The position numbers and the translations under genes are program-made. Below, in pieces: positions 1 through 59,321 of a DNA stretch of 59,321 nt. The DNA comes from Candidatus Poribacteria bacterium (GTDB lineage: Bacteria > Poribacteria > WGA-4E > WGA-3G). Under the pieces are notes generated by a model. It had not been told where the DNA came from. It did not search any database and saw only the letters and a list, made by a program, of their open reading frames with translations. Position 1 is the first letter of the stretch. Every line of letters begins with the position of its first letter. The stretch covers positions 1 through 59,321 of the forward strand of contig VYCT01000135.1 in assembly GCA_009843785.1 (NCBI GenBank), given 5' to 3'.

Positions 1-291
1 TAAATAAAGTCAGGATATAGGGGACTTTGGCGCGCTTGTGAAATTTGTTTCCCTATTACGAAAGACTAACGTTTTTTTGTGAATAACGTCTTAAGAGCAT
101 AGATTGTTTTTGAGGCGTAGTGGGCATATTTTTTAGTGCCCGATTCGAGGAACTTGATAATGCGAACGCTTGAACGCAATACCATCACAGCACAAATAAC
201 CGGTGTAGGGTGCCTTCAGAATTTTTCTCTCTACGCTTGGGGTTTTTTGACGCGGCTTGCAAGCAGCAGTTTGCTCTTAAAAGGCGTATTT

Positions 292-342
292 GTGTTTTAT
301 CTGTATCTGTACTTATATTTGTACGGCAACGATAGGTGGTGA
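292..342 (+). CDS. Aromatic amino acid leader peptide (MFYLYLYLYLYGNDRW) of DAHP synthase attenuator
   Basis: GTG start after AAAAGG; 5 Tyr, 1 Phe and 1 Trp in 16 codons; directly upstream of a terminator and the DAHP synthase gene. Confidence 0.75.
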   Translation: MFYLYLYLYLYGNDRW

Positions 343-393
343 AGGTTCGTAGGTAATGCTTCAATTGTATGATTAACGGATGCCAGTATCACC

Positions 394-435
394 ACCCAGC
401 GTTGAAAATAAATTCGATGTTGGGTAATTTTTTTT
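394..435 (+). terminator. Attenuator terminator hairpin
   Basis: ACCCAGCGTTGAA (394-406) pairs with TTCGATGTTGGGT (413-425) allowing G-U, then T8 (428-435); overlaps alternative pairing GGTGGTGA 335-342 / TCACCACC 389-396. Confidence 0.75.
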
Positions 436-479
436 AACCGAATTAGATTTGGGACAGACAGAGTTTTTCTGGGAGGTAG

Positions 480-1505
480 TTGAAAAGGATGGTAATCGTT
501 ACCAAGACCGATGCAACACAATCAGATATTGATGCTGTTGTAAAACGGATCGAAAGTGTTGGGTTGAAAGCACAAGTCTCAACCGGCGAACGGCACACGG
601 TCATCGGTGTCATAGGAGATAAAACATTGCTTGGTGATATTCCGATAGAGTCAATGTCCGGTGTTGAGCGAACGATGCCGATTACGGCGCCGTTCAAGTT
701 GGCAAGCCGCGAATTTCGGGAAGAACCGACAGTTATCGCAGTGAATGGCACAAAGATTGGTGGAAAGCAGTTGCCTGTTATTGCCGGTCCCTGTGCTGTA
801 GAGAGCACAGAACAAATTGTGACCATTGCCCGATTGGTTGAAAAAGCAGGCGCGAGTTTCATCAGAGGCGGTGCGTTTAAGCCGAGAACGGGGCCTTATA
901 GTTTCCAAGGCTACGGTGAAAGTGCTCTCAAGATGCTAAAGGCGGCGAAAGACGAAACTGGACTCGGTATCGTCACTGAAGTTATGACCCCCCACGAAGT
1001 GGAACTCGTTGGGGAATATACAGATATGTTCCAACTCGGGACCCGGAACATGACGAATTTTTACCTGTTACGTGAGGTCGGGCGCGCGCAGAAACCGGTC
1101 ATCCTCAAGCGCGGGATGTCCGCAACAATCGAAGAATGGCTGCTTGCCGCCGAATATATCCTTGCAGAAGGGAACCCGGATGTTATCCTATGTGAGCGTG
1201 GCATTCGCACATTTGAAACCCATACACGCAACACACTTGACCTGAACGCGGTACCCGTCGTTCACGAATTGAGCCACCTTCCAATCGTCGTTGATCCAAG
1301 CCACGGCACCGGTATCCGAAGCTTGGTGTGTGATATGACGAAAGCATCTGTGGCTGCCGGGGCTGATGGGTTGTTACTTGAAGTACATCACGATCCTGAT
1401 CATTCAATGACGGGAGATGGTGCACAGTCGCTGTTCCCAGATCAATTTGAGACACTCATGCGGGAACTGAAACCGATTGCGATCGCCGTCGGGCGTGAAA
1501 TCTAA
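480..1505 (+). CDS. aroF: DAHP synthase (3-deoxy-7-phosphoheptulonate synthase), class I-beta with N-terminal ACT-like regulatory domain
   Basis: [34 protein letters not shown] and VDPSHGTG motifs; GGAGG RBS before TTG. Confidence 0.95.
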
Positions 1506-1561
1506 CTTTTTAACGATTGAGTTTTTGCTCATTTTTTGCCGATGGCAAAAAATGGTTTTCG

Positions 1562-1588
1562 ATGAAGTTGGTGGTGTTGGTTATGTGA
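1562..1588 (+). CDS. Possible branched-chain amino acid leader peptide MKLVVLVM upstream of leuA
   Basis: ATG AAG TTG GTG GTG TTG GTT ATG TGA followed by a hairpin; RBS weak. Confidence 0.35.
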   Translation: MKLVVLVM

Positions 1589-1695
1589 TGTTGTCTGATG
1601 CTTTTGAACCTGGCGGTAACCTTTTGATGGCATCAGGCTTCCCTCGTAACTTGCAAACTTTATCCATCCTTGATTAAAATTCGGAGGAAAGAGCC

Positions 1696-3249
1696 TTGGA
1701 CGATTTTGAAACCAACCAGCAGAAAGTCTATATTTTTGATACAACGCTCCGTGATGCCGAGCAGACGCCCGGTGCTGCTCTGGGTATCCAGGAAAAACTC
1801 GAAATTGCCAAGCATCTCGCCAAATTAAATGTGGATGTCATTGAAGCTGGATTCCCAATTTCGTCACCGGGTGATTTCGACGCTGTCAAACGGATAGCCA
1901 ACGAAGTTGAAGGCCCGGAAATTTGCGCGCTCTCTCGCGTTGTAGAGAAAGACATTACTGCCGCATGGAAAGCGATTGAGGACGCACCGCGCGCCCGTAT
2001 CCATACCTTTGTCGGCACATCGCCGATTCACATGGGCCGCATCACACGGACGACACCGGAAGATACACTCCGAATGGCAACGGATGCCGTCGCTTACGCG
2101 AAAAGCCTCTCTGAAGGACACTCAGATGCGAATGTGGAATTTTCACCGATGGACGCAGGACGCACAGAGTTAGCGTTTCTTTATGAGGTCGTTGAAGCGA
2201 CAATCGCTGCGGGGGCAACTGTCGTTAATATTCCAGAGACCGTCGGCTGGACAGTACCAACAGAGTTCGGGAACCTCATCAAAAGCATCATGGAGAATGT
2301 ACCGAATGTCGACGACGCTATAATTAGCGTCCATTGTCATAACGATCTCGGTTTGGCAGTGGCGAACAGCCTTATCGCGATTGAACAAGGTGCGCGTCAG
2401 GTAGAATGCACAATCAACGGACTCGGAGAACGCGCCGGGAATACCTCGCTTGAAGAGGTCGTCATGGCAATCCGCACCCGGCGTGACTATTTCAAAGAAT
2501 ATTACACCGAGATTAACGCCAAAGAGATCGTCCCAATTAGTCGGCGTGTCAGCCGAACGATGGGTATCTCCGTGCAACCCAACAAAGCGATTGTCGGTGC
2601 GAATGCCTTCGCGCATAGTTCTGGGATTCATCAGGACGGGATCATCAAATCGCGAGTGACGTTTGAAATCATTGACCCGAAAGAAATTGGGTGGAAAGAG
2701 AGTCAACTCATCCTCAGTCCGCGTTCCGGACGCAACGCACTCAGACACCGACTCAGCGAACTCGGCTACGAAGTGGACGCTGAACAGTTAGACAAGGTTT
2801 ATGAAAGATTCTTGAGAGTTGCTGATAAGAAAAAAGCGGTGCAGGATGCTGACCTCGAGGCGATCATGAGCGATGAAATTCGCGCCATCCCTGCTGTCTT
2901 TGAACTTGACTATATCCAAGTCGTCAGTGGAACGAAGATTTCACCGACAACGACAGTCGGTATTAAGACGGAAGACGGGATCGTTGAAAAAGCGTCAACT
3001 GGCGACGGACCCGTTGATGCCGCGTTTAAAGCGATTGGTCAGGTTGTTGACCTCCAACTGAATCTCATTGACTACCAGATCCGGTCCGTAACCGAAGGCG
3101 AAGATGCGATCGGTGAAGTCTCGTTGAAGGTACAAGACAACGGACACATCATCACCGGACACGGTGCCAGTACAGACATCATCGAAGCGAGTGCCCGGGC
3201 ATACATCCACGCTGTTAATAAATTAATCCAGATCCGGTCTGAAGGGTAG
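1696..3249 (+). CDS. leuA: 2-isopropylmalate synthase
   Basis: IFDTTLRD, HCHNDLGLAVANS, GLGERAGN and HSSGIHQDG motifs; C-terminal GDGPVDA regulatory domain. Confidence 0.95.
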   Translation: MDDFETNQQKVYIFDTTLRDAEQTPGAALGIQEKLEIAKHLAKLNVDVIEAGFPISSPGDFDAVKRIANEVEGPEICALSRVVEKDITAAWKAIEDAPRARIHTFVGTSPIHMGRITRTTPEDTLRMATDAVAYAKSLSEGHSDANVEFSPMDAGRTELAFLYEVVEATIAAGATVVNIPETVGWTVPTEFGNLIKSIMENVPNVDDAIISVHCHNDLGLAVANSLIAIEQGARQVECTINGLGERAGNTSLEEVVMAIRTRRDYFKEYYTEINAKEIVPISRRVSRTMGISVQPNKAIVGANAFAHSSGIHQDGIIKSRVTFEIIDPKEIGWKESQLILSPRSGRNALRHRLSELGYEVDAEQLDKVYERFLRVADKKKAVQDADLEAIMSDEIRAIPAVFELDYIQVVSGTKISPTTTVGIKTEDGIVEKASTGDGPVDAAFKAIGQVVDLQLNLIDYQIRSVTEGEDAIGEVSLKVQDNGHIITGHGASTDIIEASARAYIHAVNKLIQIRSEG

Positions 3250-3250
3250 G

Positions 3251-3322
3251 GGTTATCGGTTATCGGTTATCAGTTAAAGAGGTATTTTGTAACCGACAAC
3301 CGATAACTGATAACTGACAACC
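3251..3322. repeat. Heptamer-armed palindromic repeat (family A) between convergent leuA and pepA
   Basis: (GGTTATC)n-AGTTAAAGAGG ... (TGATAAC/CGACAAC)n inverted arms. Confidence 0.8.
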
Positions 3323-3329
3323 ATTAAAT

Positions 3330-4817
3330 CTACCAATCCTCAACCAATTGCACCAACAACCGTACGCCGTAGCCGGACGCACCTTCAGGGATATACGTAG
3401 AGCCTTTCATCCCCCACGCAGTGCCAGCGATGTCGAGATGTACCCACGGATAGCCTTCAGCGAACTTCTTGAGAAACGCGCCCCCGGCAATCGTGCCAGC
3501 CGTGCCGTCGCCGATGTTCTGCACATCTGCGACCTTACTTTTGACCGCTTCATCGTAATCGTCCCAGAGCGGCAGTTCCCAAACGCGCTCATGCGTTTTT
3601 TCAGCTGCCGATTTCACTTTCGCCATGAGTTCGGGGTCTGTCCCCAGTGCACCCGCTGCGATATGTCCTAAAGTACCAATCACGGCACCCGTGAGCGTGG
3701 CTAAGTCGATAACACCTTTCGGGTTATACTGCGCTGTCCACCCGAGCGCATCCGCTAACACCAGTCGTCCCTCAGCATCGGTGTTAAGAATCTCAATCGT
3801 TTTGCCGCCGTAAGAGGTGACGACATCGCCCGGCTTAACCGCAGTGCCACTCGGCATATTTTCGGTCGCGGCAACCAAGCCGATGACACGCACGTTCGGT
3901 TTAAGTTGACCGATCGCTTGCATCGCGCCTATTACCGCGGCGGCACCGGACATGTCATGCTTCATCTCATGCATACCGCTTCCACCTTTGATTGAGATTC
4001 CGCCAGTATCAAAGGTAATTCCTTTGCCGACAAGCACAACGGTATCTTGTCCTTCACCGTCAGGCGTGTATTCGAGAATAATAAAGCGTGGCTCTTCAGC
4101 ACTCCCTTGCGCGACGGCAAGAAGTGTACGGAACCCTTTTTTTTCTAAAGTGGCTTTGTCAAAAATTTCACAACCCAGTCCTGTCGCTTCTGCTACCGCT
4201 TCAGCCTTTTCTGCGAGGTGCGTTGGTGTGAGGTAGTTTGCGGGTTGGTTGCTCAGGTCGCGGGCGAGCAGTGTACCGTTGGCGATCACTTCGCCGCGCT
4301 GGACTGCCGCTTCTACTGTCGCCTGACTCTGGACACTTTCAGCTAAGAACGTGACGGATTCGAGTTTTTTCTTTTCGGCTTCATCGTCACTCTCCGTTTT
4401 GTGTTCATCGAACTGATAGAGTGCAAGGAGGCTGGCTTCCGCTGCGGCTTGTATCATTTCAGGCGTGGCTTCAATAGGAATCGGGACAGCAGCGTTTGTT
4501 AAACCCATATCTCGGATCGTTCGCACCGCGTGCCCCGCTGTCTGACGGACTTTTTCAACAGTGAGATCATGATATTCACCCAAACCCACCAGTAGCACGC
4601 GAGGCGCGGTGATCGCGCCGTTTGTGTAGAGCCAACTGGTAGTTTTCAACTTGCCTGTGAAATCACCGAGGTTCATGAGTTCGCGAATGCGTCCACCGAG
4701 TGCCTGATCTATCGTTTGGAGCGGGGCACTATAGAAATCCGGATTCTCCAGCACACCGATGGCAATCACATCGCTCTGTTCTTGGTTAAACCCACCCGTT
4801 TTGACAGTAATATTCAT
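3330..4817 (-). CDS. pepA: Leucyl aminopeptidase (M17)
   Basis: VGKGITFDTGG, MKHDMSGAA, NTDAEGRL and HLDIAG motifs. Confidence 0.95.
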   Translation of the reverse strand: MNITVKTGGFNQEQSDVIAIGVLENPDFYSAPLQTIDQALGGRIRELMNLGDFTGKLKTTSWLYTNGAITAPRVLLVGLGEYHDLTVEKVRQTAGHAVRTIRDMGLTNAAVPIPIEATPEMIQAAAEASLLALYQFDEHKTESDDEAEKKKLESVTFLAESVQSQATVEAAVQRGEVIANGTLLARDLSNQPANYLTPTHLAEKAEAVAEATGLGCEIFDKATLEKKGFRTLLAVAQGSAEEPRFIILEYTPDGEGQDTVVLVGKGITFDTGGISIKGGSGMHEMKHDMSGAAAVIGAMQAIGQLKPNVRVIGLVAATENMPSGTAVKPGDVVTSYGGKTIEILNTDAEGRLVLADALGWTAQYNPKGVIDLATLTGAVIGTLGHIAAGALGTDPELMAKVKSAAEKTHERVWELPLWDDYDEAVKSKVADVQNIGDGTAGTIAGGAFLKKFAEGYPWVHLDIAGTAWGMKGSTYIPEGASGYGVRLLVQLVEDW

Positions 4818-4861
4818 AAATTTTCCTTTCTATTTCAATGTTTTTTGCAAATCATGCAGTA

Positions 4862-5167
4862 TTAAGTTTTTCGCATTCCCGTTAAGACGACTAACGGTTC
4901 ATGACTCGTGACGGTAATGGAGTGATAGGTATTCGCAGGAACATCAACCCGATCGCCACTTTCTATAGACCCGTGTTCATCAGCGACCTTCACATCTGCC
5001 GTGCCAGATAACACACAGACAACTTCATCTTCGGTGTGGATATAATCGAGATAGGCACCACCGGGACGACCCGACCACTCGTAGGCATTGAAGCCTTCGG
5101 TTTCTAATTGTTGCTTTAAGGCATCAGTGTCCGCATGCTGTTCTGACCAACGTGATTTCCAATTCAT
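4862..5167 (-). CDS. Cupin domain protein
   Basis: H-x-x-D-E...G and G-D-x5-P-A-N-x-x-H cupin motifs. Confidence 0.75.
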   Translation of the reverse strand: MNWKSRWSEQHADTDALKQQLETEGFNAYEWSGRPGGAYLDYIHTEDEVVCVLSGTADVKVADEHGSIESGDRVDVPANTYHSITVTSHEPLVVLTGMRKT

Positions 5168-5256
5168 TTTCCAACTCCCAGTACGTCTGTTGCGTTTTGT
5201 GTATCGTCATTTTCGGGTAGCGTCCCCCGACCTTCCATATACACATATTGTCTCCG

Positions 5257-7953
5257 TTAAAGCGGTTCTAACCTCACCGGACAGACCTTCAATTCAGCGG
5301 TATGTGTGATAGGATCATAGCCAGAACCTGTCAATAGGTTAACTGGAACATCTGCGAAACTGAAACTGGCAAAGACAGTGCCACGCGGTGAACGGTTCGT
5401 CGCTTTGACTTTGATGTTGATACTGCCGCGCGCACTACTCATTTTACACCATTCGCCGTCCGTTAATTCCCATTTCTCAAGGTCTGCTGGATTGACTTCC
5501 AGTGATTCTTCCGACAAAAGGTAATCAATCCCCTCTGCCCTACCCGTCTGCGTTCGCGTGTGATAGGATTGCAAGCGTCTCCCTGTTGTGAGCCATACGG
5601 GGAAATCGTCGCTAATTGTCTCGGCTGGGTCTCGGTAATGTACATTTGAAAAAATACCACGACCGTTGACGAACGATTCCTCATGGAGCCGTGGTGTACC
5701 GGGATGTTCCTTGTGGGGCACGGGCCATTGGTATTCACTCTTGTCAATGCGTTCCCAATCTAATCCTGCGTAGATCGGTGAAACCCGGCAGAGTTCATTG
5801 AAAATCGGCTTCGGTGCGTTAAAATCAAACCCTTCAAACCCAAGACGTTGTGCAATCTGACAAATAATCCACCAATCCGGTTTTGCCTCACCTGGTGGCG
5901 GTACTGCGGCGCGCATCCGTTGGACTCGACGTTCCGTATTCGTACATACGCCATCCGTTTCACCCCACGCCGTCGCGGGTAGTACAATATCGGCGAGTTC
6001 TGCAGTCTCGGTGAGAAAGATGTCGATAACGACGAGATGCGCCAATGAACGGAGGGCGTGCTCACAATGCTCGCGATCCGGGTCGGACAGCAACGTGTTT
6101 TCGCCATCAATGAGCATCGCATGGATACTGTCACCACAAAGTTCTAAGGCGGTCACTTTAGTAATACCCTTCTCTAAATCAACGGCTCTGCCATATTCTG
6201 CTTTGAACTTCGCCTGATACGCTGGATCCGTAACGGCTTGGAAACCGGGATAGTTGTTTGGTAGTGCGCCGCTGTCGCCTGCACCTTGAATGTTGTTTTG
6301 CCCACGCATCGGGTTGATACCCGTTCCCTCGCGCCCGACATTTCCCGTCATCAAGGCGAGATTGCAGAGGCTCTGGACATTCTCCACGCCACAGATATGT
6401 TCTGTGATGCCAAGCGTGTAGTAGATGGCACCCTTATCCGCGCCCCCGTACCACATCGCTGCTGTCTCAATGTCCTTCGCAGGGACACCCGTAATCGTTT
6501 CTGCCCATTCCGGTGTCCACTGGCTGATATGTTCAAAGAATTCGTCAAACCCAGTGGTTCGATTTTCGATAAAATCTTCGTTAATTAAACCTTCGCGGGC
6601 GATCACGTGTGCCATGCCGAGGAGCAGTGCTGTGTCCGAACCGACACGGAGCGGTAGGTAGAGATGCGACAACTCCGCCAACCCGATGCGTCTCGGATCC
6701 GCGACGATGAGTTTCGCACCACGGGCGATTGCCTTCTTAAGCCCCGTCGCCGCGACAGGGTGACATTCCGTCATATTTGTACCGATACAGAAAATCACCT
6801 CCGGTTTCTGCATATCGACGAGCGGGTTAGACATCGCGCCACGTCCGATTGTCGCTGCCAGACCGGCAACGGTCGGCGCGTGTCAGGCACGGCTGCAATT
6901 GTCGATGTAGTTAGTGCCGAACCCGACACGGATAAACTTCTGCATCAGATACGCAGCTTCACTCGGTGCGCGCCCAGAAGCGATGCCGTAGATGCTGTGT
7001 CTACCGTGTTCAGCATTGACCTGTCGGAAACCTTCAGCGGCTTTGTCAAGCGCGTCTTCCCATGTAGCTTCATGGAGTTCGCCATCGTCGCCACGGATGA
7101 GTGGGGTTTTCAACCGATCCGAGTGCTGCACGAAGTCGTAAGCGAACTGACCTTTAACACAGAGCGCGCCTTGATTCGCAGGCCCATCCATGGCAGGATG
7201 GATGCCAACGATCTTTTCATTTTTTGTGAGTATATCAACGGAGCATCCTACACCGCAATATGGGCAGATGGTGCGGGTTTTGTCAGGAATAGCATCCGCG
7301 ACTTCATCCGCTGCGCGGAGCGCTTTCTTGTCGGCGAGTGCGCCGGTCGGGCAGGTCTGGATACACTGCCCGCAAAACGTGCAGGCGGAATCCTTGAGAA
7401 GCCCGTCAAACTCCGTTGTAATCTGTGTATGGAAGCCGCGGTTCATGATGTTAATAGCGTGGTCACCCTCTTGTTCAGCACAGACGCGGACGCACCGATA
7501 ACAGGAGATGCAGAGTTCATAATCTCTGAGGATAAATGGATTCTCGTCGGTTTTATTCGTGCCGGATTTTGCCCCTGTCATACAGTTGCCGTTTATTGCG
7601 TACTTATCGCGGAGGTCCGCGAGTTCACCAGCGGCATAACCGCGCAGCGGAGACACATCAACTTCACGATTCTCGCTGATAACCATCTCCAACAGCGTCT
7701 TCCGGTATGCCTCTATTGTATCAGTCGCTGTCCGCACTACCATCCCCGGTGTGGCTTTCGTCGTACAAGATGCCACCGGGTTTCGCGCACCTTCTAACTC
7801 GACGATGCAGAGCCGACAGCCACCGAATGGCTCAAGTCTCGGATCATAGCAGAGCGTTGGAATCTCTTTTTCATGACGTTGTGCAACCTCAAGAATCGTT
7901 TCATTCTCGGAGAAGGTAACTTCAACACCATCAATTTCTATTTTGTGTCTCAT
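5257..7953 (-). CDS. fdhF: Selenocysteine-containing formate dehydrogenase alpha subunit (FdhF/FdhA-like with N-terminal 2Fe-2S and 4Fe-4S domains); in-frame UGA at 6883-6885
   Basis: ORFs 6883..8016 and 5257..6834 are in one frame; readthrough gives DNCSRA-U-HAPTVAGLAATIGRGAMSN, matching the FdhF CARV-U-HGPSVAGL...GAMSN site; CPYCGVGC and LRGQ-like MRGQNNIQG motifs; about 898 aa. Confidence 0.92.
6854..6870 (-). promoter_or_regulatory. Bacterial SECIS hairpin of fdh
   Basis: GUUGCC-GGUCU-GGCAGC stem-loop 12 nt 3' of the UGA, with a loop resembling the E. coli fdhF SECIS. Confidence 0.7.
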
Positions 7954-8002
7954 CGCGATAAACCTCAAAGCGTCGCGGTCCGGGACCGCCGGACTGAATA
8001 GG

Positions 8003-9070
8003 TTATTCTCCTGCACTAAAATCGATTTGTGGCACCTCTAATGTACCGGCGAGGATTTGCTGTCTCGCTGCCTCAACCTTTTGTTGTACCTCTTCAGGCA
8101 CCCGAGATCTCAGTTCTGGGTTATAGGTCAAAGCGATTGCGCCGTCTGTTGTCATTGTGAAGACATGGAGTTTAGATTCAAACGTCCCCGCCTTGACAGC
8201 CGTTGCGAGTTGTATATAGGCTTTCGGTGTAATCACGGCATTCGCAAGCACTGCCCGAGGAGAGACGGTGCTCTGATCGCGGTTAGCACCAAAAGAATAA
8301 ACAGTTTTGCCGGCATCCTGTGCTAAAACGACGGCTTCAAACACACCGAGTCCAGCCTCATTCGCGTTGTGAAAAATGAAGTCAACGCCTTCCTGAATCT
8401 GTGTGGTAGCGATGTCCTTTGCCTTCGCAATGCTCTCCCAGTCGCCTACATAAGCCCGTTGCAGGACAGCATTCGGGTTGACACTTTTCACACCGCCTTC
8501 AAACGCCATAAACACGCTACTACCCGATGGAAGTTCCTGACCACCGACCATCCCGATCTTATCGGTTTGGGTCATCAGACCGGCTATTATCCCCAACAGA
8601 TAGGTGGCTTGTTCAAGACGGAAAACGATCGGGGCGACATTCTCACGAATAGCGCCACTTGCTCCCGCAGACGTAATGAAGATGATTTCAGGATAATCTT
8701 GCGCGACGGCGATCGCTGCCGCCTGATACTCGTAGCCGTGCCCGAAGATGAGGTGATAGCCCTCCATGGCATAGGCACGAAAGTCTGCTTCCCAGGCATC
8801 GGGGGTTAAACTCTCGACGTAGTCTATTTCGGCACCGAGTTCGGCTTCGATCGCTGTTAAGCCATCGTGTGCCAAGGCGTTCCACCCTTGATCGTTAATA
8901 GAACCCGGTAGGAGCATACCGACTTTGAATGTTCCCGGTTCTGGCGCGTAGATAATTTTGCTGCTATCCTGAACTCTCTCACAACCTAACATGAATCCGA
9001 TTGCCAAAAGCCATAGAAGTACGGCATAGCTTGCCATGCTATATCGTGATTTTCGAGATAGCTGTTTCAC
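8003..9070 (-). CDS. BMP-family ABC transporter substrate-binding lipoprotein
   Basis: Lipobox-like FMLGC; PGSINDQGWNALA and IFGHGYEY BMP motifs. Confidence 0.9.
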   Translation of the reverse strand: MKQLSRKSRYSMASYAVLLWLLAIGFMLGCERVQDSSKIIYAPEPGTFKVGMLLPGSINDQGWNALAHDGLTAIEAELGAEIDYVESLTPDAWEADFRAYAMEGYHLIFGHGYEYQAAAIAVAQDYPEIIFITSAGASGAIRENVAPIVFRLEQATYLLGIIAGLMTQTDKIGMVGGQELPSGSSVFMAFEGGVKSVNPNAVLQRAYVGDWESIAKAKDIATTQIQEGVDFIFHNANEAGLGVFEAVVLAQDAGKTVYSFGANRDQSTVSPRAVLANAVITPKAYIQLATAVKAGTFESKLHVFTMTTDGAIALTYNPELRSRVPEEVQQKVEAARQQILAGTLEVPQIDFSAGE

Positions 9071-9107
9071 GCGAATATTCCTCCAATAGTTCGGTTACAG
9101 AAGCCCA

Positions 9108-10178
9108 TCAATCTTTGTCGTCTTCCTTTTCAGTGAAATCAATTTGCGGCACCTTCAATTCGCCTGAAAGGATTTTGACTTTCGCATCTTCAACGGCTTT
9201 TTGGACATTTTCTGGCACCTTATCCTTCAACGCAGGACTGTAGGTAAGGGTAATCGCTTCGTCCGTTAACATGTTGAAGGTATAGATCTGTGGTTTAAAC
9301 TTGCCTTCTTTAATGATCTTAGCGATTTGCACAAATGCGTTGGGTGTAATCACCGCGTTTGCAATCACAGTTGGAGATATATCGCTCTTATCACGGTTCG
9401 CACCGAACGTGTATACCATTCTTCCCTCTTTTTCGGCAGTTTCAGATTTATTAAAAATCTCAGCCGCCTCATAGGCACCGAGTCCCGCCGCATCAGCATT
9501 CGGGAAGATAAAATCGACACCTTCGCTAATCTGTGCAAGTGCAAGTTCCTTGCCTTTGCCGATATCTTCCCAATTCCCGACGTATACATAGGACACTTCT
9601 GCTTCAGGGTTCACACTTTTCGCACCGCCTTCAAACGCCATAAACGTGCTATTGACGGATGGAATATTTTGCCCGCCCATGACCCCCAGTTTATTTGTAT
9701 TGGTCATCATACCTGCCATTATCCCTAACAGATAGGCTGCCTGTTCAACGCGAAAGTTGACCGGTGAGATATTATCGGTGATCGTGCCGCCGGAAGACGT
9801 AATGAAAATCGTCTCAGGAAAGTCGGCTGCCACCGCTTTCGCTGGGTCTTGGAACTCATAGCCGTGTCCAAACACCAAGTCGTAACCGTCAAGTGCGTAA
9901 GAACGGAATTGTTCTTCTTGATCCGATGGGGTTCGGGTCTCAGCGTGACTGATCTCCGCGCCGAGTTGTTTTTCAATTGCTTTAAGCCCTTCATACGCCA
10001 ATGCGTTCCAACCCGCGTCACTGATTGAACCCGGTAGAAGCATCGCAACCTTGAATGTCTCGTGTCCTTTCGCGTTGAGATCTATAGTCCTAACGAGTAT
10101 GAATCCGATTGCGAGAAGGCACACGAGTAAAATATAGATGACAACACTGTTTCGTAACTTGTCTGATAACTGTTTCAC
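9108..10178 (-). CDS. BMP-family ABC transporter substrate-binding protein (tandem paralog)
   Basis: PGSISDAGWNALA, VFGHGYEF; clearly paralogous to 8003..9070. Confidence 0.9.
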   Translation of the reverse strand: MKQLSDKLRNSVVIYILLVCLLAIGFILVRTIDLNAKGHETFKVAMLLPGSISDAGWNALAYEGLKAIEKQLGAEISHAETRTPSDQEEQFRSYALDGYDLVFGHGYEFQDPAKAVAADFPETIFITSSGGTITDNISPVNFRVEQAAYLLGIMAGMMTNTNKLGVMGGQNIPSVNSTFMAFEGGAKSVNPEAEVSYVYVGNWEDIGKGKELALAQISEGVDFIFPNADAAGLGAYEAAEIFNKSETAEKEGRMVYTFGANRDKSDISPTVIANAVITPNAFVQIAKIIKEGKFKPQIYTFNMLTDEAITLTYSPALKDKVPENVQKAVEDAKVKILSGELKVPQIDFTEKEDDKD

Positions 10179-10215
10179 GTCAGTATTTTCTCCTTCATCA
10201 CTGGAATGTTTGCTT

Positions 10216-10339
10216 TATAGTAAAGCACGAAAACAAATTGACACACCACAATAGCAATCCACATTGCCGGATCGTAGGGGCTGGGTAACCCAGCCCCTAC
10301 GATCAATCGCGCGTCCAAATAATTATGGGCTTTACTATA
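10216..10339. mobile_element. MITE family B, copy 1, carrying an internal GTAG REP-like hairpin
   Basis: TA-[TAGTAAAGC...GCTTTACTA]-TA; internal CGTAGGGGCTGGG-TAA-CCCAGCCCCTACG; second copy at 32820..32942. Confidence 0.8.
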
Positions 10340-10394
10340 AAGTATAGCACGTTCACACGAAAAATGTAAAGCGGGAATTTCATCTTATATTTAT

Positions 10395-10518
10395 CAGGAC
10401 TTACGCAGCGTGCTCTTTTGTAGCATAGGAAACCGTTAGCCTGTGTCCCCAAATACCTATGTTTTTTCGACATCTGCCTCTAAAACCGAGTGTTACGGTC
10501 AAAATTGCGTAAGTCCTA
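10395..10518. mobile_element. MITE family C
   Basis: 12-bp TIR AGGACTTACGCA / TGCGTAAGTCCT; flanked by TTTAT direct repeat (10390-10394, 10519-10523). Confidence 0.75.
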
Positions 10519-10524
10519 TTTATA

Positions 10525-10553
10525 TTGACTGCTAAGCGATGATGTGATACACT
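10525..10553 (+). promoter_or_regulatory. Sigma70-type promoter for AAA paralog 1
   Basis: TTGACT-17 nt-TACACT with extended -10 TG. Confidence 0.55.
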
Positions 10554-10633
10554 TAACCGAGAGTCGATACCCTATCGCGTCGGGCAGCCAAGCCACAGTT
10601 TAACGTGCTTTAACAGTGGAGAAAAGGGTGTAC

Positions 10634-12259
10634 ATGAAACGTTTTGGAACCGAAGGACGCTTGTATCCTGAAGATCACTACATCGTCCCACGCACAAAAG
10701 AGACTGCCGATTTCATAGACCGCATCAAGCAGGGCAAATATGTCGTCCTTTTTGCGCCGCGCCAGACCGGCAAAACAACCTTCTTTCGATTGGCACTTGA
10801 CGCACTTACAACTGAAGATTTAACATATTTCCCGATTCAACTGAACTTTGAGGAGTATGAAGACGCTACCCTCGCTGATTTTTATGCATGGTTCTATGCG
10901 GACATTCGCAAAGAAATTGAGAAAGTTTTCAAAAAACGTGAAGAGATGCCTTCTGAACCGCTAACGCGATTCTTAGAGAATACAAAGATAATTGATCATG
11001 TTTCAACAAGAATGTTCTTTGAAAAATTGGTGGATTTTCTAAAAAATCAGAAAGTTGTGCTTCTCATTGACGAGTTTGATGCTATTCCCCGGGGTGCTGT
11101 GAAGGGATTCCTGCGTTCGCTACGCCGTATTTATCTCTCTGGTAGGGAGCGATGCCCTCACAGTGTCGGCATTGTCGGAGTCCAGAACATCATTCAACTC
11201 AACTACGACAGGTCCATCTCGCCGTTCAATATTCAGGATGAGTTCCATCTACCCAACTTTACACTTGAACAAGTTACAGAACTGCTTGGACAGTATACGG
11301 AGGCGGTCGGTCAAGGGTTCGCTCCTGAAGTTATGGCATCTATTCATAAGCAGACGGCTGGTCAACCTGTGCTTGTCAATCGGTTGGCACAAATTCTTAC
11401 TGAAGAGATGGATATCCCGAAAACTGAGACGATTGCGATGGAACATTGGACGGTAGCACATACACGACTCCTCCGTGGACGGAATACCAACATTGAACAT
11501 CTGACGGCCAATATCCGCAGGAATCCACGTTTTGAAAGCGTTCTGATGCGGATTATGGCGCGTGATGAAGGCGTAGACTTCAATCTCGACGATGATATTA
11601 TCAGTGAACTCGCTACCTATGGTGTTATTAAAGAGGGTACTGATGGTATGTGTGAGATTCTCAATCCGATTTATCTCTACCGGATTATGAGGGCGTTCAA
11701 GCCACTCGTAAACGGGTTAGAGCAAGAATACTTCCCAGAAGATACCGACGAAGCACTTCATGAGTATCTCACATCTACGGGGCAGATTGAAATGGAGGCG
11801 TTACTGGATAACTTCCGAGATTTCATAGCACGGGCAGGTTTCAGAATTTTGCAGGTGCCGGATACGCCGCAAGAATCGGTAGGACGACACCTCTTACTTG
11901 CCTATCTTGACGAGTTTGTTAGACGTATCGGTGGTGTCATGCACATAGAGGTGCAAACGGGTCGTGGCAGAATGGACATCCTCATCACGCACAATCAGCG
12001 AAAATACATCGTCGAAACAAAGATTTGGCGGGGCGAGAGCCGCTATCAAGCAGGCAAGCAGCAGCTCGCCGCGTATCTCACATTGGAGGGGGCAACGGAA
12101 GGCTACTATGTTGTCTTCGATCATCGCCAAAAACCGGAACCTCGCGTGGAGACTGAGATACTCGAAGGGGTGGCAATCCGGAGCTACGTCATACCTGTGG
12201 TGCAAGAACGCCCTTCAGCTGTTCACCCTACTTCTGAAACTCGCGAATCAGACCAATGA
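10634..12259 (+). CDS. AAA-like ATPase / C-terminal PD-(D/E)xK nuclease protein, paralog 1
   Basis: Walker A APRQTGKTT, Walker B LLIDEFD, C-terminal GRMDILI...IVETK; start aligned with the other paralogs (MKRFGT). Confidence 0.85.
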   Translation: MKRFGTEGRLYPEDHYIVPRTKETADFIDRIKQGKYVVLFAPRQTGKTTFFRLALDALTTEDLTYFPIQLNFEEYEDATLADFYAWFYADIRKEIEKVFKKREEMPSEPLTRFLENTKIIDHVSTRMFFEKLVDFLKNQKVVLLIDEFDAIPRGAVKGFLRSLRRIYLSGRERCPHSVGIVGVQNIIQLNYDRSISPFNIQDEFHLPNFTLEQVTELLGQYTEAVGQGFAPEVMASIHKQTAGQPVLVNRLAQILTEEMDIPKTETIAMEHWTVAHTRLLRGRNTNIEHLTANIRRNPRFESVLMRIMARDEGVDFNLDDDIISELATYGVIKEGTDGMCEILNPIYLYRIMRAFKPLVNGLEQEYFPEDTDEALHEYLTSTGQIEMEALLDNFRDFIARAGFRILQVPDTPQESVGRHLLLAYLDEFVRRIGGVMHIEVQTGRGRMDILITHNQRKYIVETKIWRGESRYQAGKQQLAAYLTLEGATEGYYVVFDHRQKPEPRVETEILEGVAIRSYVIPVVQERPSAVHPTSETRESDQ

Positions 12260-12288
12260 TTCGTTTCCTACCCTCTACAGAATTTCTG

Positions 12289-12317
12289 TTGACACGCCCC
12301 GGCAAATAGCGTATACT
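12289..12317 (+). promoter_or_regulatory. Sigma70-type promoter
   Basis: TTGACA-17 nt-TATACT upstream of the sialidase-family gene. Confidence 0.65.
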
Positions 12318-12378
12318 TTTAGCGTCGTTTGATAGGAAAACAGCGCAGTAATTCAATTGATAACGGAGGCGTACCTGC

Positions 12379-13416
12379 ATGGCGAATTCAACACAGTTAT
12401 CAGCTCAACATCAGTTTGTCTACAAAGAACCCGGACGGTTCGCGGGCTGGCCCGCTAACGGCGGTATCTGGCATTGGGAGGATGAAATCCTTGTCCAATT
12501 CCAGATCGGTGCCCACGATGATAGCGGCGGTGGACACGCCATTTCCCGTGAAGAGCCAAGTCGCCAGATTCTCGCTCGAAGCTTAGATGGCGGTGAAACT
12601 TGGGCGCATGAAGAGATTGAAGTCCGCCCATCGGAGTCCACATCCATAGATTTCGCGCATCCAGATTTCGCGATGCAGTGCAACGGAAGCAGGTTCCGTA
12701 TCTCTTATGATCGTGGTAAAACATGGATCGGCGATTACGATTTACCGGAGGTCCGGAATAAATTAACTTCACGCACCGATTACCTCGTCAACAGCACGGA
12801 CGATTGTCACTTCTTCCTTTCAGCGAAAGAAGAACGCGTGCAAGCAGGTATTCAAGATCGGGCGTTCTGTGCGAGAACCACAAACGGCGGTGAAAGTATT
12901 GAATTCGTCAATTGGATAACGGATAACATTGAAGTCCGTTCCGTGATGCCTTCAACCGTGCGGATATCAGAGACGCATCTGGTGACAGCACTCCGCCGCC
13001 GACACGACACAAAACAAGATGACGGGACTCGGCTGAGTAAAAACTGGATTGAGATTTGCCATTCAACGGACAACGGAACGACATGGGCCTTTCTCAGTAA
13101 AGCCGCGGATACTGACGGTGGGGCTGGGAGGAATGGAAATCCGCCGAGTATGGTTCGCTTGAAGGATGGCAGGCTTTGCGTTACTTACGGTTATCGGTCA
13201 ACGCCTTACGGAATCCGAGCGAAGTTCAGTGAAGATAACGGAAAAAGTTGGGGGAATGAAATCCGCCTACGCGATGATGCCAGAAACTGGGATTTGGGGT
13301 ACACGCGTACAATCCAACGTTCGGATGGAAAACTGGTGACACTCTACTATTACACCACCGCTGCAAATCCTGAACAGCATATTGCCGCTACAATCTGGAC
13401 GGTAGATGCCAAGTAA
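12379..13416 (+). CDS. Sialidase-family (BNR/Asp-box) protein
   Basis: Asp-boxes SLDGGETW, SYDRGKTW, STDNGTTW, SEDNGKSW; DLGY near the C-terminus. Confidence 0.85.
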   Translation: MANSTQLSAQHQFVYKEPGRFAGWPANGGIWHWEDEILVQFQIGAHDDSGGGHAISREEPSRQILARSLDGGETWAHEEIEVRPSESTSIDFAHPDFAMQCNGSRFRISYDRGKTWIGDYDLPEVRNKLTSRTDYLVNSTDDCHFFLSAKEERVQAGIQDRAFCARTTNGGESIEFVNWITDNIEVRSVMPSTVRISETHLVTALRRRHDTKQDDGTRLSKNWIEICHSTDNGTTWAFLSKAADTDGGAGRNGNPPSMVRLKDGRLCVTYGYRSTPYGIRAKFSEDNGKSWGNEIRLRDDARNWDLGYTRTIQRSDGKLVTLYYYTTAANPEQHIAATIWTVDAK

Positions 13417-13532
13417 GTAGAGTGCCGGTCCTAAGCAATATTAAGAAATAAATTTTAGGCTTTGAGGAAGTGAAGGAAGGCTGGAAAAATGCCATGTTCG
13501 CTGCCTTGGGCGAATTCGAGGTAGATAACGTT

Positions 13533-13931
13533 ATGAAAATTAGAGTAACCTCCATTTTTGTTCAAGATCAGGAAAGTGCGTTAAAATTTTATACTGAAAA
13601 ATTGGGATTTGTTAAGAAAAGGGACATTCCCTTAGAAAATGGTGACAGATGGCTTACAGTCGTATCAAAAGAAGAACAAGACGGGACTGAACTTTTGTTA
13701 GAACCATTGTCTGATAATCATTTTGGGCCCGCCAAAACGTATCAAGAAGCTTTATTTAATGCAGGGCTTCCCTGTACCCAATTCAGTGTGGAAAACGTTC
13801 AGGAAGAATATGAGCGATTAATCAACCTTGGTGTCGAATTCAGTGTAGAACCTACTGACATAGGAACAACAATTTTTGCTATTTTCAATGATACTTGCGG
13901 AAACAATATTCAGATCGTAGAAATTGAGTGA
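13533..13931 (+). CDS. VOC/glyoxalase family protein
   Basis: SIFVQDQESALKFYTEKLGF and FNDTCGNNIQI motifs; likely start MKIRV. Confidence 0.85.
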   Translation: MKIRVTSIFVQDQESALKFYTEKLGFVKKRDIPLENGDRWLTVVSKEEQDGTELLLEPLSDNHFGPAKTYQEALFNAGLPCTQFSVENVQEEYERLINLGVEFSVEPTDIGTTIFAIFNDTCGNNIQIVEIE

Positions 13932-14053
13932 GGGTCGAAAAATAGGAAGACTGGAAGAAGTGCTTGTGTTCACTACCTTACTGGGGGATGAAAGTGTCTA
14001 TTTATTTTTCGGTTTAGTATAATTAATATTGAAACTTGCTCAAACGAGGAATT

Positions 14054-14908
14054 ATGGAAAACAATTTTGAAGTTAAGGTAAATGCCAAAACGCATCTGGT
14101 TGTTGAAAGCAATACCGGCAGATATTTGGGCGGTGTCGGTGCGAACTTTTATCGTCCGTTTGTCTTTCCATTTTACACACCGGCAGGACAGACCGTCGTT
14201 CAGGAGTTCGCCTTCGATCATCCGTTCCACAACGGCATTTTTGTTGGACAAGGACCGGTTCAAGTCGGCGATAGGGAAGCAGGTTTCTGGGCATCGCCGC
14301 CCCGTCGTTCTTGGACGGATAAAGTCTTTGAGAGATTGGGACGGATGGATACACAAAAGGACATTGACATCACGCCACACACCGATGGTGTCCAATTCGT
14401 TCAGAACGTTGTCTGGCGGGACGAAAACGAAGAACCGTTGATTGACGAAATGCGTACTGTCAATCTTCACGCCCTTGCGGATGCCACTATCTGTGATATG
14501 ACGAGTGAGAAGATCGCCACTTACGGTGCTGCGACGTATCCACAGACGAAGTTCGGGAGCATCGGTATCCGCGTTGAACCGAGACTTCTGCCTGTCATGG
14601 GGGGGATTGTGTTGGGCGACAACGGACGCAGTGGAGGCGTTGAGGTCGTCCACGAAGGCGAATCCGATTTCGTCGCTTACCAGAACATATTGGCAGGGCA
14701 TGGCGCGTTCGGTGTCTTTATGAGTATCCTTAATGAAGGCGTTCGGGGACCGTGGTTCATTCGCGATTACGGGATGGCACTCTATAATCCAACTTGGACA
14801 GGTGCCGTATCAACACCTGAAGGTGAGAGTTGGACAGTTTCGCTTCGGGTTATCGCTTACGATGGAGAATTGACACCCGCGCGCGCGGAAAAGTGGTGCC
14901 TGCTGTAG
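14054..14908 (+). CDS. PmoA-like / DUF6807-type hypothetical protein (probably sugar-binding fold)
   Basis: RPFVFPFYTPAG, DHPFHNGIF and PWFIRDYG motifs; GAGG RBS before MENNF. Confidence 0.7.
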   Translation: MENNFEVKVNAKTHLVVESNTGRYLGGVGANFYRPFVFPFYTPAGQTVVQEFAFDHPFHNGIFVGQGPVQVGDREAGFWASPPRRSWTDKVFERLGRMDTQKDIDITPHTDGVQFVQNVVWRDENEEPLIDEMRTVNLHALADATICDMTSEKIATYGAATYPQTKFGSIGIRVEPRLLPVMGGIVLGDNGRSGGVEVVHEGESDFVAYQNILAGHGAFGVFMSILNEGVRGPWFIRDYGMALYNPTWTGAVSTPEGESWTVSLRVIAYDGELTPARAEKWCLL

Positions 14909-16525
14909 ATGGAAAAAGAAAACATCCTTGAACTTCGGAATGTTACGAAAACCTTCGGTGATCTTGTCGCCGTTGACAGCGTCGATTTTGCGCTCCAAGC
15001 GGGTGAAATTCACGCGATTTTAGGGGAAAATGGTGCCGGAAAGTCCACACTGATGAATCTTATCTATGGGCTTTACCAGCCATCGGCAGGACGTATCTAT
15101 GTTACAGACCGTGAAGGGTGGCGACGTAGGTTCCGGGCAAAGTCGCCGCGGGATGCAATTGTTAGCGGGATCGGCATGGTGCATCAACATTTTATGTTGA
15201 TCGAAAATCTCTCTGTCGCTGAGAACATCGCATTGAGCCTTGGGCAAGTGCATCCGAACACCACAGGGAACGCATTTAAAACCGGCGATCATAAGAAATG
15301 GTTAGGCAAATTCCTTTTCAAGAAAGAGGAGGCTGCCCAAGTCACACAAGCACTCTCGGAGCAATTCGGTCTCGCGGTTGATCCCACTGCGCTGGTGCGA
15401 ACCCTTTCGGTCGGTTTAAAACAACGCGTGGAAATCCTAAAAGCATTGGCAGTTGATGCTCGGATTCTCATCCTTGACGAACCGACGGCTGTTCTAAGTC
15501 CGCAGGAAGTCGAAGGCTTCTTCACAATTCTCCGAAAACTCCAAGCCGATGGTCGCGCCATCATTTTCATTAGTCACAAAATGAAAGAGGTTTTAAACAT
15601 CAGCGATAGGATTACCGTTTTACGGCGCGGCAAAAAGGTCTATCTCGGTCCGACGGGTGAACTGACTGCCCGGGAACTCGCGCGGGAGATGATCGGCGAA
15701 GAAATCAACGAAGTTGAACGCTCAGGAGACGCGTCCCTCGAAAATGAGACATCAGACAGCGTGCTGCAACTCTCACATCTGACGGTACGTGGCAGTCGTG
15801 ACGAAATCGCGGTTTCAGATGTTTCTATGGCGACCCATCGCGGTGAAATCGTCGGTATCGCTGGCGTTGATGGCAACGGACAGCGCGAACTCGCCGAAGC
15901 GATTATGGGGTTACGGCACAGCGAATCCGGGACAATAAGCATCTTAGGCACCGATCCGAAAGGGACAAAGGCGGTACGACGGCGCGGGGTCGGTTATATC
16001 CCGGAAGATCGACAAACGACGGGTGTTATCGCGTCGTTCTCAGTTACAGAAAACCTTTTGTTGAATGTAACGCACTTGGCAAACACGGCACCACGGTGGA
16101 ATGTCCTCAATCAAAGAAGAAAACGGAACACCACAGAACAACTTATCGCGGATTATGACATCCGTCCGCCTATCGGTAGCATCCCTGCCGGCACACTCTC
16201 TGGGGGCAACCAACAAAAAATTGTCCTCGCCCGAGAAATCTCGCTTCACCCCGATCTACTTATCGCCGTTAATCCGACACGCGGTTTAGATGTCAACGCC
16301 GCTCGCTATGTCCATGAGAATTTGTTGGCACAGCGCAATCAAAGCAAGTCTGTCCTGCTCATTTCAACAGAGTTAGATGAAGTCCTCCTCTTGAGTGACC
16401 GGCTCTTTGTGATGTCGAGGGGTAAGTTGATCGAAGCAACGGCGCAACGCAATGATATTGAAGCACTCGGATTGTTAATGACGGGACAAACCCATAAAGA
16501 TTTTGGTGATAGCCTAAAAACATGA
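14909..16525 (+). CDS. Sugar/nucleoside ABC transporter ATP-binding protein (two NBDs)
   Basis: GENGAGKST, ILDEPT, LSGGNQQK. Confidence 0.93.
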   Translation: MEKENILELRNVTKTFGDLVAVDSVDFALQAGEIHAILGENGAGKSTLMNLIYGLYQPSAGRIYVTDREGWRRRFRAKSPRDAIVSGIGMVHQHFMLIENLSVAENIALSLGQVHPNTTGNAFKTGDHKKWLGKFLFKKEEAAQVTQALSEQFGLAVDPTALVRTLSVGLKQRVEILKALAVDARILILDEPTAVLSPQEVEGFFTILRKLQADGRAIIFISHKMKEVLNISDRITVLRRGKKVYLGPTGELTARELAREMIGEEINEVERSGDASLENETSDSVLQLSHLTVRGSRDEIAVSDVSMATHRGEIVGIAGVDGNGQRELAEAIMGLRHSESGTISILGTDPKGTKAVRRRGVGYIPEDRQTTGVIASFSVTENLLLNVTHLANTAPRWNVLNQRRKRNTTEQLIADYDIRPPIGSIPAGTLSGGNQQKIVLAREISLHPDLLIAVNPTRGLDVNAARYVHENLLAQRNQSKSVLLISTELDEVLLLSDRLFVMSRGKLIEATAQRNDIEALGLLMTGQTHKDFGDSLKT

Positions 16526-17604
16526 TGCTAAAAGTAGCCAACATATTTAAAAGAATCAACGTTCACTGGGTGGTGACGCCGGTTCTAATTCTCGCGAGTG
16601 CGTTTGTTACAAACGCCATTATAATGCTGCTCTGCGACTACAACCCGTTAGCGGCTTATCAAGCAGCGGTGAGTGGCGCATTTGGGAATAGTCGGAAATT
16701 CGGAGAAACCTTGGTGAAAAGCACGCCGTTTCTGATGACGGGGCTCTCTGTTGCGATGGCGTTTCGGTGTGGGATTTGGAATATCGGTGCTGAAGGACAG
16801 TTCTTGATAGGTGCGTTAGCAGCGACGTGGTTTGGAACGAAACTTGCACCACTTTTCCCTGAAACGCCTTGGATTGCTGTGCCGATATGCCTCGGTATTG
16901 CGACGCTTGCAGGGGGGATATGGGGACTTATCCCCGCAGCGCTCAAGGTGACACGCGGTGTCAACGAAGTTATCAGTACGATCATGTTGAACTACGTCGC
17001 GCTCCATCTGGTGAGTATGATGATAGATGGCGGTCCGTTGCAAGAAGCCGCACAACGCGGGCCGCAGAGTGATCGGATCGCCGAGTGGGTATTTCTACCC
17101 CGGCTTTTCCCACCGCATCGGGTCCACCTCGGCATCGTTATCGCTGTCGTCTTAGCGATTGTCCTGACCTTTATCCTCTTTCGGACAGCGTTTGGGTACC
17201 AACTCCGCGCAGTCGGCGAAGGCGCGGCTGCAGCGGAAGCAGCGGGGATTTCGATTATGCATAACACGCTCCGCGTCTTTTTCATTAGCGGGGCACTCGC
17301 CGGACTCGGCGGCGCGATTGAACTCACCGCACTCACCCGCCGACTTTTTCTCAATTTCTCACCCGGATACGGTTACACAGCGATTGCGGTTGCCCTGTTA
17401 GCGAAGCTAAATCCATTGGTAACGGTTGCTGCTGCCTTGCTATTTGGCGCGCTATCGACCGGTTCATACAGTATGCAGCGAACGGTCGGCATCTCGGACA
17501 AAGTGACATTTGTGATGCAAGCAACAATTCTGCTTTTTGTTATCGGTTATAGTTCTGTGCAGCTGTTCCACAAGCGTACATCTGCACATTCCGAGGGGGA
17601 ATAG
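16522..17604 (+). CDS. Nucleoside-type ABC transporter permease
   Basis: WNIGAEGQ, NEVISTIMLNY, GYGYTAIAVALL; multiple TM segments. Confidence 0.9.
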   Translation: MMLKVANIFKRINVHWVVTPVLILASAFVTNAIIMLLCDYNPLAAYQAAVSGAFGNSRKFGETLVKSTPFLMTGLSVAMAFRCGIWNIGAEGQFLIGALAATWFGTKLAPLFPETPWIAVPICLGIATLAGGIWGLIPAALKVTRGVNEVISTIMLNYVALHLVSMMIDGGPLQEAAQRGPQSDRIAEWVFLPRLFPPHRVHLGIVIAVVLAIVLTFILFRTAFGYQLRAVGEGAAAAEAAGISIMHNTLRVFFISGALAGLGGAIELTALTRRLFLNFSPGYGYTAIAVALLAKLNPLVTVAAALLFGALSTGSYSMQRTVGISDKVTFVMQATILLFVIGYSSVQLFHKRTSAHSEGE

Positions 17605-17716
17605 TTATCAGTTATCGGTTTTCGGTTAAGAGGTGAATGTACATCATAAAATTTTTCTCTTAACTGACGACTGATGACCGAAAGATTTTTTGAAAAAAGA
17701 ATCGTACTGACAACTA
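17604..17716. repeat. Heptamer-armed palindromic repeat (family A)
   Basis: GTTATCA GTTATCG GTTTTCG GTTAAGAGG ... CTCTTAAC TGACGAC TGATGAC CGAAAGATTTTTTGAAAAAAGAATCGTACTGACAAC. Confidence 0.8.
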
Positions 17717-17725
17717 TTAAAAAAC

Positions 17726-18649
17726 ATGTTTGAAGAAGTACTTTCGGCGACGATACGCGGGGCAACCCCGCTTTTATTAGCAGCGTTAGGCGAGGTGATC
17801 TCCCAACGCGCAGGTGTGCTGAACATCGGCATCGAAGGCATGATGCTCATCGGCGCGTTTTTTGGGATGGTCGGTTCCTTTTACACGGCGGAATTCGTCA
17901 TGTTCGCGCCGTGGTTCGGGCTGCTGATGGCAGGACTCAGTGGACTTATTGCTGCCGCGCTCTTCGCGTTATGTGCCATCAGGCTCCGTGGTGACCAAGT
18001 GATCATCGGTACAGCGATGACGCTCTTGGCACTCGGGTTGACAGAAGTCATCTATCAACGGCTTTTCGGTGCGACGGGGATCGCTAAAGGCGTGCCGGCG
18101 TTCCAGCAGATCAACATCCCGATGCTCTCCGAAATCCCTGTCTTAGGGCATGCCTTGTTTTCACACAATATCCTCGTTTTCATTGCGTTTCTGCTGGTGC
18201 CGTGCGTCTATTTTTTCCTCTACCACACGCAACTTGGACTCAGGATACGGGCGTGTGGCGAACATCCGAAGGCGATTGCCACCGTCGGTGCTAATGTGCG
18301 CCGCTTGAGAACGCTTTGTCTACTCTTCGCCGGTGCGATGGCGGGTATCGCAGGCGGGTATCTCTCTCTCGCTGATGTTCCCTATTTTACACCGGGGATG
18401 ACAGTCGGGCGCGGATTCATCGCTTTAGCGATCGTTATTTTCGGGAAATGGCATCCTGTGAAGGCGTGTGGTGCTGCGTTGCTCTTCGGACTCGGTTCCG
18501 CACTCGATGCGCGGTTCCAAGCATTGGGCTGGGATATCCCCTACCAGTTGTGGCTGATGTTACCTTATGTGCTCTGCTTAGCGGTACTGGCAGGATTCGT
18601 TGGACGTGCTGAGGCACCCCTCGCCTTAGGAAAACCCTACAGGGAATAG
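17726..18649 (+). CDS. Nucleoside-type ABC transporter permease 2
   Basis: GVLNIGIEGMML, GRGFIALAIVIFGKW, MLPYVL, ALGKPY. Confidence 0.9.
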   Translation: MFEEVLSATIRGATPLLLAALGEVISQRAGVLNIGIEGMMLIGAFFGMVGSFYTAEFVMFAPWFGLLMAGLSGLIAAALFALCAIRLRGDQVIIGTAMTLLALGLTEVIYQRLFGATGIAKGVPAFQQINIPMLSEIPVLGHALFSHNILVFIAFLLVPCVYFFLYHTQLGLRIRACGEHPKAIATVGANVRRLRTLCLLFAGAMAGIAGGYLSLADVPYFTPGMTVGRGFIALAIVIFGKWHPVKACGAALLFGLGSALDARFQALGWDIPYQLWLMLPYVLCLAVLAGFVGRAEAPLALGKPYRE

Positions 18650-18797
18650 CCGTCAGCCATCAGCAGCAGTTAAGAGAGGCCTGGGGGTCCCAAGGTTTCT
18701 GGTGGCATCTATAAGTTGATGGAATACCACAACAAACCTCTTTAACTGATAACTGACAACCGAAAGATTTTTTGAAAAAAAATCGTACTGAGAACTA
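18649..18797. repeat. Heptamer-armed palindromic repeat (family A) between convergent genes
   Basis: GTTAAGAGAGG ... CCTCTTTAAC TGATAAC TGACAAC CGAAAGATTTTTTGAAAAAAAATCGTACTGA, near-identical tail to the 17604 copy. Confidence 0.8.
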
Positions 18798-21700
18798 TTA
18801 AAAAGTACTGCCGAGGCGGACATGTCCTCTTCTTGTATCGGGTGAACTCGGAACGGATACCAGCGGAAATGCATAGTCAAGCCCAAATGTGAACGCCCCA
18901 AAATCCAAATAGAGTCCAGCCCCGACAGCGGACGGCAAACGCGTTAAACTACGCTCAATATCTGCGAGTGAACCCCAGACGTTGCCAGCATCAAAAAAGA
19001 AGGCACCGCGGACCACCGAATAGATTGGGAACCGTAATTCCGTATTAAAAATGAATTGGACATCACCACGGTAGATCCCTGTGATACCTTTGGGACCGAG
19101 GGAGCGCTCGGCGTAGCCTCTGACCGTCGTGCTGCCGCCTGCCCAAAACCGCTCAAAAGAGATGAGTTCCGCGCGGCGGTTTGAGCGCAAGCCTGTAGTA
19201 ACACCGCATCGAACCGCGGTCGCCAATACGAGACTGCCGATGAGTTTTTGGTAATAGCGAGTATCTGTCGTCGTTTTAATAAAGCTGGTTTCGCCTTGCA
19301 AGAATCCACCCGCGTATTCGAGTGTCATCTCGTTGAACATGCCGCCTATCGGATTCAGATAGCGCATACGACGGTCGTAAGTCCAAGAGAAGCGTAGACT
19401 ACTCACGGTTGTGCTGAATGGGTTCTGTTCTTCAGGTAAACGGAGCTCCGGCGGTGCCCCTTGCCCTATCGGTGGCACCGGTTGGTTCAAATCTCTGTAA
19501 CTGTATCGCAAATCCAAATGATGCGATCCGCCTAATTTCCTGCTAAGGATGAAACTGCCTTGGAGGGCGCGAACATTGTCATCTATCTCTAACTTCTTAG
19601 CAGATAACCGTAAGGTGCCCCGCGTCCTGCCAATCAACCACGGTTCTGTGAGTCTTGCATCGACGAGGTAACCCAATTCATCACGCCACCCTAATCTACT
19701 GAGGAAGCGTCCTCGAATGTTCCGTTTAAAAAGGAAGTTGCTATTCGTTAGTTCCAGCGTCCCATTCCAACCTTCTGCGAAACTATAGCCACCGCCATAA
19801 CTATAGGTTCTCGGTTGCTGCTTTTCAACTGTTACTTTAACGTCATAGGTTCTCGGAATAACGTGAGGTGTCTCTCCGTCAGGCGTCTTTACACCATCGT
19901 TCTCTTCTCTCTTTTTCGGTTCGCCGGGTTCTGCTTGAACCCTACCAAAAATCCCTAAGCTGGAGAGGTTTTGCAAGGCACGGCTTAATCTGTCAGATGT
20001 CCAAAGCTCCCCCTCAAGGTGTGCGACTTCCCGTTTGAGAACGTGTGTTTTCACAATGTCCGTATCGCCTTCAAAATAGAATTTACCGAATGTTACCCGC
20101 TCACCCTCAGTCTCGACAGTAAGATTGAGGATACCGTGTTCAAACACCTCAAGATGTGTCGCTTCCTGTTTAAGGGTATAGCGTGGATTGCCCTCAATAT
20201 CTTGGATGCTCCAGCGGGTACTGATATTCGGGGCTATGGAAAGTCCTGTGAGTGTCAGATTGTGCTTTTTAAATTCATCGCGGATTTCTAAAGAGAGGTT
20301 ACCCTCCGAAAGAGATTCCGAAAAATTACCTTCTACTTCAAAAACTGGTGTTTCTGAGATGTATGTGTCATCAACCTGTACGTCAATGTATCCACGTTCA
20401 CGATACGCATTACGGACTGCATCTTGGTAGACAGTTCTTTCAAACACAGCATTCGGTTGTGGTAACTGAAGTTCGCTTTCCAAAGCTTTCAGCAGCGTGG
20501 CAGTATCTATCGCGCGATTACCGCTGATCGTACATCGGTGAATCATCTCTTTTCGATCTTCAACAACTGAGACATGTATTGCGACCTCACCAATGTTTCG
20601 ACCATTTACGGGCTGCTTTTCATCTGTTATCTCAATGACGGCGTTACGATAACCGGCTCTCTCATATAAAATACGAAGGCGATGTTCATCCTTCTCAAGG
20701 TCGTCTTCATAAAAAAAGCGTTTCTGTTCTCGCCGCGATAAGAATCTGGCAATAAGATTCGAGAGTCGCAGACTCCCCAGAAATCCGACTGTCGGTTTCA
20801 CTGTCATTTCTCGCAGTAAGTCCGCGTCCGGAAAAGCGCGGTTCCCTGAAAAAGATACACTCCTAACCTTATAACGGGTCCCAGGATTAATCGTCAGTTG
20901 AACGCTGGCGGCATCCGAAGTTTTCTCTTGCACAGTCGTCCCATGATAACCTTCGTCTTCAAAATAGGTTTTTATCCGTCCTTCCCACAGAGAAGATGCC
21001 CCTGTACTTATCACCTCGGCTATATCTGCTGTGAAGGTATCTTGTTGGGATAAAGAGAATTCACCCGTCCCCAAAAGAAAATTAAACTTGACCTGCTTGC
21101 CCTCCTTGATGTCAAACTGCAACAGACCCGTTTCAGGTGTAAAGGTCGGCACGATGGTGGCAGTCGGATAGTTGTTTTTACGGTAGAGGGCTTCCATCGC
21201 TGCCACATCAGTGTCAACATTAACTTTGTTGTAAACCGGATAGCGGATGCTGAAGCCACAAGCTCCTTTGAGGCTGTTGGTTGAGATAGCGAAATTCCCT
21301 TGAATTTGCAACCTTTTGATCGTTGATGGGGCACCTGGGGTTATCTGATAGGTTAATACGCCATCTTCGGTAAGCACATCGGCAACCGTAACTTGCGCGT
21401 CAAAATAGCCATGGTCCCTGCAAATCCGTTTGATATAGATAATATCTGATTTGGCAATTGCAGGGACATATCTCGCCCCCGGCTTCGATTTTACTGCATT
21501 TTCAATAGCCGACCTGAATTGGCTCGGCGGGATGCCGGTGATAACAACCGCTGTAATGAGATCAAAAGATGTGAGTTGATAGGTTAACGCAACGCCGTTG
21601 CGGTGCTCCTGTGCGTAAACATGGATTTGGGAATATTGCTGTGTCGCGTAGAGTCTCTTAATACTCTGTTGAATCGCGTACGGAGACAATCTGTCCTCAA

Positions 21701-21956
21701 CACTTACCGAGCTCTGATTGCTAAGCCTATCGTATTGTTCTGTCGTTTCGGCTACGATTTCTGTATCAATACGGTACTCGATTTTGTCTATGCGCGTCGT
21801 CCCAAATCCGTGGGGCATCGCGAATTTTTCTGCACTTATATCCCCTGACGTTTCCGTGGGTGCGTTCGCACCTACAGATTGGACAAAAAAACAGCAGAAC
21901 ATCAAGCTAAGACAAATCACGCTCTCTATGAATGTGTTGTAATTTGCAGAGCCCAT
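18798..21956 (-). CDS. Omp85-family outer membrane protein (BamA/TamA-like, multiple POTRA domains)
   Basis: Signal peptide, POTRA-like repeats, FWAGGSTTVRGY motif, FFDAGNVW, C-terminal Phe. Confidence 0.88.
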   Translation of the reverse strand: MGSANYNTFIESVICLSLMFCCFFVQSVGANAPTETSGDISAEKFAMPHGFGTTRIDKIEYRIDTEIVAETTEQYDRLSNQSSVSVEDRLSPYAIQQSIKRLYATQQYSQIHVYAQEHRNGVALTYQLTSFDLITAVVITGIPPSQFRSAIENAVKSKPGARYVPAIAKSDIIYIKRICRDHGYFDAQVTVADVLTEDGVLTYQITPGAPSTIKRLQIQGNFAISTNSLKGACGFSIRYPVYNKVNVDTDVAAMEALYRKNNYPTATIVPTFTPETGLLQFDIKEGKQVKFNFLLGTGEFSLSQQDTFTADIAEVISTGASSLWEGRIKTYFEDEGYHGTTVQEKTSDAASVQLTINPGTRYKVRSVSFSGNRAFPDADLLREMTVKPTVGFLGSLRLSNLIARFLSRREQKRFFYEDDLEKDEHRLRILYERAGYRNAVIEITDEKQPVNGRNIGEVAIHVSVVEDRKEMIHRCTISGNRAIDTATLLKALESELQLPQPNAVFERTVYQDAVRNAYRERGYIDVQVDDTYISETPVFEVEGNFSESLSEGNLSLEIRDEFKKHNLTLTGLSIAPNISTRWSIQDIEGNPRYTLKQEATHLEVFEHGILNLTVETEGERVTFGKFYFEGDTDIVKTHVLKREVAHLEGELWTSDRLSRALQNLSSLGIFGRVQAEPGEPKKREENDGVKTPDGETPHVIPRTYDVKVTVEKQQPRTYSYGGGYSFAEGWNGTLELTNSNFLFKRNIRGRFLSRLGWRDELGYLVDARLTEPWLIGRTRGTLRLSAKKLEIDDNVRALQGSFILSRKLGGSHHLDLRYSYRDLNQPVPPIGQGAPPELRLPEEQNPFSTTVSSLRFSWTYDRRMRYLNPIGGMFNEMTLEYAGGFLQGETSFIKTTTDTRYYQKLIGSLVLATAVRCGVTTGLRSNRRAELISFERFWAGGSTTVRGYAERSLGPKGITGIYRGDVQFIFNTELRFPIYSVVRGAFFFDAGNVWGSLADIERSLTRLPSAVGAGLYLDFGAFTFGLDYAFPLVSVPSSPDTRRGHVRLGSTF

Positions 21957-24900
21957 TAAAAACGCCCCTTTATCTCAAAACCGACCCCATACTCGCCTTT
22001 TTCGTTGTTCTCAATTTTAATGGACATGTTTTTTCTGAGTTGATATTCTGCGCTGACAGACCGTGCGTCTTCATCATGCGGACGGTGAAAATTAAACGTG
22101 AAGCCCCAGAAGGCACGCGAAAATGCAGCGTTGCGGATCAGAAACGTCATAATCTCCTCATGCGAGAGGTTTTCAGGCGCGTTCGGTGCGCTCAGAACAA
22201 ACGCTGGGTTTGTTAAGGTGCCAGTCAGACTCGCGTTAATCTCAAGGTCAACGGTGCTTTGATCTCTCGGCAGGACACCGCGAATACGATCCGGGGTTCG
22301 GAGAAAGATGTTGAGTTCTGGATCAAACTCGCTGGTACTTCCGTTGGTAATTCTTGAGCCTTGAATAAATTCAAAAGTCTGTGGAACAAGTCCAATTCTA
22401 CCACTCAGCACCGAAACAGTTCCATTGAAAACCGGGTTTTGAATCGGACCGATGAGTTTACCGCCGGAACTCGAAATTTCAATGTCTGTCGGGCCCGTGA
22501 TAGATGAGCGCACGTGAAAATTATCGGGGATATCAATATCAACATTTAAACGTAAATCGCGAAGAATGGGGTAATCTAATATAACATCTACCTCGCTGAC
22601 GGAAGTCCTCGCGAACCAATCGACAACTGCCTCCCAGTTTTGTTTATAATACCCTTGACTGATATTCAGATTGCCTGTTAGAGACGGATCCTCAAATCCG
22701 CCGCGTAGGTGTAATTGCGTCGGATTAGAACCGAGTTGAATTTGATACTTTCCGGGCTGTTCAAAAAGCGCGGATGAGATGCTGGTCTGCAAATCCATCG
22801 TCGGCGGGTTTTCCCATACACGTCCATCGGGGGGTGCCGTGACGCTGCCGGTCATCAAAAAAGCACCATCGTTCAACACACCCTCAAGTCGCTCAACGGT
22901 CGCGCCTTGCTCTGATAACGCAATTCTGCCTGTTGTCTCTTTAACATGAATGCCGGCTTCAGGAAGTTCAAACCCTATATCGTCGAAACGCACAGCACCT
23001 TCGACTTGTGGCGTTTCCATCGTCCCATTGAGTACGACATAGACTTGACCCGTCCCTGTCGGAGCTTCCAGACCCGGGACTAAGTAGCGTAGGATGTCAA
23101 GATCATCGACTGTGATATCCAAGATACCGTCCATCTCTGTCTGGACGAGTTCGTGCCAAACCGTTTCTGGAGACCGTTGCAGCGCCATTAAAAACGGCGT
23201 TATCTCAAGGTGATAAGGCATCGTCCACGAAAAAGTAAGGAGATTGCCACCGAACGTCGCTTCAACATACCGTTTTTTTGAGATTTCCCATTGCCCGTTC
23301 TGATACCGAATTCGCCAGCGCAGGTCGATAGGGATGTCATGCAGGTAGAGTTCCGCGGGAGCAGATTTGTGTCGTCGCAAAGTTATCTTCGGATTTTCAC
23401 TGGTGCCACTCATCTGTAAACTTCCCGACAACGCCCCCTTAACTCGGTAGGGCGCGGGCCAAGTATTGGTTAACGCTTCGACATTGAAATTATTAAACCG
23501 CAGTGCCGCGTCAAATTCGCCATTAACTGACCATTGACTTTCAGCATCAATGCTGAGTGTTGTCTTTGCGTCTTCAACTGTGTGGACGTTGCCGATGACA
23601 TCTTCTGGCTTCTCATCTTCAGCGGTAAACGTCTGCTTGACCGGAAAGATATACTGATTTTCAAGGGTAAACGCTTTCGGTAAAGTGATTGTGCCCGCGT
23701 TCAGCAGTATCTGAATAGGACTCGGTTCTTGGAAGTCATAGGGCTGATCGAGTGCCTTAAAGGCGAGACGGACACTGTTAATGGATAGTTCGGCGTTTGC
23801 GACTGCCACAATATCCGCGAGTGAAGGGACCTGTTGTATCTGTGGAAATGGTATCCTTTCGCCTTTCGTCAGAAAACTACCGAAAGGAATTGTTAATTCA
23901 TTGAGCGTCGTACTCAGATGCCCCTCAACTTCTTCCAACACTTCTGGTGGCAGGGCATGCTGAACCGTTGAACCGAGCGGGAATAGTTCAAACTTCAATC
24001 CTTTTAGCGTGAAATTTTTAGGCGTTAATCCATCTAATGCCAATTGCCCCTGCTGAAGCCTACAGTAACCTGTCCCTATATCAAAGTCGAGTTCTTTAAG
24101 ATCCATCGCATCTTCGCGAGCGTCAAGTTTCACCTTCACGTTCCGAATCGGTTCGTGGAAATTCTTTAAATACAGCTGCAACGCCTCAAGCGATACAGTC
24201 CCCGTTATGTGAGGATCGCGGCTTGTGCCTTGTAGGGCTAAATCTATGTCAACAATGCCGTCTCCCTCTGGAAAGAGGAGCTCACTGCCGGGGAAAAAGT
24301 CAAGCGGTAGTTCCGTACCCTGAAAACGCACATCAATCTTTTCATCCGGAAACCGATCCGATAGGTCTATCCCTGCGAATGCCAAATTGAACGGAATGAA
24401 ACCCGTAAGGGTTGACACACCCGCACGGTTCTTTATCTCAATCCCGACGAGTGTTATGCGTTCATCACGGTATTCGACTTTTCCGTTCCATTCCATCTCG
24501 CTGATGTCGCCGTGCCATTGTGTTGTAATCTCCGGTGCCTCAAGAGTTCCTGTGATATTAACATTTGCCGTTGTCACCATTTCAGGCGATTTCAGTGCTA
24601 AGGGGAGATGTACCGTAAGGTTCCCTCGTTCAGATTGGAATTGGAGCGGCGTTATGTTGGTACAATTAATACCATATCCCTGAAAATTCAACGCACTCAC
24701 TTCACCGATTATTGAGACTTCGTTTGGCTGCAGGCTCCCTTTACCGCTGAGTTTCGCATGCCCAGAAACAGTGCCGCGGAAAGGTGGGACTTGTCCTGAC
24801 AACACGGTGGCAACGTCAGCAATCCCCAGTTCGGATACTGACACGTCCATCGCAAACTGATGTGCCGCTGCGTCTTGCGTTGAGAACGCGGCATCTCCTT

Positions 24901-27900
24901 GGAGCGTGTAGCTGCCGTCACCGATCCGTCCGGCTGCCGCTACCGATTGGACATGTAGCACATCTGAATTAAGAGTAGCCGTCGCATGCAGATTTTCCAA
25001 CGTGATCGGGTCTACATTAGCCATGAGGCGAATCGGTTGCTGCGTTTCCGTTCGCGCAGTTACAGCCATAACGGTTTCAGCGAGAGTGCCACTGATGTCT
25101 ATTGAAGCCACTAACACGCCGCCTGTGAGAGCCTCACGTTTAATGCGATTTGCCGAAGCTTTCGCTATTAAGTCGCTAAACGTTGTGACTTCCAATTCAC
25201 GGGCGTTGACGCTGAGTTTTAGCTGCGAATTGTTTATATCTTTAGGGAGAACATTTATCACGCCGCCTATATCTACGGGATTTCCCAAAAGTTTCAAAAC
25301 GGTGTTCTCAAAGCGCATTAAGTCGTCTCGGTATACGATCGCACCGCCTGCATCACTGATGCGAATATCACCCACCTCTGTTTTTAAATCCAATGTCGGA
25401 ATTTCCCAATCCAACGCGATTTCCGGTTGTTCAGACGTGCCGGTTACTGTTGAGGTGTAACGACCGCTCCCAGCTTTTAGCATAGCCGACGGAAGTCCTA
25501 ACGCTGCGCCAAAGGGTGCCAGTACGAAGCCATCAGATTTCGCTTCAAAATCCATCACCTCGCCCTTTGCGTTATAGGTCCCTGTCAGTTCCATAAAAGG
25601 GGATGCGTCTTCTAATGTCCTTAGAGAAAGTGCATCAATCGTCCATTTGTCATCTTTGAGGAACAATCGGATTTGACCGGCATTTGTAAATGGGGTCTTG
25701 TGTCCTTTTGGATTTTCATAGTAAAGTTGGCTGGTGTCAATTTTGATGTCAACGTCGTAAGGGTAAACCCGCTGATCGCTATTTTCCTCATCCGTTGGTG
25801 CAAGGGCTGCGACTGTTCCTCTGATTTCGGCGCGGCCATTAGCAGTCCCCGCGACCGCCTCAAGTGCGGGATGCAAGATACGCAGAATCGGTTTAACTTC
25901 GAGTGCCTCACTCTTGACCTCGAATTCATAAGAATTATCAGGGTCCATACTCACATACCCCTGAATCTGACCGTTAAACCCACTGCCCGTAAAATCAAAA
26001 CGGTCCGGTTCACCCGTAATATCTTTGAGTTCTACGAGTGTGCCGTGCAGGGAAGCGTCACCAAGGGGGTGCTGAGTCTCACCGCCGTTGTCTAAGAAGG
26101 TTATGTCCGAGAAATCCAGTTCAACCTGAAAGTCAGCACTTTCCGGTTTTTTTAGCCTGCCGACGACCCGAACATCAAATTGCCCGCCAAAAGGGAAATC
26201 GGGGATGTTTGCAGCGCTTGCAAGTGCTTGGAAATTCACAGGTGCATCGCTTTCAAGCAACAGATCGTAATCGGCATTCGAGGCTACTGAAACAGTGAGC
26301 GTAACTTTCTGACCGCGGGTGGTGATCTCAAAGTTGGGAAGATCGATGTGGTAATCCTCAATGCGTAACGGCAGCGTTAGCGGATCCAAATGGATACCCC
26401 ACGCCACGCCTTCGGTGACACTGAAATCCGCACTGCCATCAAGGTTCTTGAGCGTTCCATCTAATTTGAGCTCACCGCTAACTTCACCCTCTACCGGATA
26501 ATCCGCACCTAACAATACCCTCGGATAGTGTTGCGCATAAACGGGGGCTGCGACGATGCTAAATTCCGCTGGGAAATCGCCTTCAACATCTACAACACCC
26601 CTAATTGTGGTCCGGCTCTGATATGGTGTCACTATGTCGTCTTTTTTCGTGTTTTTGGTGAGCAGCCCGTTTTCGATGAATACTTGTCCGTCTTGATAAT
26701 CAAGGTTACCTACCAAAGTGCCGATCGGGATGTCATTGAAACTCGCGTTCGGGATTTTCATAGCACCCGCCAAGGTGCCATCCAATGACAACTTCGCGGT
26801 GTATTCTCCTGTTCCACCGAGATCTGCACTGTCAACAATTTTCATCAAATCGTCAAAGTTGATACCTGACATCCGGAGGTCCAAAGTCTCTTGCTCCGCT
26901 AACGGGAAGGGACCCGTGATATCAATCTCGGTTTCATCGAGGTTGCCATCGACTTTCACTTCACCCGCATCAATCGTGCAACTCAGCGTTGAATCCGCAA
27001 GTGCTACCGTATTGAGGACAGTCTCAGTTACTTCTATTTCGCTATTGAGATTGAGTGTTGAGGGGTCTGTGCTACTTCCGTTGAATGTAGCGTTTCCTGA
27101 GAGGTACCCGGTGCTGCCTACAAGGAATTCGGGGAGTTGAACAAACATCGACAGCAGCGGTATGAGTTGGACATCCGTTGCCTCCCACTGTCCTGTATAG
27201 GCAAGCGGGTGCGTTGTCAGTTGCCGAAGCTGCGCGATAACATCACCCTCCGGGCGGTTTGGGAGTCCGATATTTCCACTACCGGTCAAGGTGCCGTCAG
27301 CGATCTGTGCGTTAAAGGTTTTTAGCGTGAGGGTTGGGGTCGGGTGTAAATTGAAATCGGCATCAATTTTTAGGTCTGTCAGTGCAATTTGTCTACCGTG
27401 TTCAGCTTGTGTCACAGAAAGCGTTGGGGTTTCTACAGAAAGTGTAGCGGCGAAGCTGGAATCGAGGTTCCCGTTTGCCGTTATCCTACCTTTTACAATA
27501 CTTTCAAGTTCGGTGCCTTTGCCGAAAAACTGTTCAACATCTGCCAAATCCAATCGCTGTAAATCGAGGTCAATTGACCAATAATTACCGGTTGATCTAT
27601 ACGGAAATTGTCCGAAAGCTACCACTCTTGAGTTGCCAAAGTCTAACCGGAATATATCAAATTTGCTACGCGTCGCTAAAATCTCAAAATCAACTTCAAA
27701 CCTATCAATCGGTGTTTCGGAGCCGTTGAACTTAAAACTGCCAGCCTCGATGCTTAAATCGCCGCTGTGATTCCAGGCATCAAGCGGACCGTTCAGCGTA
27801 AGCGTGATGCCTTGAACACTTATCTCAAGGTCTCTTTGTATATCCGTGTAGTGAATTTTCCCGCGACCCAGTTCAACCTTTCCAATGGCGAAGCCGAATT

Positions 27901-28336
27901 GTGGAGCGTCGGCACTTGATGAATCCTCTCCACTTGAGGCATCCTCTCGCAAAATATTCGACAGATTGAGGGTGCCATCGGGGTCGTGTTTCACATGGAT
28001 TTCCGGCTCAACCACCTTCAGTTCCTTAACCTCGAATTTGCGTGTAAGCAGCCCCAGCCAATTGTATTTGAGTACAACGCTCGTTGTGGAAATTACCGGT
28101 TCGCTGTCTTTGGATATTTTAACGCCACGAATGGTGACATTCCCGAAGATACTGCCTTTTATGTCGTCAATATCTGCCGTGTACCCATTCGCTATCTGAT
28201 TTTCCAGTTCTGACGCAAGCCGTGTTTCTACCCAATTCAGGAAAGTCTCTGAACGAAGAAAGAAAAAAGTCCCGCAGAGTACAAGGATAATAAATATTCC
28301 AAAAAAAATAGATATTCTTTGTATCTTTTTTCGCAT
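21956..28336 (-). CDS. TamB/AsmA-like translocation and assembly module protein
   Basis: N-terminal TM anchor, long beta-rich repeats, C-terminal DUF490-like region ending in Phe; adjacent to an Omp85 gene; likely start MRKKIQ. Confidence 0.8.
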   Translation of the reverse strand: MRKKIQRISIFFGIFIILVLCGTFFFLRSETFLNWVETRLASELENQIANGYTADIDDIKGSIFGNVTIRGVKISKDSEPVISTTSVVLKYNWLGLLTRKFEVKELKVVEPEIHVKHDPDGTLNLSNILREDASSGEDSSSADAPQFGFAIGKVELGRGKIHYTDIQRDLEISVQGITLTLNGPLDAWNHSGDLSIEAGSFKFNGSETPIDRFEVDFEILATRSKFDIFRLDFGNSRVVAFGQFPYRSTGNYWSIDLDLQRLDLADVEQFFGKGTELESIVKGRITANGNLDSSFAATLSVETPTLSVTQAEHGRQIALTDLKIDADFNLHPTPTLTLKTFNAQIADGTLTGSGNIGLPNRPEGDVIAQLRQLTTHPLAYTGQWEATDVQLIPLLSMFVQLPEFLVGSTGYLSGNATFNGSSTDPSTLNLNSEIEVTETVLNTVALADSTLSCTIDAGEVKVDGNLDETEIDITGPFPLAEQETLDLRMSGINFDDLMKIVDSADLGGTGEYTAKLSLDGTLAGAMKIPNASFNDIPIGTLVGNLDYQDGQVFIENGLLTKNTKKDDIVTPYQSRTTIRGVVDVEGDFPAEFSIVAAPVYAQHYPRVLLGADYPVEGEVSGELKLDGTLKNLDGSADFSVTEGVAWGIHLDPLTLPLRIEDYHIDLPNFEITTRGQKVTLTVSVASNADYDLLLESDAPVNFQALASAANIPDFPFGGQFDVRVVGRLKKPESADFQVELDFSDITFLDNGGETQHPLGDASLHGTLVELKDITGEPDRFDFTGSGFNGQIQGYVSMDPDNSYEFEVKSEALEVKPILRILHPALEAVAGTANGRAEIRGTVAALAPTDEENSDQRVYPYDVDIKIDTSQLYYENPKGHKTPFTNAGQIRLFLKDDKWTIDALSLRTLEDASPFMELTGTYNAKGEVMDFEAKSDGFVLAPFGAALGLPSAMLKAGSGRYTSTVTGTSEQPEIALDWEIPTLDLKTEVGDIRISDAGGAIVYRDDLMRFENTVLKLLGNPVDIGGVINVLPKDINNSQLKLSVNARELEVTTFSDLIAKASANRIKREALTGGVLVASIDISGTLAETVMAVTARTETQQPIRLMANVDPITLENLHATATLNSDVLHVQSVAAAGRIGDGSYTLQGDAAFSTQDAAAHQFAMDVSVSELGIADVATVLSGQVPPFRGTVSGHAKLSGKGSLQPNEVSIIGEVSALNFQGYGINCTNITPLQFQSERGNLTVHLPLALKSPEMVTTANVNITGTLEAPEITTQWHGDISEMEWNGKVEYRDERITLVGIEIKNRAGVSTLTGFIPFNLAFAGIDLSDRFPDEKIDVRFQGTELPLDFFPGSELLFPEGDGIVDIDLALQGTSRDPHITGTVSLEALQLYLKNFHEPIRNVKVKLDAREDAMDLKELDFDIGTGYCRLQQGQLALDGLTPKNFTLKGLKFELFPLGSTVQHALPPEVLEEVEGHLSTTLNELTIPFGSFLTKGERIPFPQIQQVPSLADIVAVANAELSINSVRLAFKALDQPYDFQEPSPIQILLNAGTITLPKAFTLENQYIFPVKQTFTAEDEKPEDVIGNVHTVEDAKTTLSIDAESQWSVNGEFDAALRFNNFNVEALTNTWPAPYRVKGALSGSLQMSGTSENPKITLRRHKSAPAELYLHDIPIDLRWRIRYQNGQWEISKKRYVEATFGGNLLTFSWTMPYHLEITPFLMALQRSPETVWHELVQTEMDGILDITVDDLDILRYLVPGLEAPTGTGQVYVVLNGTMETPQVEGAVRFDDIGFELPEAGIHVKETTGRIALSEQGATVERLEGVLNDGAFLMTGSVTAPPDGRVWENPPTMDLQTSISSALFEQPGKYQIQLGSNPTQLHLRGGFEDPSLTGNLNISQGYYKQNWEAVVDWFARTSVSEVDVILDYPILRDLRLNVDIDIPDNFHVRSSITGPTDIEISSSGGKLIGPIQNPVFNGTVSVLSGRIGLVPQTFEFIQGSRITNGSTSEFDPELNIFLRTPDRIRGVLPRDQSTVDLEINASLTGTLTNPAFVLSAPNAPENLSHEEIMTFLIRNAAFSRAFWGFTFNFHRPHDEDARSVSAEYQLRKNMSIKIENNEKGEYGVGFEIKGRF

Positions 28337-28359
28337 GTCTGTTTTCCTATAAGATCGCC

Positions 28360-29337
28360 TCAAGTTTCAAAGGCTTCATGCGCTTCCGCGACGACCTCGG
28401 CAGTCGTTTGCTGGGGTTGAACGCCCTTTTCGGGTGCGCGCGCTTGCGTATCGGGTTCAATCGTGAGCCAAAGCAGATACTCAATATTTCCGATGTCTTT
28501 GTGGATCGGTGAATAGGTCAACCCTCTCACCGTAGCACCAAGTTTATCCGTAACAAAACCACTGAGATTCTCTATTGTCTGGATATGCACCTGTTTGTCA
28601 GCCACAATCCCGCCCTTTTTCACATGAACTTTTCCGGCTTCAAACTGCGGCTTGAGCAGGGCAATAATATTATAGTTGTTGGTTGTCAGTTGTCGGTTAT
28701 CGGTTAAAGAGGACTCTGATTCAGTCAATCCACCTCTTAACTGACAACCGAAAGGTTTTTCGCAGAAAAACCGAACCGATGACTGATAACCATTTTGCTG
28801 TTTCAGAATTTTGATGACACTCGGTAGTACCGTCCGCAGAGAAATAAAAGAGACATCAATCGCAGCGATGGAGATAAAATCATCGCTATTGTGTAGGGGC
28901 GCGGTCACCTCGCCCCTATTTAAAAGTGTTGGGGTTAAATATCGGATATTCGTTTTTTCAATCGACTGAACCTGTGGATGCGTCCGGAGTTTCCAAGCGA
29001 GTTGCCCGTAGCCGACATCAACAGCGTAGACGAATTTTGCGCCGTGCTGGAGGAGGCAGTCTGTGAATCCACCTGTTGACGCGCCTACGTCAAGCGCAAC
29101 CCTATCTTCCACATCTACATCAAAGAGAGATAACGCCTTCTCCAACTTAAACCCACCGCGACTGACATATCTCTGTGGCTCCTGAACAACGATCTTCGCA
29201 TCAGCAGAAACACGCTGCCCAGGCTTAATGCGGGTGTTTCCGTTAACGGTTACAGCACCGGCAAGGATAAGTCGTTTCGCCTGTTCTCGGCTCTCCGCTA
29301 AGCCGTGTTCTACGAGAAATGTATCTATTCGTTGCAT
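28360..29337 (-). CDS. tlyA: TlyA family rRNA methyltransferase, with two in-frame repeat insertions
   Basis: YVSRGGFKL, LDVGASTGGFTD, AVDVGYGQL, DVSFISL, KPQFE, GNIEYL. Confidence 0.92.
   Translation of the reverse strand: MQRIDTFLVEHGLAESREQAKRLILAGAVTVNGNTRIKPGQRVSADAKIVVQEPQRYVSRGGFKLEKALSLFDVDVEDRVALDVGASTGGFTDCLLQHGAKFVYAVDVGYGQLAWKLRTHPQVQSIEKTNIRYLTPTLLNRGEVTAPLHNSDDFISIAAIDVSFISLRTVLPSVIKILKQQNGYQSSVRFFCEKPFGCQLRGGLTESESSLTDNRQLTTNNYNIIALLKPQFEAGKVHVKKGGIVADKQVHIQTIENLSGFVTDKLGATVRGLTYSPIHKDIGNIEYLLWLTIEPDTQARAPEKGVQPQQTTAEVVAEAHEAFET
28676..28792. repeat. Family A repeat inserted in frame in tlyA
   Basis: GTTGTCA GTTGTCG GTTATCG GTTAAAGAGG ... CCTCTTAAC TGACAAC CGAAAGG...; encodes about 40 extra aa between ILK and IIALLKPQFE. 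Confidence 0.85.
28893..28919. repeat. GTAG REP-like palindrome inside tlyA
   Basis: GTAGGGGCGCGGTCACCTCGCCCCTAT; close relative at 29413-29439. Confidence 0.75.
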
Positions 29338-29347
29338 TTTTTTGTCC

Positions 29348-29439
29348 GTAGGGGTTGGGAATGTAATACAAGGAATGGATTCAGTCTATTCGCAGACTGA
29401 ATCCCCCAACCCGTAGGGACGAGGCGACCTCGCCCCTAT
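29348..29439. repeat. GTAG REP-like palindromes between dxs and tlyA
   Basis: GTAGGGGTTGGG...CCCAACCC and GTAGGGACGAGGCGACCTCGCCCCTAT; the latter contains the dxs TAG stop. Confidence 0.7.
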
Positions 29440-31289
29440 ACTATCATTTTCTCTGCAGCGCGAACAACAGCGTCGGCATCGCACTCGTAAAGTGCGTGAA
29501 GGTGCTGGACAGCACCATGCTCAATAAATTCGTCGGGAATACCGAGATTGGTAACTTGTACGTTTGCCATACCCGCTGCGGCGAGTGCCTCCAAAACCGC
29601 ACTGCCGAAACCGCCCATTATCACACCGTCTTCAATCGTAATTACTTTGCCGATACGTTCCGCAAGCGGCAGAATCGTTGCAGTATCTAACGGTTTTACA
29701 AATCTCGCGTTGACAACCGCCGTCGAAATTCCGATATTAGTTAATGTTTCTGCGGCTTCAAGTGCCGGATAAACCCGGTTACCAATTGCAATGACAAGCA
29801 CATCTTCACCCGCTCTGAGGATCTCACTTTCACCGATAGGCAATGCCTGGGGTTCCGCTGCGATCTTTACGCCGACTCCAGCCCCTCTCGGATAGCGGAA
29901 CGCAATGGGGCCATCTTCATAGGCGAGCGCAGTTTTTACCATAGATTGTAATTCGTTCTCATCTTTCGGTGCCATGATGACCATGTTCGGGATAGAACGT
30001 AGATATGCGAAATCAAAAACACCGTGATGCGTCGGACCATCTGCCCCGACAAGCCCGCTTCTATCCAACGCAAAGATGACCGGAAGGTTTTGGATGCAGA
30101 CATCGTGTAACACTTGGTCATAACTCCGTTGGAGGAAAGTAGAATAGATAGCCACGACAGGACGCATGCCTTGTGCTGCGAGTCCACCTGCGAACGTAAC
30201 AGCGCACTGCTCTGCCAATCCGATGTCAAAACACCGGCTCGGATACGCGTTCGCAAACTTATCAAGTCCTGTTCCACCCGGCATCGCTGCCGTCACGCCG
30301 ACGACCCGCGCATCGCGCTTCGCTAATTCAACCAGTGTTCGGCTGAAGACCTCTGTGTAGGTTGGGAGCGGCGGTTTCGGTTTGATCGTTTTTCCGGTTT
30401 TCAGGTTAAAAGGACCGCTGACGCTGTAGAACCCGACCGGATCCTCTTCTGCTGGTGCATAGCCGCGTCCCTTTTCGGTTACAACGTGAAGCAAGATAGG
30501 GCCGGACAAACTGCGGATGCCTGTCAACACTGGGATGAGTGCCTCTAAATCGTTGCCATCAAGGGGACCAAAATAACGGAACCCGAACTCCTCAAATAGC
30601 GTCCCTGGTTTCAATGAAGCCTCAATTTTACGCGCGATCTGCTGTGCATCTGCTGGCATTAAGTTCAGCAACTCTTTGACACGGGAGCGGAGGAAGTTAT
30701 ATCGCGGTGAACTCGTGACTTTATGAAAGTGCTTTGAGAACGCCCCGACAGTCGCGGAGATGGACATATTGTTATCATTGAGGATAACGAGCATATCGTT
30801 CTTGAAGTCACCGGCGGTGTTCAACGCTTCAAATGCCATCCCGCCCGTCAAACCGCCATCCCCGATGATAGCGACGACTTTGTAAGTCTCATTAATCAGG
30901 TCGCGGGCAGTCGCGATACCTAACGCAGCAGCGATAGACGTACTCGAATGCCCGGCACCAAAAACGTCATATTCACTCTCGGCTCTGCTGAGAAAACCGC
31001 TGATGCCGTCACTCTGCCTGAGCGTTGGAAACGCATCTCTTCTGCCAGTCAGCAGTTTGTGCGGATACGCCTGATGTCCGATGTCCCAGATGACTTTATC
31101 GCGTGGGGTGTCAAATACTTTATGCAAGGCTATTGCCAATTCAACCGTCCCGAAGTTCGGCGCAAAATGACCCGGATGCTCGGATAAAACGCTGAGTAGA
31201 TAGGCGCGCATCTCCTCCGCCAGGACTTCAAGGTCGCTAATCTCCAATTTTTTTAGATCCGCTGGACTATTAATTTTTTCTAAGAACAT
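29436..31289 (-). CDS. dxs: 1-deoxy-D-xylulose-5-phosphate synthase
   Basis: WDIGHQAYPHK, GAGHSSTSI, IGDGGLTGG, LNDN, YSTFLQR, GADGPTHHG. Confidence 0.97.
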   Translation of the reverse strand: MFLEKINSPADLKKLEISDLEVLAEEMRAYLLSVLSEHPGHFAPNFGTVELAIALHKVFDTPRDKVIWDIGHQAYPHKLLTGRRDAFPTLRQSDGISGFLSRAESEYDVFGAGHSSTSIAAALGIATARDLINETYKVVAIIGDGGLTGGMAFEALNTAGDFKNDMLVILNDNNMSISATVGAFSKHFHKVTSSPRYNFLRSRVKELLNLMPADAQQIARKIEASLKPGTLFEEFGFRYFGPLDGNDLEALIPVLTGIRSLSGPILLHVVTEKGRGYAPAEEDPVGFYSVSGPFNLKTGKTIKPKPPLPTYTEVFSRTLVELAKRDARVVGVTAAMPGGTGLDKFANAYPSRCFDIGLAEQCAVTFAGGLAAQGMRPVVAIYSTFLQRSYDQVLHDVCIQNLPVIFALDRSGLVGADGPTHHGVFDFAYLRSIPNMVIMAPKDENELQSMVKTALAYEDGPIAFRYPRGAGVGVKIAAEPQALPIGESEILRAGEDVLVIAIGNRVYPALEAAETLTNIGISTAVVNARFVKPLDTATILPLAERIGKVITIEDGVIMGGFGSAVLEALAAAGMANVQVTNLGIPDEFIEHGAVQHLHALYECDADAVVRAAEKMIV

Positions 31290-31302
31290 GTTTTTTTATC
31301 AT

Positions 31303-32567
31303 CCTCTTCAGAGGCAAAACTCCATGCTTTAGCTTGGAGATGTAGCCTCTGCTTCTTTGTATCTAAAGTTGATACGCTTCAGAACTTTGAAACTGTCTAA
31401 TTTCTGTTGTGGTCTTTGTTTTCCGGTTGTCATCTGTGTAAGGTTAATCTTACCGTTTTGGTGTCCGCTGATCCAGCAAAGCCCCCACTTCATACTTTTT
31501 ACCAATGTGCCTTTGGTAAATCCAAGGCACCTGGTGCCACCATACCTACTTCTGATACCGCCTTTTTTCGGCACTTCTCTGTGCAGGTTACGCCTTTGTA
31601 TAGGAATAGGTGATATACAAAATATATCAGTGTTATCCACAATCGGATCACCACCAAGCACATGATACGCCAAACACCAACTATCCACACAATGAGCATC
31701 AAAGGATTCAGCCGTCTTATCACTGGACTTCTTGAGTCCAAGATTTTCGCGAACATTCTTTGTTTCGTGTCCAACAAGTCTGGAAAGTTGCCACCGTTTT
31801 TCTATTTCGGAATAGAACCACTGCTTACCCACCTCAAGCGGACTAAACGACTGGTTCCATTTCTTCTGATACTGCTTCGTCCGTGCTTTAATATCTTCCA
31901 CGCATACGTGCGTGATTGGATATAGTCTCGAAAGCCAATCTAATATCCGCATCTTCCAGTCCCATCTTGCACGTGTGCCAGCAGGGATCCGGTGCCTATG
32001 AGACAGATTATGCTTCTTCTGTTTCCTGTTTGGACACTTCCGTGAACGCCTACCTCTCCGCAACTCACGCCTCTTAGCAACTTTCTTTGAAGTATGCGTA
32101 TGCGCATCCGCCTGAATATTCAGATATGTGTCAGCCTTAGATTTTACGGTGAAACCCTCTTTTTTACTGCCAGGATCCACACCAACACATATATCCTGTG
32201 TTTCTCTATCAGACGGTTCCTTGTTAAGACGGATACAATATATGCCGTTGTTCCAATAGGGCGTAGCCTCACCACGTTTGACCAACTTCCTGGCACGTGA
32301 AGCATGCATCGGCATGAGTTGTTGACCATCTTTCGTTTTGACAGGTACAAACATAAGTTTGTATTCTCCTTTTCAGGGTATATGTTACCCCATCGAGATC
32401 GCAATACCAGCGTTTACATAGGACTTGAGGAGCATCCTAAACACCTCTGCGTGCCACCACAAGATATTACGATGTATTACTCTATTCAGTGTGTTTACAA
32501 TCGCCCAACCTATAGACTCGGCTGCCGTATTGAACAATCTCCAGCCTTTAGGCTGGAGTCACTGAAC
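31303..32567 (-). mobile_element. Non-autonomous IS200/IS605-family element carrying isrB
   Basis: Subterminal hairpins CTCCATGC-TTTA-GCTTGGAG (31320-31339) and CTCCAGCC-TTTA-GGCTGGAG (32539-32558); TCAT motif at 31299-31302; no tnpA; exact ends inferred. Confidence 0.75.
31329..32354 (-). CDS. isrB: IsrB (OMEGA RNA-guided nickase; RRXRR/PLMP domain, RuvC, no HNH)
   Basis: QLMP N-terminus, RuvC-I VGVDPGS, Arg-rich bridge helix RRELRRGRRSR, RuvC-II VCVED, RuvC-III HCVD; 341 aa, no HNH segment. Confidence 0.85.
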   Translation of the reverse strand: MFVPVKTKDGQQLMPMHASRARKLVKRGEATPYWNNGIYCIRLNKEPSDRETQDICVGVDPGSKKEGFTVKSKADTYLNIQADAHTHTSKKVAKRRELRRGRRSRKCPNRKQKKHNLSHRHRIPAGTRARWDWKMRILDWLSRLYPITHVCVEDIKARTKQYQKKWNQSFSPLEVGKQWFYSEIEKRWQLSRLVGHETKNVRENLGLKKSSDKTAESFDAHCVDSWCLAYHVLGGDPIVDNTDIFCISPIPIQRRNLHREVPKKGGIRSRYGGTRCLGFTKGTLVKSMKWGLCWISGHQNGKINLTQMTTGKQRPQQKLDSFKVLKRINFRYKEAEATSPS

Positions 32568-32587
32568 CTATGGAGTTATAAATTATA
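32365..32587 (-). ncRNA. Predicted omegaRNA of IsrB (5' guide from flank plus about 200-nt scaffold)
   Basis: Non-coding structured region between the element end hairpin and the isrB start, where IscB/IsrB omegaRNAs lie; boundaries inferred. Confidence 0.6.
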
Positions 32588-32592
32588 AGTTA

Positions 32593-32816
32593 TACTAAAG
32601 TTTGGACAATTTTTCCGAAATAGACATGCCGCCCCTACGGGGCTTAGCCGCGTGGGGGGATGGCGTTTCTATAGACATACCGCCCCTACGGGGCTGCGAA
32701 TCGATGTATCCACGTTTATTTTTCTGCGAGTTGCGTTTGTGTAAGGAACTTTGAGAAAAATCAAAAGGGCTTGAAAAGCGGACATAAACCTGATTGAAGT
32801 TGTCCAAACTTTAGTA
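32593..32816. mobile_element. MITE family D with two internal REP-like units
   Basis: Perfect 17-bp TIR TACTAAAGTTTGGACAA / TTGTCCAAACTTTAGTA with AGTTA duplication; internal TAGACATRCCGCCCCTACGGGGCT x2. Confidence 0.8.
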
Positions 32817-32819
32817 AGT

Positions 32820-32942
32820 TATAGTAAAGCACGAAAATAAGTTGACACTCCATGATAACGTTGCCCCCTCGTAGAGGAAACTGGGTTACCCGGTTTCCCC
32901 TACGAGCAACCGCGTGTCCAAATAATTATGGGCTTTACTATA
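32820..32942. mobile_element. MITE family B, copy 2
   Basis: Same ends as 10216..10339 (TATAGTAAAGCACGAAAA ... GTCCAAATAATTATGGGCTTTACTATA) with a different internal GTAG hairpin. Confidence 0.8.
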
Positions 32943-33009
32943 AGAGGTGGACTTCAAAAGGAACGACTCTCCTCTTAACCAACAACTTATAACCAAAACT
33001 ATTAACTAT

Positions 33010-33198
33010 TTATGGGTTATCTGTTTTAAGAACGTTTTCTACCCGCTGCTCAGCATTTTCGAGCATCTCCCGACACGATGAGACCAAGCCGACACCTTCC
33101 TCAAAGAGTTTCAGAGAATCCTCAAGCGGCAGTTGGTTGCCCGCTTCAAGTTTATCAACGATCTCGGTCAGTTTTGCAAGTTTTTCTTCAAAGGTCAT
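33010..33198 (-). CDS. xseB: Exodeoxyribonuclease VII small subunit
   Basis: TFEEKL..L.EIV.KLE...LEDSLKLFEEG..L...C...LENAEQRV; downstream of xseA. Confidence 0.93.
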   Translation of the reverse strand: MTFEEKLAKLTEIVDKLEAGNQLPLEDSLKLFEEGVGLVSSCREMLENAEQRVENVLKTDNP

Positions 33199-33399
33199 AT
33201 TTTATCTCCATTGGAAAATAGTTGTCAGTTACCAGTTTCCGTCGGCAGTCGGTCTCCATCAGCAGTCAGAGGTCAGAAGTTTCTCATACCATTTTGAAAA
33301 AACGGTTCGTAGTAGCGCAATTTATTGCGCTTTGGACATTCGGAACCTTCATTGCGCTTCTAAATCTCTGAAATGCCCATTTATTTTTCAGATTAAGTC

Positions 33400-34635
33400 T
33401 TATCTTTGATGATCTTCGTCCAGAAATTCTTCAACCCGACAAGCGAGATGCCCCTCTACCAGCTGAACCTCGATTCTATCGCCAACAGATACCTGTCCAG
33501 CTGCAGTTAACACCTCACCATCTGTTTTTCGACTGATGCTATACCCCCGTTTCAACGTAGCTAACGGACTCAATGCGTCAAGCCGCTGGGCAAGTGTATG
33601 AAGTCTGTTTTCACTATCAGAAAGGGTACGTCCTACAGCCGATCGACACGCCACATCTAAGGTATCTACTGTTTGGTAAAGTTGGTAGATAGCGTCCTTA
33701 CGCTGCGTCGGTGCAAGTTGCGTCTCCAGTTCTTGAAGTCGTGTTGTGTTGCCATTCAATTGGTTCTGAATTGTTGCGCGCAGCCGCGCATCCAAAGCGT
33801 CTAATTGTGCGAAAAGTTCATCCTGATCTGGTACGATATGTCCCGCATGCGTAGGGGTCGAAGCTCGGTAATCCGCCACAAAATCCGCGATGGTGAAATC
33901 TGTTTCGTGTCCGACTGCAGAAACGACAGGGATTCTCGAATCGAAAATAGCACGTGCGACGCGTTCTTCGTTGAATGCCCAGAGGTCCTCAATGGAGCCA
34001 CCGCCGCGACCGATGATGAGTACATCTATGTCGTCTCGCTGATTCATCGCTTGTAGCGCGAAGGCTATCCCTTGTGCCGCGCCGTCACCTTGGACAAGCG
34101 TCGGATGTAGTAACACCTTAGCTAACGGGTAGCGTTCACGGAGTTGTCGGAGGATGTCCTGTATGGCTGCGCCTGTCTCTGACGTGACAACGCCGATCTG
34201 CCGCGGGTATCTTGGTAACGGCTTTTTGTAGAAGTCATCAAACAATCCTTCGTCTGCAAGGCGTTGCTTCAATTCTTCGTAGGCTCTTTGCAACGCCCCG
34301 ATACCAACCGGTTCCACGTTTCGACCAACAATCTGATATTGCCCCCTCGCGGAGTAGAGACTCAGCTGCCCTTGGACGATTACCTCCTCACCGTCTTTCG
34401 GTAAAAATTTGAGGCGGGTCGCATCACTCCGAAAAATGGCAACCGAGATCTGATGGTTCCCCTCTTTGAGCGTGAAATAGACATGGCCAGCACCGGAGCG
34501 ACTGTAATTGGATACTTCGCCCTGTACCCATACATTCTGAAATTCCGGTTGTTCGTCTATCAGTTGTTTCAGCAGGTTCGTTATTTCACTGACACTACGG
34601 ACAATTTTTGTGGGTATCGAAAATTCTAATTGCAT
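33400..34635 (-). CDS. xseA: Exodeoxyribonuclease VII large subunit
   Basis: VWVQGEVSN, GHVYFTLK, GRGGGSIEDLWAFN, SAVGHETD, LSPLATLKRGYSI. Confidence 0.95.
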   Translation of the reverse strand: MQLEFSIPTKIVRSVSEITNLLKQLIDEQPEFQNVWVQGEVSNYSRSGAGHVYFTLKEGNHQISVAIFRSDATRLKFLPKDGEEVIVQGQLSLYSARGQYQIVGRNVEPVGIGALQRAYEELKQRLADEGLFDDFYKKPLPRYPRQIGVVTSETGAAIQDILRQLRERYPLAKVLLHPTLVQGDGAAQGIAFALQAMNQRDDIDVLIIGRGGGSIEDLWAFNEERVARAIFDSRIPVVSAVGHETDFTIADFVADYRASTPTHAGHIVPDQDELFAQLDALDARLRATIQNQLNGNTTRLQELETQLAPTQRKDAIYQLYQTVDTLDVACRSAVGRTLSDSENRLHTLAQRLDALSPLATLKRGYSISRKTDGEVLTAAGQVSVGDRIEVQLVEGHLACRVEEFLDEDHQR

Positions 34636-34646
34636 ATTAGTACTTA

Positions 34647-34751
34647 GCCATTGGCTATCAGCGGATTAGCCATCAGCGATCAGTTTTAAGAGGTTTTTGT
34701 TTACTAATCCCTCTTCTTGCTGATGGCTGACAGCCGACAGCCGTCGGCTAC
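34647..34751. repeat. Family A repeat, GCYRTCA-heptamer variant
   Basis: GCTATCA/GCCATCA/GCGATCA-GTTTTAAGAGG ... CCTCTT-(CTGATGG CTGACAG CCGACAG). Confidence 0.7.
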
Positions 34752-35528
34752 TCAATATTGCGCTTGCAGCGGCACGATGCTCACGGCTAACCCTGTTTTT
34801 TCGTCTAATTCAATCTCAGCACCGCAAAGTTTCACATTGCCTTTAGCAACGGTGAAGCGCGTCGGCATCATCGTCAAAAACCGTTCAAGTACAAGATCTA
34901 TGCGGGTACCAATCACCGAATCGTAAGGACCCGTCATACCGACATCCGTAATATAAGCCGTGCCTTGTGGCAGGACGCGCGCATCCGCTGTTGGCACATG
35001 TGTGTGCGTCCCAATCACCGCGCCGACGCGACCATCCGCGTGCCAACCCATCGCGATTTTCTCGGAGGTCGCTTCCGCATGAAAGTCGAGAAGGATATAT
35101 GGTGTCACCGCTTTGACTTCAGGTAAAATAGTGTTGAGCGCGTGAAACGGGTTGGTGTATGGACTCATGAAAATCTGTCCGGCAAGGTTGATAACACCGA
35201 GTTGTGTTTGTCCATCTGCGGAGGCAACAATGGTCACACCGCGCCCGGCTACCTCAGTCGGATAGTTCGCGGGCCGTATCAGCTGCGGTGTTGTTTCTAT
35301 AAAACGGAAAATCTCTCTGTTATCCCAGACGTGGTTGCCAGTTGTAATCGCGGAGACACCTGATGCCAAAAGTTGATCAACAATATCAAACGTTAACCCT
35401 TTCCCGCCTGCCGCGTTCTCTCCGTTAGCAACAATGAAATCGTATTTGTCCCGATGCGCTTCCAGAAATTTTGTTGTTGCCGCTCTACCCGGATTTCCGA
35501 CTATATCTCCAATAAACAGTATCTTCAT
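34752..35528 (-). CDS. ymdB: YmdB-family metallophosphoesterase
   Basis: ILFIGDIVG, ANGENAAGG, TGNHVWD, DFHAEATSEK, GTHTHVPT, ITDVGMTG. Confidence 0.92.
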   Translation of the reverse strand: MKILFIGDIVGNPGRAATTKFLEAHRDKYDFIVANGENAAGGKGLTFDIVDQLLASGVSAITTGNHVWDNREIFRFIETTPQLIRPANYPTEVAGRGVTIVASADGQTQLGVINLAGQIFMSPYTNPFHALNTILPEVKAVTPYILLDFHAEATSEKIAMGWHADGRVGAVIGTHTHVPTADARVLPQGTAYITDVGMTGPYDSVIGTRIDLVLERFLTMMPTRFTVAKGNVKLCGAEIELDEKTGLAVSIVPLQAQY

Positions 35529-35612
35529 TTTCCCTTTATCACTTTCGTATTGGCTATCAGTTATCAGCCATCGGCTGTCAGTAAGAGGTTGTTGGTTAAA
35601 CTAAACCGCTCT

Positions 35613-36158
35613 TTACTTATAACAGGTTTCTCTTTCGCTAACTGCTTCTAATTCCGCAAGCGTGAAAACGGATGCGAATGAACATCCGAGTTCCTTAATT
35701 TTTGCTTCACCGCCTGCTTGCCGATCAATGACCGCTACAACATCTTCCACTATATACCCTTCTGCGCGAATCTGTTCAATCGATGTACAGACCTGGCCCG
35801 CCGTCGTAATCACATCTTCTATCACGACAAGTCTGCTATCCGCCTTAACACCGCCCTCTATAAGATTACAGGTGCCATAAGTCTTCGCTTCTTTGCGGAC
35901 GTAAAAGCACGGGATTCCTGTTTGCAGCGAAAGTGCTGTTGCGAGCGGGATGCCGCCTAATTCCAGACCTGCTAAACCATCACAGTCCGACGGGAGCAAT
36001 TTCGCCATCTCTGCGGCGATTGTGGTAAGCAGTGCAGGGTCACTCTCGAATCGGTATTTATCCCAGTAGAAGTTGCTGATATTCCCTGAACGGAGTTTGA
36101 ATTCACCCGTGAGATACGAAGCCTCACGCATCTGTTTTGCGAGTTCTGTTTTTGTCAT
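35613..36158 (-). CDS. pyrE: Orotate phosphoribosyltransferase
   Basis: GEFKLRSG, VRKEAKTYG, PRPP motif VVIEDVITTAG. Confidence 0.9.
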   Translation of the reverse strand: MTKTELAKQMREASYLTGEFKLRSGNISNFYWDKYRFESDPALLTTIAAEMAKLLPSDCDGLAGLELGGIPLATALSLQTGIPCFYVRKEAKTYGTCNLIEGGVKADSRLVVIEDVITTAGQVCTSIEQIRAEGYIVEDVVAVIDRQAGGEAKIKELGCSFASVFTLAELEAVSERETCYK

Positions 36159-36180
36159 TGTTAGTTTTCAGTTATAACTA

Positions 36181-37224
36181 TTAAAACACCTCAATGTGTG
36201 CGGCTTCTCCCGCTACGACTTCTCCAATAACAGCGGCTTCCGGACAGTCGGCAGCACGGAGTTCTGCTACCGCCGCATCTGCATTCTCGGCAGAAAGTGA
36301 AAACAGCAAACCGCCAGACGTTTCCGCTTCCATCAGGATATGACGCATCGCTTCGCTATCCGTGTGGAACGTGACTTTGTCGGCAAGGAACGTCATATTC
36401 GCAAGATAGGCTTGCGTGTAAGTATCCTGTGCGACGAGGGCGGGGGCATCTTCAAAGTAAGGCACGGCTTTGCTATCTATCTTAAGGTGGGCATCATTGC
36501 CCGCCGCCATCTCCGACGCGTGTCCTAACAACCCGTATCCTGTGACATCTGTGCAAGCACTTGCACCATACTTCAGCATCACCGTCGATGCAGAAGCATT
36601 GAGCCGAGTCATCGATTCAACGAGTTGCGGTAGCACCGCATCGCTGATCTTATCGAATTTCAAGCCTGTCGTGAGGATACCGATACCGAGGTTTTTGGTT
36701 AAAATGAGGACATCCCCCGGACGCGCCCCGTAATTCTTGACGAATTTCTCTGGATGCACGATACCGGTTACGGAGAGTCCGTACATCAATTCTGGCGCAT
36801 CTACCGTATGCCCACCGACAAGCGCAGCCCCGGCTTCAATCGCTTTTTCAGTGCCACCTCTGACAATATCACCGAGTATTGAGAGCGCTAAGTCGGCTTT
36901 GGGCCAGCAGGTGATATTCAACGCCGTTTTCGGAACGCCGCCCATACTGTAGACATCGCTCAGTGAGTTCGTCGCGGCGATTGCACCGAATGTGTACGGG
37001 TCGTCAACGATGGGTGTGAAATAGTCAACCGTGTTGACGAGTGCGAGGTCGTCAGAGATGCGGTAAATTCCGGCATCGTCAGAGGTTTCCGTCCCAACAA
37101 GGAGGTTCGGGTCGGTGGATTTCGGGATGTTATCTAAAATGTGCGCGAGCTCCCCCGGAGCCAGTTTGGACGCTCACCCAGCGCACTTCACGGTCGCAGT
37201 TAAACGGATCTTCTGTTGTGTCAT
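36181..37224 (-). CDS. selD: Selenophosphate synthetase SelD, selenoprotein (UGA codon 17 at 37174-37176)
   Basis: Extending ORF 36181..36945 upstream gives MTQQKIRLTATVKCAG-U-ASKLAPGEL...SDDAG...TVDYFTPIVDDPY...NSLSDVYSMGG; 347 aa; GGHT, TDVTGYGL and ETSGGLL motifs; GCUCC-GGG-GGAGC hairpin just 3' of UGA. Confidence 0.92.
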
Positions 37225-37230
37225 AATAGA

Positions 37231-37267
37231 GTTGTCAGTTTTCGGTTGTCAGTTGTCAGTTAAGAGG
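37231..37267. repeat. Family A half element supplying the stop codon of the upstream gene
   Basis: GTTGTCA GTTTTCG GTTGTCA GTTGTCA GTTAAGAGG; TAA at 37260-37262 (minus) lies in the core. Confidence 0.7.
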
Positions 37268-38168
37268 TTTCCTGTAGATCCTCCAAAACAGATTTCACGT
37301 ACGCCACGCTCCGTCCATCTTGATGGAACTGGTCCCCATCGCGGATACCCTCGATCGCCAAATAGCCGTCGTAGCCAGCATCCAGCACCGCCGCGATCGC
37401 AAAGCGGTAGTCGATCTCACCATCGGGCAGCGGGGTCTGGACGTAGATAGCCGTCTCTAAATCTGGGATATGTACCCGATAGAGGCTCTTGCAATGCCAA
37501 TAGTTGACATGCGGTGCAACCGCTGTGATTGCGGCTTCGCACGTCTCTTCTGGGATGTCGTAAGTCCAGTAGATATTACCTAAATCCGGATTTATCCCAA
37601 CGTTCGACGCGTCGATTAACGCTAACAGCCGTAGCGTTGACGCACTGTTGTCTGCTATTGAATTTTGATGGATTTCTATGGAGATCTCGACACCCAGATC
37701 CGCGGCGATAACCGCCACTTCACTCACGGCACTCGCAGTGCGCACGTAATCTTCAGCATTCGCTTGACGGCTTGAGCCCTGCGAGACGGATTCGCCACGA
37801 TACGTGCCTTTTCCACCCGGATCGTCCGGAGGTGTGGTGACTGTGGAATTAACAATATCCGCTCCCATCTTCGCCGCGAAGTGGACGGCATCCACCATCC
37901 GTTGTTTGTTCGCTGCAGCGACTTGTGGATCCCTCGCAGCACCACCACCGCCGCGAATCGCAACACATGGCATACCTGCATCTTCGAGTTCTGAACGGAA
38001 TGTTTCGATTTCAGCGTCAGACAGGTTCATTCCAGGAAGTTCAATCCCGTCGAAGCCGATCTTTTTGGCATGTTCCAAAAACCGTTGGCGATCTGCCGGA
38101 TCGGTCGGTAATCCGCCGCCGTTATACGGATACGAGGCACATCGTCTAAAAGCGTATGCAATTTTCAT
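37260..38168 (-). CDS. Sugar phosphate isomerase/epimerase (xylose isomerase-like TIM barrel)
   Basis: GFDGIEL, IEIH, NPDLGN, WHCK, GYDGYLAIE motifs. Confidence 0.85.
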   Translation of the reverse strand: MKIAYAFRRCASYPYNGGGLPTDPADRQRFLEHAKKIGFDGIELPGMNLSDAEIETFRSELEDAGMPCVAIRGGGGAARDPQVAAANKQRMVDAVHFAAKMGADIVNSTVTTPPDDPGGKGTYRGESVSQGSSRQANAEDYVRTASAVSEVAVIAADLGVEISIEIHQNSIADNSASTLRLLALIDASNVGINPDLGNIYWTYDIPEETCEAAITAVAPHVNYWHCKSLYRVHIPDLETAIYVQTPLPDGEIDYRFAIAAVLDAGYDGYLAIEGIRDGDQFHQDGRSVAYVKSVLEDLQETS

Positions 38169-38845
38169 TCAACTGCTCCTTCAAATAAATAGGCTACAGC
38201 CTGCTGGAACTCTTCAAAGAGTTGAGGGTTTATAACCTCAATTGGCGTCTGCTGAGGTGTAATGTCTTGGACATCGGATTCGGTGTTTGCACGACGCTCC
38301 TGTGTAGATAGTTTAGCATACACCCCGCTTTTTTGTAAAGCAGCATCCCGGTCTGCGATCGCGCCCAGAACGCTCCGATAATACCACGCTTGATCTTCGA
38401 CGCCCCCGTGAAACCGATCCCACACTGCATCACCGATGAGATCGTATTCTGAAATGATCGTCCGTAGGTTGTGAAGTTTGTCAGCACACGTCACAACGCA
38501 GACTTCCGGGCTGGCACTTCTTAACGCCTCAATCCGTTCCGTTTTACGGGCACGCCACCGCAACGCTTTGTTCTCTGAACAGCCGTCAACGATATTGGCG
38601 ATAGCAGCGCCAAAACGTTCTCGAATGAATTCCAACGTCAGATCGGTATCCTCGACCGTATCGTGCAAGATACCGGCAATAATTACTGCCTCAGGGCATC
38701 CCGCTTCCATTAAGATGAGTCCGACAGCATAAGGGTGTGTAATGTAAGGCGTATCGGTGCCTTTCCGATACTGACCTTGATGGGCTTCGGCGGCGATCTC
38801 TATCGCTTCTTCGATCTGATTTTTCCCAGTACCATTCTGCGTCAT
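38165..38845 (-). CDS. HD-domain protein, small alarmone hydrolase (Mesh1/RelA-SpoT HD)-like
   Basis: AHQGQYRK..PYITHP, AGILHDTVED, ADKLHN. Confidence 0.85.
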   Translation of the reverse strand: MTQNGTGKNQIEEAIEIAAEAHQGQYRKGTDTPYITHPYAVGLILMEAGCPEAVIIAGILHDTVEDTDLTLEFIRERFGAAIANIVDGCSENKALRWRARKTERIEALRSASPEVCVVTCADKLHNLRTIISEYDLIGDAVWDRFHGGVEDQAWYYRSVLGAIADRDAALQKSGVYAKLSTQERRANTESDVQDITPQQTPIEVINPQLFEEFQQAVAYLFEGAVE

Positions 38846-38960
38846 ACTTCCACTACAAAAATACAGGTCCTACAGACCAAACCTTGGTAGAAAATTAAAG
38901 ACTTAAACATTCTTAAATGATACACTAATTCCAGTGTAACAGTCAAGATATTTTTGGAAT

Positions 38961-39121
38961 AGTACTCAGTTGTCAGTACGATTTTTCTGCGAAAAATCTT
39001 TCAGTTTTCAGTTTTAGGAGTTTCCAGTTACCAGTTTTCAGAAAAGAGGGTCGTGATTAACAAAATCCCTTCTTAACTGGTCACTGGTTACTGGTCACTG
39101 GTTACTGATACACTGACAACT
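38961..39121. repeat. Family A repeat between divergent genes
   Basis: CAGTACGATTTTTCTGCGAAAAATCTTTCA..(GTTWYCA)n..AAGAGGG ... CCCTTCTTAAC (TGGTCAC/TGGTTAC)n TGACAAC. Confidence 0.75.
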
Positions 39122-39139
39122 ACTCACAAGGAAAACACT

Positions 39140-40594
39140 ATGACAACAATTGCTATCGGTGGCATCATGCATGAATCCAATACATTTAGTGAGACATCCA
39201 CCGACTTCGCCGCGTTTTCGCAAACCTTTGCTCGAAATCTGGTCAATCTCTGGGGCGAATCCCATCACGAAATGGGTGGGTTTATTCAAGGGGCAACAGA
39301 CTACAACTACACGGCTTACCCTACGCTCATGACTTCGGCAACACCGGCAGGACGCGTAACAGATGACGCTTTTGACCGATTCACCGAGATGTTAATCCAG
39401 CACCTCAAAGCCGCCCCCAAACATGAAGGACTCCTCCTCGCACTCCACGGCGCAATGGTCGTGGAGAGTTATCCCGACGGTGATGGCGAAGTCTTACGCC
39501 GACTCCGAGATGCATTTGGTCGGGATTTCCCGATTGTCGTTACGCTCGACCAGCACGCCAATGTTTCCGAACAGATGGTCGCTGAATCGACTGCACTCGT
39601 GATTTACAAGACAACGCCGCATATCGATCAACGCCAACGCGGACTACAGGCAGCAGAACTCATGATGCGGATACTCGGGGGCGATGTTACGCCGACACAA
39701 GCACTCGCTAAACCGCCGATGCTCCTGAATATCTTGTATCATAACACCAGCGTGCCACCGATGGAGCCTATCCTCACAGCAGCGAAACAACTCGAAGCGC
39801 GTCCAGATGTCCCGGTCGCGAACGTTGCATTGGGGTACCCTTACGCTGATATCCATGAAATCGGTCCCTCCTTTGTCGTCGTCACGGACGATAACCCACA
39901 ACTCGCACAGACGGAAGCCGATCGGTTATCCGATATGTTGTGGAACGTCCACGAACAACTCACACTCGATCTCCCGGATGCTGCAGAGGCAGTCGCGCAA
40001 GCCGTCCAGTCTGAGCAGCACCCTGTTATTCTGGTCGAGATGGGGGACAACATCGGCGGCGGTTCACCGGGGGATAGCACTTTCGTTTTGGCGGAGTTGC
40101 AACGACAAGGCGCATCGGGGTTCGTCGTTGTGCTCTATGACCCTGCCGCTGTGCAAAGTTGTATTCAAGCGGGTGTCGGGGCAGAGGTCGCTTTAGAGGT
40201 CGGCGGGAAAGCGGATAATTTGCACGGTGACCCTGTCGCAATTCAGGGCAAGGTACGTCTGATCCATGACGGACAATTTATTGAGACGCAACCGCGGCAC
40301 GGCGGGCAGCGATACCACAATCAGGGCGTGACGACTGTCGTTGCTGTGGGGGATTCTCTCGTCGTGCTAACAAGTAGACGGCAGACGCCATTTAGTCTCC
40401 AGCAGTTGTTAAGTCTCGGCATCAATCCGACTGAGATGCGGATGATTGTCGTCAAAGCCGCGGTCGCCTACCGTGCTGCCTATGAACCCATCGCAGGACA
40501 GATTATTGAGGTAGACACACCCGGATTGACCGCAGTGAACCCGTTACATTTTGAATATCACAACGTCCGCCGACCACTATTCCCGTTAGATTGA
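39140..40594 (+). CDS. M81 family metallopeptidase (MlrC-like)
   Basis: HESNTFS, LALHGAM, TLDQHAN, PHID, GDNIGGG, IVVK motifs. Confidence 0.9.
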   Translation: MTTIAIGGIMHESNTFSETSTDFAAFSQTFARNLVNLWGESHHEMGGFIQGATDYNYTAYPTLMTSATPAGRVTDDAFDRFTEMLIQHLKAAPKHEGLLLALHGAMVVESYPDGDGEVLRRLRDAFGRDFPIVVTLDQHANVSEQMVAESTALVIYKTTPHIDQRQRGLQAAELMMRILGGDVTPTQALAKPPMLLNILYHNTSVPPMEPILTAAKQLEARPDVPVANVALGYPYADIHEIGPSFVVVTDDNPQLAQTEADRLSDMLWNVHEQLTLDLPDAAEAVAQAVQSEQHPVILVEMGDNIGGGSPGDSTFVLAELQRQGASGFVVVLYDPAAVQSCIQAGVGAEVALEVGGKADNLHGDPVAIQGKVRLIHDGQFIETQPRHGGQRYHNQGVTTVVAVGDSLVVLTSRRQTPFSLQQLLSLGINPTEMRMIVVKAAVAYRAAYEPIAGQIIEVDTPGLTAVNPLHFEYHNVRRPLFPLD

Positions 40595-40792
40595 ACCATT
40601 TGATCTTGTTGGTGATCTGTGGTATAATTCTATTTATCGTAAAACCAACAATTAAACAGACACTTTTCTTTAACAGAGGACGGTTCGTAGGGGGTTTTTG
40701 CTTGGGTGTTTCTTCAAGGTCCCCTCGTCCGTTTTCCAAAATGTGTCTTATTATTTTTAGAGGTCACTATAAATTGATTGATGGAGGGAATT

Positions 40793-41365
40793 ATGGCATC
40801 TGCTGCAGCACAAACTCGCCTAACCCCGGAAGAATATATCACTTTTGAGCGCAAGGCGCCCTTCAAAAACGAGTTTATCAAGGGAGAAATAGTTGCGATG
40901 TCTGGTGCCAGTCGCGCACACAATCGCATTACAGGGGATGTATTTAATGCGATTTCCAACCAATTAGTCGGTACCGAGTGTGAAGCTTTCATCGGCGATA
41001 TGCGCGTCAAGGCTGGCACGACAGCATCTTATTTCTACCCAGATGTAGTTGTTGCCTGTAATGAGCTCCGCTTTGAAGACGATGTTTTCGACACACTCCT
41101 CAACCCGATCATTGTTGTAGAGGTACTTTCACCTTCAACTGAAACCGACGACCAAGGTGAAAAATTCAATCGTTATCGGCAGCTGACATCCTTGCAAGAA
41201 TACATCCTTATTTCACAAGATAAAGTACGCGTTGAACATTATCTCCGCCGAGAAACGGAGTGGATTCCAACAGAATTCCGTGAACTTACAGACGTGCTAC
41301 CGCTTATTTCCATTGACTGCACATTGCCACTGCAAGACATCTATAGACGTGTTACATTGTCATAG
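40793..41365 (+). CDS. Uma2 family endonuclease (DUF820)
   Basis: EFIKGEIVAMSG, YPDVVV, VEVLSPST, LQEYILISQD; GGAGG RBS before MASAA. Confidence 0.9.
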   Translation: MASAAAQTRLTPEEYITFERKAPFKNEFIKGEIVAMSGASRAHNRITGDVFNAISNQLVGTECEAFIGDMRVKAGTTASYFYPDVVVACNELRFEDDVFDTLLNPIIVVEVLSPSTETDDQGEKFNRYRQLTSLQEYILISQDKVRVEHYLRRETEWIPTEFRELTDVLPLISIDCTLPLQDIYRRVTLS

Positions 41366-41500
41366 TAGCCCCGCCTAAAGGCAGGGGGCTTGTTAAGAAA
41401 CAAACCCTATCGGTCTACCGATAAGTTTCTCGTTTCACAGAGGTTGGTAACCCAACGCTCTCCACGATGGGCGCAAGCCGCCCGTAAGAGTATGTTTATC
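41340..41500 (-). ncRNA. Predicted TnpB omegaRNA/reRNA (scaffold overlapping tnpB 3' end, guide AAUGUAACACGUCUAUAG from flank)
   Basis: Inferred from established TnpB locus architecture and the right-end hairpin; 5' boundary is a guess. Confidence 0.5.
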
Positions 41501-42621
41501 GCAGCGTTGTGGTCTCGGTCTAAGGACGTGCCACAAAAACTACAATCAAAAGTGCGTATCGCCAGCGAAAGTTTCTTTGGCGACTTCTGACCGCAACTTG
41601 AGCATGTTTGCGAGGTGTTCTTGGGATTGACTTGGTGGAAATGGAAACCGTCTCTTTCGGCTATGTTTCCAGCCCACTCAAAGAACTTCCCCCAAGACGC
41701 GTCGGATATGCTCTTGCTGAGGTGTTTGTTCTGAACCATGTTGGAAATGCCCAAGTCTTCAGTGACAAGGACGTTATTTTTCTCATGATGGAAAAGTTTG
41801 AAAACCAATTTACCGATAAAGTCTTTGCGTTTGTTAGTCGTCTTTTCGTGGTGCAACGCAGTCGCATGCACGGCTTTCTGCCAACGCTGGCTACCTCTCT
41901 TTCGGCGTGCCATTGTCTGATTGTGCTTGTGCAGCAGTCCTTCTGCTTGACGATACCAGCAGGGGTTATCTTCCTTTTCGCCTTCAGAGGTCGTCAGATA
42001 ATGTGCCGTGCCAACGTCAACTGCAACAGCGTCTGTCGGTTCAACTTTTGGCGTATCGGGTATATCGCAAACGATATGGGCATACCAACCCGACGCTTTC
42101 TTGAGGAGTGTGACTTCCTTCGGATCACCTTGAAGTGGACGGTGCATGCGTATCTTGACTTCACCAAGTTTTGGCACTTTCAAGCGATTATGGCGAAAAT
42201 CCGTTTCTATTATCGGATTTTGCCGGACACGTTTGACGCCACCTGTCTCTTTATCCTTGACTTTGTGTTTTCGCAAGCACCACGTCAGAGAACGCACACG
42301 CGTTTTGTAGCGAGGGTAGCCCTTTTTCTCTGCCCCTTCTTTGCAACGTCTGCGGAACGCATCAAAGGCTTTGTCAACGCGCTTGAGGACAGAAACTTGG
42401 AAATCTTGAGGCACTTCACGGAAGTCGTCATATTTTTCACGCGCTGCCGTCAAAAGAGCCTGTTGCTCACCTTGAGAAACAAAACGTCCTTCTTCCTCGT
42501 AGGCATGCTTACGATTGTTGCGGGCAGAGTTCTGAAGTTCGCAAAGGTGATCTAACCAACTTAATAATGTTGTTTCCTGTGTTTTCGTAGGATACACAGG
42601 GTATTTAAAAGTGAGTTTCAT
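41407..42621 (-). CDS. tnpB: TnpB RNA-guided endonuclease
   Basis: N-terminal HTH (FKYPVYPT), RuvC-I AVDVG, RuvC-II VTEDL, Zn finger CSSC/CSFC, RuvC-III DRDHNAAIN; D-E-D intact. Confidence 0.95.
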   Translation of the reverse strand: MKLTFKYPVYPTKTQETTLLSWLDHLCELQNSARNNRKHAYEEEGRFVSQGEQQALLTAAREKYDDFREVPQDFQVSVLKRVDKAFDAFRRRCKEGAEKKGYPRYKTRVRSLTWCLRKHKVKDKETGGVKRVRQNPIIETDFRHNRLKVPKLGEVKIRMHRPLQGDPKEVTLLKKASGWYAHIVCDIPDTPKVEPTDAVAVDVGTAHYLTTSEGEKEDNPCWYRQAEGLLHKHNQTMARRKRGSQRWQKAVHATALHHEKTTNKRKDFIGKLVFKLFHHEKNNVLVTEDLGISNMVQNKHLSKSISDASWGKFFEWAGNIAERDGFHFHQVNPKNTSQTCSSCGQKSPKKLSLAIRTFDCSFCGTSLDRDHNAAINILLRAACAHRGERWVTNLCETRNLSVDR

Positions 42622-42717
42622 GGTATATCAGGCATCAGGCGTTTATCCCCTACTAAGTCGGAGGCAAGCACATTGCCAAGTGGCAACGCTTAGTATGCTT
42701 GCCAACCTGATACTCTA

Positions 42718-42746
42718 ATTATACTACAATTTGGACGGAATGTCAA
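42718..42746 (-). promoter_or_regulatory. Consensus sigma70 promoter for tnpB
   Basis: TTGACA-17 nt-TATAAT on the minus strand, about 100 nt upstream of the tnpB ATG. Confidence 0.8.
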
Positions 42747-42830
42747 AGATATTTTGGCGTTCTGGTCCTTTCTAAGAGGGCGGATTTTCCTCCCCCACTA
42801 AAGTAGGGGGTTTCCAATCTGTGAACTTTG

Positions 42831-44444
42831 ATGAGAACCTTTGGAACACAAGGCCGCGTGTATCCGAGCCGACACTACGTCGTCCCACGCACCGAGGAGA
42901 AGACAGAATTCATCAAACGCGTCAAAGAAGGACGCTATATTGTCCTTTTCGCACCGCGACAGACTGGCAAGACAACCTTCTTTCGATTGGCACTTGACAC
43001 ACTTGCCACCGAAGAGCCCAGTTACTTCCCAATCCAATTGAATTTTGAGGAGTACGAAGACTATACCGCTTCCGATTTTTACGCTAACCTTTACGAAGAT
43101 ATTCGCGAAGAAATAGAAACCGTTTTTCAGAAGCGAGAAGAAGCTCCCCCCAAAGCACTCATCCAATTTTTAGAAAATACAGCACTAACCGACCACGTTT
43201 CAATGCGAAGGTTCTTTACACATTTCGATAGTTTCCTACCAGACCATAGCGTCATTCTCATCATTGACGAGTTTGACGCTATTCCGCGCGAGGCACTCAA
43301 AGGTTTTCTGCATTCACTCCGCCGTATCTATCTCACCGATGAGAATCGGTGCCCTCACAGCGTGAGTATCATCGGTGTCAAGAGTATTACACAACTCAGT
43401 TATGATCGCTCTGTCTCTCCTTTCAATATCCAAGATGAGTTCAACTTGCCGAATTTCACCTTTGAACAGGTGCGTGAGCTGCTTGGGCAGTATACCGCAG
43501 AGGTTGGTCAGACCTTTGAGGAGGAAGTCATTGCATCTATTCACAGGCAAACTGCAGGGCAACCTGTGCTTGTCAATCACTTCGCCGAGATACTCACAGA
43601 GACCTTGGAGATTCCGAAAACCGAGCCGATTACGATGGCGCATTTTGCAACCGCACACACGCAGCTCCTTGAAGAGGACAGCGTCAACCTTAGGCATCTG
43701 CTGACCAATATCCGCAGAGATAGACGGTTTGAAACACTCCTGATGAAAATTGCTTCTTATGACATCGGGGTACGCTTTACACGCCGCAATGAAATCATGA
43801 ATGAACTTGCGACGTATGGTGTCATTAAAGAAGGAGTTGATGGGATGTGTGAGATTCTCAATCCGATCTATCACTACTGCATCCTACAAGCATTTAAACC
43901 GCTCGTAAATGGGCTTGAGAATGAATATCTCCCCGCAGACAACGTTGCAGGCTTTCAAGATTATCTGGCACCCCATGGAGATATTGACATGGTGACGCTA
44001 CTCAATAACTTCAAGGATTTCATTGCGCGTGCGGGTTTCCGTGTTTTACAAGTGCCAGATACACCCCAAGAGTTTATTGGACAGCACTTACTATTGGCAT
44101 ATCTTGATCAGTTTGTCCAACTTGTTGGTGGTGTAATGTATCTTGAAGTCCAAACAGGACGCGGACGGATGGATCTGCTTATTTACCATAATCGGAAAAA
44201 ATATATCGTTGAAACGAAGATTTGGGAGGGTGATAGGCGTTACCAAGCAGGCAAAAAACAGTTAGCAGCATACCTAAAGTTGGAAGGCACAAGGCAAGGA
44301 TACTATATCGTATTTGATCATCGTCAGGAGCCAGAGCCGCGCGTAGAAACAGAGACGATAGAGGGGATAACGATTCGGAGTTATGTCATTCCTGTCATCC
44401 AAGAACGCCCTTCAGACGAACATCATAGCAGTAGATACAAATAA
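42831..44444 (+). CDS. AAA-like ATPase / PD-(D/E)xK protein, paralog 2
   Basis: APRQTGKTT, LIIDEFD, GRMDLLI...IVETK. Confidence 0.85.
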   Translation: MRTFGTQGRVYPSRHYVVPRTEEKTEFIKRVKEGRYIVLFAPRQTGKTTFFRLALDTLATEEPSYFPIQLNFEEYEDYTASDFYANLYEDIREEIETVFQKREEAPPKALIQFLENTALTDHVSMRRFFTHFDSFLPDHSVILIIDEFDAIPREALKGFLHSLRRIYLTDENRCPHSVSIIGVKSITQLSYDRSVSPFNIQDEFNLPNFTFEQVRELLGQYTAEVGQTFEEEVIASIHRQTAGQPVLVNHFAEILTETLEIPKTEPITMAHFATAHTQLLEEDSVNLRHLLTNIRRDRRFETLLMKIASYDIGVRFTRRNEIMNELATYGVIKEGVDGMCEILNPIYHYCILQAFKPLVNGLENEYLPADNVAGFQDYLAPHGDIDMVTLLNNFKDFIARAGFRVLQVPDTPQEFIGQHLLLAYLDQFVQLVGGVMYLEVQTGRGRMDLLIYHNRKKYIVETKIWEGDRRYQAGKKQLAAYLKLEGTRQGYYIVFDHRQEPEPRVETETIEGITIRSYVIPVIQERPSDEHHSSRYK

Positions 44445-44516
44445 TAACTTACAGACATTCCGTTGATTTGCCAACGCCGTTTACAATCAAATAAGATTCA
44501 ATAGGGAGCGAAAACC

Positions 44517-45119
44517 GTGGCATTTAGCGATTTCAAGACAATCTCTGAAGTGCAGGAAAAATTCAGAATCACATACACCGAAGATGATTTTGTCAAAGCT
44601 GAACCATCATCTCCTTCAATCGAATTCCTGCAGGATTTTGAATTTACGCGAGAACATATTAATGTTTTTGCATCCGAAGCAGCACGTTGTGAGGCGATTA
44701 TCTTCCCGGTTCTAAAGGAAAGTTATAAAGCTTATGCCGATCGGTATGCCTTGTGGATAAAGCAATCCATCGCTTACGATGATGTCTTGAATGGGATACC
44801 AGACTACTTTATCTCTACCCGATCTGAATTAGGCAAAACCGTTGTTGGAAGTCCGTTGATACTCCTCGTTGAAGCAAAGAAAAACGACTTTGAGCAGGGG
44901 TGGGGTCAATGTCTGGCGGAGTTAGTCGCTGCCCAAAAGATAAACGATGATGCAGCTTTTCCCGTGTTCGGCATTGTTACTGATGGAACACTGTGGCAAT
45001 TCGGACGGCTTATCGGCGATACCTTCACCCAAAACAGAGCAGACTTTGCCTTAACCAATTTGCCTACACTTTTTGGGGCGGTTGATTCTGTGTTCAAAGC
45101 CGTAGATGATGTAAATTGA
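44517..45119 (+). CDS. Standalone PD-(D/E)xK protein resembling the HsdR N-terminal nuclease domain
   Basis: GIPDY...LVEAKK...GQC..EL...FGIVTDGTLWQF. Confidence 0.65.
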   Translation: MAFSDFKTISEVQEKFRITYTEDDFVKAEPSSPSIEFLQDFEFTREHINVFASEAARCEAIIFPVLKESYKAYADRYALWIKQSIAYDDVLNGIPDYFISTRSELGKTVVGSPLILLVEAKKNDFEQGWGQCLAELVAAQKINDDAAFPVFGIVTDGTLWQFGRLIGDTFTQNRADFALTNLPTLFGAVDSVFKAVDDVN

Positions 45120-45202
45120 AAAGCGTATGCGGGGCGGCATCATACGGTTTCCTACCACAATGTGAACTATGATTTCGGGATTATGGATAGCGTTATCGTC
45201 TG

Positions 45203-45243
45203 AATCGCGGATTCTCGCGGATGACGCTGATTTCGCGGATTTT
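45203..45243. repeat. Short degenerate 9-10-mer tandem repeat (CGCGGAT core)
   Basis: ATCGCGGATT CTCGCGGAT GACGCTGAT TTCGCGGAT. Confidence 0.5.
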
Positions 45244-45270
45244 AAGAGTCTTCTCATTTTGAGAGTCTCC

Positions 45271-45342
45271 AGTCCCGTAGGGACGGAATGTTTATAGAAA
45301 CAGCGTCATATCCCGACTCTTTAGCCCTGTAAGGGCGGCATG
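45271..45342. repeat. REP-like doublet related to the interior of MITE D (inverted)
   Basis: AGTCCCGTAGGGACGGAATGTTTATAGAAAC ... AGCCCTGTAAGGGCGGCATGT is the reverse-complement pattern of about 32620-32695. Confidence 0.65.
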
Positions 45343-45400
45343 TACAGATGTGTATGAAAGAACAACCAAGCCTCAGCGGGGCAACAAGTATCCGATTTCG

Positions 45401-45811
45401 CTATAACGATGAAATATTTCCGATTTGGGTAGATGAGGTAATTTTCGTAGGCTGCTCCCCCAACACAACAAGACAAGCACGCAACATATTTTCAACCTCT
45501 TGTCGTGTATCCTCACGCAATGGTCCTGAAAGTGCCGCACGATACAGGTTCACCGCTCGACTCGGATCCCCTGCCTTTTCATAACACGATGCCGCACTAA
45601 TTCGATGTATCGCACCCTCCAATTCACGACCGAGGACATCAAGCATCGGCGGAATATACTCTTCATAGTTGGCAGCGGATAACCAAAGCGGTTGCGCCGT
45701 TTCCGTCATACCAACTTCCCACAATGCTTGTGCTTCGGAAAGAATTTTTGATTTCCGGTGCATTGTCGCTTTGAGTGTCTTTGTGTAAGGTTTGGTTTTT
45801 GGGTTAGGCAT
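45401..45811 (-). CDS. Hypothetical helical (TPR-like) protein
   Basis: SAASCYEKAGDPSRAVNLYRAAL resembles a TPR helix pair; start uncertain. Confidence 0.55.
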   Translation of the reverse strand: MPNPKTKPYTKTLKATMHRKSKILSEAQALWEVGMTETAQPLWLSAANYEEYIPPMLDVLGRELEGAIHRISAASCYEKAGDPSRAVNLYRAALSGPLREDTRQEVENMLRACLVVLGEQPTKITSSTQIGNISSL

Positions 45812-45922
45812 GTACTTCCTTTTTTTTGATTTTTCTAATCGTCCAACCATCATATTGGTAGGCGCGACTTACAACCGCGCCCACCGTGTATTTCAAGGAA
45901 AATTGGAATTATATTTTGGATG

Positions 45923-47392
45923 TTACATATAATAACGGAATGAAGGATGCGGTTTACGGTTTGGCCCCACTTCCGCCATGATGCCACCAACTCTCCGAGA
46001 AAAAAAGAGAGTCACCGGATGGGCACTACTCATGCTTGCTGTATTCCAATTCATACGGGCGAGCCCGAGAATATCTGAGGCAACTTGATGCATGTCAACA
46101 TCATCGTCACTTACAAGTTTTACAGGAGCCGGAATGTGAGGGCCGGGATATGTCCGCCACTCAGGCATATAACCTGTGGTGAATAGATATGTGGTTGTCT
46201 TATTCACTGTGCAGAGAGTGCCTCTTCTCGGTGGATATGATCCATAAGTCAAGAGTCGAAACTGCGTCGGCATAATGTTAATTAATTCGACTATTGGAAT
46301 ATCGCGAAAACCGTGCCGAAATCCTTCTTTTTCTGCTTCGTCAAATCTTGATGTTTTATGAAGTACAACACGTTGTGGATTTCCACCTATACCATCCCGA
46401 TACTCTTGAAGAATTTGGTCAGCAAGTTTAACGGACTGTTCTACAGTAAGATGGACATTACGTTTCTGATTTGCATCCCAAGGAATAGCTTCTCCACGGA
46501 GTGCAAATCCTTCCCCGCGACTCGAAAATGCTTGTGCCAAACTTGAATAGACAAGGTGTTTGCTCGGGGTTCGCAAGTGATGAAAACTGATACCGACAAA
46601 GCAGGTTTCTGGTCCGTCTGCCTTAAACCGCCACGGTATTCCTCCACCTTTATAATAGAGCCCCACGCTCATGTTCCACGCTCGCGTTGCTGGATCTTGA
46701 TTGGTATCTTGATCTTCAAACAAATTACGAGTACCAATCTGAATTGGCATGTGAAATTTCATTGTTCGAGCCTTCAAAGCCCGCCTGAAATCCCGATTCA
46801 GCAGATCATCCTCGTTTTCTTCTATGTCCTGAAACAAAGATAGTTGTCCTTGTTCACGATTAGCTTGTCGTATCTTGATAAGTCTACGCTGCCTTGAAGT
46901 CAGAGATTTTGAGATACTCCAGCATGTTTGAACCACATCATTAGGCAAGCAACATAAGACAATATCGGGACGAATATTCGTGTTATCAGCTAATCTTTCA
47001 ACACCATCTGCATACATATCCAACACCGCTTCAAAGCGTGATTTTGGATCTTTCTTAAGGAAGGCTTCAAGCATACCGTTATTAATTTCTGCTTGCCATT
47101 GCCGGTCAAATATAAGTGAGGTATGGAAAGCCTCGTTAAACCCGGGAAAATCAAGATATTGCGTAGAATCTTTGATGTCGGAGGGAATAGGTGCGCGACA
47201 CTGATCGAGCCATTGTTGTGCTTTCTGTAGCATATCAGCGTTTCCAACGAGTCCAACGCGCATCTCCTTTTTCCGCGTAGCACCGAAACGGAGGTCAAAG
47301 GGGCCTGCCTCCGCAAGCCCTATTTTTGGATCTCTGAAGGTACCCGGCGAACCGAGCTCAATGCTCGGTATTGGTAATTGTGTAAGTGCCAT
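45923..47392 (-). CDS. Short prokaryotic Argonaute (MID-PIWI, catalytically inactive)
   Basis: DPKIGL..AGPFD start, MID motif FRRALK...PIQ...WN..VGLYYKGGGIPW, PIWI CFVGISF and VVLHKTS (no DEDX), TYPGPHIPAP, LARMNWN, C-terminal FRYYM; ATG 1 nt after partner stop. Confidence 0.92.
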   Translation of the reverse strand: MALTQLPIPSIELGSPGTFRDPKIGLAEAGPFDLRFGATRKKEMRVGLVGNADMLQKAQQWLDQCRAPIPSDIKDSTQYLDFPGFNEAFHTSLIFDRQWQAEINNGMLEAFLKKDPKSRFEAVLDMYADGVERLADNTNIRPDIVLCCLPNDVVQTCWSISKSLTSRQRRLIKIRQANREQGQLSLFQDIEENEDDLLNRDFRRALKARTMKFHMPIQIGTRNLFEDQDTNQDPATRAWNMSVGLYYKGGGIPWRFKADGPETCFVGISFHHLRTPSKHLVYSSLAQAFSSRGEGFALRGEAIPWDANQKRNVHLTVEQSVKLADQILQEYRDGIGGNPQRVVLHKTSRFDEAEKEGFRHGFRDIPIVELINIMPTQFRLLTYGSYPPRRGTLCTVNKTTTYLFTTGYMPEWRTYPGPHIPAPVKLVSDDDVDMHQVASDILGLARMNWNTASMSSAHPVTLFFSRRVGGIMAEVGPNRKPHPSFRYYM

Positions 47393-47393
47393 A

Positions 47394-50159
47394 TCAATCA
47401 ACATCTTCTATCTTCTCCAATTGCGAAACTTCTTGTGAGAATTCTGACTCCAACTGTGCTAATCGGTTTGTCTCAAGTGTCTCAACCTGTTTTATGCCCC
47501 ACGCATCATCTCCAAAATCAGGAGCAACTGTTGCCGATAAGTTTGATCTGATACGAATTTGATTGCCATCCTGCCTGTGAATTTTGTCTAGTGGAATCAT
47601 ACCGGTTTGAGTCCCAGTTGAATCCGTATTAAGCACAAAGATACTATGATTTTCCCGCGAAAGCACCCACGTCCAGAACACAAGATCGTTGTGAACAACG
47701 TTATTGTAGTCTCGTCCCTCACGCTTTGTGGAAAGTCTATTAACTACCTTTCCTTCCAGAAGATCTGATCTACCATCGGTTGTGAAAACATAACCTGGCA
47801 GCATAACAAGCGTCCAAACATCGCCAAATCGTTCAAACCGAAACCGAAAAGACTTGTGCTCCCAATAATTTTTTATCTTTTTGACTACCGTCCGAGTTGC
47901 ACGACGCAAACGTGCTTGGTACTTAATCTTCCGCGGCCCTTCTTGAGTCCGCGCGAAATAGGCACGTTTACGATACTTATCTATCCAGAGCCCTTGTGCT
48001 TCAAGATGTCTATAGAAATATTCATTAAGGATCCACACAAAACGCTGTTCCCCATGAGCATCGGTGAATTCTTCAACAGTCATCTTTCCTATATCGCTGG
48101 TCTTGATCACGGCATAGAGCGGATTAGCGGATATTGAAAGATCGTGGAAGGTAAAAAGTTGCCCACTATCAAGTATAAATGGCGGTAACCAATCTGCGCC
48201 TGTTTTTTCCCACACCTCCTTTGCCGTCCGCGCTTCAGTGCCGGCGTACCAAACAATGTCAGGGAGACTGACAACCTCAAGAAGATTGCTGGCATAGCGA
48301 GTGAAATTATCGCTACTGGAGGCAGTTCTTGTAATCGTATCCGCAACTTCCGGGCGGCGGGAAATTGTTATTTCAAAAGCTGTATTGTCATCAATGGGAC
48401 CAAAGTTCACCTCGTTTTTGTTTTCCTCGCTTTCTCTCCATACATCCGATAGCCCAGAACCCGCCTTCTCCATTTCTTCGGCACCATAAAACATGTCCGC
48501 TACAACTGGGTTACGATAGCCGCGAATGCCTCGTGTCCCTTTTTTGATTTCTGTTTCAAACGCGTTTTTTATCTCCTCTTGAGATGTACCTATCATCTGA
48601 TCTATTACATCCTCAACCAATCCCCCCGGGTTGCGTACACGAATGTAGGTTTCCGCAATCTCTATCACGATTGGTTCGTCTTTCTCGTAATCACGGTGAA
48701 CGAGCGCGTTGACAACTATTTCCCGTAAGGCATTCGGAGGATACGGATACACGGGTTTTGAGTGTCGTCCTTCCTTCAAAAGAAAAGACCGATTGACGCG
48801 AGAGAGCAATTCATATATCTCTTCAAGCTGCATCCACAGGTTCCCTTCAATTACCTGTTCTATCTTCTCTCCAACCGATTCAGCATCATCCGAAACATCA
48901 AAAATATTTTCAATCCACTCCGGATCTCCTTTTAAGCTAACGACGACTTGCGCGGTTTGGATATGGTTCTGTGGTACATCGGCAAAGAGTAAGTAACCTC
49001 CAACTGTAGGAAAAATATCTCCTTCTTTTTGACGTGTGGCGAGATCTCGATCACACAATAGTTGAAAAAACCAATTGTTATCCCTAATGGTCGGCACTCG
49101 GATACCTGTCCTGTCGCAGTACTGTAAAAGCCGAACTCTCATCGGCGGCCAGTCAAAATCATCAAGACTGGATTCGGTGAGCACCTCTAAATCATAAGGG
49201 AGCTCTGTTAATGCTTCAGGAACCGCTGTAATTTGTGTTTGATGATAATCCGGTTCTTGTTTACGAGCATGTTGCCATAGAGCACCCATCACTTCGTCGA
49301 ATCCATCAATAGAGACGACCTGAAGGTTTTCCTGGATTTCTTCAGAAAGTTCATGCACTAAGTGAGTTAAACTGTCGGGGCGTTCTCCCTTATAATTCCG
49401 TGTGCACCAATAGATTCCATTTCGATAGTTGTCTACTGCCTCCGCATGATTGATGAGAAGATGTTTCATGACAGAAGTTTCCGCTCCCCGATACCCTATG
49501 ACAATCAGGGGATGATCTCTCAAAAGAGGTAGTAATCTTGAAACAAGATTTGTATCAAGTTCTTCATCTACTTCAGTAATGGTATTTTTGTCCGTGTAAT
49601 GTTCAACAGAACCATGCAGGTAAACAATTTGCGGATATTGTGGACTTGTTGACAATTTTGTGTAGTCGGATTTTGTCTGGATGATCTGCGGATGGTGAAG
49701 TTGCTTATTGTCCTTGCATACCTTTGGCAAAATGGGGTCAAAATTTGTGGTGAGTACGGTACGGATACACTTCCTGGCCATAAGTTCTGCAATATGTTCA
49801 TATCCGCTGCTCGGTTCGACCTGTGTATTCAGCATTTCCAAAAAGAAATCTTTTCGTATTTGGCGGGGTTGAAGAATATTTTCCACGGCATCAGGATAGT
49901 TATCCGCTTGTTCCCCATCTTCATGATACCACTTTTGCATTTTTAACCACGGGTACCAGTCGCTACGCCGAACGCGTGGGTCTTCAGGATCCAAGCCATT
50001 GTCGAGACAGTATCCCCATTTAGCGATCTTTTCTACCATGTCATGCGCGAGAGGAATGCCGGATTTCACGGAAGCACCGGCACCAAGTAGGAAGATCGGA
50101 TCGGGCCCCCGTATAAAGAGCGAGCGTAAGCGTCCAATAGTTGCTGTTTGAAGTGCCAA
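47394..50159 (-). CDS. SIR2 - GHKL-type ATPase (HATPase_c_4 / 'RecG C-terminal') - APAZ fusion, partner of short pAgo
   Basis: SIR2 aa ~1-295 (LLGAGAS, TTNFD, YLHGS, VIGYRG); aa ~320-600 YP..ALREIVVNALVHRDY, NPGG, RNP, EKAGSG; aa ~620-880 APAZ-like (SNLLEV, KRAYF, YWEH, PGYVFTTDG, YNNVVHNDLVFW). Confidence 0.85.
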   Translation of the reverse strand: MALQTATIGRLRSLFIRGPDPIFLLGAGASVKSGIPLAHDMVEKIAKWGYCLDNGLDPEDPRVRRSDWYPWLKMQKWYHEDGEQADNYPDAVENILQPRQIRKDFFLEMLNTQVEPSSGYEHIAELMARKCIRTVLTTNFDPILPKVCKDNKQLHHPQIIQTKSDYTKLSTSPQYPQIVYLHGSVEHYTDKNTITEVDEELDTNLVSRLLPLLRDHPLIVIGYRGAETSVMKHLLINHAEAVDNYRNGIYWCTRNYKGERPDSLTHLVHELSEEIQENLQVVSIDGFDEVMGALWQHARKQEPDYHQTQITAVPEALTELPYDLEVLTESSLDDFDWPPMRVRLLQYCDRTGIRVPTIRDNNWFFQLLCDRDLATRQKEGDIFPTVGGYLLFADVPQNHIQTAQVVVSLKGDPEWIENIFDVSDDAESVGEKIEQVIEGNLWMQLEEIYELLSRVNRSFLLKEGRHSKPVYPYPPNALREIVVNALVHRDYEKDEPIVIEIAETYIRVRNPGGLVEDVIDQMIGTSQEEIKNAFETEIKKGTRGIRGYRNPVVADMFYGAEEMEKAGSGLSDVWRESEENKNEVNFGPIDDNTAFEITISRRPEVADTITRTASSSDNFTRYASNLLEVVSLPDIVWYAGTEARTAKEVWEKTGADWLPPFILDSGQLFTFHDLSISANPLYAVIKTSDIGKMTVEEFTDAHGEQRFVWILNEYFYRHLEAQGLWIDKYRKRAYFARTQEGPRKIKYQARLRRATRTVVKKIKNYWEHKSFRFRFERFGDVWTLVMLPGYVFTTDGRSDLLEGKVVNRLSTKREGRDYNNVVHNDLVFWTWVLSRENHSIFVLNTDSTGTQTGMIPLDKIHRQDGNQIRIRSNLSATVAPDFGDDAWGIKQVETLETNRLAQLESEFSQEVSQLEKIEDVD

Positions 50160-50272
50160 AATGCTGTCCTCTTAGATTATTCCTGATAGATATTGTGGTT
50201 GTAAACCCCTATCCTGGTAGGTTTTGGAGGCTTGTAACAACTCGCCCGTCTATAAACCAACGGTTCCTAAGG

Positions 50273-50301
50273 AGTGTAACATTAATTTGTGAGCAGGTCA
50301 A
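50273..50301 (-). promoter_or_regulatory. Sigma70-type promoter for the pAgo operon
   Basis: TTGACC-17 nt-TACACT with TG extension, about 115 nt upstream of the TTG start. Confidence 0.55.
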
Positions 50302-50490
50302 GTTTAAATAACAAGGGGCAGAACCATTCAGTTGTCGGTTGGCTCTCGCTGCTATCGGAGCAGTATAGATACGGAAATTGCTTCTATAGCGCGGTTTGGA
50401 ACATTTACAGATTGTCGTCCTTAAAGGAGAACTGAATGCCTCTGATACCCTCTTATCAACTTAATTCCTGTAATCCGCAACTCAGGCAAC

Positions 50491-53400
50491 CTACCACAAA
50501 ACCGAATCAATCTCACCCATAACCGCAAGCGTCTCCGCAACAGCCACCAAAATCGCACGATACCGCCGCACATCCGTATGACTTAACACCTCGCCGCGCC
50601 GATCCTTCAACCACTTCTCACACACCTGATACGCCCCAATCTCATATTCCCACACCTCAACGGACACATCCGTGAAATACTGGGTCGGATTAATCCAAAC
50701 CCGTCCCTCCAAATAGCGCGCTTTTTCGACAATACCGTCCCCCTCACCCTCAAACCGATGCACCGCCGGAACCCCTCTTCCTGTAGGAGCGACTTGTAGT
50801 CGCGATCCATCTTTCAACAGATGCCAATCCATCAACCGCTGCCCCAACGCCGAGAGTGTACGGAATTGCGCAATATCTTGTGGTAACGGGATGCGTGGAA
50901 AATCGTATTTTAGGAACTCATAATACCGCTCACGATAGGTCGGACTATACAAGATTGCATAGATATAGGCGAGGATCGCCTCTGGTGAGACACCTTCGGG
51001 TAGGTTAAAGGGTTCGGTTTGCGGGAGTTCCAACGCTTCTGAGAGCGCGGTGAGAAAGGCAGGTTTAAGATTGAGCGACCGTTCTGTTGAGAGTCCCAAT
51101 TCTTCAGAATTCGGATACAAGTAGAGCGGAAACACATGTGCAGTGGGTTCACCTCTATTTGAAATATAACTTTTTTCACTGATTTGATTAGTTACCAAAG
51201 CATGTTGCCATATCGGACTCTTGATACCACGATGAACACAAAGGGCGAGATTTTCCTTCCGCATGTGACGCATGATTTCAGGGCGCGGTCGTCCATGGAA
51301 TCCAGATGACTGACCTGTGTAATATGTCCACCGTGGATCAAATGGACGATAATGAATAGACTGGACGTGCTGCTCAACATCCGGATGATTACGGATATCT
51401 GCTTGGGCGCGGTGAATTTTCCAATCTTGGCTATCCTTTGGTAATTGATATTTCCCCCGAGCTTCATCTACAGAAAGGGAAATGAAATCGGTTACGGTCT
51501 CGCGCAGTTTTTCCTCTGTCCAATGCAGTGTGAATTTATCCCGTCCGGTAACAATGCCAACCGAGTCTACCTTAAAGATATCGGTAATTATCCAGCCTGC
51601 TTCATACTCTGATCTCTGTTCGATTGCCTGTGGCACAAAAAGATAATAGGGTGATGTCGGTTGTAGTTCACTCCATTCTGTAGTTTGAACATCTGTTTCT
51701 GAAAGAGTACTATATTTTTCCGCACGTGGTCCCCACATAGCAGCGTAATAGACTTTTGCTGGAATAGAATTGTCGCGTTGCTTGACACATAGCAAGATGG
51801 AAACTCCTTGTATGATGTCAAAGACATTTTCGTCATTTTCCGCTTCAGGAACAACCTCCGTTACTCTGCTGCTACCGTGTAAATTGAGCAGGTAGATAGT
51901 GTTAAAACTATCAAGCAAACTTTGCCGCATGCCACGAAAAGTAGGTCCGTCAAGGAAACTATTATTGACAATATAACCGATAACACCTTCTCCATTTTTA
52001 TCAATGCGCCACTGTGCCCACCGAATAAATTTCACATAATCTGATTGCAGCACTTTTGAGTTTTTATCACCAAGTGGTTCTCCATCTACCTGCCTGTAAT
52101 CCTCAATGAGTTCACCGATGAAAGTTAATTTTCTACCCTCGCGGCTTGGATTGGCAGAATCCTGTGGATAAGGCGGATTACCAAGGATAACAAGCAGCGG
52201 TTCGTCCCGTTTTACTGACAATGCTGCATTCGCCTCGTCGGAGATAAATCCCGCAAAGGGGATAGAAGGCTGCATTTCGTCCGGTTGTTCCAAAGTATTC
52301 GTCAGATAGATACCGAGGCGTTCATCAGCACGCCACCCTTGCGCTTGTAGGAACAGACTCAACTTCAGATGCGCGATCGTATACGGCGCGACGAGCAGTT
52401 CAAACCCGAAAATCCGCCTGACCAGCTGCGCGTTGACATACTGCATCCACTCCGCCGCGCCGTAGGTCTCGGCTACATATTCTCGGACGTGATCCAGCAC
52501 TGACAACAAAAAACCACCCGTCCCTGTCGCAGGGTCAAGAATAAGTGTATCGTCATCGGCGAGACCGTCCGGTCTGTTCAACGCTGTTTTCAGGAGACTA
52601 TCCACCGACCTAACGATATAAGAGATAACCTGTGGCGGTGTATAATAAACACCGCGATCGACGCGTCGCTGCGGATCGTATTCCGCGAGGAAAGTCTCGT
52701 AGAAATGGATCACCGGATCTTCAAGATGATTTCTCGCAGCAAACGCCGTGCGGAGCATCTCTGTCGGGACGTTGCGGAGAAGCACTGCGATGTCGTCCAG
52801 AATATAAGTGACGTTCGTCTCCAGTGTCGGGGAGGCGACGTGATGAAAGAGTTGGACGAGAAACGGATTTGAGCGTGGAAGTGCATCGGTGGCAGTGTGT
52901 CGTGAGAAGTGGGTCGCGTTTGGGAGCGTGCAGCGTGCGGCGAACAACCCGTAAGCGAGGGTTTGGGCGTACATATCCGCAAAATCGTCCGGAGTGAGCG
53001 TAGAGATGAGCAACTCCTTGAACGCCGAGAACATCCCATAAATCTCGCTATTTTCATCGGTGAGCGTCGTCGCAATCTGCGTCTGGAGTTCCCGTGTCCG
53101 TCTGGCGAGGTATCTTGCGAGCACCTCTGGCGAGGTGATTTCGACCTGTCCAGCGTCCAGAAACCGCTCCAGTAGCCGCTTTAAATTTTCAGGCGAATCC
53201 TCAATGTTTGCTGTTGCGCGCGATATCCCGTCCGTATACAACCGAAAATCGACGAAATTGGTAAGAACAAAGTTATCAAGGTTTTCGATGAAGCGAGCGT
53301 TCTGTGCTTTCGCGTGCCCAGTGAGATTGTCAAGGTCTCTACCGTAGGCTTCCGCTTCAATATAACCGATAGGCAGTACCCCATCCATTGCAATAAAATC

Positions 53401-53592
53401 GGGTCTCCCGATCTGCTCCAGTTGTCTCGGTTCTTGTGTTAATTGGACGGTATCTCTGCCCAGGTCAACGCATAGTTCTTCAAGGAAGGCTTGGAGGTGT
53501 GGGTATAGCGAGAGTTCTGGGGTCGCCTCGGTGCTGGTTTGTGTGCGGTGGATGTTTTGTAGATAACGGTCGCAGTGTGTTTGGAAGTTCAT
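50491..53592 (-). CDS. Single-chain restriction-modification enzyme (Type IIG-like: nuclease - N6-adenine MTase - Type ISP-like specificity domain, no helicase)
   Basis: GRPDF...IEAE, GVYYTP, motif I ILDPATGTGGFL, motif IV GNPPY, YRPFD, DFPRIP, IGAYQVCEKWLKDR. Confidence 0.88.
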   Translation of the reverse strand: MNFQTHCDRYLQNIHRTQTSTEATPELSLYPHLQAFLEELCVDLGRDTVQLTQEPRQLEQIGRPDFIAMDGVLPIGYIEAEAYGRDLDNLTGHAKAQNARFIENLDNFVLTNFVDFRLYTDGISRATANIEDSPENLKRLLERFLDAGQVEITSPEVLARYLARRTRELQTQIATTLTDENSEIYGMFSAFKELLISTLTPDDFADMYAQTLAYGLFAARCTLPNATHFSRHTATDALPRSNPFLVQLFHHVASPTLETNVTYILDDIAVLLRNVPTEMLRTAFAARNHLEDPVIHFYETFLAEYDPQRRVDRGVYYTPPQVISYIVRSVDSLLKTALNRPDGLADDDTLILDPATGTGGFLLSVLDHVREYVAETYGAAEWMQYVNAQLVRRIFGFELLVAPYTIAHLKLSLFLQAQGWRADERLGIYLTNTLEQPDEMQPSIPFAGFISDEANAALSVKRDEPLLVILGNPPYPQDSANPSREGRKLTFIGELIEDYRQVDGEPLGDKNSKVLQSDYVKFIRWAQWRIDKNGEGVIGYIVNNSFLDGPTFRGMRQSLLDSFNTIYLLNLHGSSRVTEVVPEAENDENVFDIIQGVSILLCVKQRDNSIPAKVYYAAMWGPRAEKYSTLSETDVQTTEWSELQPTSPYYLFVPQAIEQRSEYEAGWIITDIFKVDSVGIVTGRDKFTLHWTEEKLRETVTDFISLSVDEARGKYQLPKDSQDWKIHRAQADIRNHPDVEQHVQSIHYRPFDPRWTYYTGQSSGFHGRPRPEIMRHMRKENLALCVHRGIKSPIWQHALVTNQISEKSYISNRGEPTAHVFPLYLYPNSEELGLSTERSLNLKPAFLTALSEALELPQTEPFNLPEGVSPEAILAYIYAILYSPTYRERYYEFLKYDFPRIPLPQDIAQFRTLSALGQRLMDWHLLKDGSRLQVAPTGRGVPAVHRFEGEGDGIVEKARYLEGRVWINPTQYFTDVSVEVWEYEIGAYQVCEKWLKDRRGEVLSHTDVRRYRAILVAVAETLAVMGEIDSVLW

Positions 53593-53597
53593 ATTTA

Positions 53598-54443
53598 TTA
53601 GAGCCAATACGGAAATCCAGCAGACTCCTGAGACGCAGGCGGTCGGAGCAATTCAAATTTTCCATTCATTGATTTACGGGTTAAGACGATAATCCCACCA
53701 TCGGCGTATGTGCCTTTTGTGACATGATGGGACTCAAATAGCAAAACGTCCTCGATACCGTCATTGTTAAAGTCAGCCCGCACCATCTCCTTTAACATTT
53801 GCCCCATACCGAACCCCTCAACATTCAAAACATTTTGACTTTTTTCGGTAACGACGAGTTCTTGATTATCAATCTTTTGCTGGTATGTCGTCTCTAAATC
53901 TCTGTCGGCATCCCAACTCGATTTCGATGCCAGATTTTCGCGAAACATCTCGAAAGGGAGCAATTCTAAGTTGAGGACCCCCACTTTGGCATCTGAGATA
54001 AAACTTTTTGTGGGCGCACTCGCCTTCTCAAGCGCGTTGAGCAATCCACAGGGATGCTTGAAAAAAAATGACATCTTGTGGTCAAAATTACTACTCGGGT
54101 AGTAGTCACGCTGAAGTGCTGAATCATATTCTCTACAGGTTCGCACATGAACCTTGTCGTCCCTCGTTTTCGTGAGCGTTACGCCGTCAAGATGATCATT
54201 CTCACCCAGATGGATGGGCAGGTCCCGAAGGGTGTCAATCTCATCTTTAGCAATGGATTCCACTATCGTACCATCTGCAAACCGTATACTTTCAATAAGT
54301 TGAAAAGTAACATTAGGCTCCTGCTGCGTTTTATTCGGTTTCTGCTGATCTGCTGCCAAAGACTGCTGGACATGGACATTTTGAGTGCTTAAGATAAATG
54401 CCAGTAAACAGACAATGCTGCCAAAAAACTTGAAAACTGTCAT
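53598..54443 (-). CDS. Hypothetical exported protein
   Basis: N-terminal signal peptide; ADFNNDGIEDVLL Ca-binding-like motif. Confidence 0.65.
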   Translation of the reverse strand: MTVFKFFGSIVCLLAFILSTQNVHVQQSLAADQQKPNKTQQEPNVTFQLIESIRFADGTIVESIAKDEIDTLRDLPIHLGENDHLDGVTLTKTRDDKVHVRTCREYDSALQRDYYPSSNFDHKMSFFFKHPCGLLNALEKASAPTKSFISDAKVGVLNLELLPFEMFRENLASKSSWDADRDLETTYQQKIDNQELVVTEKSQNVLNVEGFGMGQMLKEMVRADFNNDGIEDVLLFESHHVTKGTYADGGIIVLTRKSMNGKFELLRPPASQESAGFPYWL

Positions 54444-54702
54444 TAAAATCTCCTTTCTAAAGGCAGGTCGTTTTGGAAGTCTCGCACAACTGCATTATAT
54501 CCTAATTTACCTCTCAGATGCAAGATTTTTTGAAACCTGCACAGGGCTATTTAGTTTTCAGTTTTGATTTTGGTTTCGTTTACTGATAGTAAGGTTTTTT
54601 CCACAATATCGCGAGCACAGTTCGTTCCTACAGAGGAAAGTATATCCATATATGAAGTAAATTTTTAAAACTGAATCGCTCTGCTGATGCCTATAAAACC
54701 GC

Positions 54703-54731
54703 TTGACAATCAAAGCCTCAGATGGTATCCT
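54703..54731 (+). promoter_or_regulatory. Sigma70-type promoter for AAA paralog 3
   Basis: TTGACA-17 nt-TATCCT with TG extension. Confidence 0.55.
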
Positions 54732-54781
54732 TATCTATAAATGGTATCATAAGAATCTTAGCACTCCGGTTTGGAGAAAAG

Positions 54782-56386
54782 ATGAGACGCTTCGGAACGC
54801 AAGGTCCCGTTCATCCAGAGAAAAACTATGTCGTCAGCCGCGCGACTGAACTTGCCGATTTCGTCATGCGTGTCAAAGAGGGGCGTTACATCGTTATCTT
54901 CGCACCGCGGCAGACCGGCAAGACGACTTTCTTCCAACGCGCCTTAGACGTATTTGCAGACGAAGAGCCTGCGTACTTTCCAATCCCGTTGAATTTTGAG
55001 GAATATGAAGGCTGCACGCCATCGGTTTTTTACAGTTATCTCTACGGGGATATCCTTGAGGAGATAGAAAATATTTTTGCGCGGCGCGGAGAGGTACTTT
55101 CTGAAGCATTGACAGAATTTTTGGAGAATGCAGAGATAACCGACCATCTCTCGATGGGAAGATTCTTTAGAAACTTTTCCAAGTTTTTGGGTGATCGGCG
55201 CGTCATCCTTATCATAGACGAGTTTGATGGCATCCCGAAGGAAGCCGTGAGAGGCTTTCTACATTCACTGCGTCGTATCTACGTCTCAAATCCTATCTCT
55301 CGCTGTCCACACAGTGTCGGCATTGTTGGAGTCAAAAGTATTACGCAGCTGAACTACGACAGGTCGATCTCCCCGTTCAATATCCAAGATGAGTTCAACT
55401 TACCAAACTTCACACTTGAACAGGTACAAGAACTCCTTGGACAATATGTGGAAGAAGTTGGTCAACAGTTTGCACCAGAGGTGATTGAATCGATTCATAA
55501 GCAGACCGCCGGACAACCTGTTCTTGTCAACCGATTCGCGCAGATTCTCACGGAGGAGTTAGATATTCCGAAGACCGAACCGATTACAATGGCACACTTT
55601 TCAACGGCACATACGCAACTCCTCCGTGGACGGAATACCAACATTGAACACCTGACAACCAATATCCGCAGGAATCCACGCTTTGAAAGCGTTCTGATGC
55701 GGATTATGGCGCGTGATGAAGGCGTAGACTTCAATCTCGACGATGACATTATCAGTGAACTTGCCACTTATGGCGTTATTAAAGAAGGGACTGATGGTAT
55801 GTGTGAGATTCTCAATCCGATTTATCTCTACCGGATTATGAGGACGTTCAAGCCACTCATAAACGGGTTAGAGCAAGAATACTTCTCAGAGGATACCAGC
55901 GAAGAACTTCATGAGTATCTCACATCTACGGGGCAGATTGAGATGGAGGCGTTACTGGATAACTTTCGAGATTTCATAGCACGAGCAGGTTTCAGAATTT
56001 TGCAGGTGCCCGATACGCCACAAGAATCGGTAGCACGACACCTCCTACTCGCCTATCTTGACGAGTTTGTTAGACGTATCGGGGGTGTTATGCATATAGA
56101 AGTCCAAACCGGTCGTGGCAGGATGGACATCCTCATCACGCACAATCAGCGAAAATACATTATCGAGACAAAAATTTGGCGAGGCGATAGTCGCTACCAA
56201 GCAGGCAAAAAGCAGTTAGCAGCATACCTAAAGTTGGAAGGCACAACGCAAGGATACTATATAGTATTTGACCATCGTCAAGAGCCAGAGGCACGTGTAG
56301 AGACGGAGACCATCGACGATGTAACTGTTCGGAGTTATGTGATTCCTGTTGTGCAAGAACGACCTTCAGATGTTGATTTGTCTTGA
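54782..56386 (+). CDS. AAA-like ATPase / PD-(D/E)xK protein, paralog 3
   Basis: APRQTGKTT, LIIDEFD, GRMDILI...IIETK; GGAG RBS before MRRFGT. Confidence 0.85.
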   Translation: MRRFGTQGPVHPEKNYVVSRATELADFVMRVKEGRYIVIFAPRQTGKTTFFQRALDVFADEEPAYFPIPLNFEEYEGCTPSVFYSYLYGDILEEIENIFARRGEVLSEALTEFLENAEITDHLSMGRFFRNFSKFLGDRRVILIIDEFDGIPKEAVRGFLHSLRRIYVSNPISRCPHSVGIVGVKSITQLNYDRSISPFNIQDEFNLPNFTLEQVQELLGQYVEEVGQQFAPEVIESIHKQTAGQPVLVNRFAQILTEELDIPKTEPITMAHFSTAHTQLLRGRNTNIEHLTTNIRRNPRFESVLMRIMARDEGVDFNLDDDIISELATYGVIKEGTDGMCEILNPIYLYRIMRTFKPLINGLEQEYFSEDTSEELHEYLTSTGQIEMEALLDNFRDFIARAGFRILQVPDTPQESVARHLLLAYLDEFVRRIGGVMHIEVQTGRGRMDILITHNQRKYIIETKIWRGDSRYQAGKKQLAAYLKLEGTTQGYYIVFDHRQEPEARVETETIDDVTVRSYVIPVVQERPSDVDLS

Positions 56387-56387
56387 T

Positions 56388-58475
56388 CTACATCTGCATA
56401 TAACTTTCGCGCGGTTCATCTAAATCCGCAAGGACTTTCGTACCCACCTTCAGAAACCGTCCGTTCAGCATAATGAATGGAACACCGCCAGATGCGTCTC
56501 TCCGTAAGAACAGATATTCCCCGACAAACCGAATATCTTCAGTAGACATCTCCGCCAAACCGTCGTCAGAGATTAAAAACGTGTCTGTCGTGTTCGGCAA
56601 CGCAAGCGTGAAACCTGTCCCCAAAACATCAGCATCCGTGCGAACTTCAATATCCGAAATAATAGGGTGTGTTTTGACCCCAGGTCTCATCGGAAAAAGG
56701 AGCGTGTTCGGGGCTGCTGGCGGTTCGCTGTTACGCCGATAGATAACCCTGTCTTCCGCTAAAGTTACCGTGAGGTTTGTCGTATCGGTTACACCGATAA
56801 AGAGGTTACTACGGCGTGCGTCTTCAGTCCAAGTATATCCAGTATCAGCGGCAATGTGAGTATTTGTCGCATTACCGAGATGGAAAGTCTGTTCAAGGGT
56901 CTGCGTTTCCGCACCTAACACGAGGTCGTGGAAAATAAAGTATTCGCCTTTAAGGTAGAAGATGCTGCGTTTGTGGTGCGCAGCTGCAGCTTGACACCAT
57001 TTTTCGACGAAATCAAAAGCAGATGTTGTTATCCATTGTGTATCAAGCACATCAGAGACCGTTAGTGTCGGATCAACCAAACGGACTGTGCCTGTCGTCA
57101 GTTGTCGTCCGTGGGCATAGAGTGCCAGACTTGATATATCGGCGTTTTTAGAGTGTCTCTTTGGCTGTGCGTCAAAGAACAGGTATTGTCCGTCCGGCTG
57201 CCAGTTATCTCTCATGACGTAACAACCTGTCTCAGGCAGCGCGTGCGATGTAGTGTCGGGACACTTGAAGCTGCTATCAGCGATGGCGCAGAGTTCGACG
57301 GCATCGAAGTTGGGCGCAGGGCGCGGACCGAGGGGTGGGAACGAACAATCGGGTTGGCTCAAATGGATGCATGTCGCTAATAGTTTTTCAAGCAATATCC
57401 GTAATTCTTGCGTTTGCTCGTCAGACGGAAAACGGAGAAATCTCGCGAAATCCGCGATTGCCTCAGCTTGCGCACGGAGCGTCCGGTCTTTATGAAACCC
57501 GTCAGCATGGAAGAATGCGTCAATTATCCACTGATAACGCTGCAGTACCAACTTATGGAGTTGTTCATTTCCCCGGAATTCGGGGAACAGGTGCGCTGCG
57601 ATACCGATTTCCGTAGTTGCTGTGATAGCCGGGGTCGGATGGATAGACAACCGAAGCAGACACTCAAGATAGGTTTTGGCTGTGGTGTAGGTGTCAGAGC
57701 GTTCTAATAGGGGGGCATCGTCTCCTACAAAGTCTTTTAGGAACTGCTGACGGAAGGCGGTATAAGCGGTTTTCGCGGTGGGTATATCGTCTCTGAGGAC
57801 CGCAGCCTTCACGGTTTCCATTCCCGGAAAATCCAAGTTGAGTGCCTCAAAAAAACCGCTATCGCTGAGGGGCAGGTCGAAACGGTTTTGCGGTGTGAAA
57901 TTCGGCTTGAGCACGGTGTTATAAGTGTCAATCGCAGATGCCAGAATCGGGAGGTTTCGTTCGTTTGCAAGCGAGAAGGCGATGTCAATCGGTAGGGTAA
58001 GATGCGAATCCGTCGGTGCGAGTGCAACCTCGGCAAGCACTGCGGAGATCCTCCCAAACCCAGCGAGTCGCCAGAGTTCGGATTGCGGAAGCGACGCACA
58101 GACGCTACCCACCAATGCCAATGCGCTCCCGGCTTCAAGTCTCGGACGCGGTTCACCATCGGGATAGGCGTAGAGATAAACGGCATGTTCTAACAGGATA
58201 CGCGCGAGTTCTCGGTATCCGAACTCGGTCAGCGGTTCGTGCGCAGCGGCTGCGATACCCTCAATGACACGCGCCGCAACGGATTCCAACCGCCATGCCG
58301 GATGTTGTGGCGTAAATTCAACCGGTGTCGGGTTCGCTTCCGAGAAGGTCAGCAGCTCCTCAAAATCCGCTATCGGTTCAAGTTGCGCGATGAGCGGTAT
58401 CTCCTGCTTCGCGAGTGCTTCTGCCAGTAATTGGATATGTTCAGTTTGGAGCGTCGTCCATTTTTCCAACAGCAT
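56388..58475 (-). CDS. Heparinase II/III-like protein (divergent)
   Basis: Helical N-half, then ALPETGCYVMRDNW...YLFFDA, HKRSIFYLKGEYFIFHDLV typical of the heparinase II/III C-terminal region. Confidence 0.7.
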   Translation of the reverse strand: MLLEKWTTLQTEHIQLLAEALAKQEIPLIAQLEPIADFEELLTFSEANPTPVEFTPQHPAWRLESVAARVIEGIAAAAHEPLTEFGYRELARILLEHAVYLYAYPDGEPRPRLEAGSALALVGSVCASLPQSELWRLAGFGRISAVLAEVALAPTDSHLTLPIDIAFSLANERNLPILASAIDTYNTVLKPNFTPQNRFDLPLSDSGFFEALNLDFPGMETVKAAVLRDDIPTAKTAYTAFRQQFLKDFVGDDAPLLERSDTYTTAKTYLECLLRLSIHPTPAITATTEIGIAAHLFPEFRGNEQLHKLVLQRYQWIIDAFFHADGFHKDRTLRAQAEAIADFARFLRFPSDEQTQELRILLEKLLATCIHLSQPDCSFPPLGPRPAPNFDAVELCAIADSSFKCPDTTSHALPETGCYVMRDNWQPDGQYLFFDAQPKRHSKNADISSLALYAHGRQLTTGTVRLVDPTLTVSDVLDTQWITTSAFDFVEKWCQAAAAHHKRSIFYLKGEYFIFHDLVLGAETQTLEQTFHLGNATNTHIAADTGYTWTEDARRSNLFIGVTDTTNLTVTLAEDRVIYRRNSEPPAAPNTLLFPMRPGVKTHPIISDIEVRTDADVLGTGFTLALPNTTDTFLISDDGLAEMSTEDIRFVGEYLFLRRDASGGVPFIMLNGRFLKVGTKVLADLDEPRESYMQM

Positions 58476-58572
58476 GTTGTGCCTTTATGTTTCAATTTGA
58501 TGGGCGATTTCCAACATGATAGCAGTGTTAGGTGTAATTTGTCAACTGCCCCACAAGTATAGGCGTGTTGTT

Positions 58573-58606
58573 AAAAAAGAGCGGGGGTGGTGAAACCACC
58601 CCCTGT
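58573..58606 (-). terminator. Intrinsic terminator after the STAS gene
   Basis: GGGGGTGG-TTTCA-CCACCCCC stem followed by GCTCTTTTTT on the minus strand. Confidence 0.75.
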
Positions 58607-58631
58607 TTGATGTTGTATAGAATTTTGGGTT

Positions 58632-58973
58632 TTAGACGGATAGTGCGGAAACCGCAGCAGCCTCGCTATCGTAATGTTCAAAGACCCGAACAAGTCGGCT
58701 GAGAACAACCAGATTTTTGATCTGTTTACTGACGTTGATGACCGCGATACGCCCTTTCTTTCGGGCTGTTACGGCACGGACTCCCATGAGTGCCCCAAGT
58801 CCTGAACTGTCGATTTTATTCACGTTCTCGAAATTGATAAGGATACGCGGTGTATCGGCTACTTCTAACTCCGGCGAGAGGGCTGCCCGTAATTCGGATA
58901 CGGCGGGTCCGATTATTTTTCCGTTGGGTTCCAAAATCGTGATGCCATTTTGCTGACGAATTTTAGTAAGCAT
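58632..58973 (-). CDS. STAS domain anti-sigma factor antagonist
   Basis: ILINFENVNKIDSSGLGAL motif, 113 aa; AAGGAG RBS. Confidence 0.92.
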   Translation of the reverse strand: MLTKIRQQNGITILEPNGKIIGPAVSELRAALSPELEVADTPRILINFENVNKIDSSGLGALMGVRAVTARKKGRIAVINVSKQIKNLVVLSRLVRVFEHYDSEAAAVSALSV

Positions 58974-59321
58974 GATTTACTCCTTTTTCATTTTTCCAAA
59001 GCATTTCTCTAAATTTTTGGCACTATTTGAAGATTTAATTTACGTATTTGATAGTTTAGTCAGATACGATCAAAAAAAGTTCGTTTTTTAGAAAGTATCT
59101 CGGACATATCCACCTGTTGCGTCAAGTCCCGCCATTCAATTCACTTACTCTTTTGTCCGACAGATGCTACGGACATCTGTTTTGTTCCAAAATTTATTTG
59201 CCGATTAGCGAGGCTTCAATTGTTAATGACGCATTTCGGTAGCAAAAAGGGTGCAAAATTTTTAGAAAAATCGCAAAATTTTTAGAAAAATCTCAAAAAA
59301 TTAGGTTTATCGGCGTATTTA

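Follow-up and report, generated by a model that had tools for sequence, protein, structure and literature searches.

The locus at positions 45923–50159 of the window (the whole stretch of 59,321 nucleotides of Candidatus Poribacteria DNA analysed here) carries a two-gene short-Argonaute operon, the partner protein of which consists of a SIR2 domain, a GHKL-fold module and an APAZ domain. It is probable, though far from certain, that the operon represents an intact abortive defence system of clade S2B, in which the GHKL module would serve as an ATP-dependent assembly scaffold for the SIR2 NADase. The SIR2-GHKL-APAZ architecture is not new, since full-length PADLOC models exist and surveys list it. 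In surveys of prokaryotic Argonautes (pAgos) the type is found as "RecG/DHS-like-APAZ" or as a SIR2 subgroup of S2B, and DHS-like or RecG/DHS-like APAZ proteins are assigned to clade S2B; these entries agree with what the initial annotation had stated. The window partner is a member of this type; the PADLOC models and the survey class are catalogue entries, in which a function is not reported. A literature search found no experiment on, or characterisation of, the SIR2-GHKL-APAZ sub-type of short pAgos.

Organisation of the locus

Both genes are intact and situated on the minus strand, and they are joined by TGA-T-ATG (...GAT TGA T ATG GCA...), in agreement with the two-gene operon described initially. 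The partner gene (47394..50159, 921 aa) starts with a TTG codon at 50159, with an AAGAGGA ribosome-binding site 7 nt upstream, and ends with a TGA stop at 47394–47396; it encodes, in this order, the SIR2 domain, a linker sub-domain, the GHKL-fold module, the APAZ domain and an acidic tail. The pAgo reading frame extends over 45923..47404. Because of the junction sequence, its start is most likely at 47392, which yields a gene of 45923..47392 (including the stop codon) for a MID-PIWI protein of 489 aa; the alignment with the PADLOC pAgo model begins at residue 5 of the reading frame, and an in-frame ATG at 47404 may be an alternative start. The operon had also been thought to possess its own promoter. 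The upstream intergenic region (331 nt, 50160..50490, minus strand) contains two promoter-like hexamer pairs, at 50301..50273 and 50205..50176; however, the nine promoter-like sites that a scan found in the region are at chance level (8.9 expected from shuffled sequences), and the best one, 50205..50176, would place the transcript start within the ribosome-binding site, so that this claim was not upheld.

The partner family comprises 622 matches at 90% clustering; among the 50%-identity representatives listed, 47 of 150 were full-length. Full-length relatives have 914–950 aa. In all 14 full-length loci compared, a short pAgo (33–91% identity) follows the partner directly; these loci span at least seven phylum-level groups and include Poribacteria, Rhodothermales, Pontibacter, Sphingobium, Shimia, Sphingopyxis, an actinobacterium, Verrucomicrobiota, Blastocatellia and Terriglobia. 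Flanking genes were common only to two close relatives. Some relatives contain an additional N-terminal domain of effector type (PNP_UDP_1, Metallophos or Trypsin_2), and in these SIR2 is perhaps not the sole output. For residue conservation, 49 diverse representatives with 22–63% identity to the window partner were used.

Assignment to clade S2B

The full-length PADLOC model PDLC02402 (Aga_SIR2-PNTD1-PNTD2) matched the partner with 1054.9 bits over residues 8–860, and PDLC02418 (Aga_SIR2-Kinase-PNTD1-PNTD2) with 738.5 bits over residues 155–860. The APAZ domain, at about residues 620–860 (47580..48302, minus strand), was recognised by solved APAZ proteins, as had been supposed for the C-terminus. 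The best was HNH-APAZ (9om4_A, against residues 620–841; E 3.5e-18 with the single sequence, 8e-43 with the family profile); DREN-APAZ (9jsb_D) and DUF4365-APAZ (9qbp_A) matched as well, TIR-APAZ was reached by profile, and PADLOC Aga_REase-PNTD1-PNTD2 models matched residues 621–845. The protein ends with an acidic tail at about residues 880–921 (47397..47522, minus strand; conserved QLESEFSQ...EDVD in the alignment), which is typical of S2A/S2B partners according to the pAgo survey.

The pAgo was matched end to end by PADLOC pAgo_I (PDLC02376, 494 bits). Of the solved short pAgos, that of SPARHA scored best (9om4_B, 4.6e-72), followed by 9qbp_B (6.2e-47), 8fex_B (8.6e-41) and that of SPARSA (8in8_C, 3.9e-20), which bears out the expected S2B-like rather than S1 affiliation. 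Judged from its sequence, the MID-PIWI protein is catalytically dead and has a conserved 5'-phosphate pocket; K207, Q218, K248, S269, H345 and K346 are invariant in 15/15 sequences. APAZ would probably join the partner to the pAgo as a heterodimer, as in the solved relatives.

The middle module

The segment between SIR2 and APAZ had been estimated at about 280 aa; it was found to be about 310 aa long (about residues 310–620). Its first part is a small alpha/beta linker sub-domain (about residues 316–400; 48960..49214, minus strand) with the motif PTxGGxLLF. An AF2 model of residues 316–404 had a pLDDT of 95.7, and the best structural match of this sub-domain alone reaches only Z 2.8. It occurs also in free-standing AlbA_2-HATPase_c_4 proteins and can be aligned with 3lmm and the proteins L017, L041 and L024.

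A GHKL (Bergerat) fold follows at about residues 401–610 (48330..48959, minus strand), as indicated by Pfam, AF2, VIA, Foldseek and hhalign. Pfam HATPase_c_4 was detected at residues 495–598 (28.8 bits, cut-off 26), and together with SIR2_2 and the solved APAZ proteins this supports the three-part composition originally proposed. The AF2 model of the middle module (pLDDT 91.6) had 3lmm as top match in VIA (Z 21.4 over 252 residues; Foldseek E 2.7e-12). The other 49 VIA matches listed were all GHKL domains (histidine-kinase CA, CheA P4, PDK/BCK or SpoIIAB-type; model residues 106–315), and among the structural matches listed only GHKL ATP-binding domains covered residues 401–610; with Z 5.4–8.2, these matches of the predicted model are middling. 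The fold check thus agrees with the GHKL assignment. DIP2311 of Corynebacterium diphtheriae (3lmm) and free-standing SLFN_AlbA_2 + HATPase_c_4 proteins contain, after AlbA_2, a part homologous to the window module 310–620, with the common motifs PTxAGxLLF, ALRExxxNALVHRDY, PG, RNP and GxG; the module is indeed one usually located behind Schlafen/AlbA_2 domains. In those proteins AlbA_2 and a C-terminal HTH occupy the places which SIR2 and APAZ have in the window partner.

As read from the sequence, this PF13749-family module contains the Mg/gamma-phosphate motif ExxxN and the GxG lid motif. Its motifs are an N-box E480xxxN484AxxH488 (E480/N484 in ALREIVVNALVHRD), a G1-like N510-P-G512-G, R549-N550 and a G2 G567-S-G569; NPGG (510–513), EKAGSG (564–569) and the residue numbers all agree with those given initially. 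In the hhalign alignment with HATPase_c domains of the same genome (E 4.3e-5, probability only 69%), N484 coincides with the N-box Asn, and G567 and G569 coincide with the glycines of G2. This genome also encodes two small HATPase_c proteins (frames of 145 and 152 aa; L090, L091) that likewise have an ExxxNAxxH N-box. The canonical G1-box Asp, which in GHKL proteins contacts adenine, is absent, a point that the initial annotation had not mentioned; hhalign puts N510 at its position, where the 49 relatives have N (26), S (19), T (3) or A (1).

A member of the same family offers a precedent for a possible function of this module. In the SLFN-pAgo RzAgo ("Schlatpase" supradomain), a PF13749 GHKL domain is likewise situated between the effector and the Argonaute sensing part, with an ExxxN motif of its own (E314/N318, compared with E480/N484 in the window partner). 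According to the 2026 preprint (Kuzmenko et al., bioRxiv 10.64898/2026.05.29.728809), this domain selectively binds ATP, whose gamma-phosphate is held together with Mg by E314 and N318, and hydrolyses it; ATP binding drives tetramerisation via the GHKL domain and lid, which activates the effector. What links it to the window partner is membership of one Pfam family and an ExxxN motif of identical spacing. RzAgo is a long-B pAgo that consists of one chain and uses a Schlafen tRNase as effector, whereas the window system has a SIR2 effector and a separate short pAgo recruited via APAZ; therefore the role of the GHKL domain may not be transferable. The word SIR2 does not occur in the preprint text. 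The RzAgo precedent supports the initial suggestion that the putative NADase may assemble in an ATP-dependent manner.

The module could instead be a nucleotide-independent spacer or oligomerisation scaffold, i.e., a passive insert in a system with SPARSA-type NAD+ depletion. This appears rather unlikely: the missing G1-box Asp in 49/49 relatives and the middling Z values (5.4–8.2) of the GHKL matches would fit, but seven motif residues (E480, N484, H488, G512, N550, G567 and G569) never vary, even in relatives with only 22% overall identity, a degree of conservation not easily reconciled with a passive role, and ATP binding and hydrolysis are known from RzAgo, a member of this Pfam family. This conservation is, from the sequences compared, that of the whole PF13749 family and not specific evidence for catalysis here.

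Less likely still is a different role, either sensing a ligand (another nucleotide or a nucleic acid) or phosphorylating a protein as a kinase-type enzyme; in both cases the system would gain a second input or output. The ExxxNAxxH N-box, shared with the two small proteins mentioned, is an anti-sigma-factor kinase pattern, and SpoIIAB-type GHKL kinases phosphorylate a protein; the PADLOC label of the domain is "Kinase", and base preference could be altered where N, S or T stands in place of the adenine-contacting Asp. However, a comparison of relatives' neighbourhoods found no phospho-acceptor partner conserved beside the operon, and the RzAgo domain is ATP-selective and works as an assembly switch.

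The SIR2 domain and the proposed mode of action

The SIR2 domain of NADase type (about residues 19–305; 49245..50105, minus strand; GAGAS 26–30) was detected by Pfam SIR2_2 at residues 134–257 (E 1e-9). Residues 22–300 align with the SIR2 domain of SPARSA (8in8_B, 21–300) with E 1.1e-11 by single sequence and 6.3e-35 by profile, with ThsA far behind in the profile comparison (4.5e-5); N139 is aligned with N142 of 8in8_B. The site is intact, as had been claimed: the catalytic N139 (in TTNFD) and H182 (in YLHGS) are invariant in 49/49 relatives, as are G26, A27, G28, S30, G34, F140 and G183 and, in the middle module, E480, N484, G512, G567 and G569. That SIR2 is no bulk NADase here but binds NAD in a regulatory role or acts as an ADP-ribosyltransferase, the harmful effect arising elsewhere, is quite improbable: the extra N-terminal domains of some relatives (PNP, phosphoesterase or protease) could suggest it, but the domain is most similar to that of SPARSA, its catalytic Asn and His are invariant, and Pfam found no further effector-type domain in the window partner.

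SPARSA (Geobacter, 8in8 and related entries) has the same SIR2 sub-type and APAZ, its short pAgo is likewise inactive, and its genes also form a two-gene operon; as in SPARSA, NAD+ depletion is expected to be the output. The SPARSA partner (~587 aa) has SIR2 directly followed by APAZ, whereas in the window partner a 310-aa linker and GHKL module lies between, and the two systems differ in the clade of their pAgo and APAZ. A simultaneous drain of NAD+ and ATP, also suggested initially, is unsupported, since GHKL domains are slow switch ATPases and not depleting enzymes. SPARHA (short pAgo with HNH-APAZ, 9om4; Nat Commun 2025, PMC12738770), of clade S2B, is the closest solved pAgo and APAZ pair; its effector is an HNH nuclease, without SIR2 or GHKL module, and according to its report it is activated when guide RNA and target DNA are present, and forms filaments.

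In the favoured scheme with the GHKL module as scaffold, the guide-loaded pAgo would recognise invader DNA, and higher-order assembly would follow, as in SPARSA, SPARTA, SPARDA and SPARHA. The SIR2 domains would thereby be brought together, NAD+ hydrolysis switched on and the infected cell stopped. By analogy with RzAgo, the GHKL module would bind ATP and provide an ATP-dependent dimer or tetramer interface needed for the active SIR2 assembly. With ATP at its usual level in the cell, the module would be ATP-loaded, and it may thus be an assembly scaffold which also ties the NADase to the energy state of the cell, rather than a second independent trigger.

Gene organisation and neighbourhood

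The system comprises two intact ORFs at 45923–50159 of the window, on the minus strand. The partner gene (47394..50159, minus strand) encodes 921 aa and starts with TTG, the ribosome-binding site AAGAGGA being located seven bases upstream. It meets the pAgo gene in the junction GAT TGA, T, ATG GCA (TGA-T-ATG), so that 47392 is the most likely pAgo start, yielding a protein of 489 aa. A start at the in-frame ATG at 47404 is possible as well, but the PADLOC pAgo model begins only at residue 5 of the pAgo ORF. The initial annotation had credited the operon with its own promoter. A promoter and terminator scan of the region found 9 promoter-like sites against 8.9 expected, i.e., chance level, and this claim was therefore dropped; the top-scoring site would put the transcript start within the ribosome-binding site of the partner gene. 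The operon is separated by 331 nt from the upstream gene on the same strand, with which it could conceivably be co-transcribed.

This upstream gene (50491–53607, minus strand) encodes a restriction-methyltransferase of type ISP / type IIG with 1038 aa (Pfam Type_ISP_C, 1.2e-87, and N6_Mtase; PADLOC REase_MTase_IIG); a type ISP gene also adjoins the system in the close relative at locus L001. Two genes of the same domain composition, an AAA_35 ATPase with a C-terminal PD-(D/E)XK nuclease-like region, bracket the pAgo/restriction cluster (42828–44444 and 54722–56386, both plus strand), and with this pair and the other neighbours the region looks like a defence island. A 200-aa protein (44517–45119, plus strand) matched the PADLOC model of a CRISPR-associated PD_DExK protein (E 4e-45) and no Pfam family; its identity in L001 is 98.5%. 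Beside the island are an IS605 OrfB/TnpB-like gene (41407–42621, minus strand) and a gene for a Uma2-family endonuclease (40778–41365, plus strand). A TPR protein of 150 aa is encoded 70 nt downstream of pAgo (45401–45853, minus strand); since this gene is kept beside pAgo in no relatives other than the closest two (L001 and L002), the protein probably does not belong to the system.

Domains of the partner protein

Pfam recognised SIR2_2 (residues 134–257) and HATPase_c_4 (PF13749; residues 495–598, 28.8 bits, above the curated cut-off of 26, and 30 bits in the scan of the organism's own genome) in the partner, and NCBIfam assigned no family to the whole protein or to its middle module. PADLOC matched the partner to PDLC02402, "Aga_SIR2-PNTD1-PNTD2" (1054.9 bits, residues 8–860), and to PDLC02418, "Aga_SIR2-Kinase-PNTD1-PNTD2" (738.5 bits). 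Residues 22–300 matched the SIR2 domain of SPARSA, 8in8_B (E 1.1e-11 with the single sequence, 6.3e-35 with a family profile), N139 being aligned with N142. Residues 620–841 matched HNH-APAZ (3.5e-18 and 8e-43, respectively), and the profile also reached TIR-APAZ. The protein ends in an acidic tail, which is conserved among the relatives and has been reported as typical of S2A and S2B partners. ORF translation and alignments reproduced all residue numbers of the initial annotation.

The partner resembles SPARSA in its SIR2 domain, which is alignable to 8in8_B and retains the catalytic Asn and His, whereas about 310 residues (310–620), forming two sub-domains, separate SIR2 from APAZ, which are joined directly in SPARSA.

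The middle module

The module at about 310–620 is homologous to the part following AlbA_2 in free-standing SLFN_AlbA_2 + HATPase_c_4 proteins. In tblastn, partner residues 309–620 matched positions 6001–6813 of locus L017, by computation residues 141–406 of a 406-aa AlbA_2-HATPase_c_4 ORF (5581–6801), and the motifs PTxAGxLLF, ALRExxxNALVHRDY, PG, RNP and GxG are common to the module and the free-standing proteins. It shares the linker sub-domain and the PF13749 unit with the Schlatpase supradomain (SLFN_AlbA_2 + PF13749), but no PF04326 match was found in the partner, where SIR2 occupies the place held by AlbA_2 in the free-standing proteins of L017 and L041. Free-standing modules of this type are common in the organism, since its own genome contained seven further PF13749 matches in open frames of 304–599 aa (L093–L099). 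No extra-long Schlafen-pAgo was seen in this genome scan. Two elusimicrobial loci considered as Schlafen-pAgos, L040 (5230–9582) and L053 (5437–8325), turned out to consist of two or three tandem ORFs of 450–480 aa, at least some of which are similar to the GHKL module (identities of 36% and 27%, from query residue 370 or 387 to 654).

The assignment to GHKL required structural and profile-profile comparison, because searches of the sequences of solved structures with the module gave only the uncharacterised protein 3lmm (DIP2311 of Corynebacterium diphtheriae; partner residues 433–519, 2.8e-15 with the family profile) and no canonical GHKL protein. An AlphaFold2 model of residues 296–625, calculated on an alignment of 58 rows, had a pLDDT of 91.6 and a pTM of 0.87. 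Foldseek placed 3lmm first (E 2.7e-12), followed by the ATP-binding domains of histidine kinases and PDK (E about 4e-4 to 7e-3). The independent search with VIA returned 3lmm with Z 21.4 over 252 residues, and among the matches listed, all other 49 were GHKL domains (histidine-kinase CA, CheA P4, PDK/BCK and SpoIIAB-type domains) with Z 5.4–8.2 over 78–132 aligned residues, spanning model residues 106–315, i.e., 401–610 of the protein. Although these Z values are middling, the list is uniform; residues 401–610 are predicted to form a Bergerat alpha/beta sandwich.

The first sub-domain (316–404) folded confidently when modelled alone (pLDDT 95.7). A structural search across representatives gave nothing with Z of at least 5, the best value being 2.8, and many of the weak matches were winged-helix regulators, all with Z below 3; the sub-domain is left without a fold assignment and is not put forward as a new fold. 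Complex prediction with two copies of 296–625 (alignment A3) and two ATP molecules scored 0.00, the mark being 0.42, which is no answer and weighs neither for nor against binding.

Comparison by hhalign with ten HATPase_c domains from the organism's own genome (E 4.3e-5, probability 69%) placed N484 on the N-box Asn of the organism's histidine kinases, G512 on the first glycine of the G1 box, N510 on the G1 Asp, and G567 and G569 on the glycines of the G2 box. The N-box ExxxN, which provides the general base and the Mg ligand, is present as E480 and N484 in all 49 aligned relatives; so are G567 and G569 of the G2 box in the ATP lid, whose counterparts in alignment A6 are invariant G2 glycines. 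The adenine-binding Asp of the G1 box DxGxG is absent: position 510 is N in 26, S in 19, T in three and A in one of the 49 sequences, never acidic, and only G512 is invariant. As the free-standing PF13749 proteins likewise show S-P-G at the G1 box, this is a trait of the whole family; it argues for caution with regard to ATP binding, yet the family includes an ATP-binding member.

The Argonaute protein and assignment to a clade

With 489 aa, the pAgo consists of MID and PIWI domains only, as do short pAgos in general (about 450–510 aa). Its alignments with solved short pAgos cover almost the full length (residues 9–488 with 11–483 of 9qbp_B, and 9–489 with 10–507 of 8qlo_B), and it matched the whole PADLOC model pAgo_I (494 bits; ORF residues 5–493 on model positions 1–455 of 455). 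Pfam gave nothing significant for this protein, and NCBIfam only a weak Argonaute match below threshold.

Among solved structures, the HNH-APAZ system 9om4 (SPARHA) ranked first (E 4.6e-72, 246 bits), followed by DUF4365/DREN systems (about 1e-46, 163 bits) and SPARTA (about 1e-40, 140–145 bits); of the ten short-pAgo sequences that matched, the one from SPARSA, 8in8_C, came last (E 3.9e-20, 75 bits, partial, 201–473). The APAZ family profile behaved similarly (HNH 8e-43, DUF4365 1.8e-25, TIR 1.2e-6). By this ranking of solved relatives, used in place of a tree, pAgo and APAZ fall among the DUF4365/HNH/Mrr systems rather than with S1 (SPARSA) or S2A (SPARTA), and the expectation that the pAgo would be S2B-like rather than S1 was borne out; the pAgo of SPARSA, by contrast, belongs to clade S1. 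The sensor half (pAgo and APAZ) is thus of S2B type and the SIR2 domain of the pAgo-associated SPARSA type, a combination which fits the exchange of effectors between short-pAgo clades suggested in the preprint by Prostova et al.

K207, Q218 and K248 are invariant in 15 pAgo sequences and are read here as the probable 5'-phosphate pocket. The first and third catalytic Asp motifs of PIWI (GxDV and RDG) are presumably represented by GISF and HKTS. Both are kept in 15 of 15 pAgo relatives and match the inactive pAgo of SPARHA. From this alignment among relatives, loss of the catalytic DEDX tetrad is inferred.

Conservation and distribution

Searches with the partner returned 622 matches at 90% clustering. 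Among the 120 listed, most had 874–954 aa (two were shorter, 616 and 647 aa), identities were 57–100%, and all carried PF13749, PF13289 or both. At the level of 50%-identity representatives, 3438 were found at E of at most 1e-3 and 165 at 1e-30 or below; of 150 representatives listed, 47 gave a single match that began no later than residue 41 and reached at least residue 833, and another ten of comparable length matched in two stretches. Alignment A2 was built from 49 representatives, 22–63% identical to the window protein; it omits the N-terminally extended P0122–P0124, P0153, P0165 and P0142, further P0128, P0159 and P0197, as well as every representative that was shorter or partial. Invariant in the 49 sequences were G26, A27, G28, S30, G34, N139, F140, H182 and G183 of SIR2, among them the catalytic N139 and H182; G439, N456, E480, N484, H488, G512, N550, G567 and G569 of the module; and N625, R756, P788 and N819 of APAZ.

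Full-length relatives in species-representative genomes came from Candidatus Poribacteria (63–93% identical), Rhodothermales, Pontibacter, Sphingobium, Shimia and Sphingopyxis, and also from an actinobacterium, Verrucomicrobiota, Blastocatellia and Terriglobia; those of Pontibacter, Sphingobium, Shimia and Sphingopyxis are from cultured strains and lend themselves better to work at the bench. A short pAgo gene was located directly downstream of the partner in 14 of 14 full-length loci, and flanking genes were common only to the two closest relatives; thus, the conserved unit is the gene pair, as described for short pAgo systems generally by Koopal et al. (2022).

Some relatives deviate from this architecture. 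P0123, P0124 and P0153 possess an additional domain ahead of SIR2, namely Metallophos (1267 aa), PNP_UDP_1 (1221 aa) and Trypsin_2 (1096 aa), respectively, and P0122 and P0165 have N-terminal extensions without an assigned domain. The PNP_UDP_1 domain is possibly of the ATP-nucleosidase type of Rousset et al. P0163 and P0183 (662 and 585 aa) appear to contain the GHKL module and APAZ without SIR2, the former beginning with Met and 60 unrelated residues, and P0148, P0167, P0194, P0199 and P0204 (576–691 aa) appear to contain SIR2 and GHKL without APAZ. Either such split or reduced forms are real, or the gene calls are truncated.

Relation to known systems and possible function

The system is a member of a catalogued and widespread S2B sub-type of short pAgos. 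The observation reported in the initial annotation stands, and its anatomy and clade largely so; the novelty attributed to the architecture is overstated, the sub-type being already catalogued and widespread. "RecG/DHS-like" is listed among APAZ-fused domains in two 2023 preprints, "a subgroup of SIR2 effectors" in S2B is mentioned by Prostova et al., and "additional uncharacterized effectors" in the SPARHA paper; the family may figure in the supplementary tables accompanying the pAgo surveys and Koopal et al. (2022). The literature searched, mostly without subscription journals and supplements, yielded no experiment or paper on an S2B SIR2-GHKL-APAZ system, nothing on the function of HATPase_c_4 or COG2865, and no source of the PADLOC names PNTD1 and PNTD2.

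The closest precedent is the work of Kuzmenko et al. (bioRxiv, May 2026). According to this preprint, extra-long long-B pAgos carry SLFN_AlbA_2 and a PF13749 GHKL domain; that of RzAgo is selective for ATP, which it binds with sub-millimolar affinity and hydrolyses. Its residues E314 and N318 contact the gamma-phosphate and Mg as ligands, and the E314A variant still binds ATP but has lost the ability to hydrolyse it. In the presence of ATP or ATP-gamma-S, RzAgo is driven to form tetramers, mainly via the GHKL domain and its lid, which builds the active Schlafen nuclease. SIR2 is not mentioned in the preprint, and RzAgo is likened to the present module through the shared PF13749 family.

As read from sequence, the parts are those of a short-pAgo abortive-defence system. 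By analogy with solved relatives, pAgo loaded with a small RNA would recognise invader DNA, the target-bound complexes would then assemble, and the assembled SIR2 domains would hydrolyse NAD+. The effectors of SPARSA, SPARTA, SPARDA and SPARHA are switched on by target-induced oligomerisation, and no ATPase domain was reported for them in the literature found. The precedent of RzAgo and the invariance of the ExxxN and GxG motifs make it probable that the GHKL module of the S2B sub-type binds ATP; that it serves as an ATP-dependent assembly interface is the best single guess, held with about even confidence. Cells contain millimolar ATP, and the module is therefore more likely to be a loaded scaffold tying activity to the energy state than an independent trigger. 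The further suggestion that the system also drains ATP by way of the GHKL domain found no support. Relatives with an N-terminal PNP_UDP_1 domain might do so through that domain instead, given the ATP nucleosidases of PNP type that Rousset et al. describe from short pAgo systems.

Tentatively, the PF13749 module could be regarded as an ATP-dependent assembly switch between sensor and effector, SIR2 firing only when target-bound pAgo complexes also dimerise or tetramerise via ATP-loaded GHKL domains. The S2B sub-type sets a conserved domain of ATP-binding type between the NADase and the Argonaute-binding part, and the example in the window, from a Poribacteria-like genome, is both intact and compact; how GHKL affects an NADase effector is a directly testable question with a clear precedent. 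If the domain works as in RzAgo, two unrelated lineages of Argonautes would have ATP-dependent assembly as a common layer of control, and the depletion of NAD+ would be tied to the ATP level of the cell. If the assembly switch exists, the system would act as a coincidence detector for invader DNA and the energy state of the cell, self-limiting as NAD+ and ATP fall, and the GHKL unit, recurring behind SIR2, Schlafen and other effectors, would serve prokaryotic immunity as a portable "oligomerise on ATP" adaptor.
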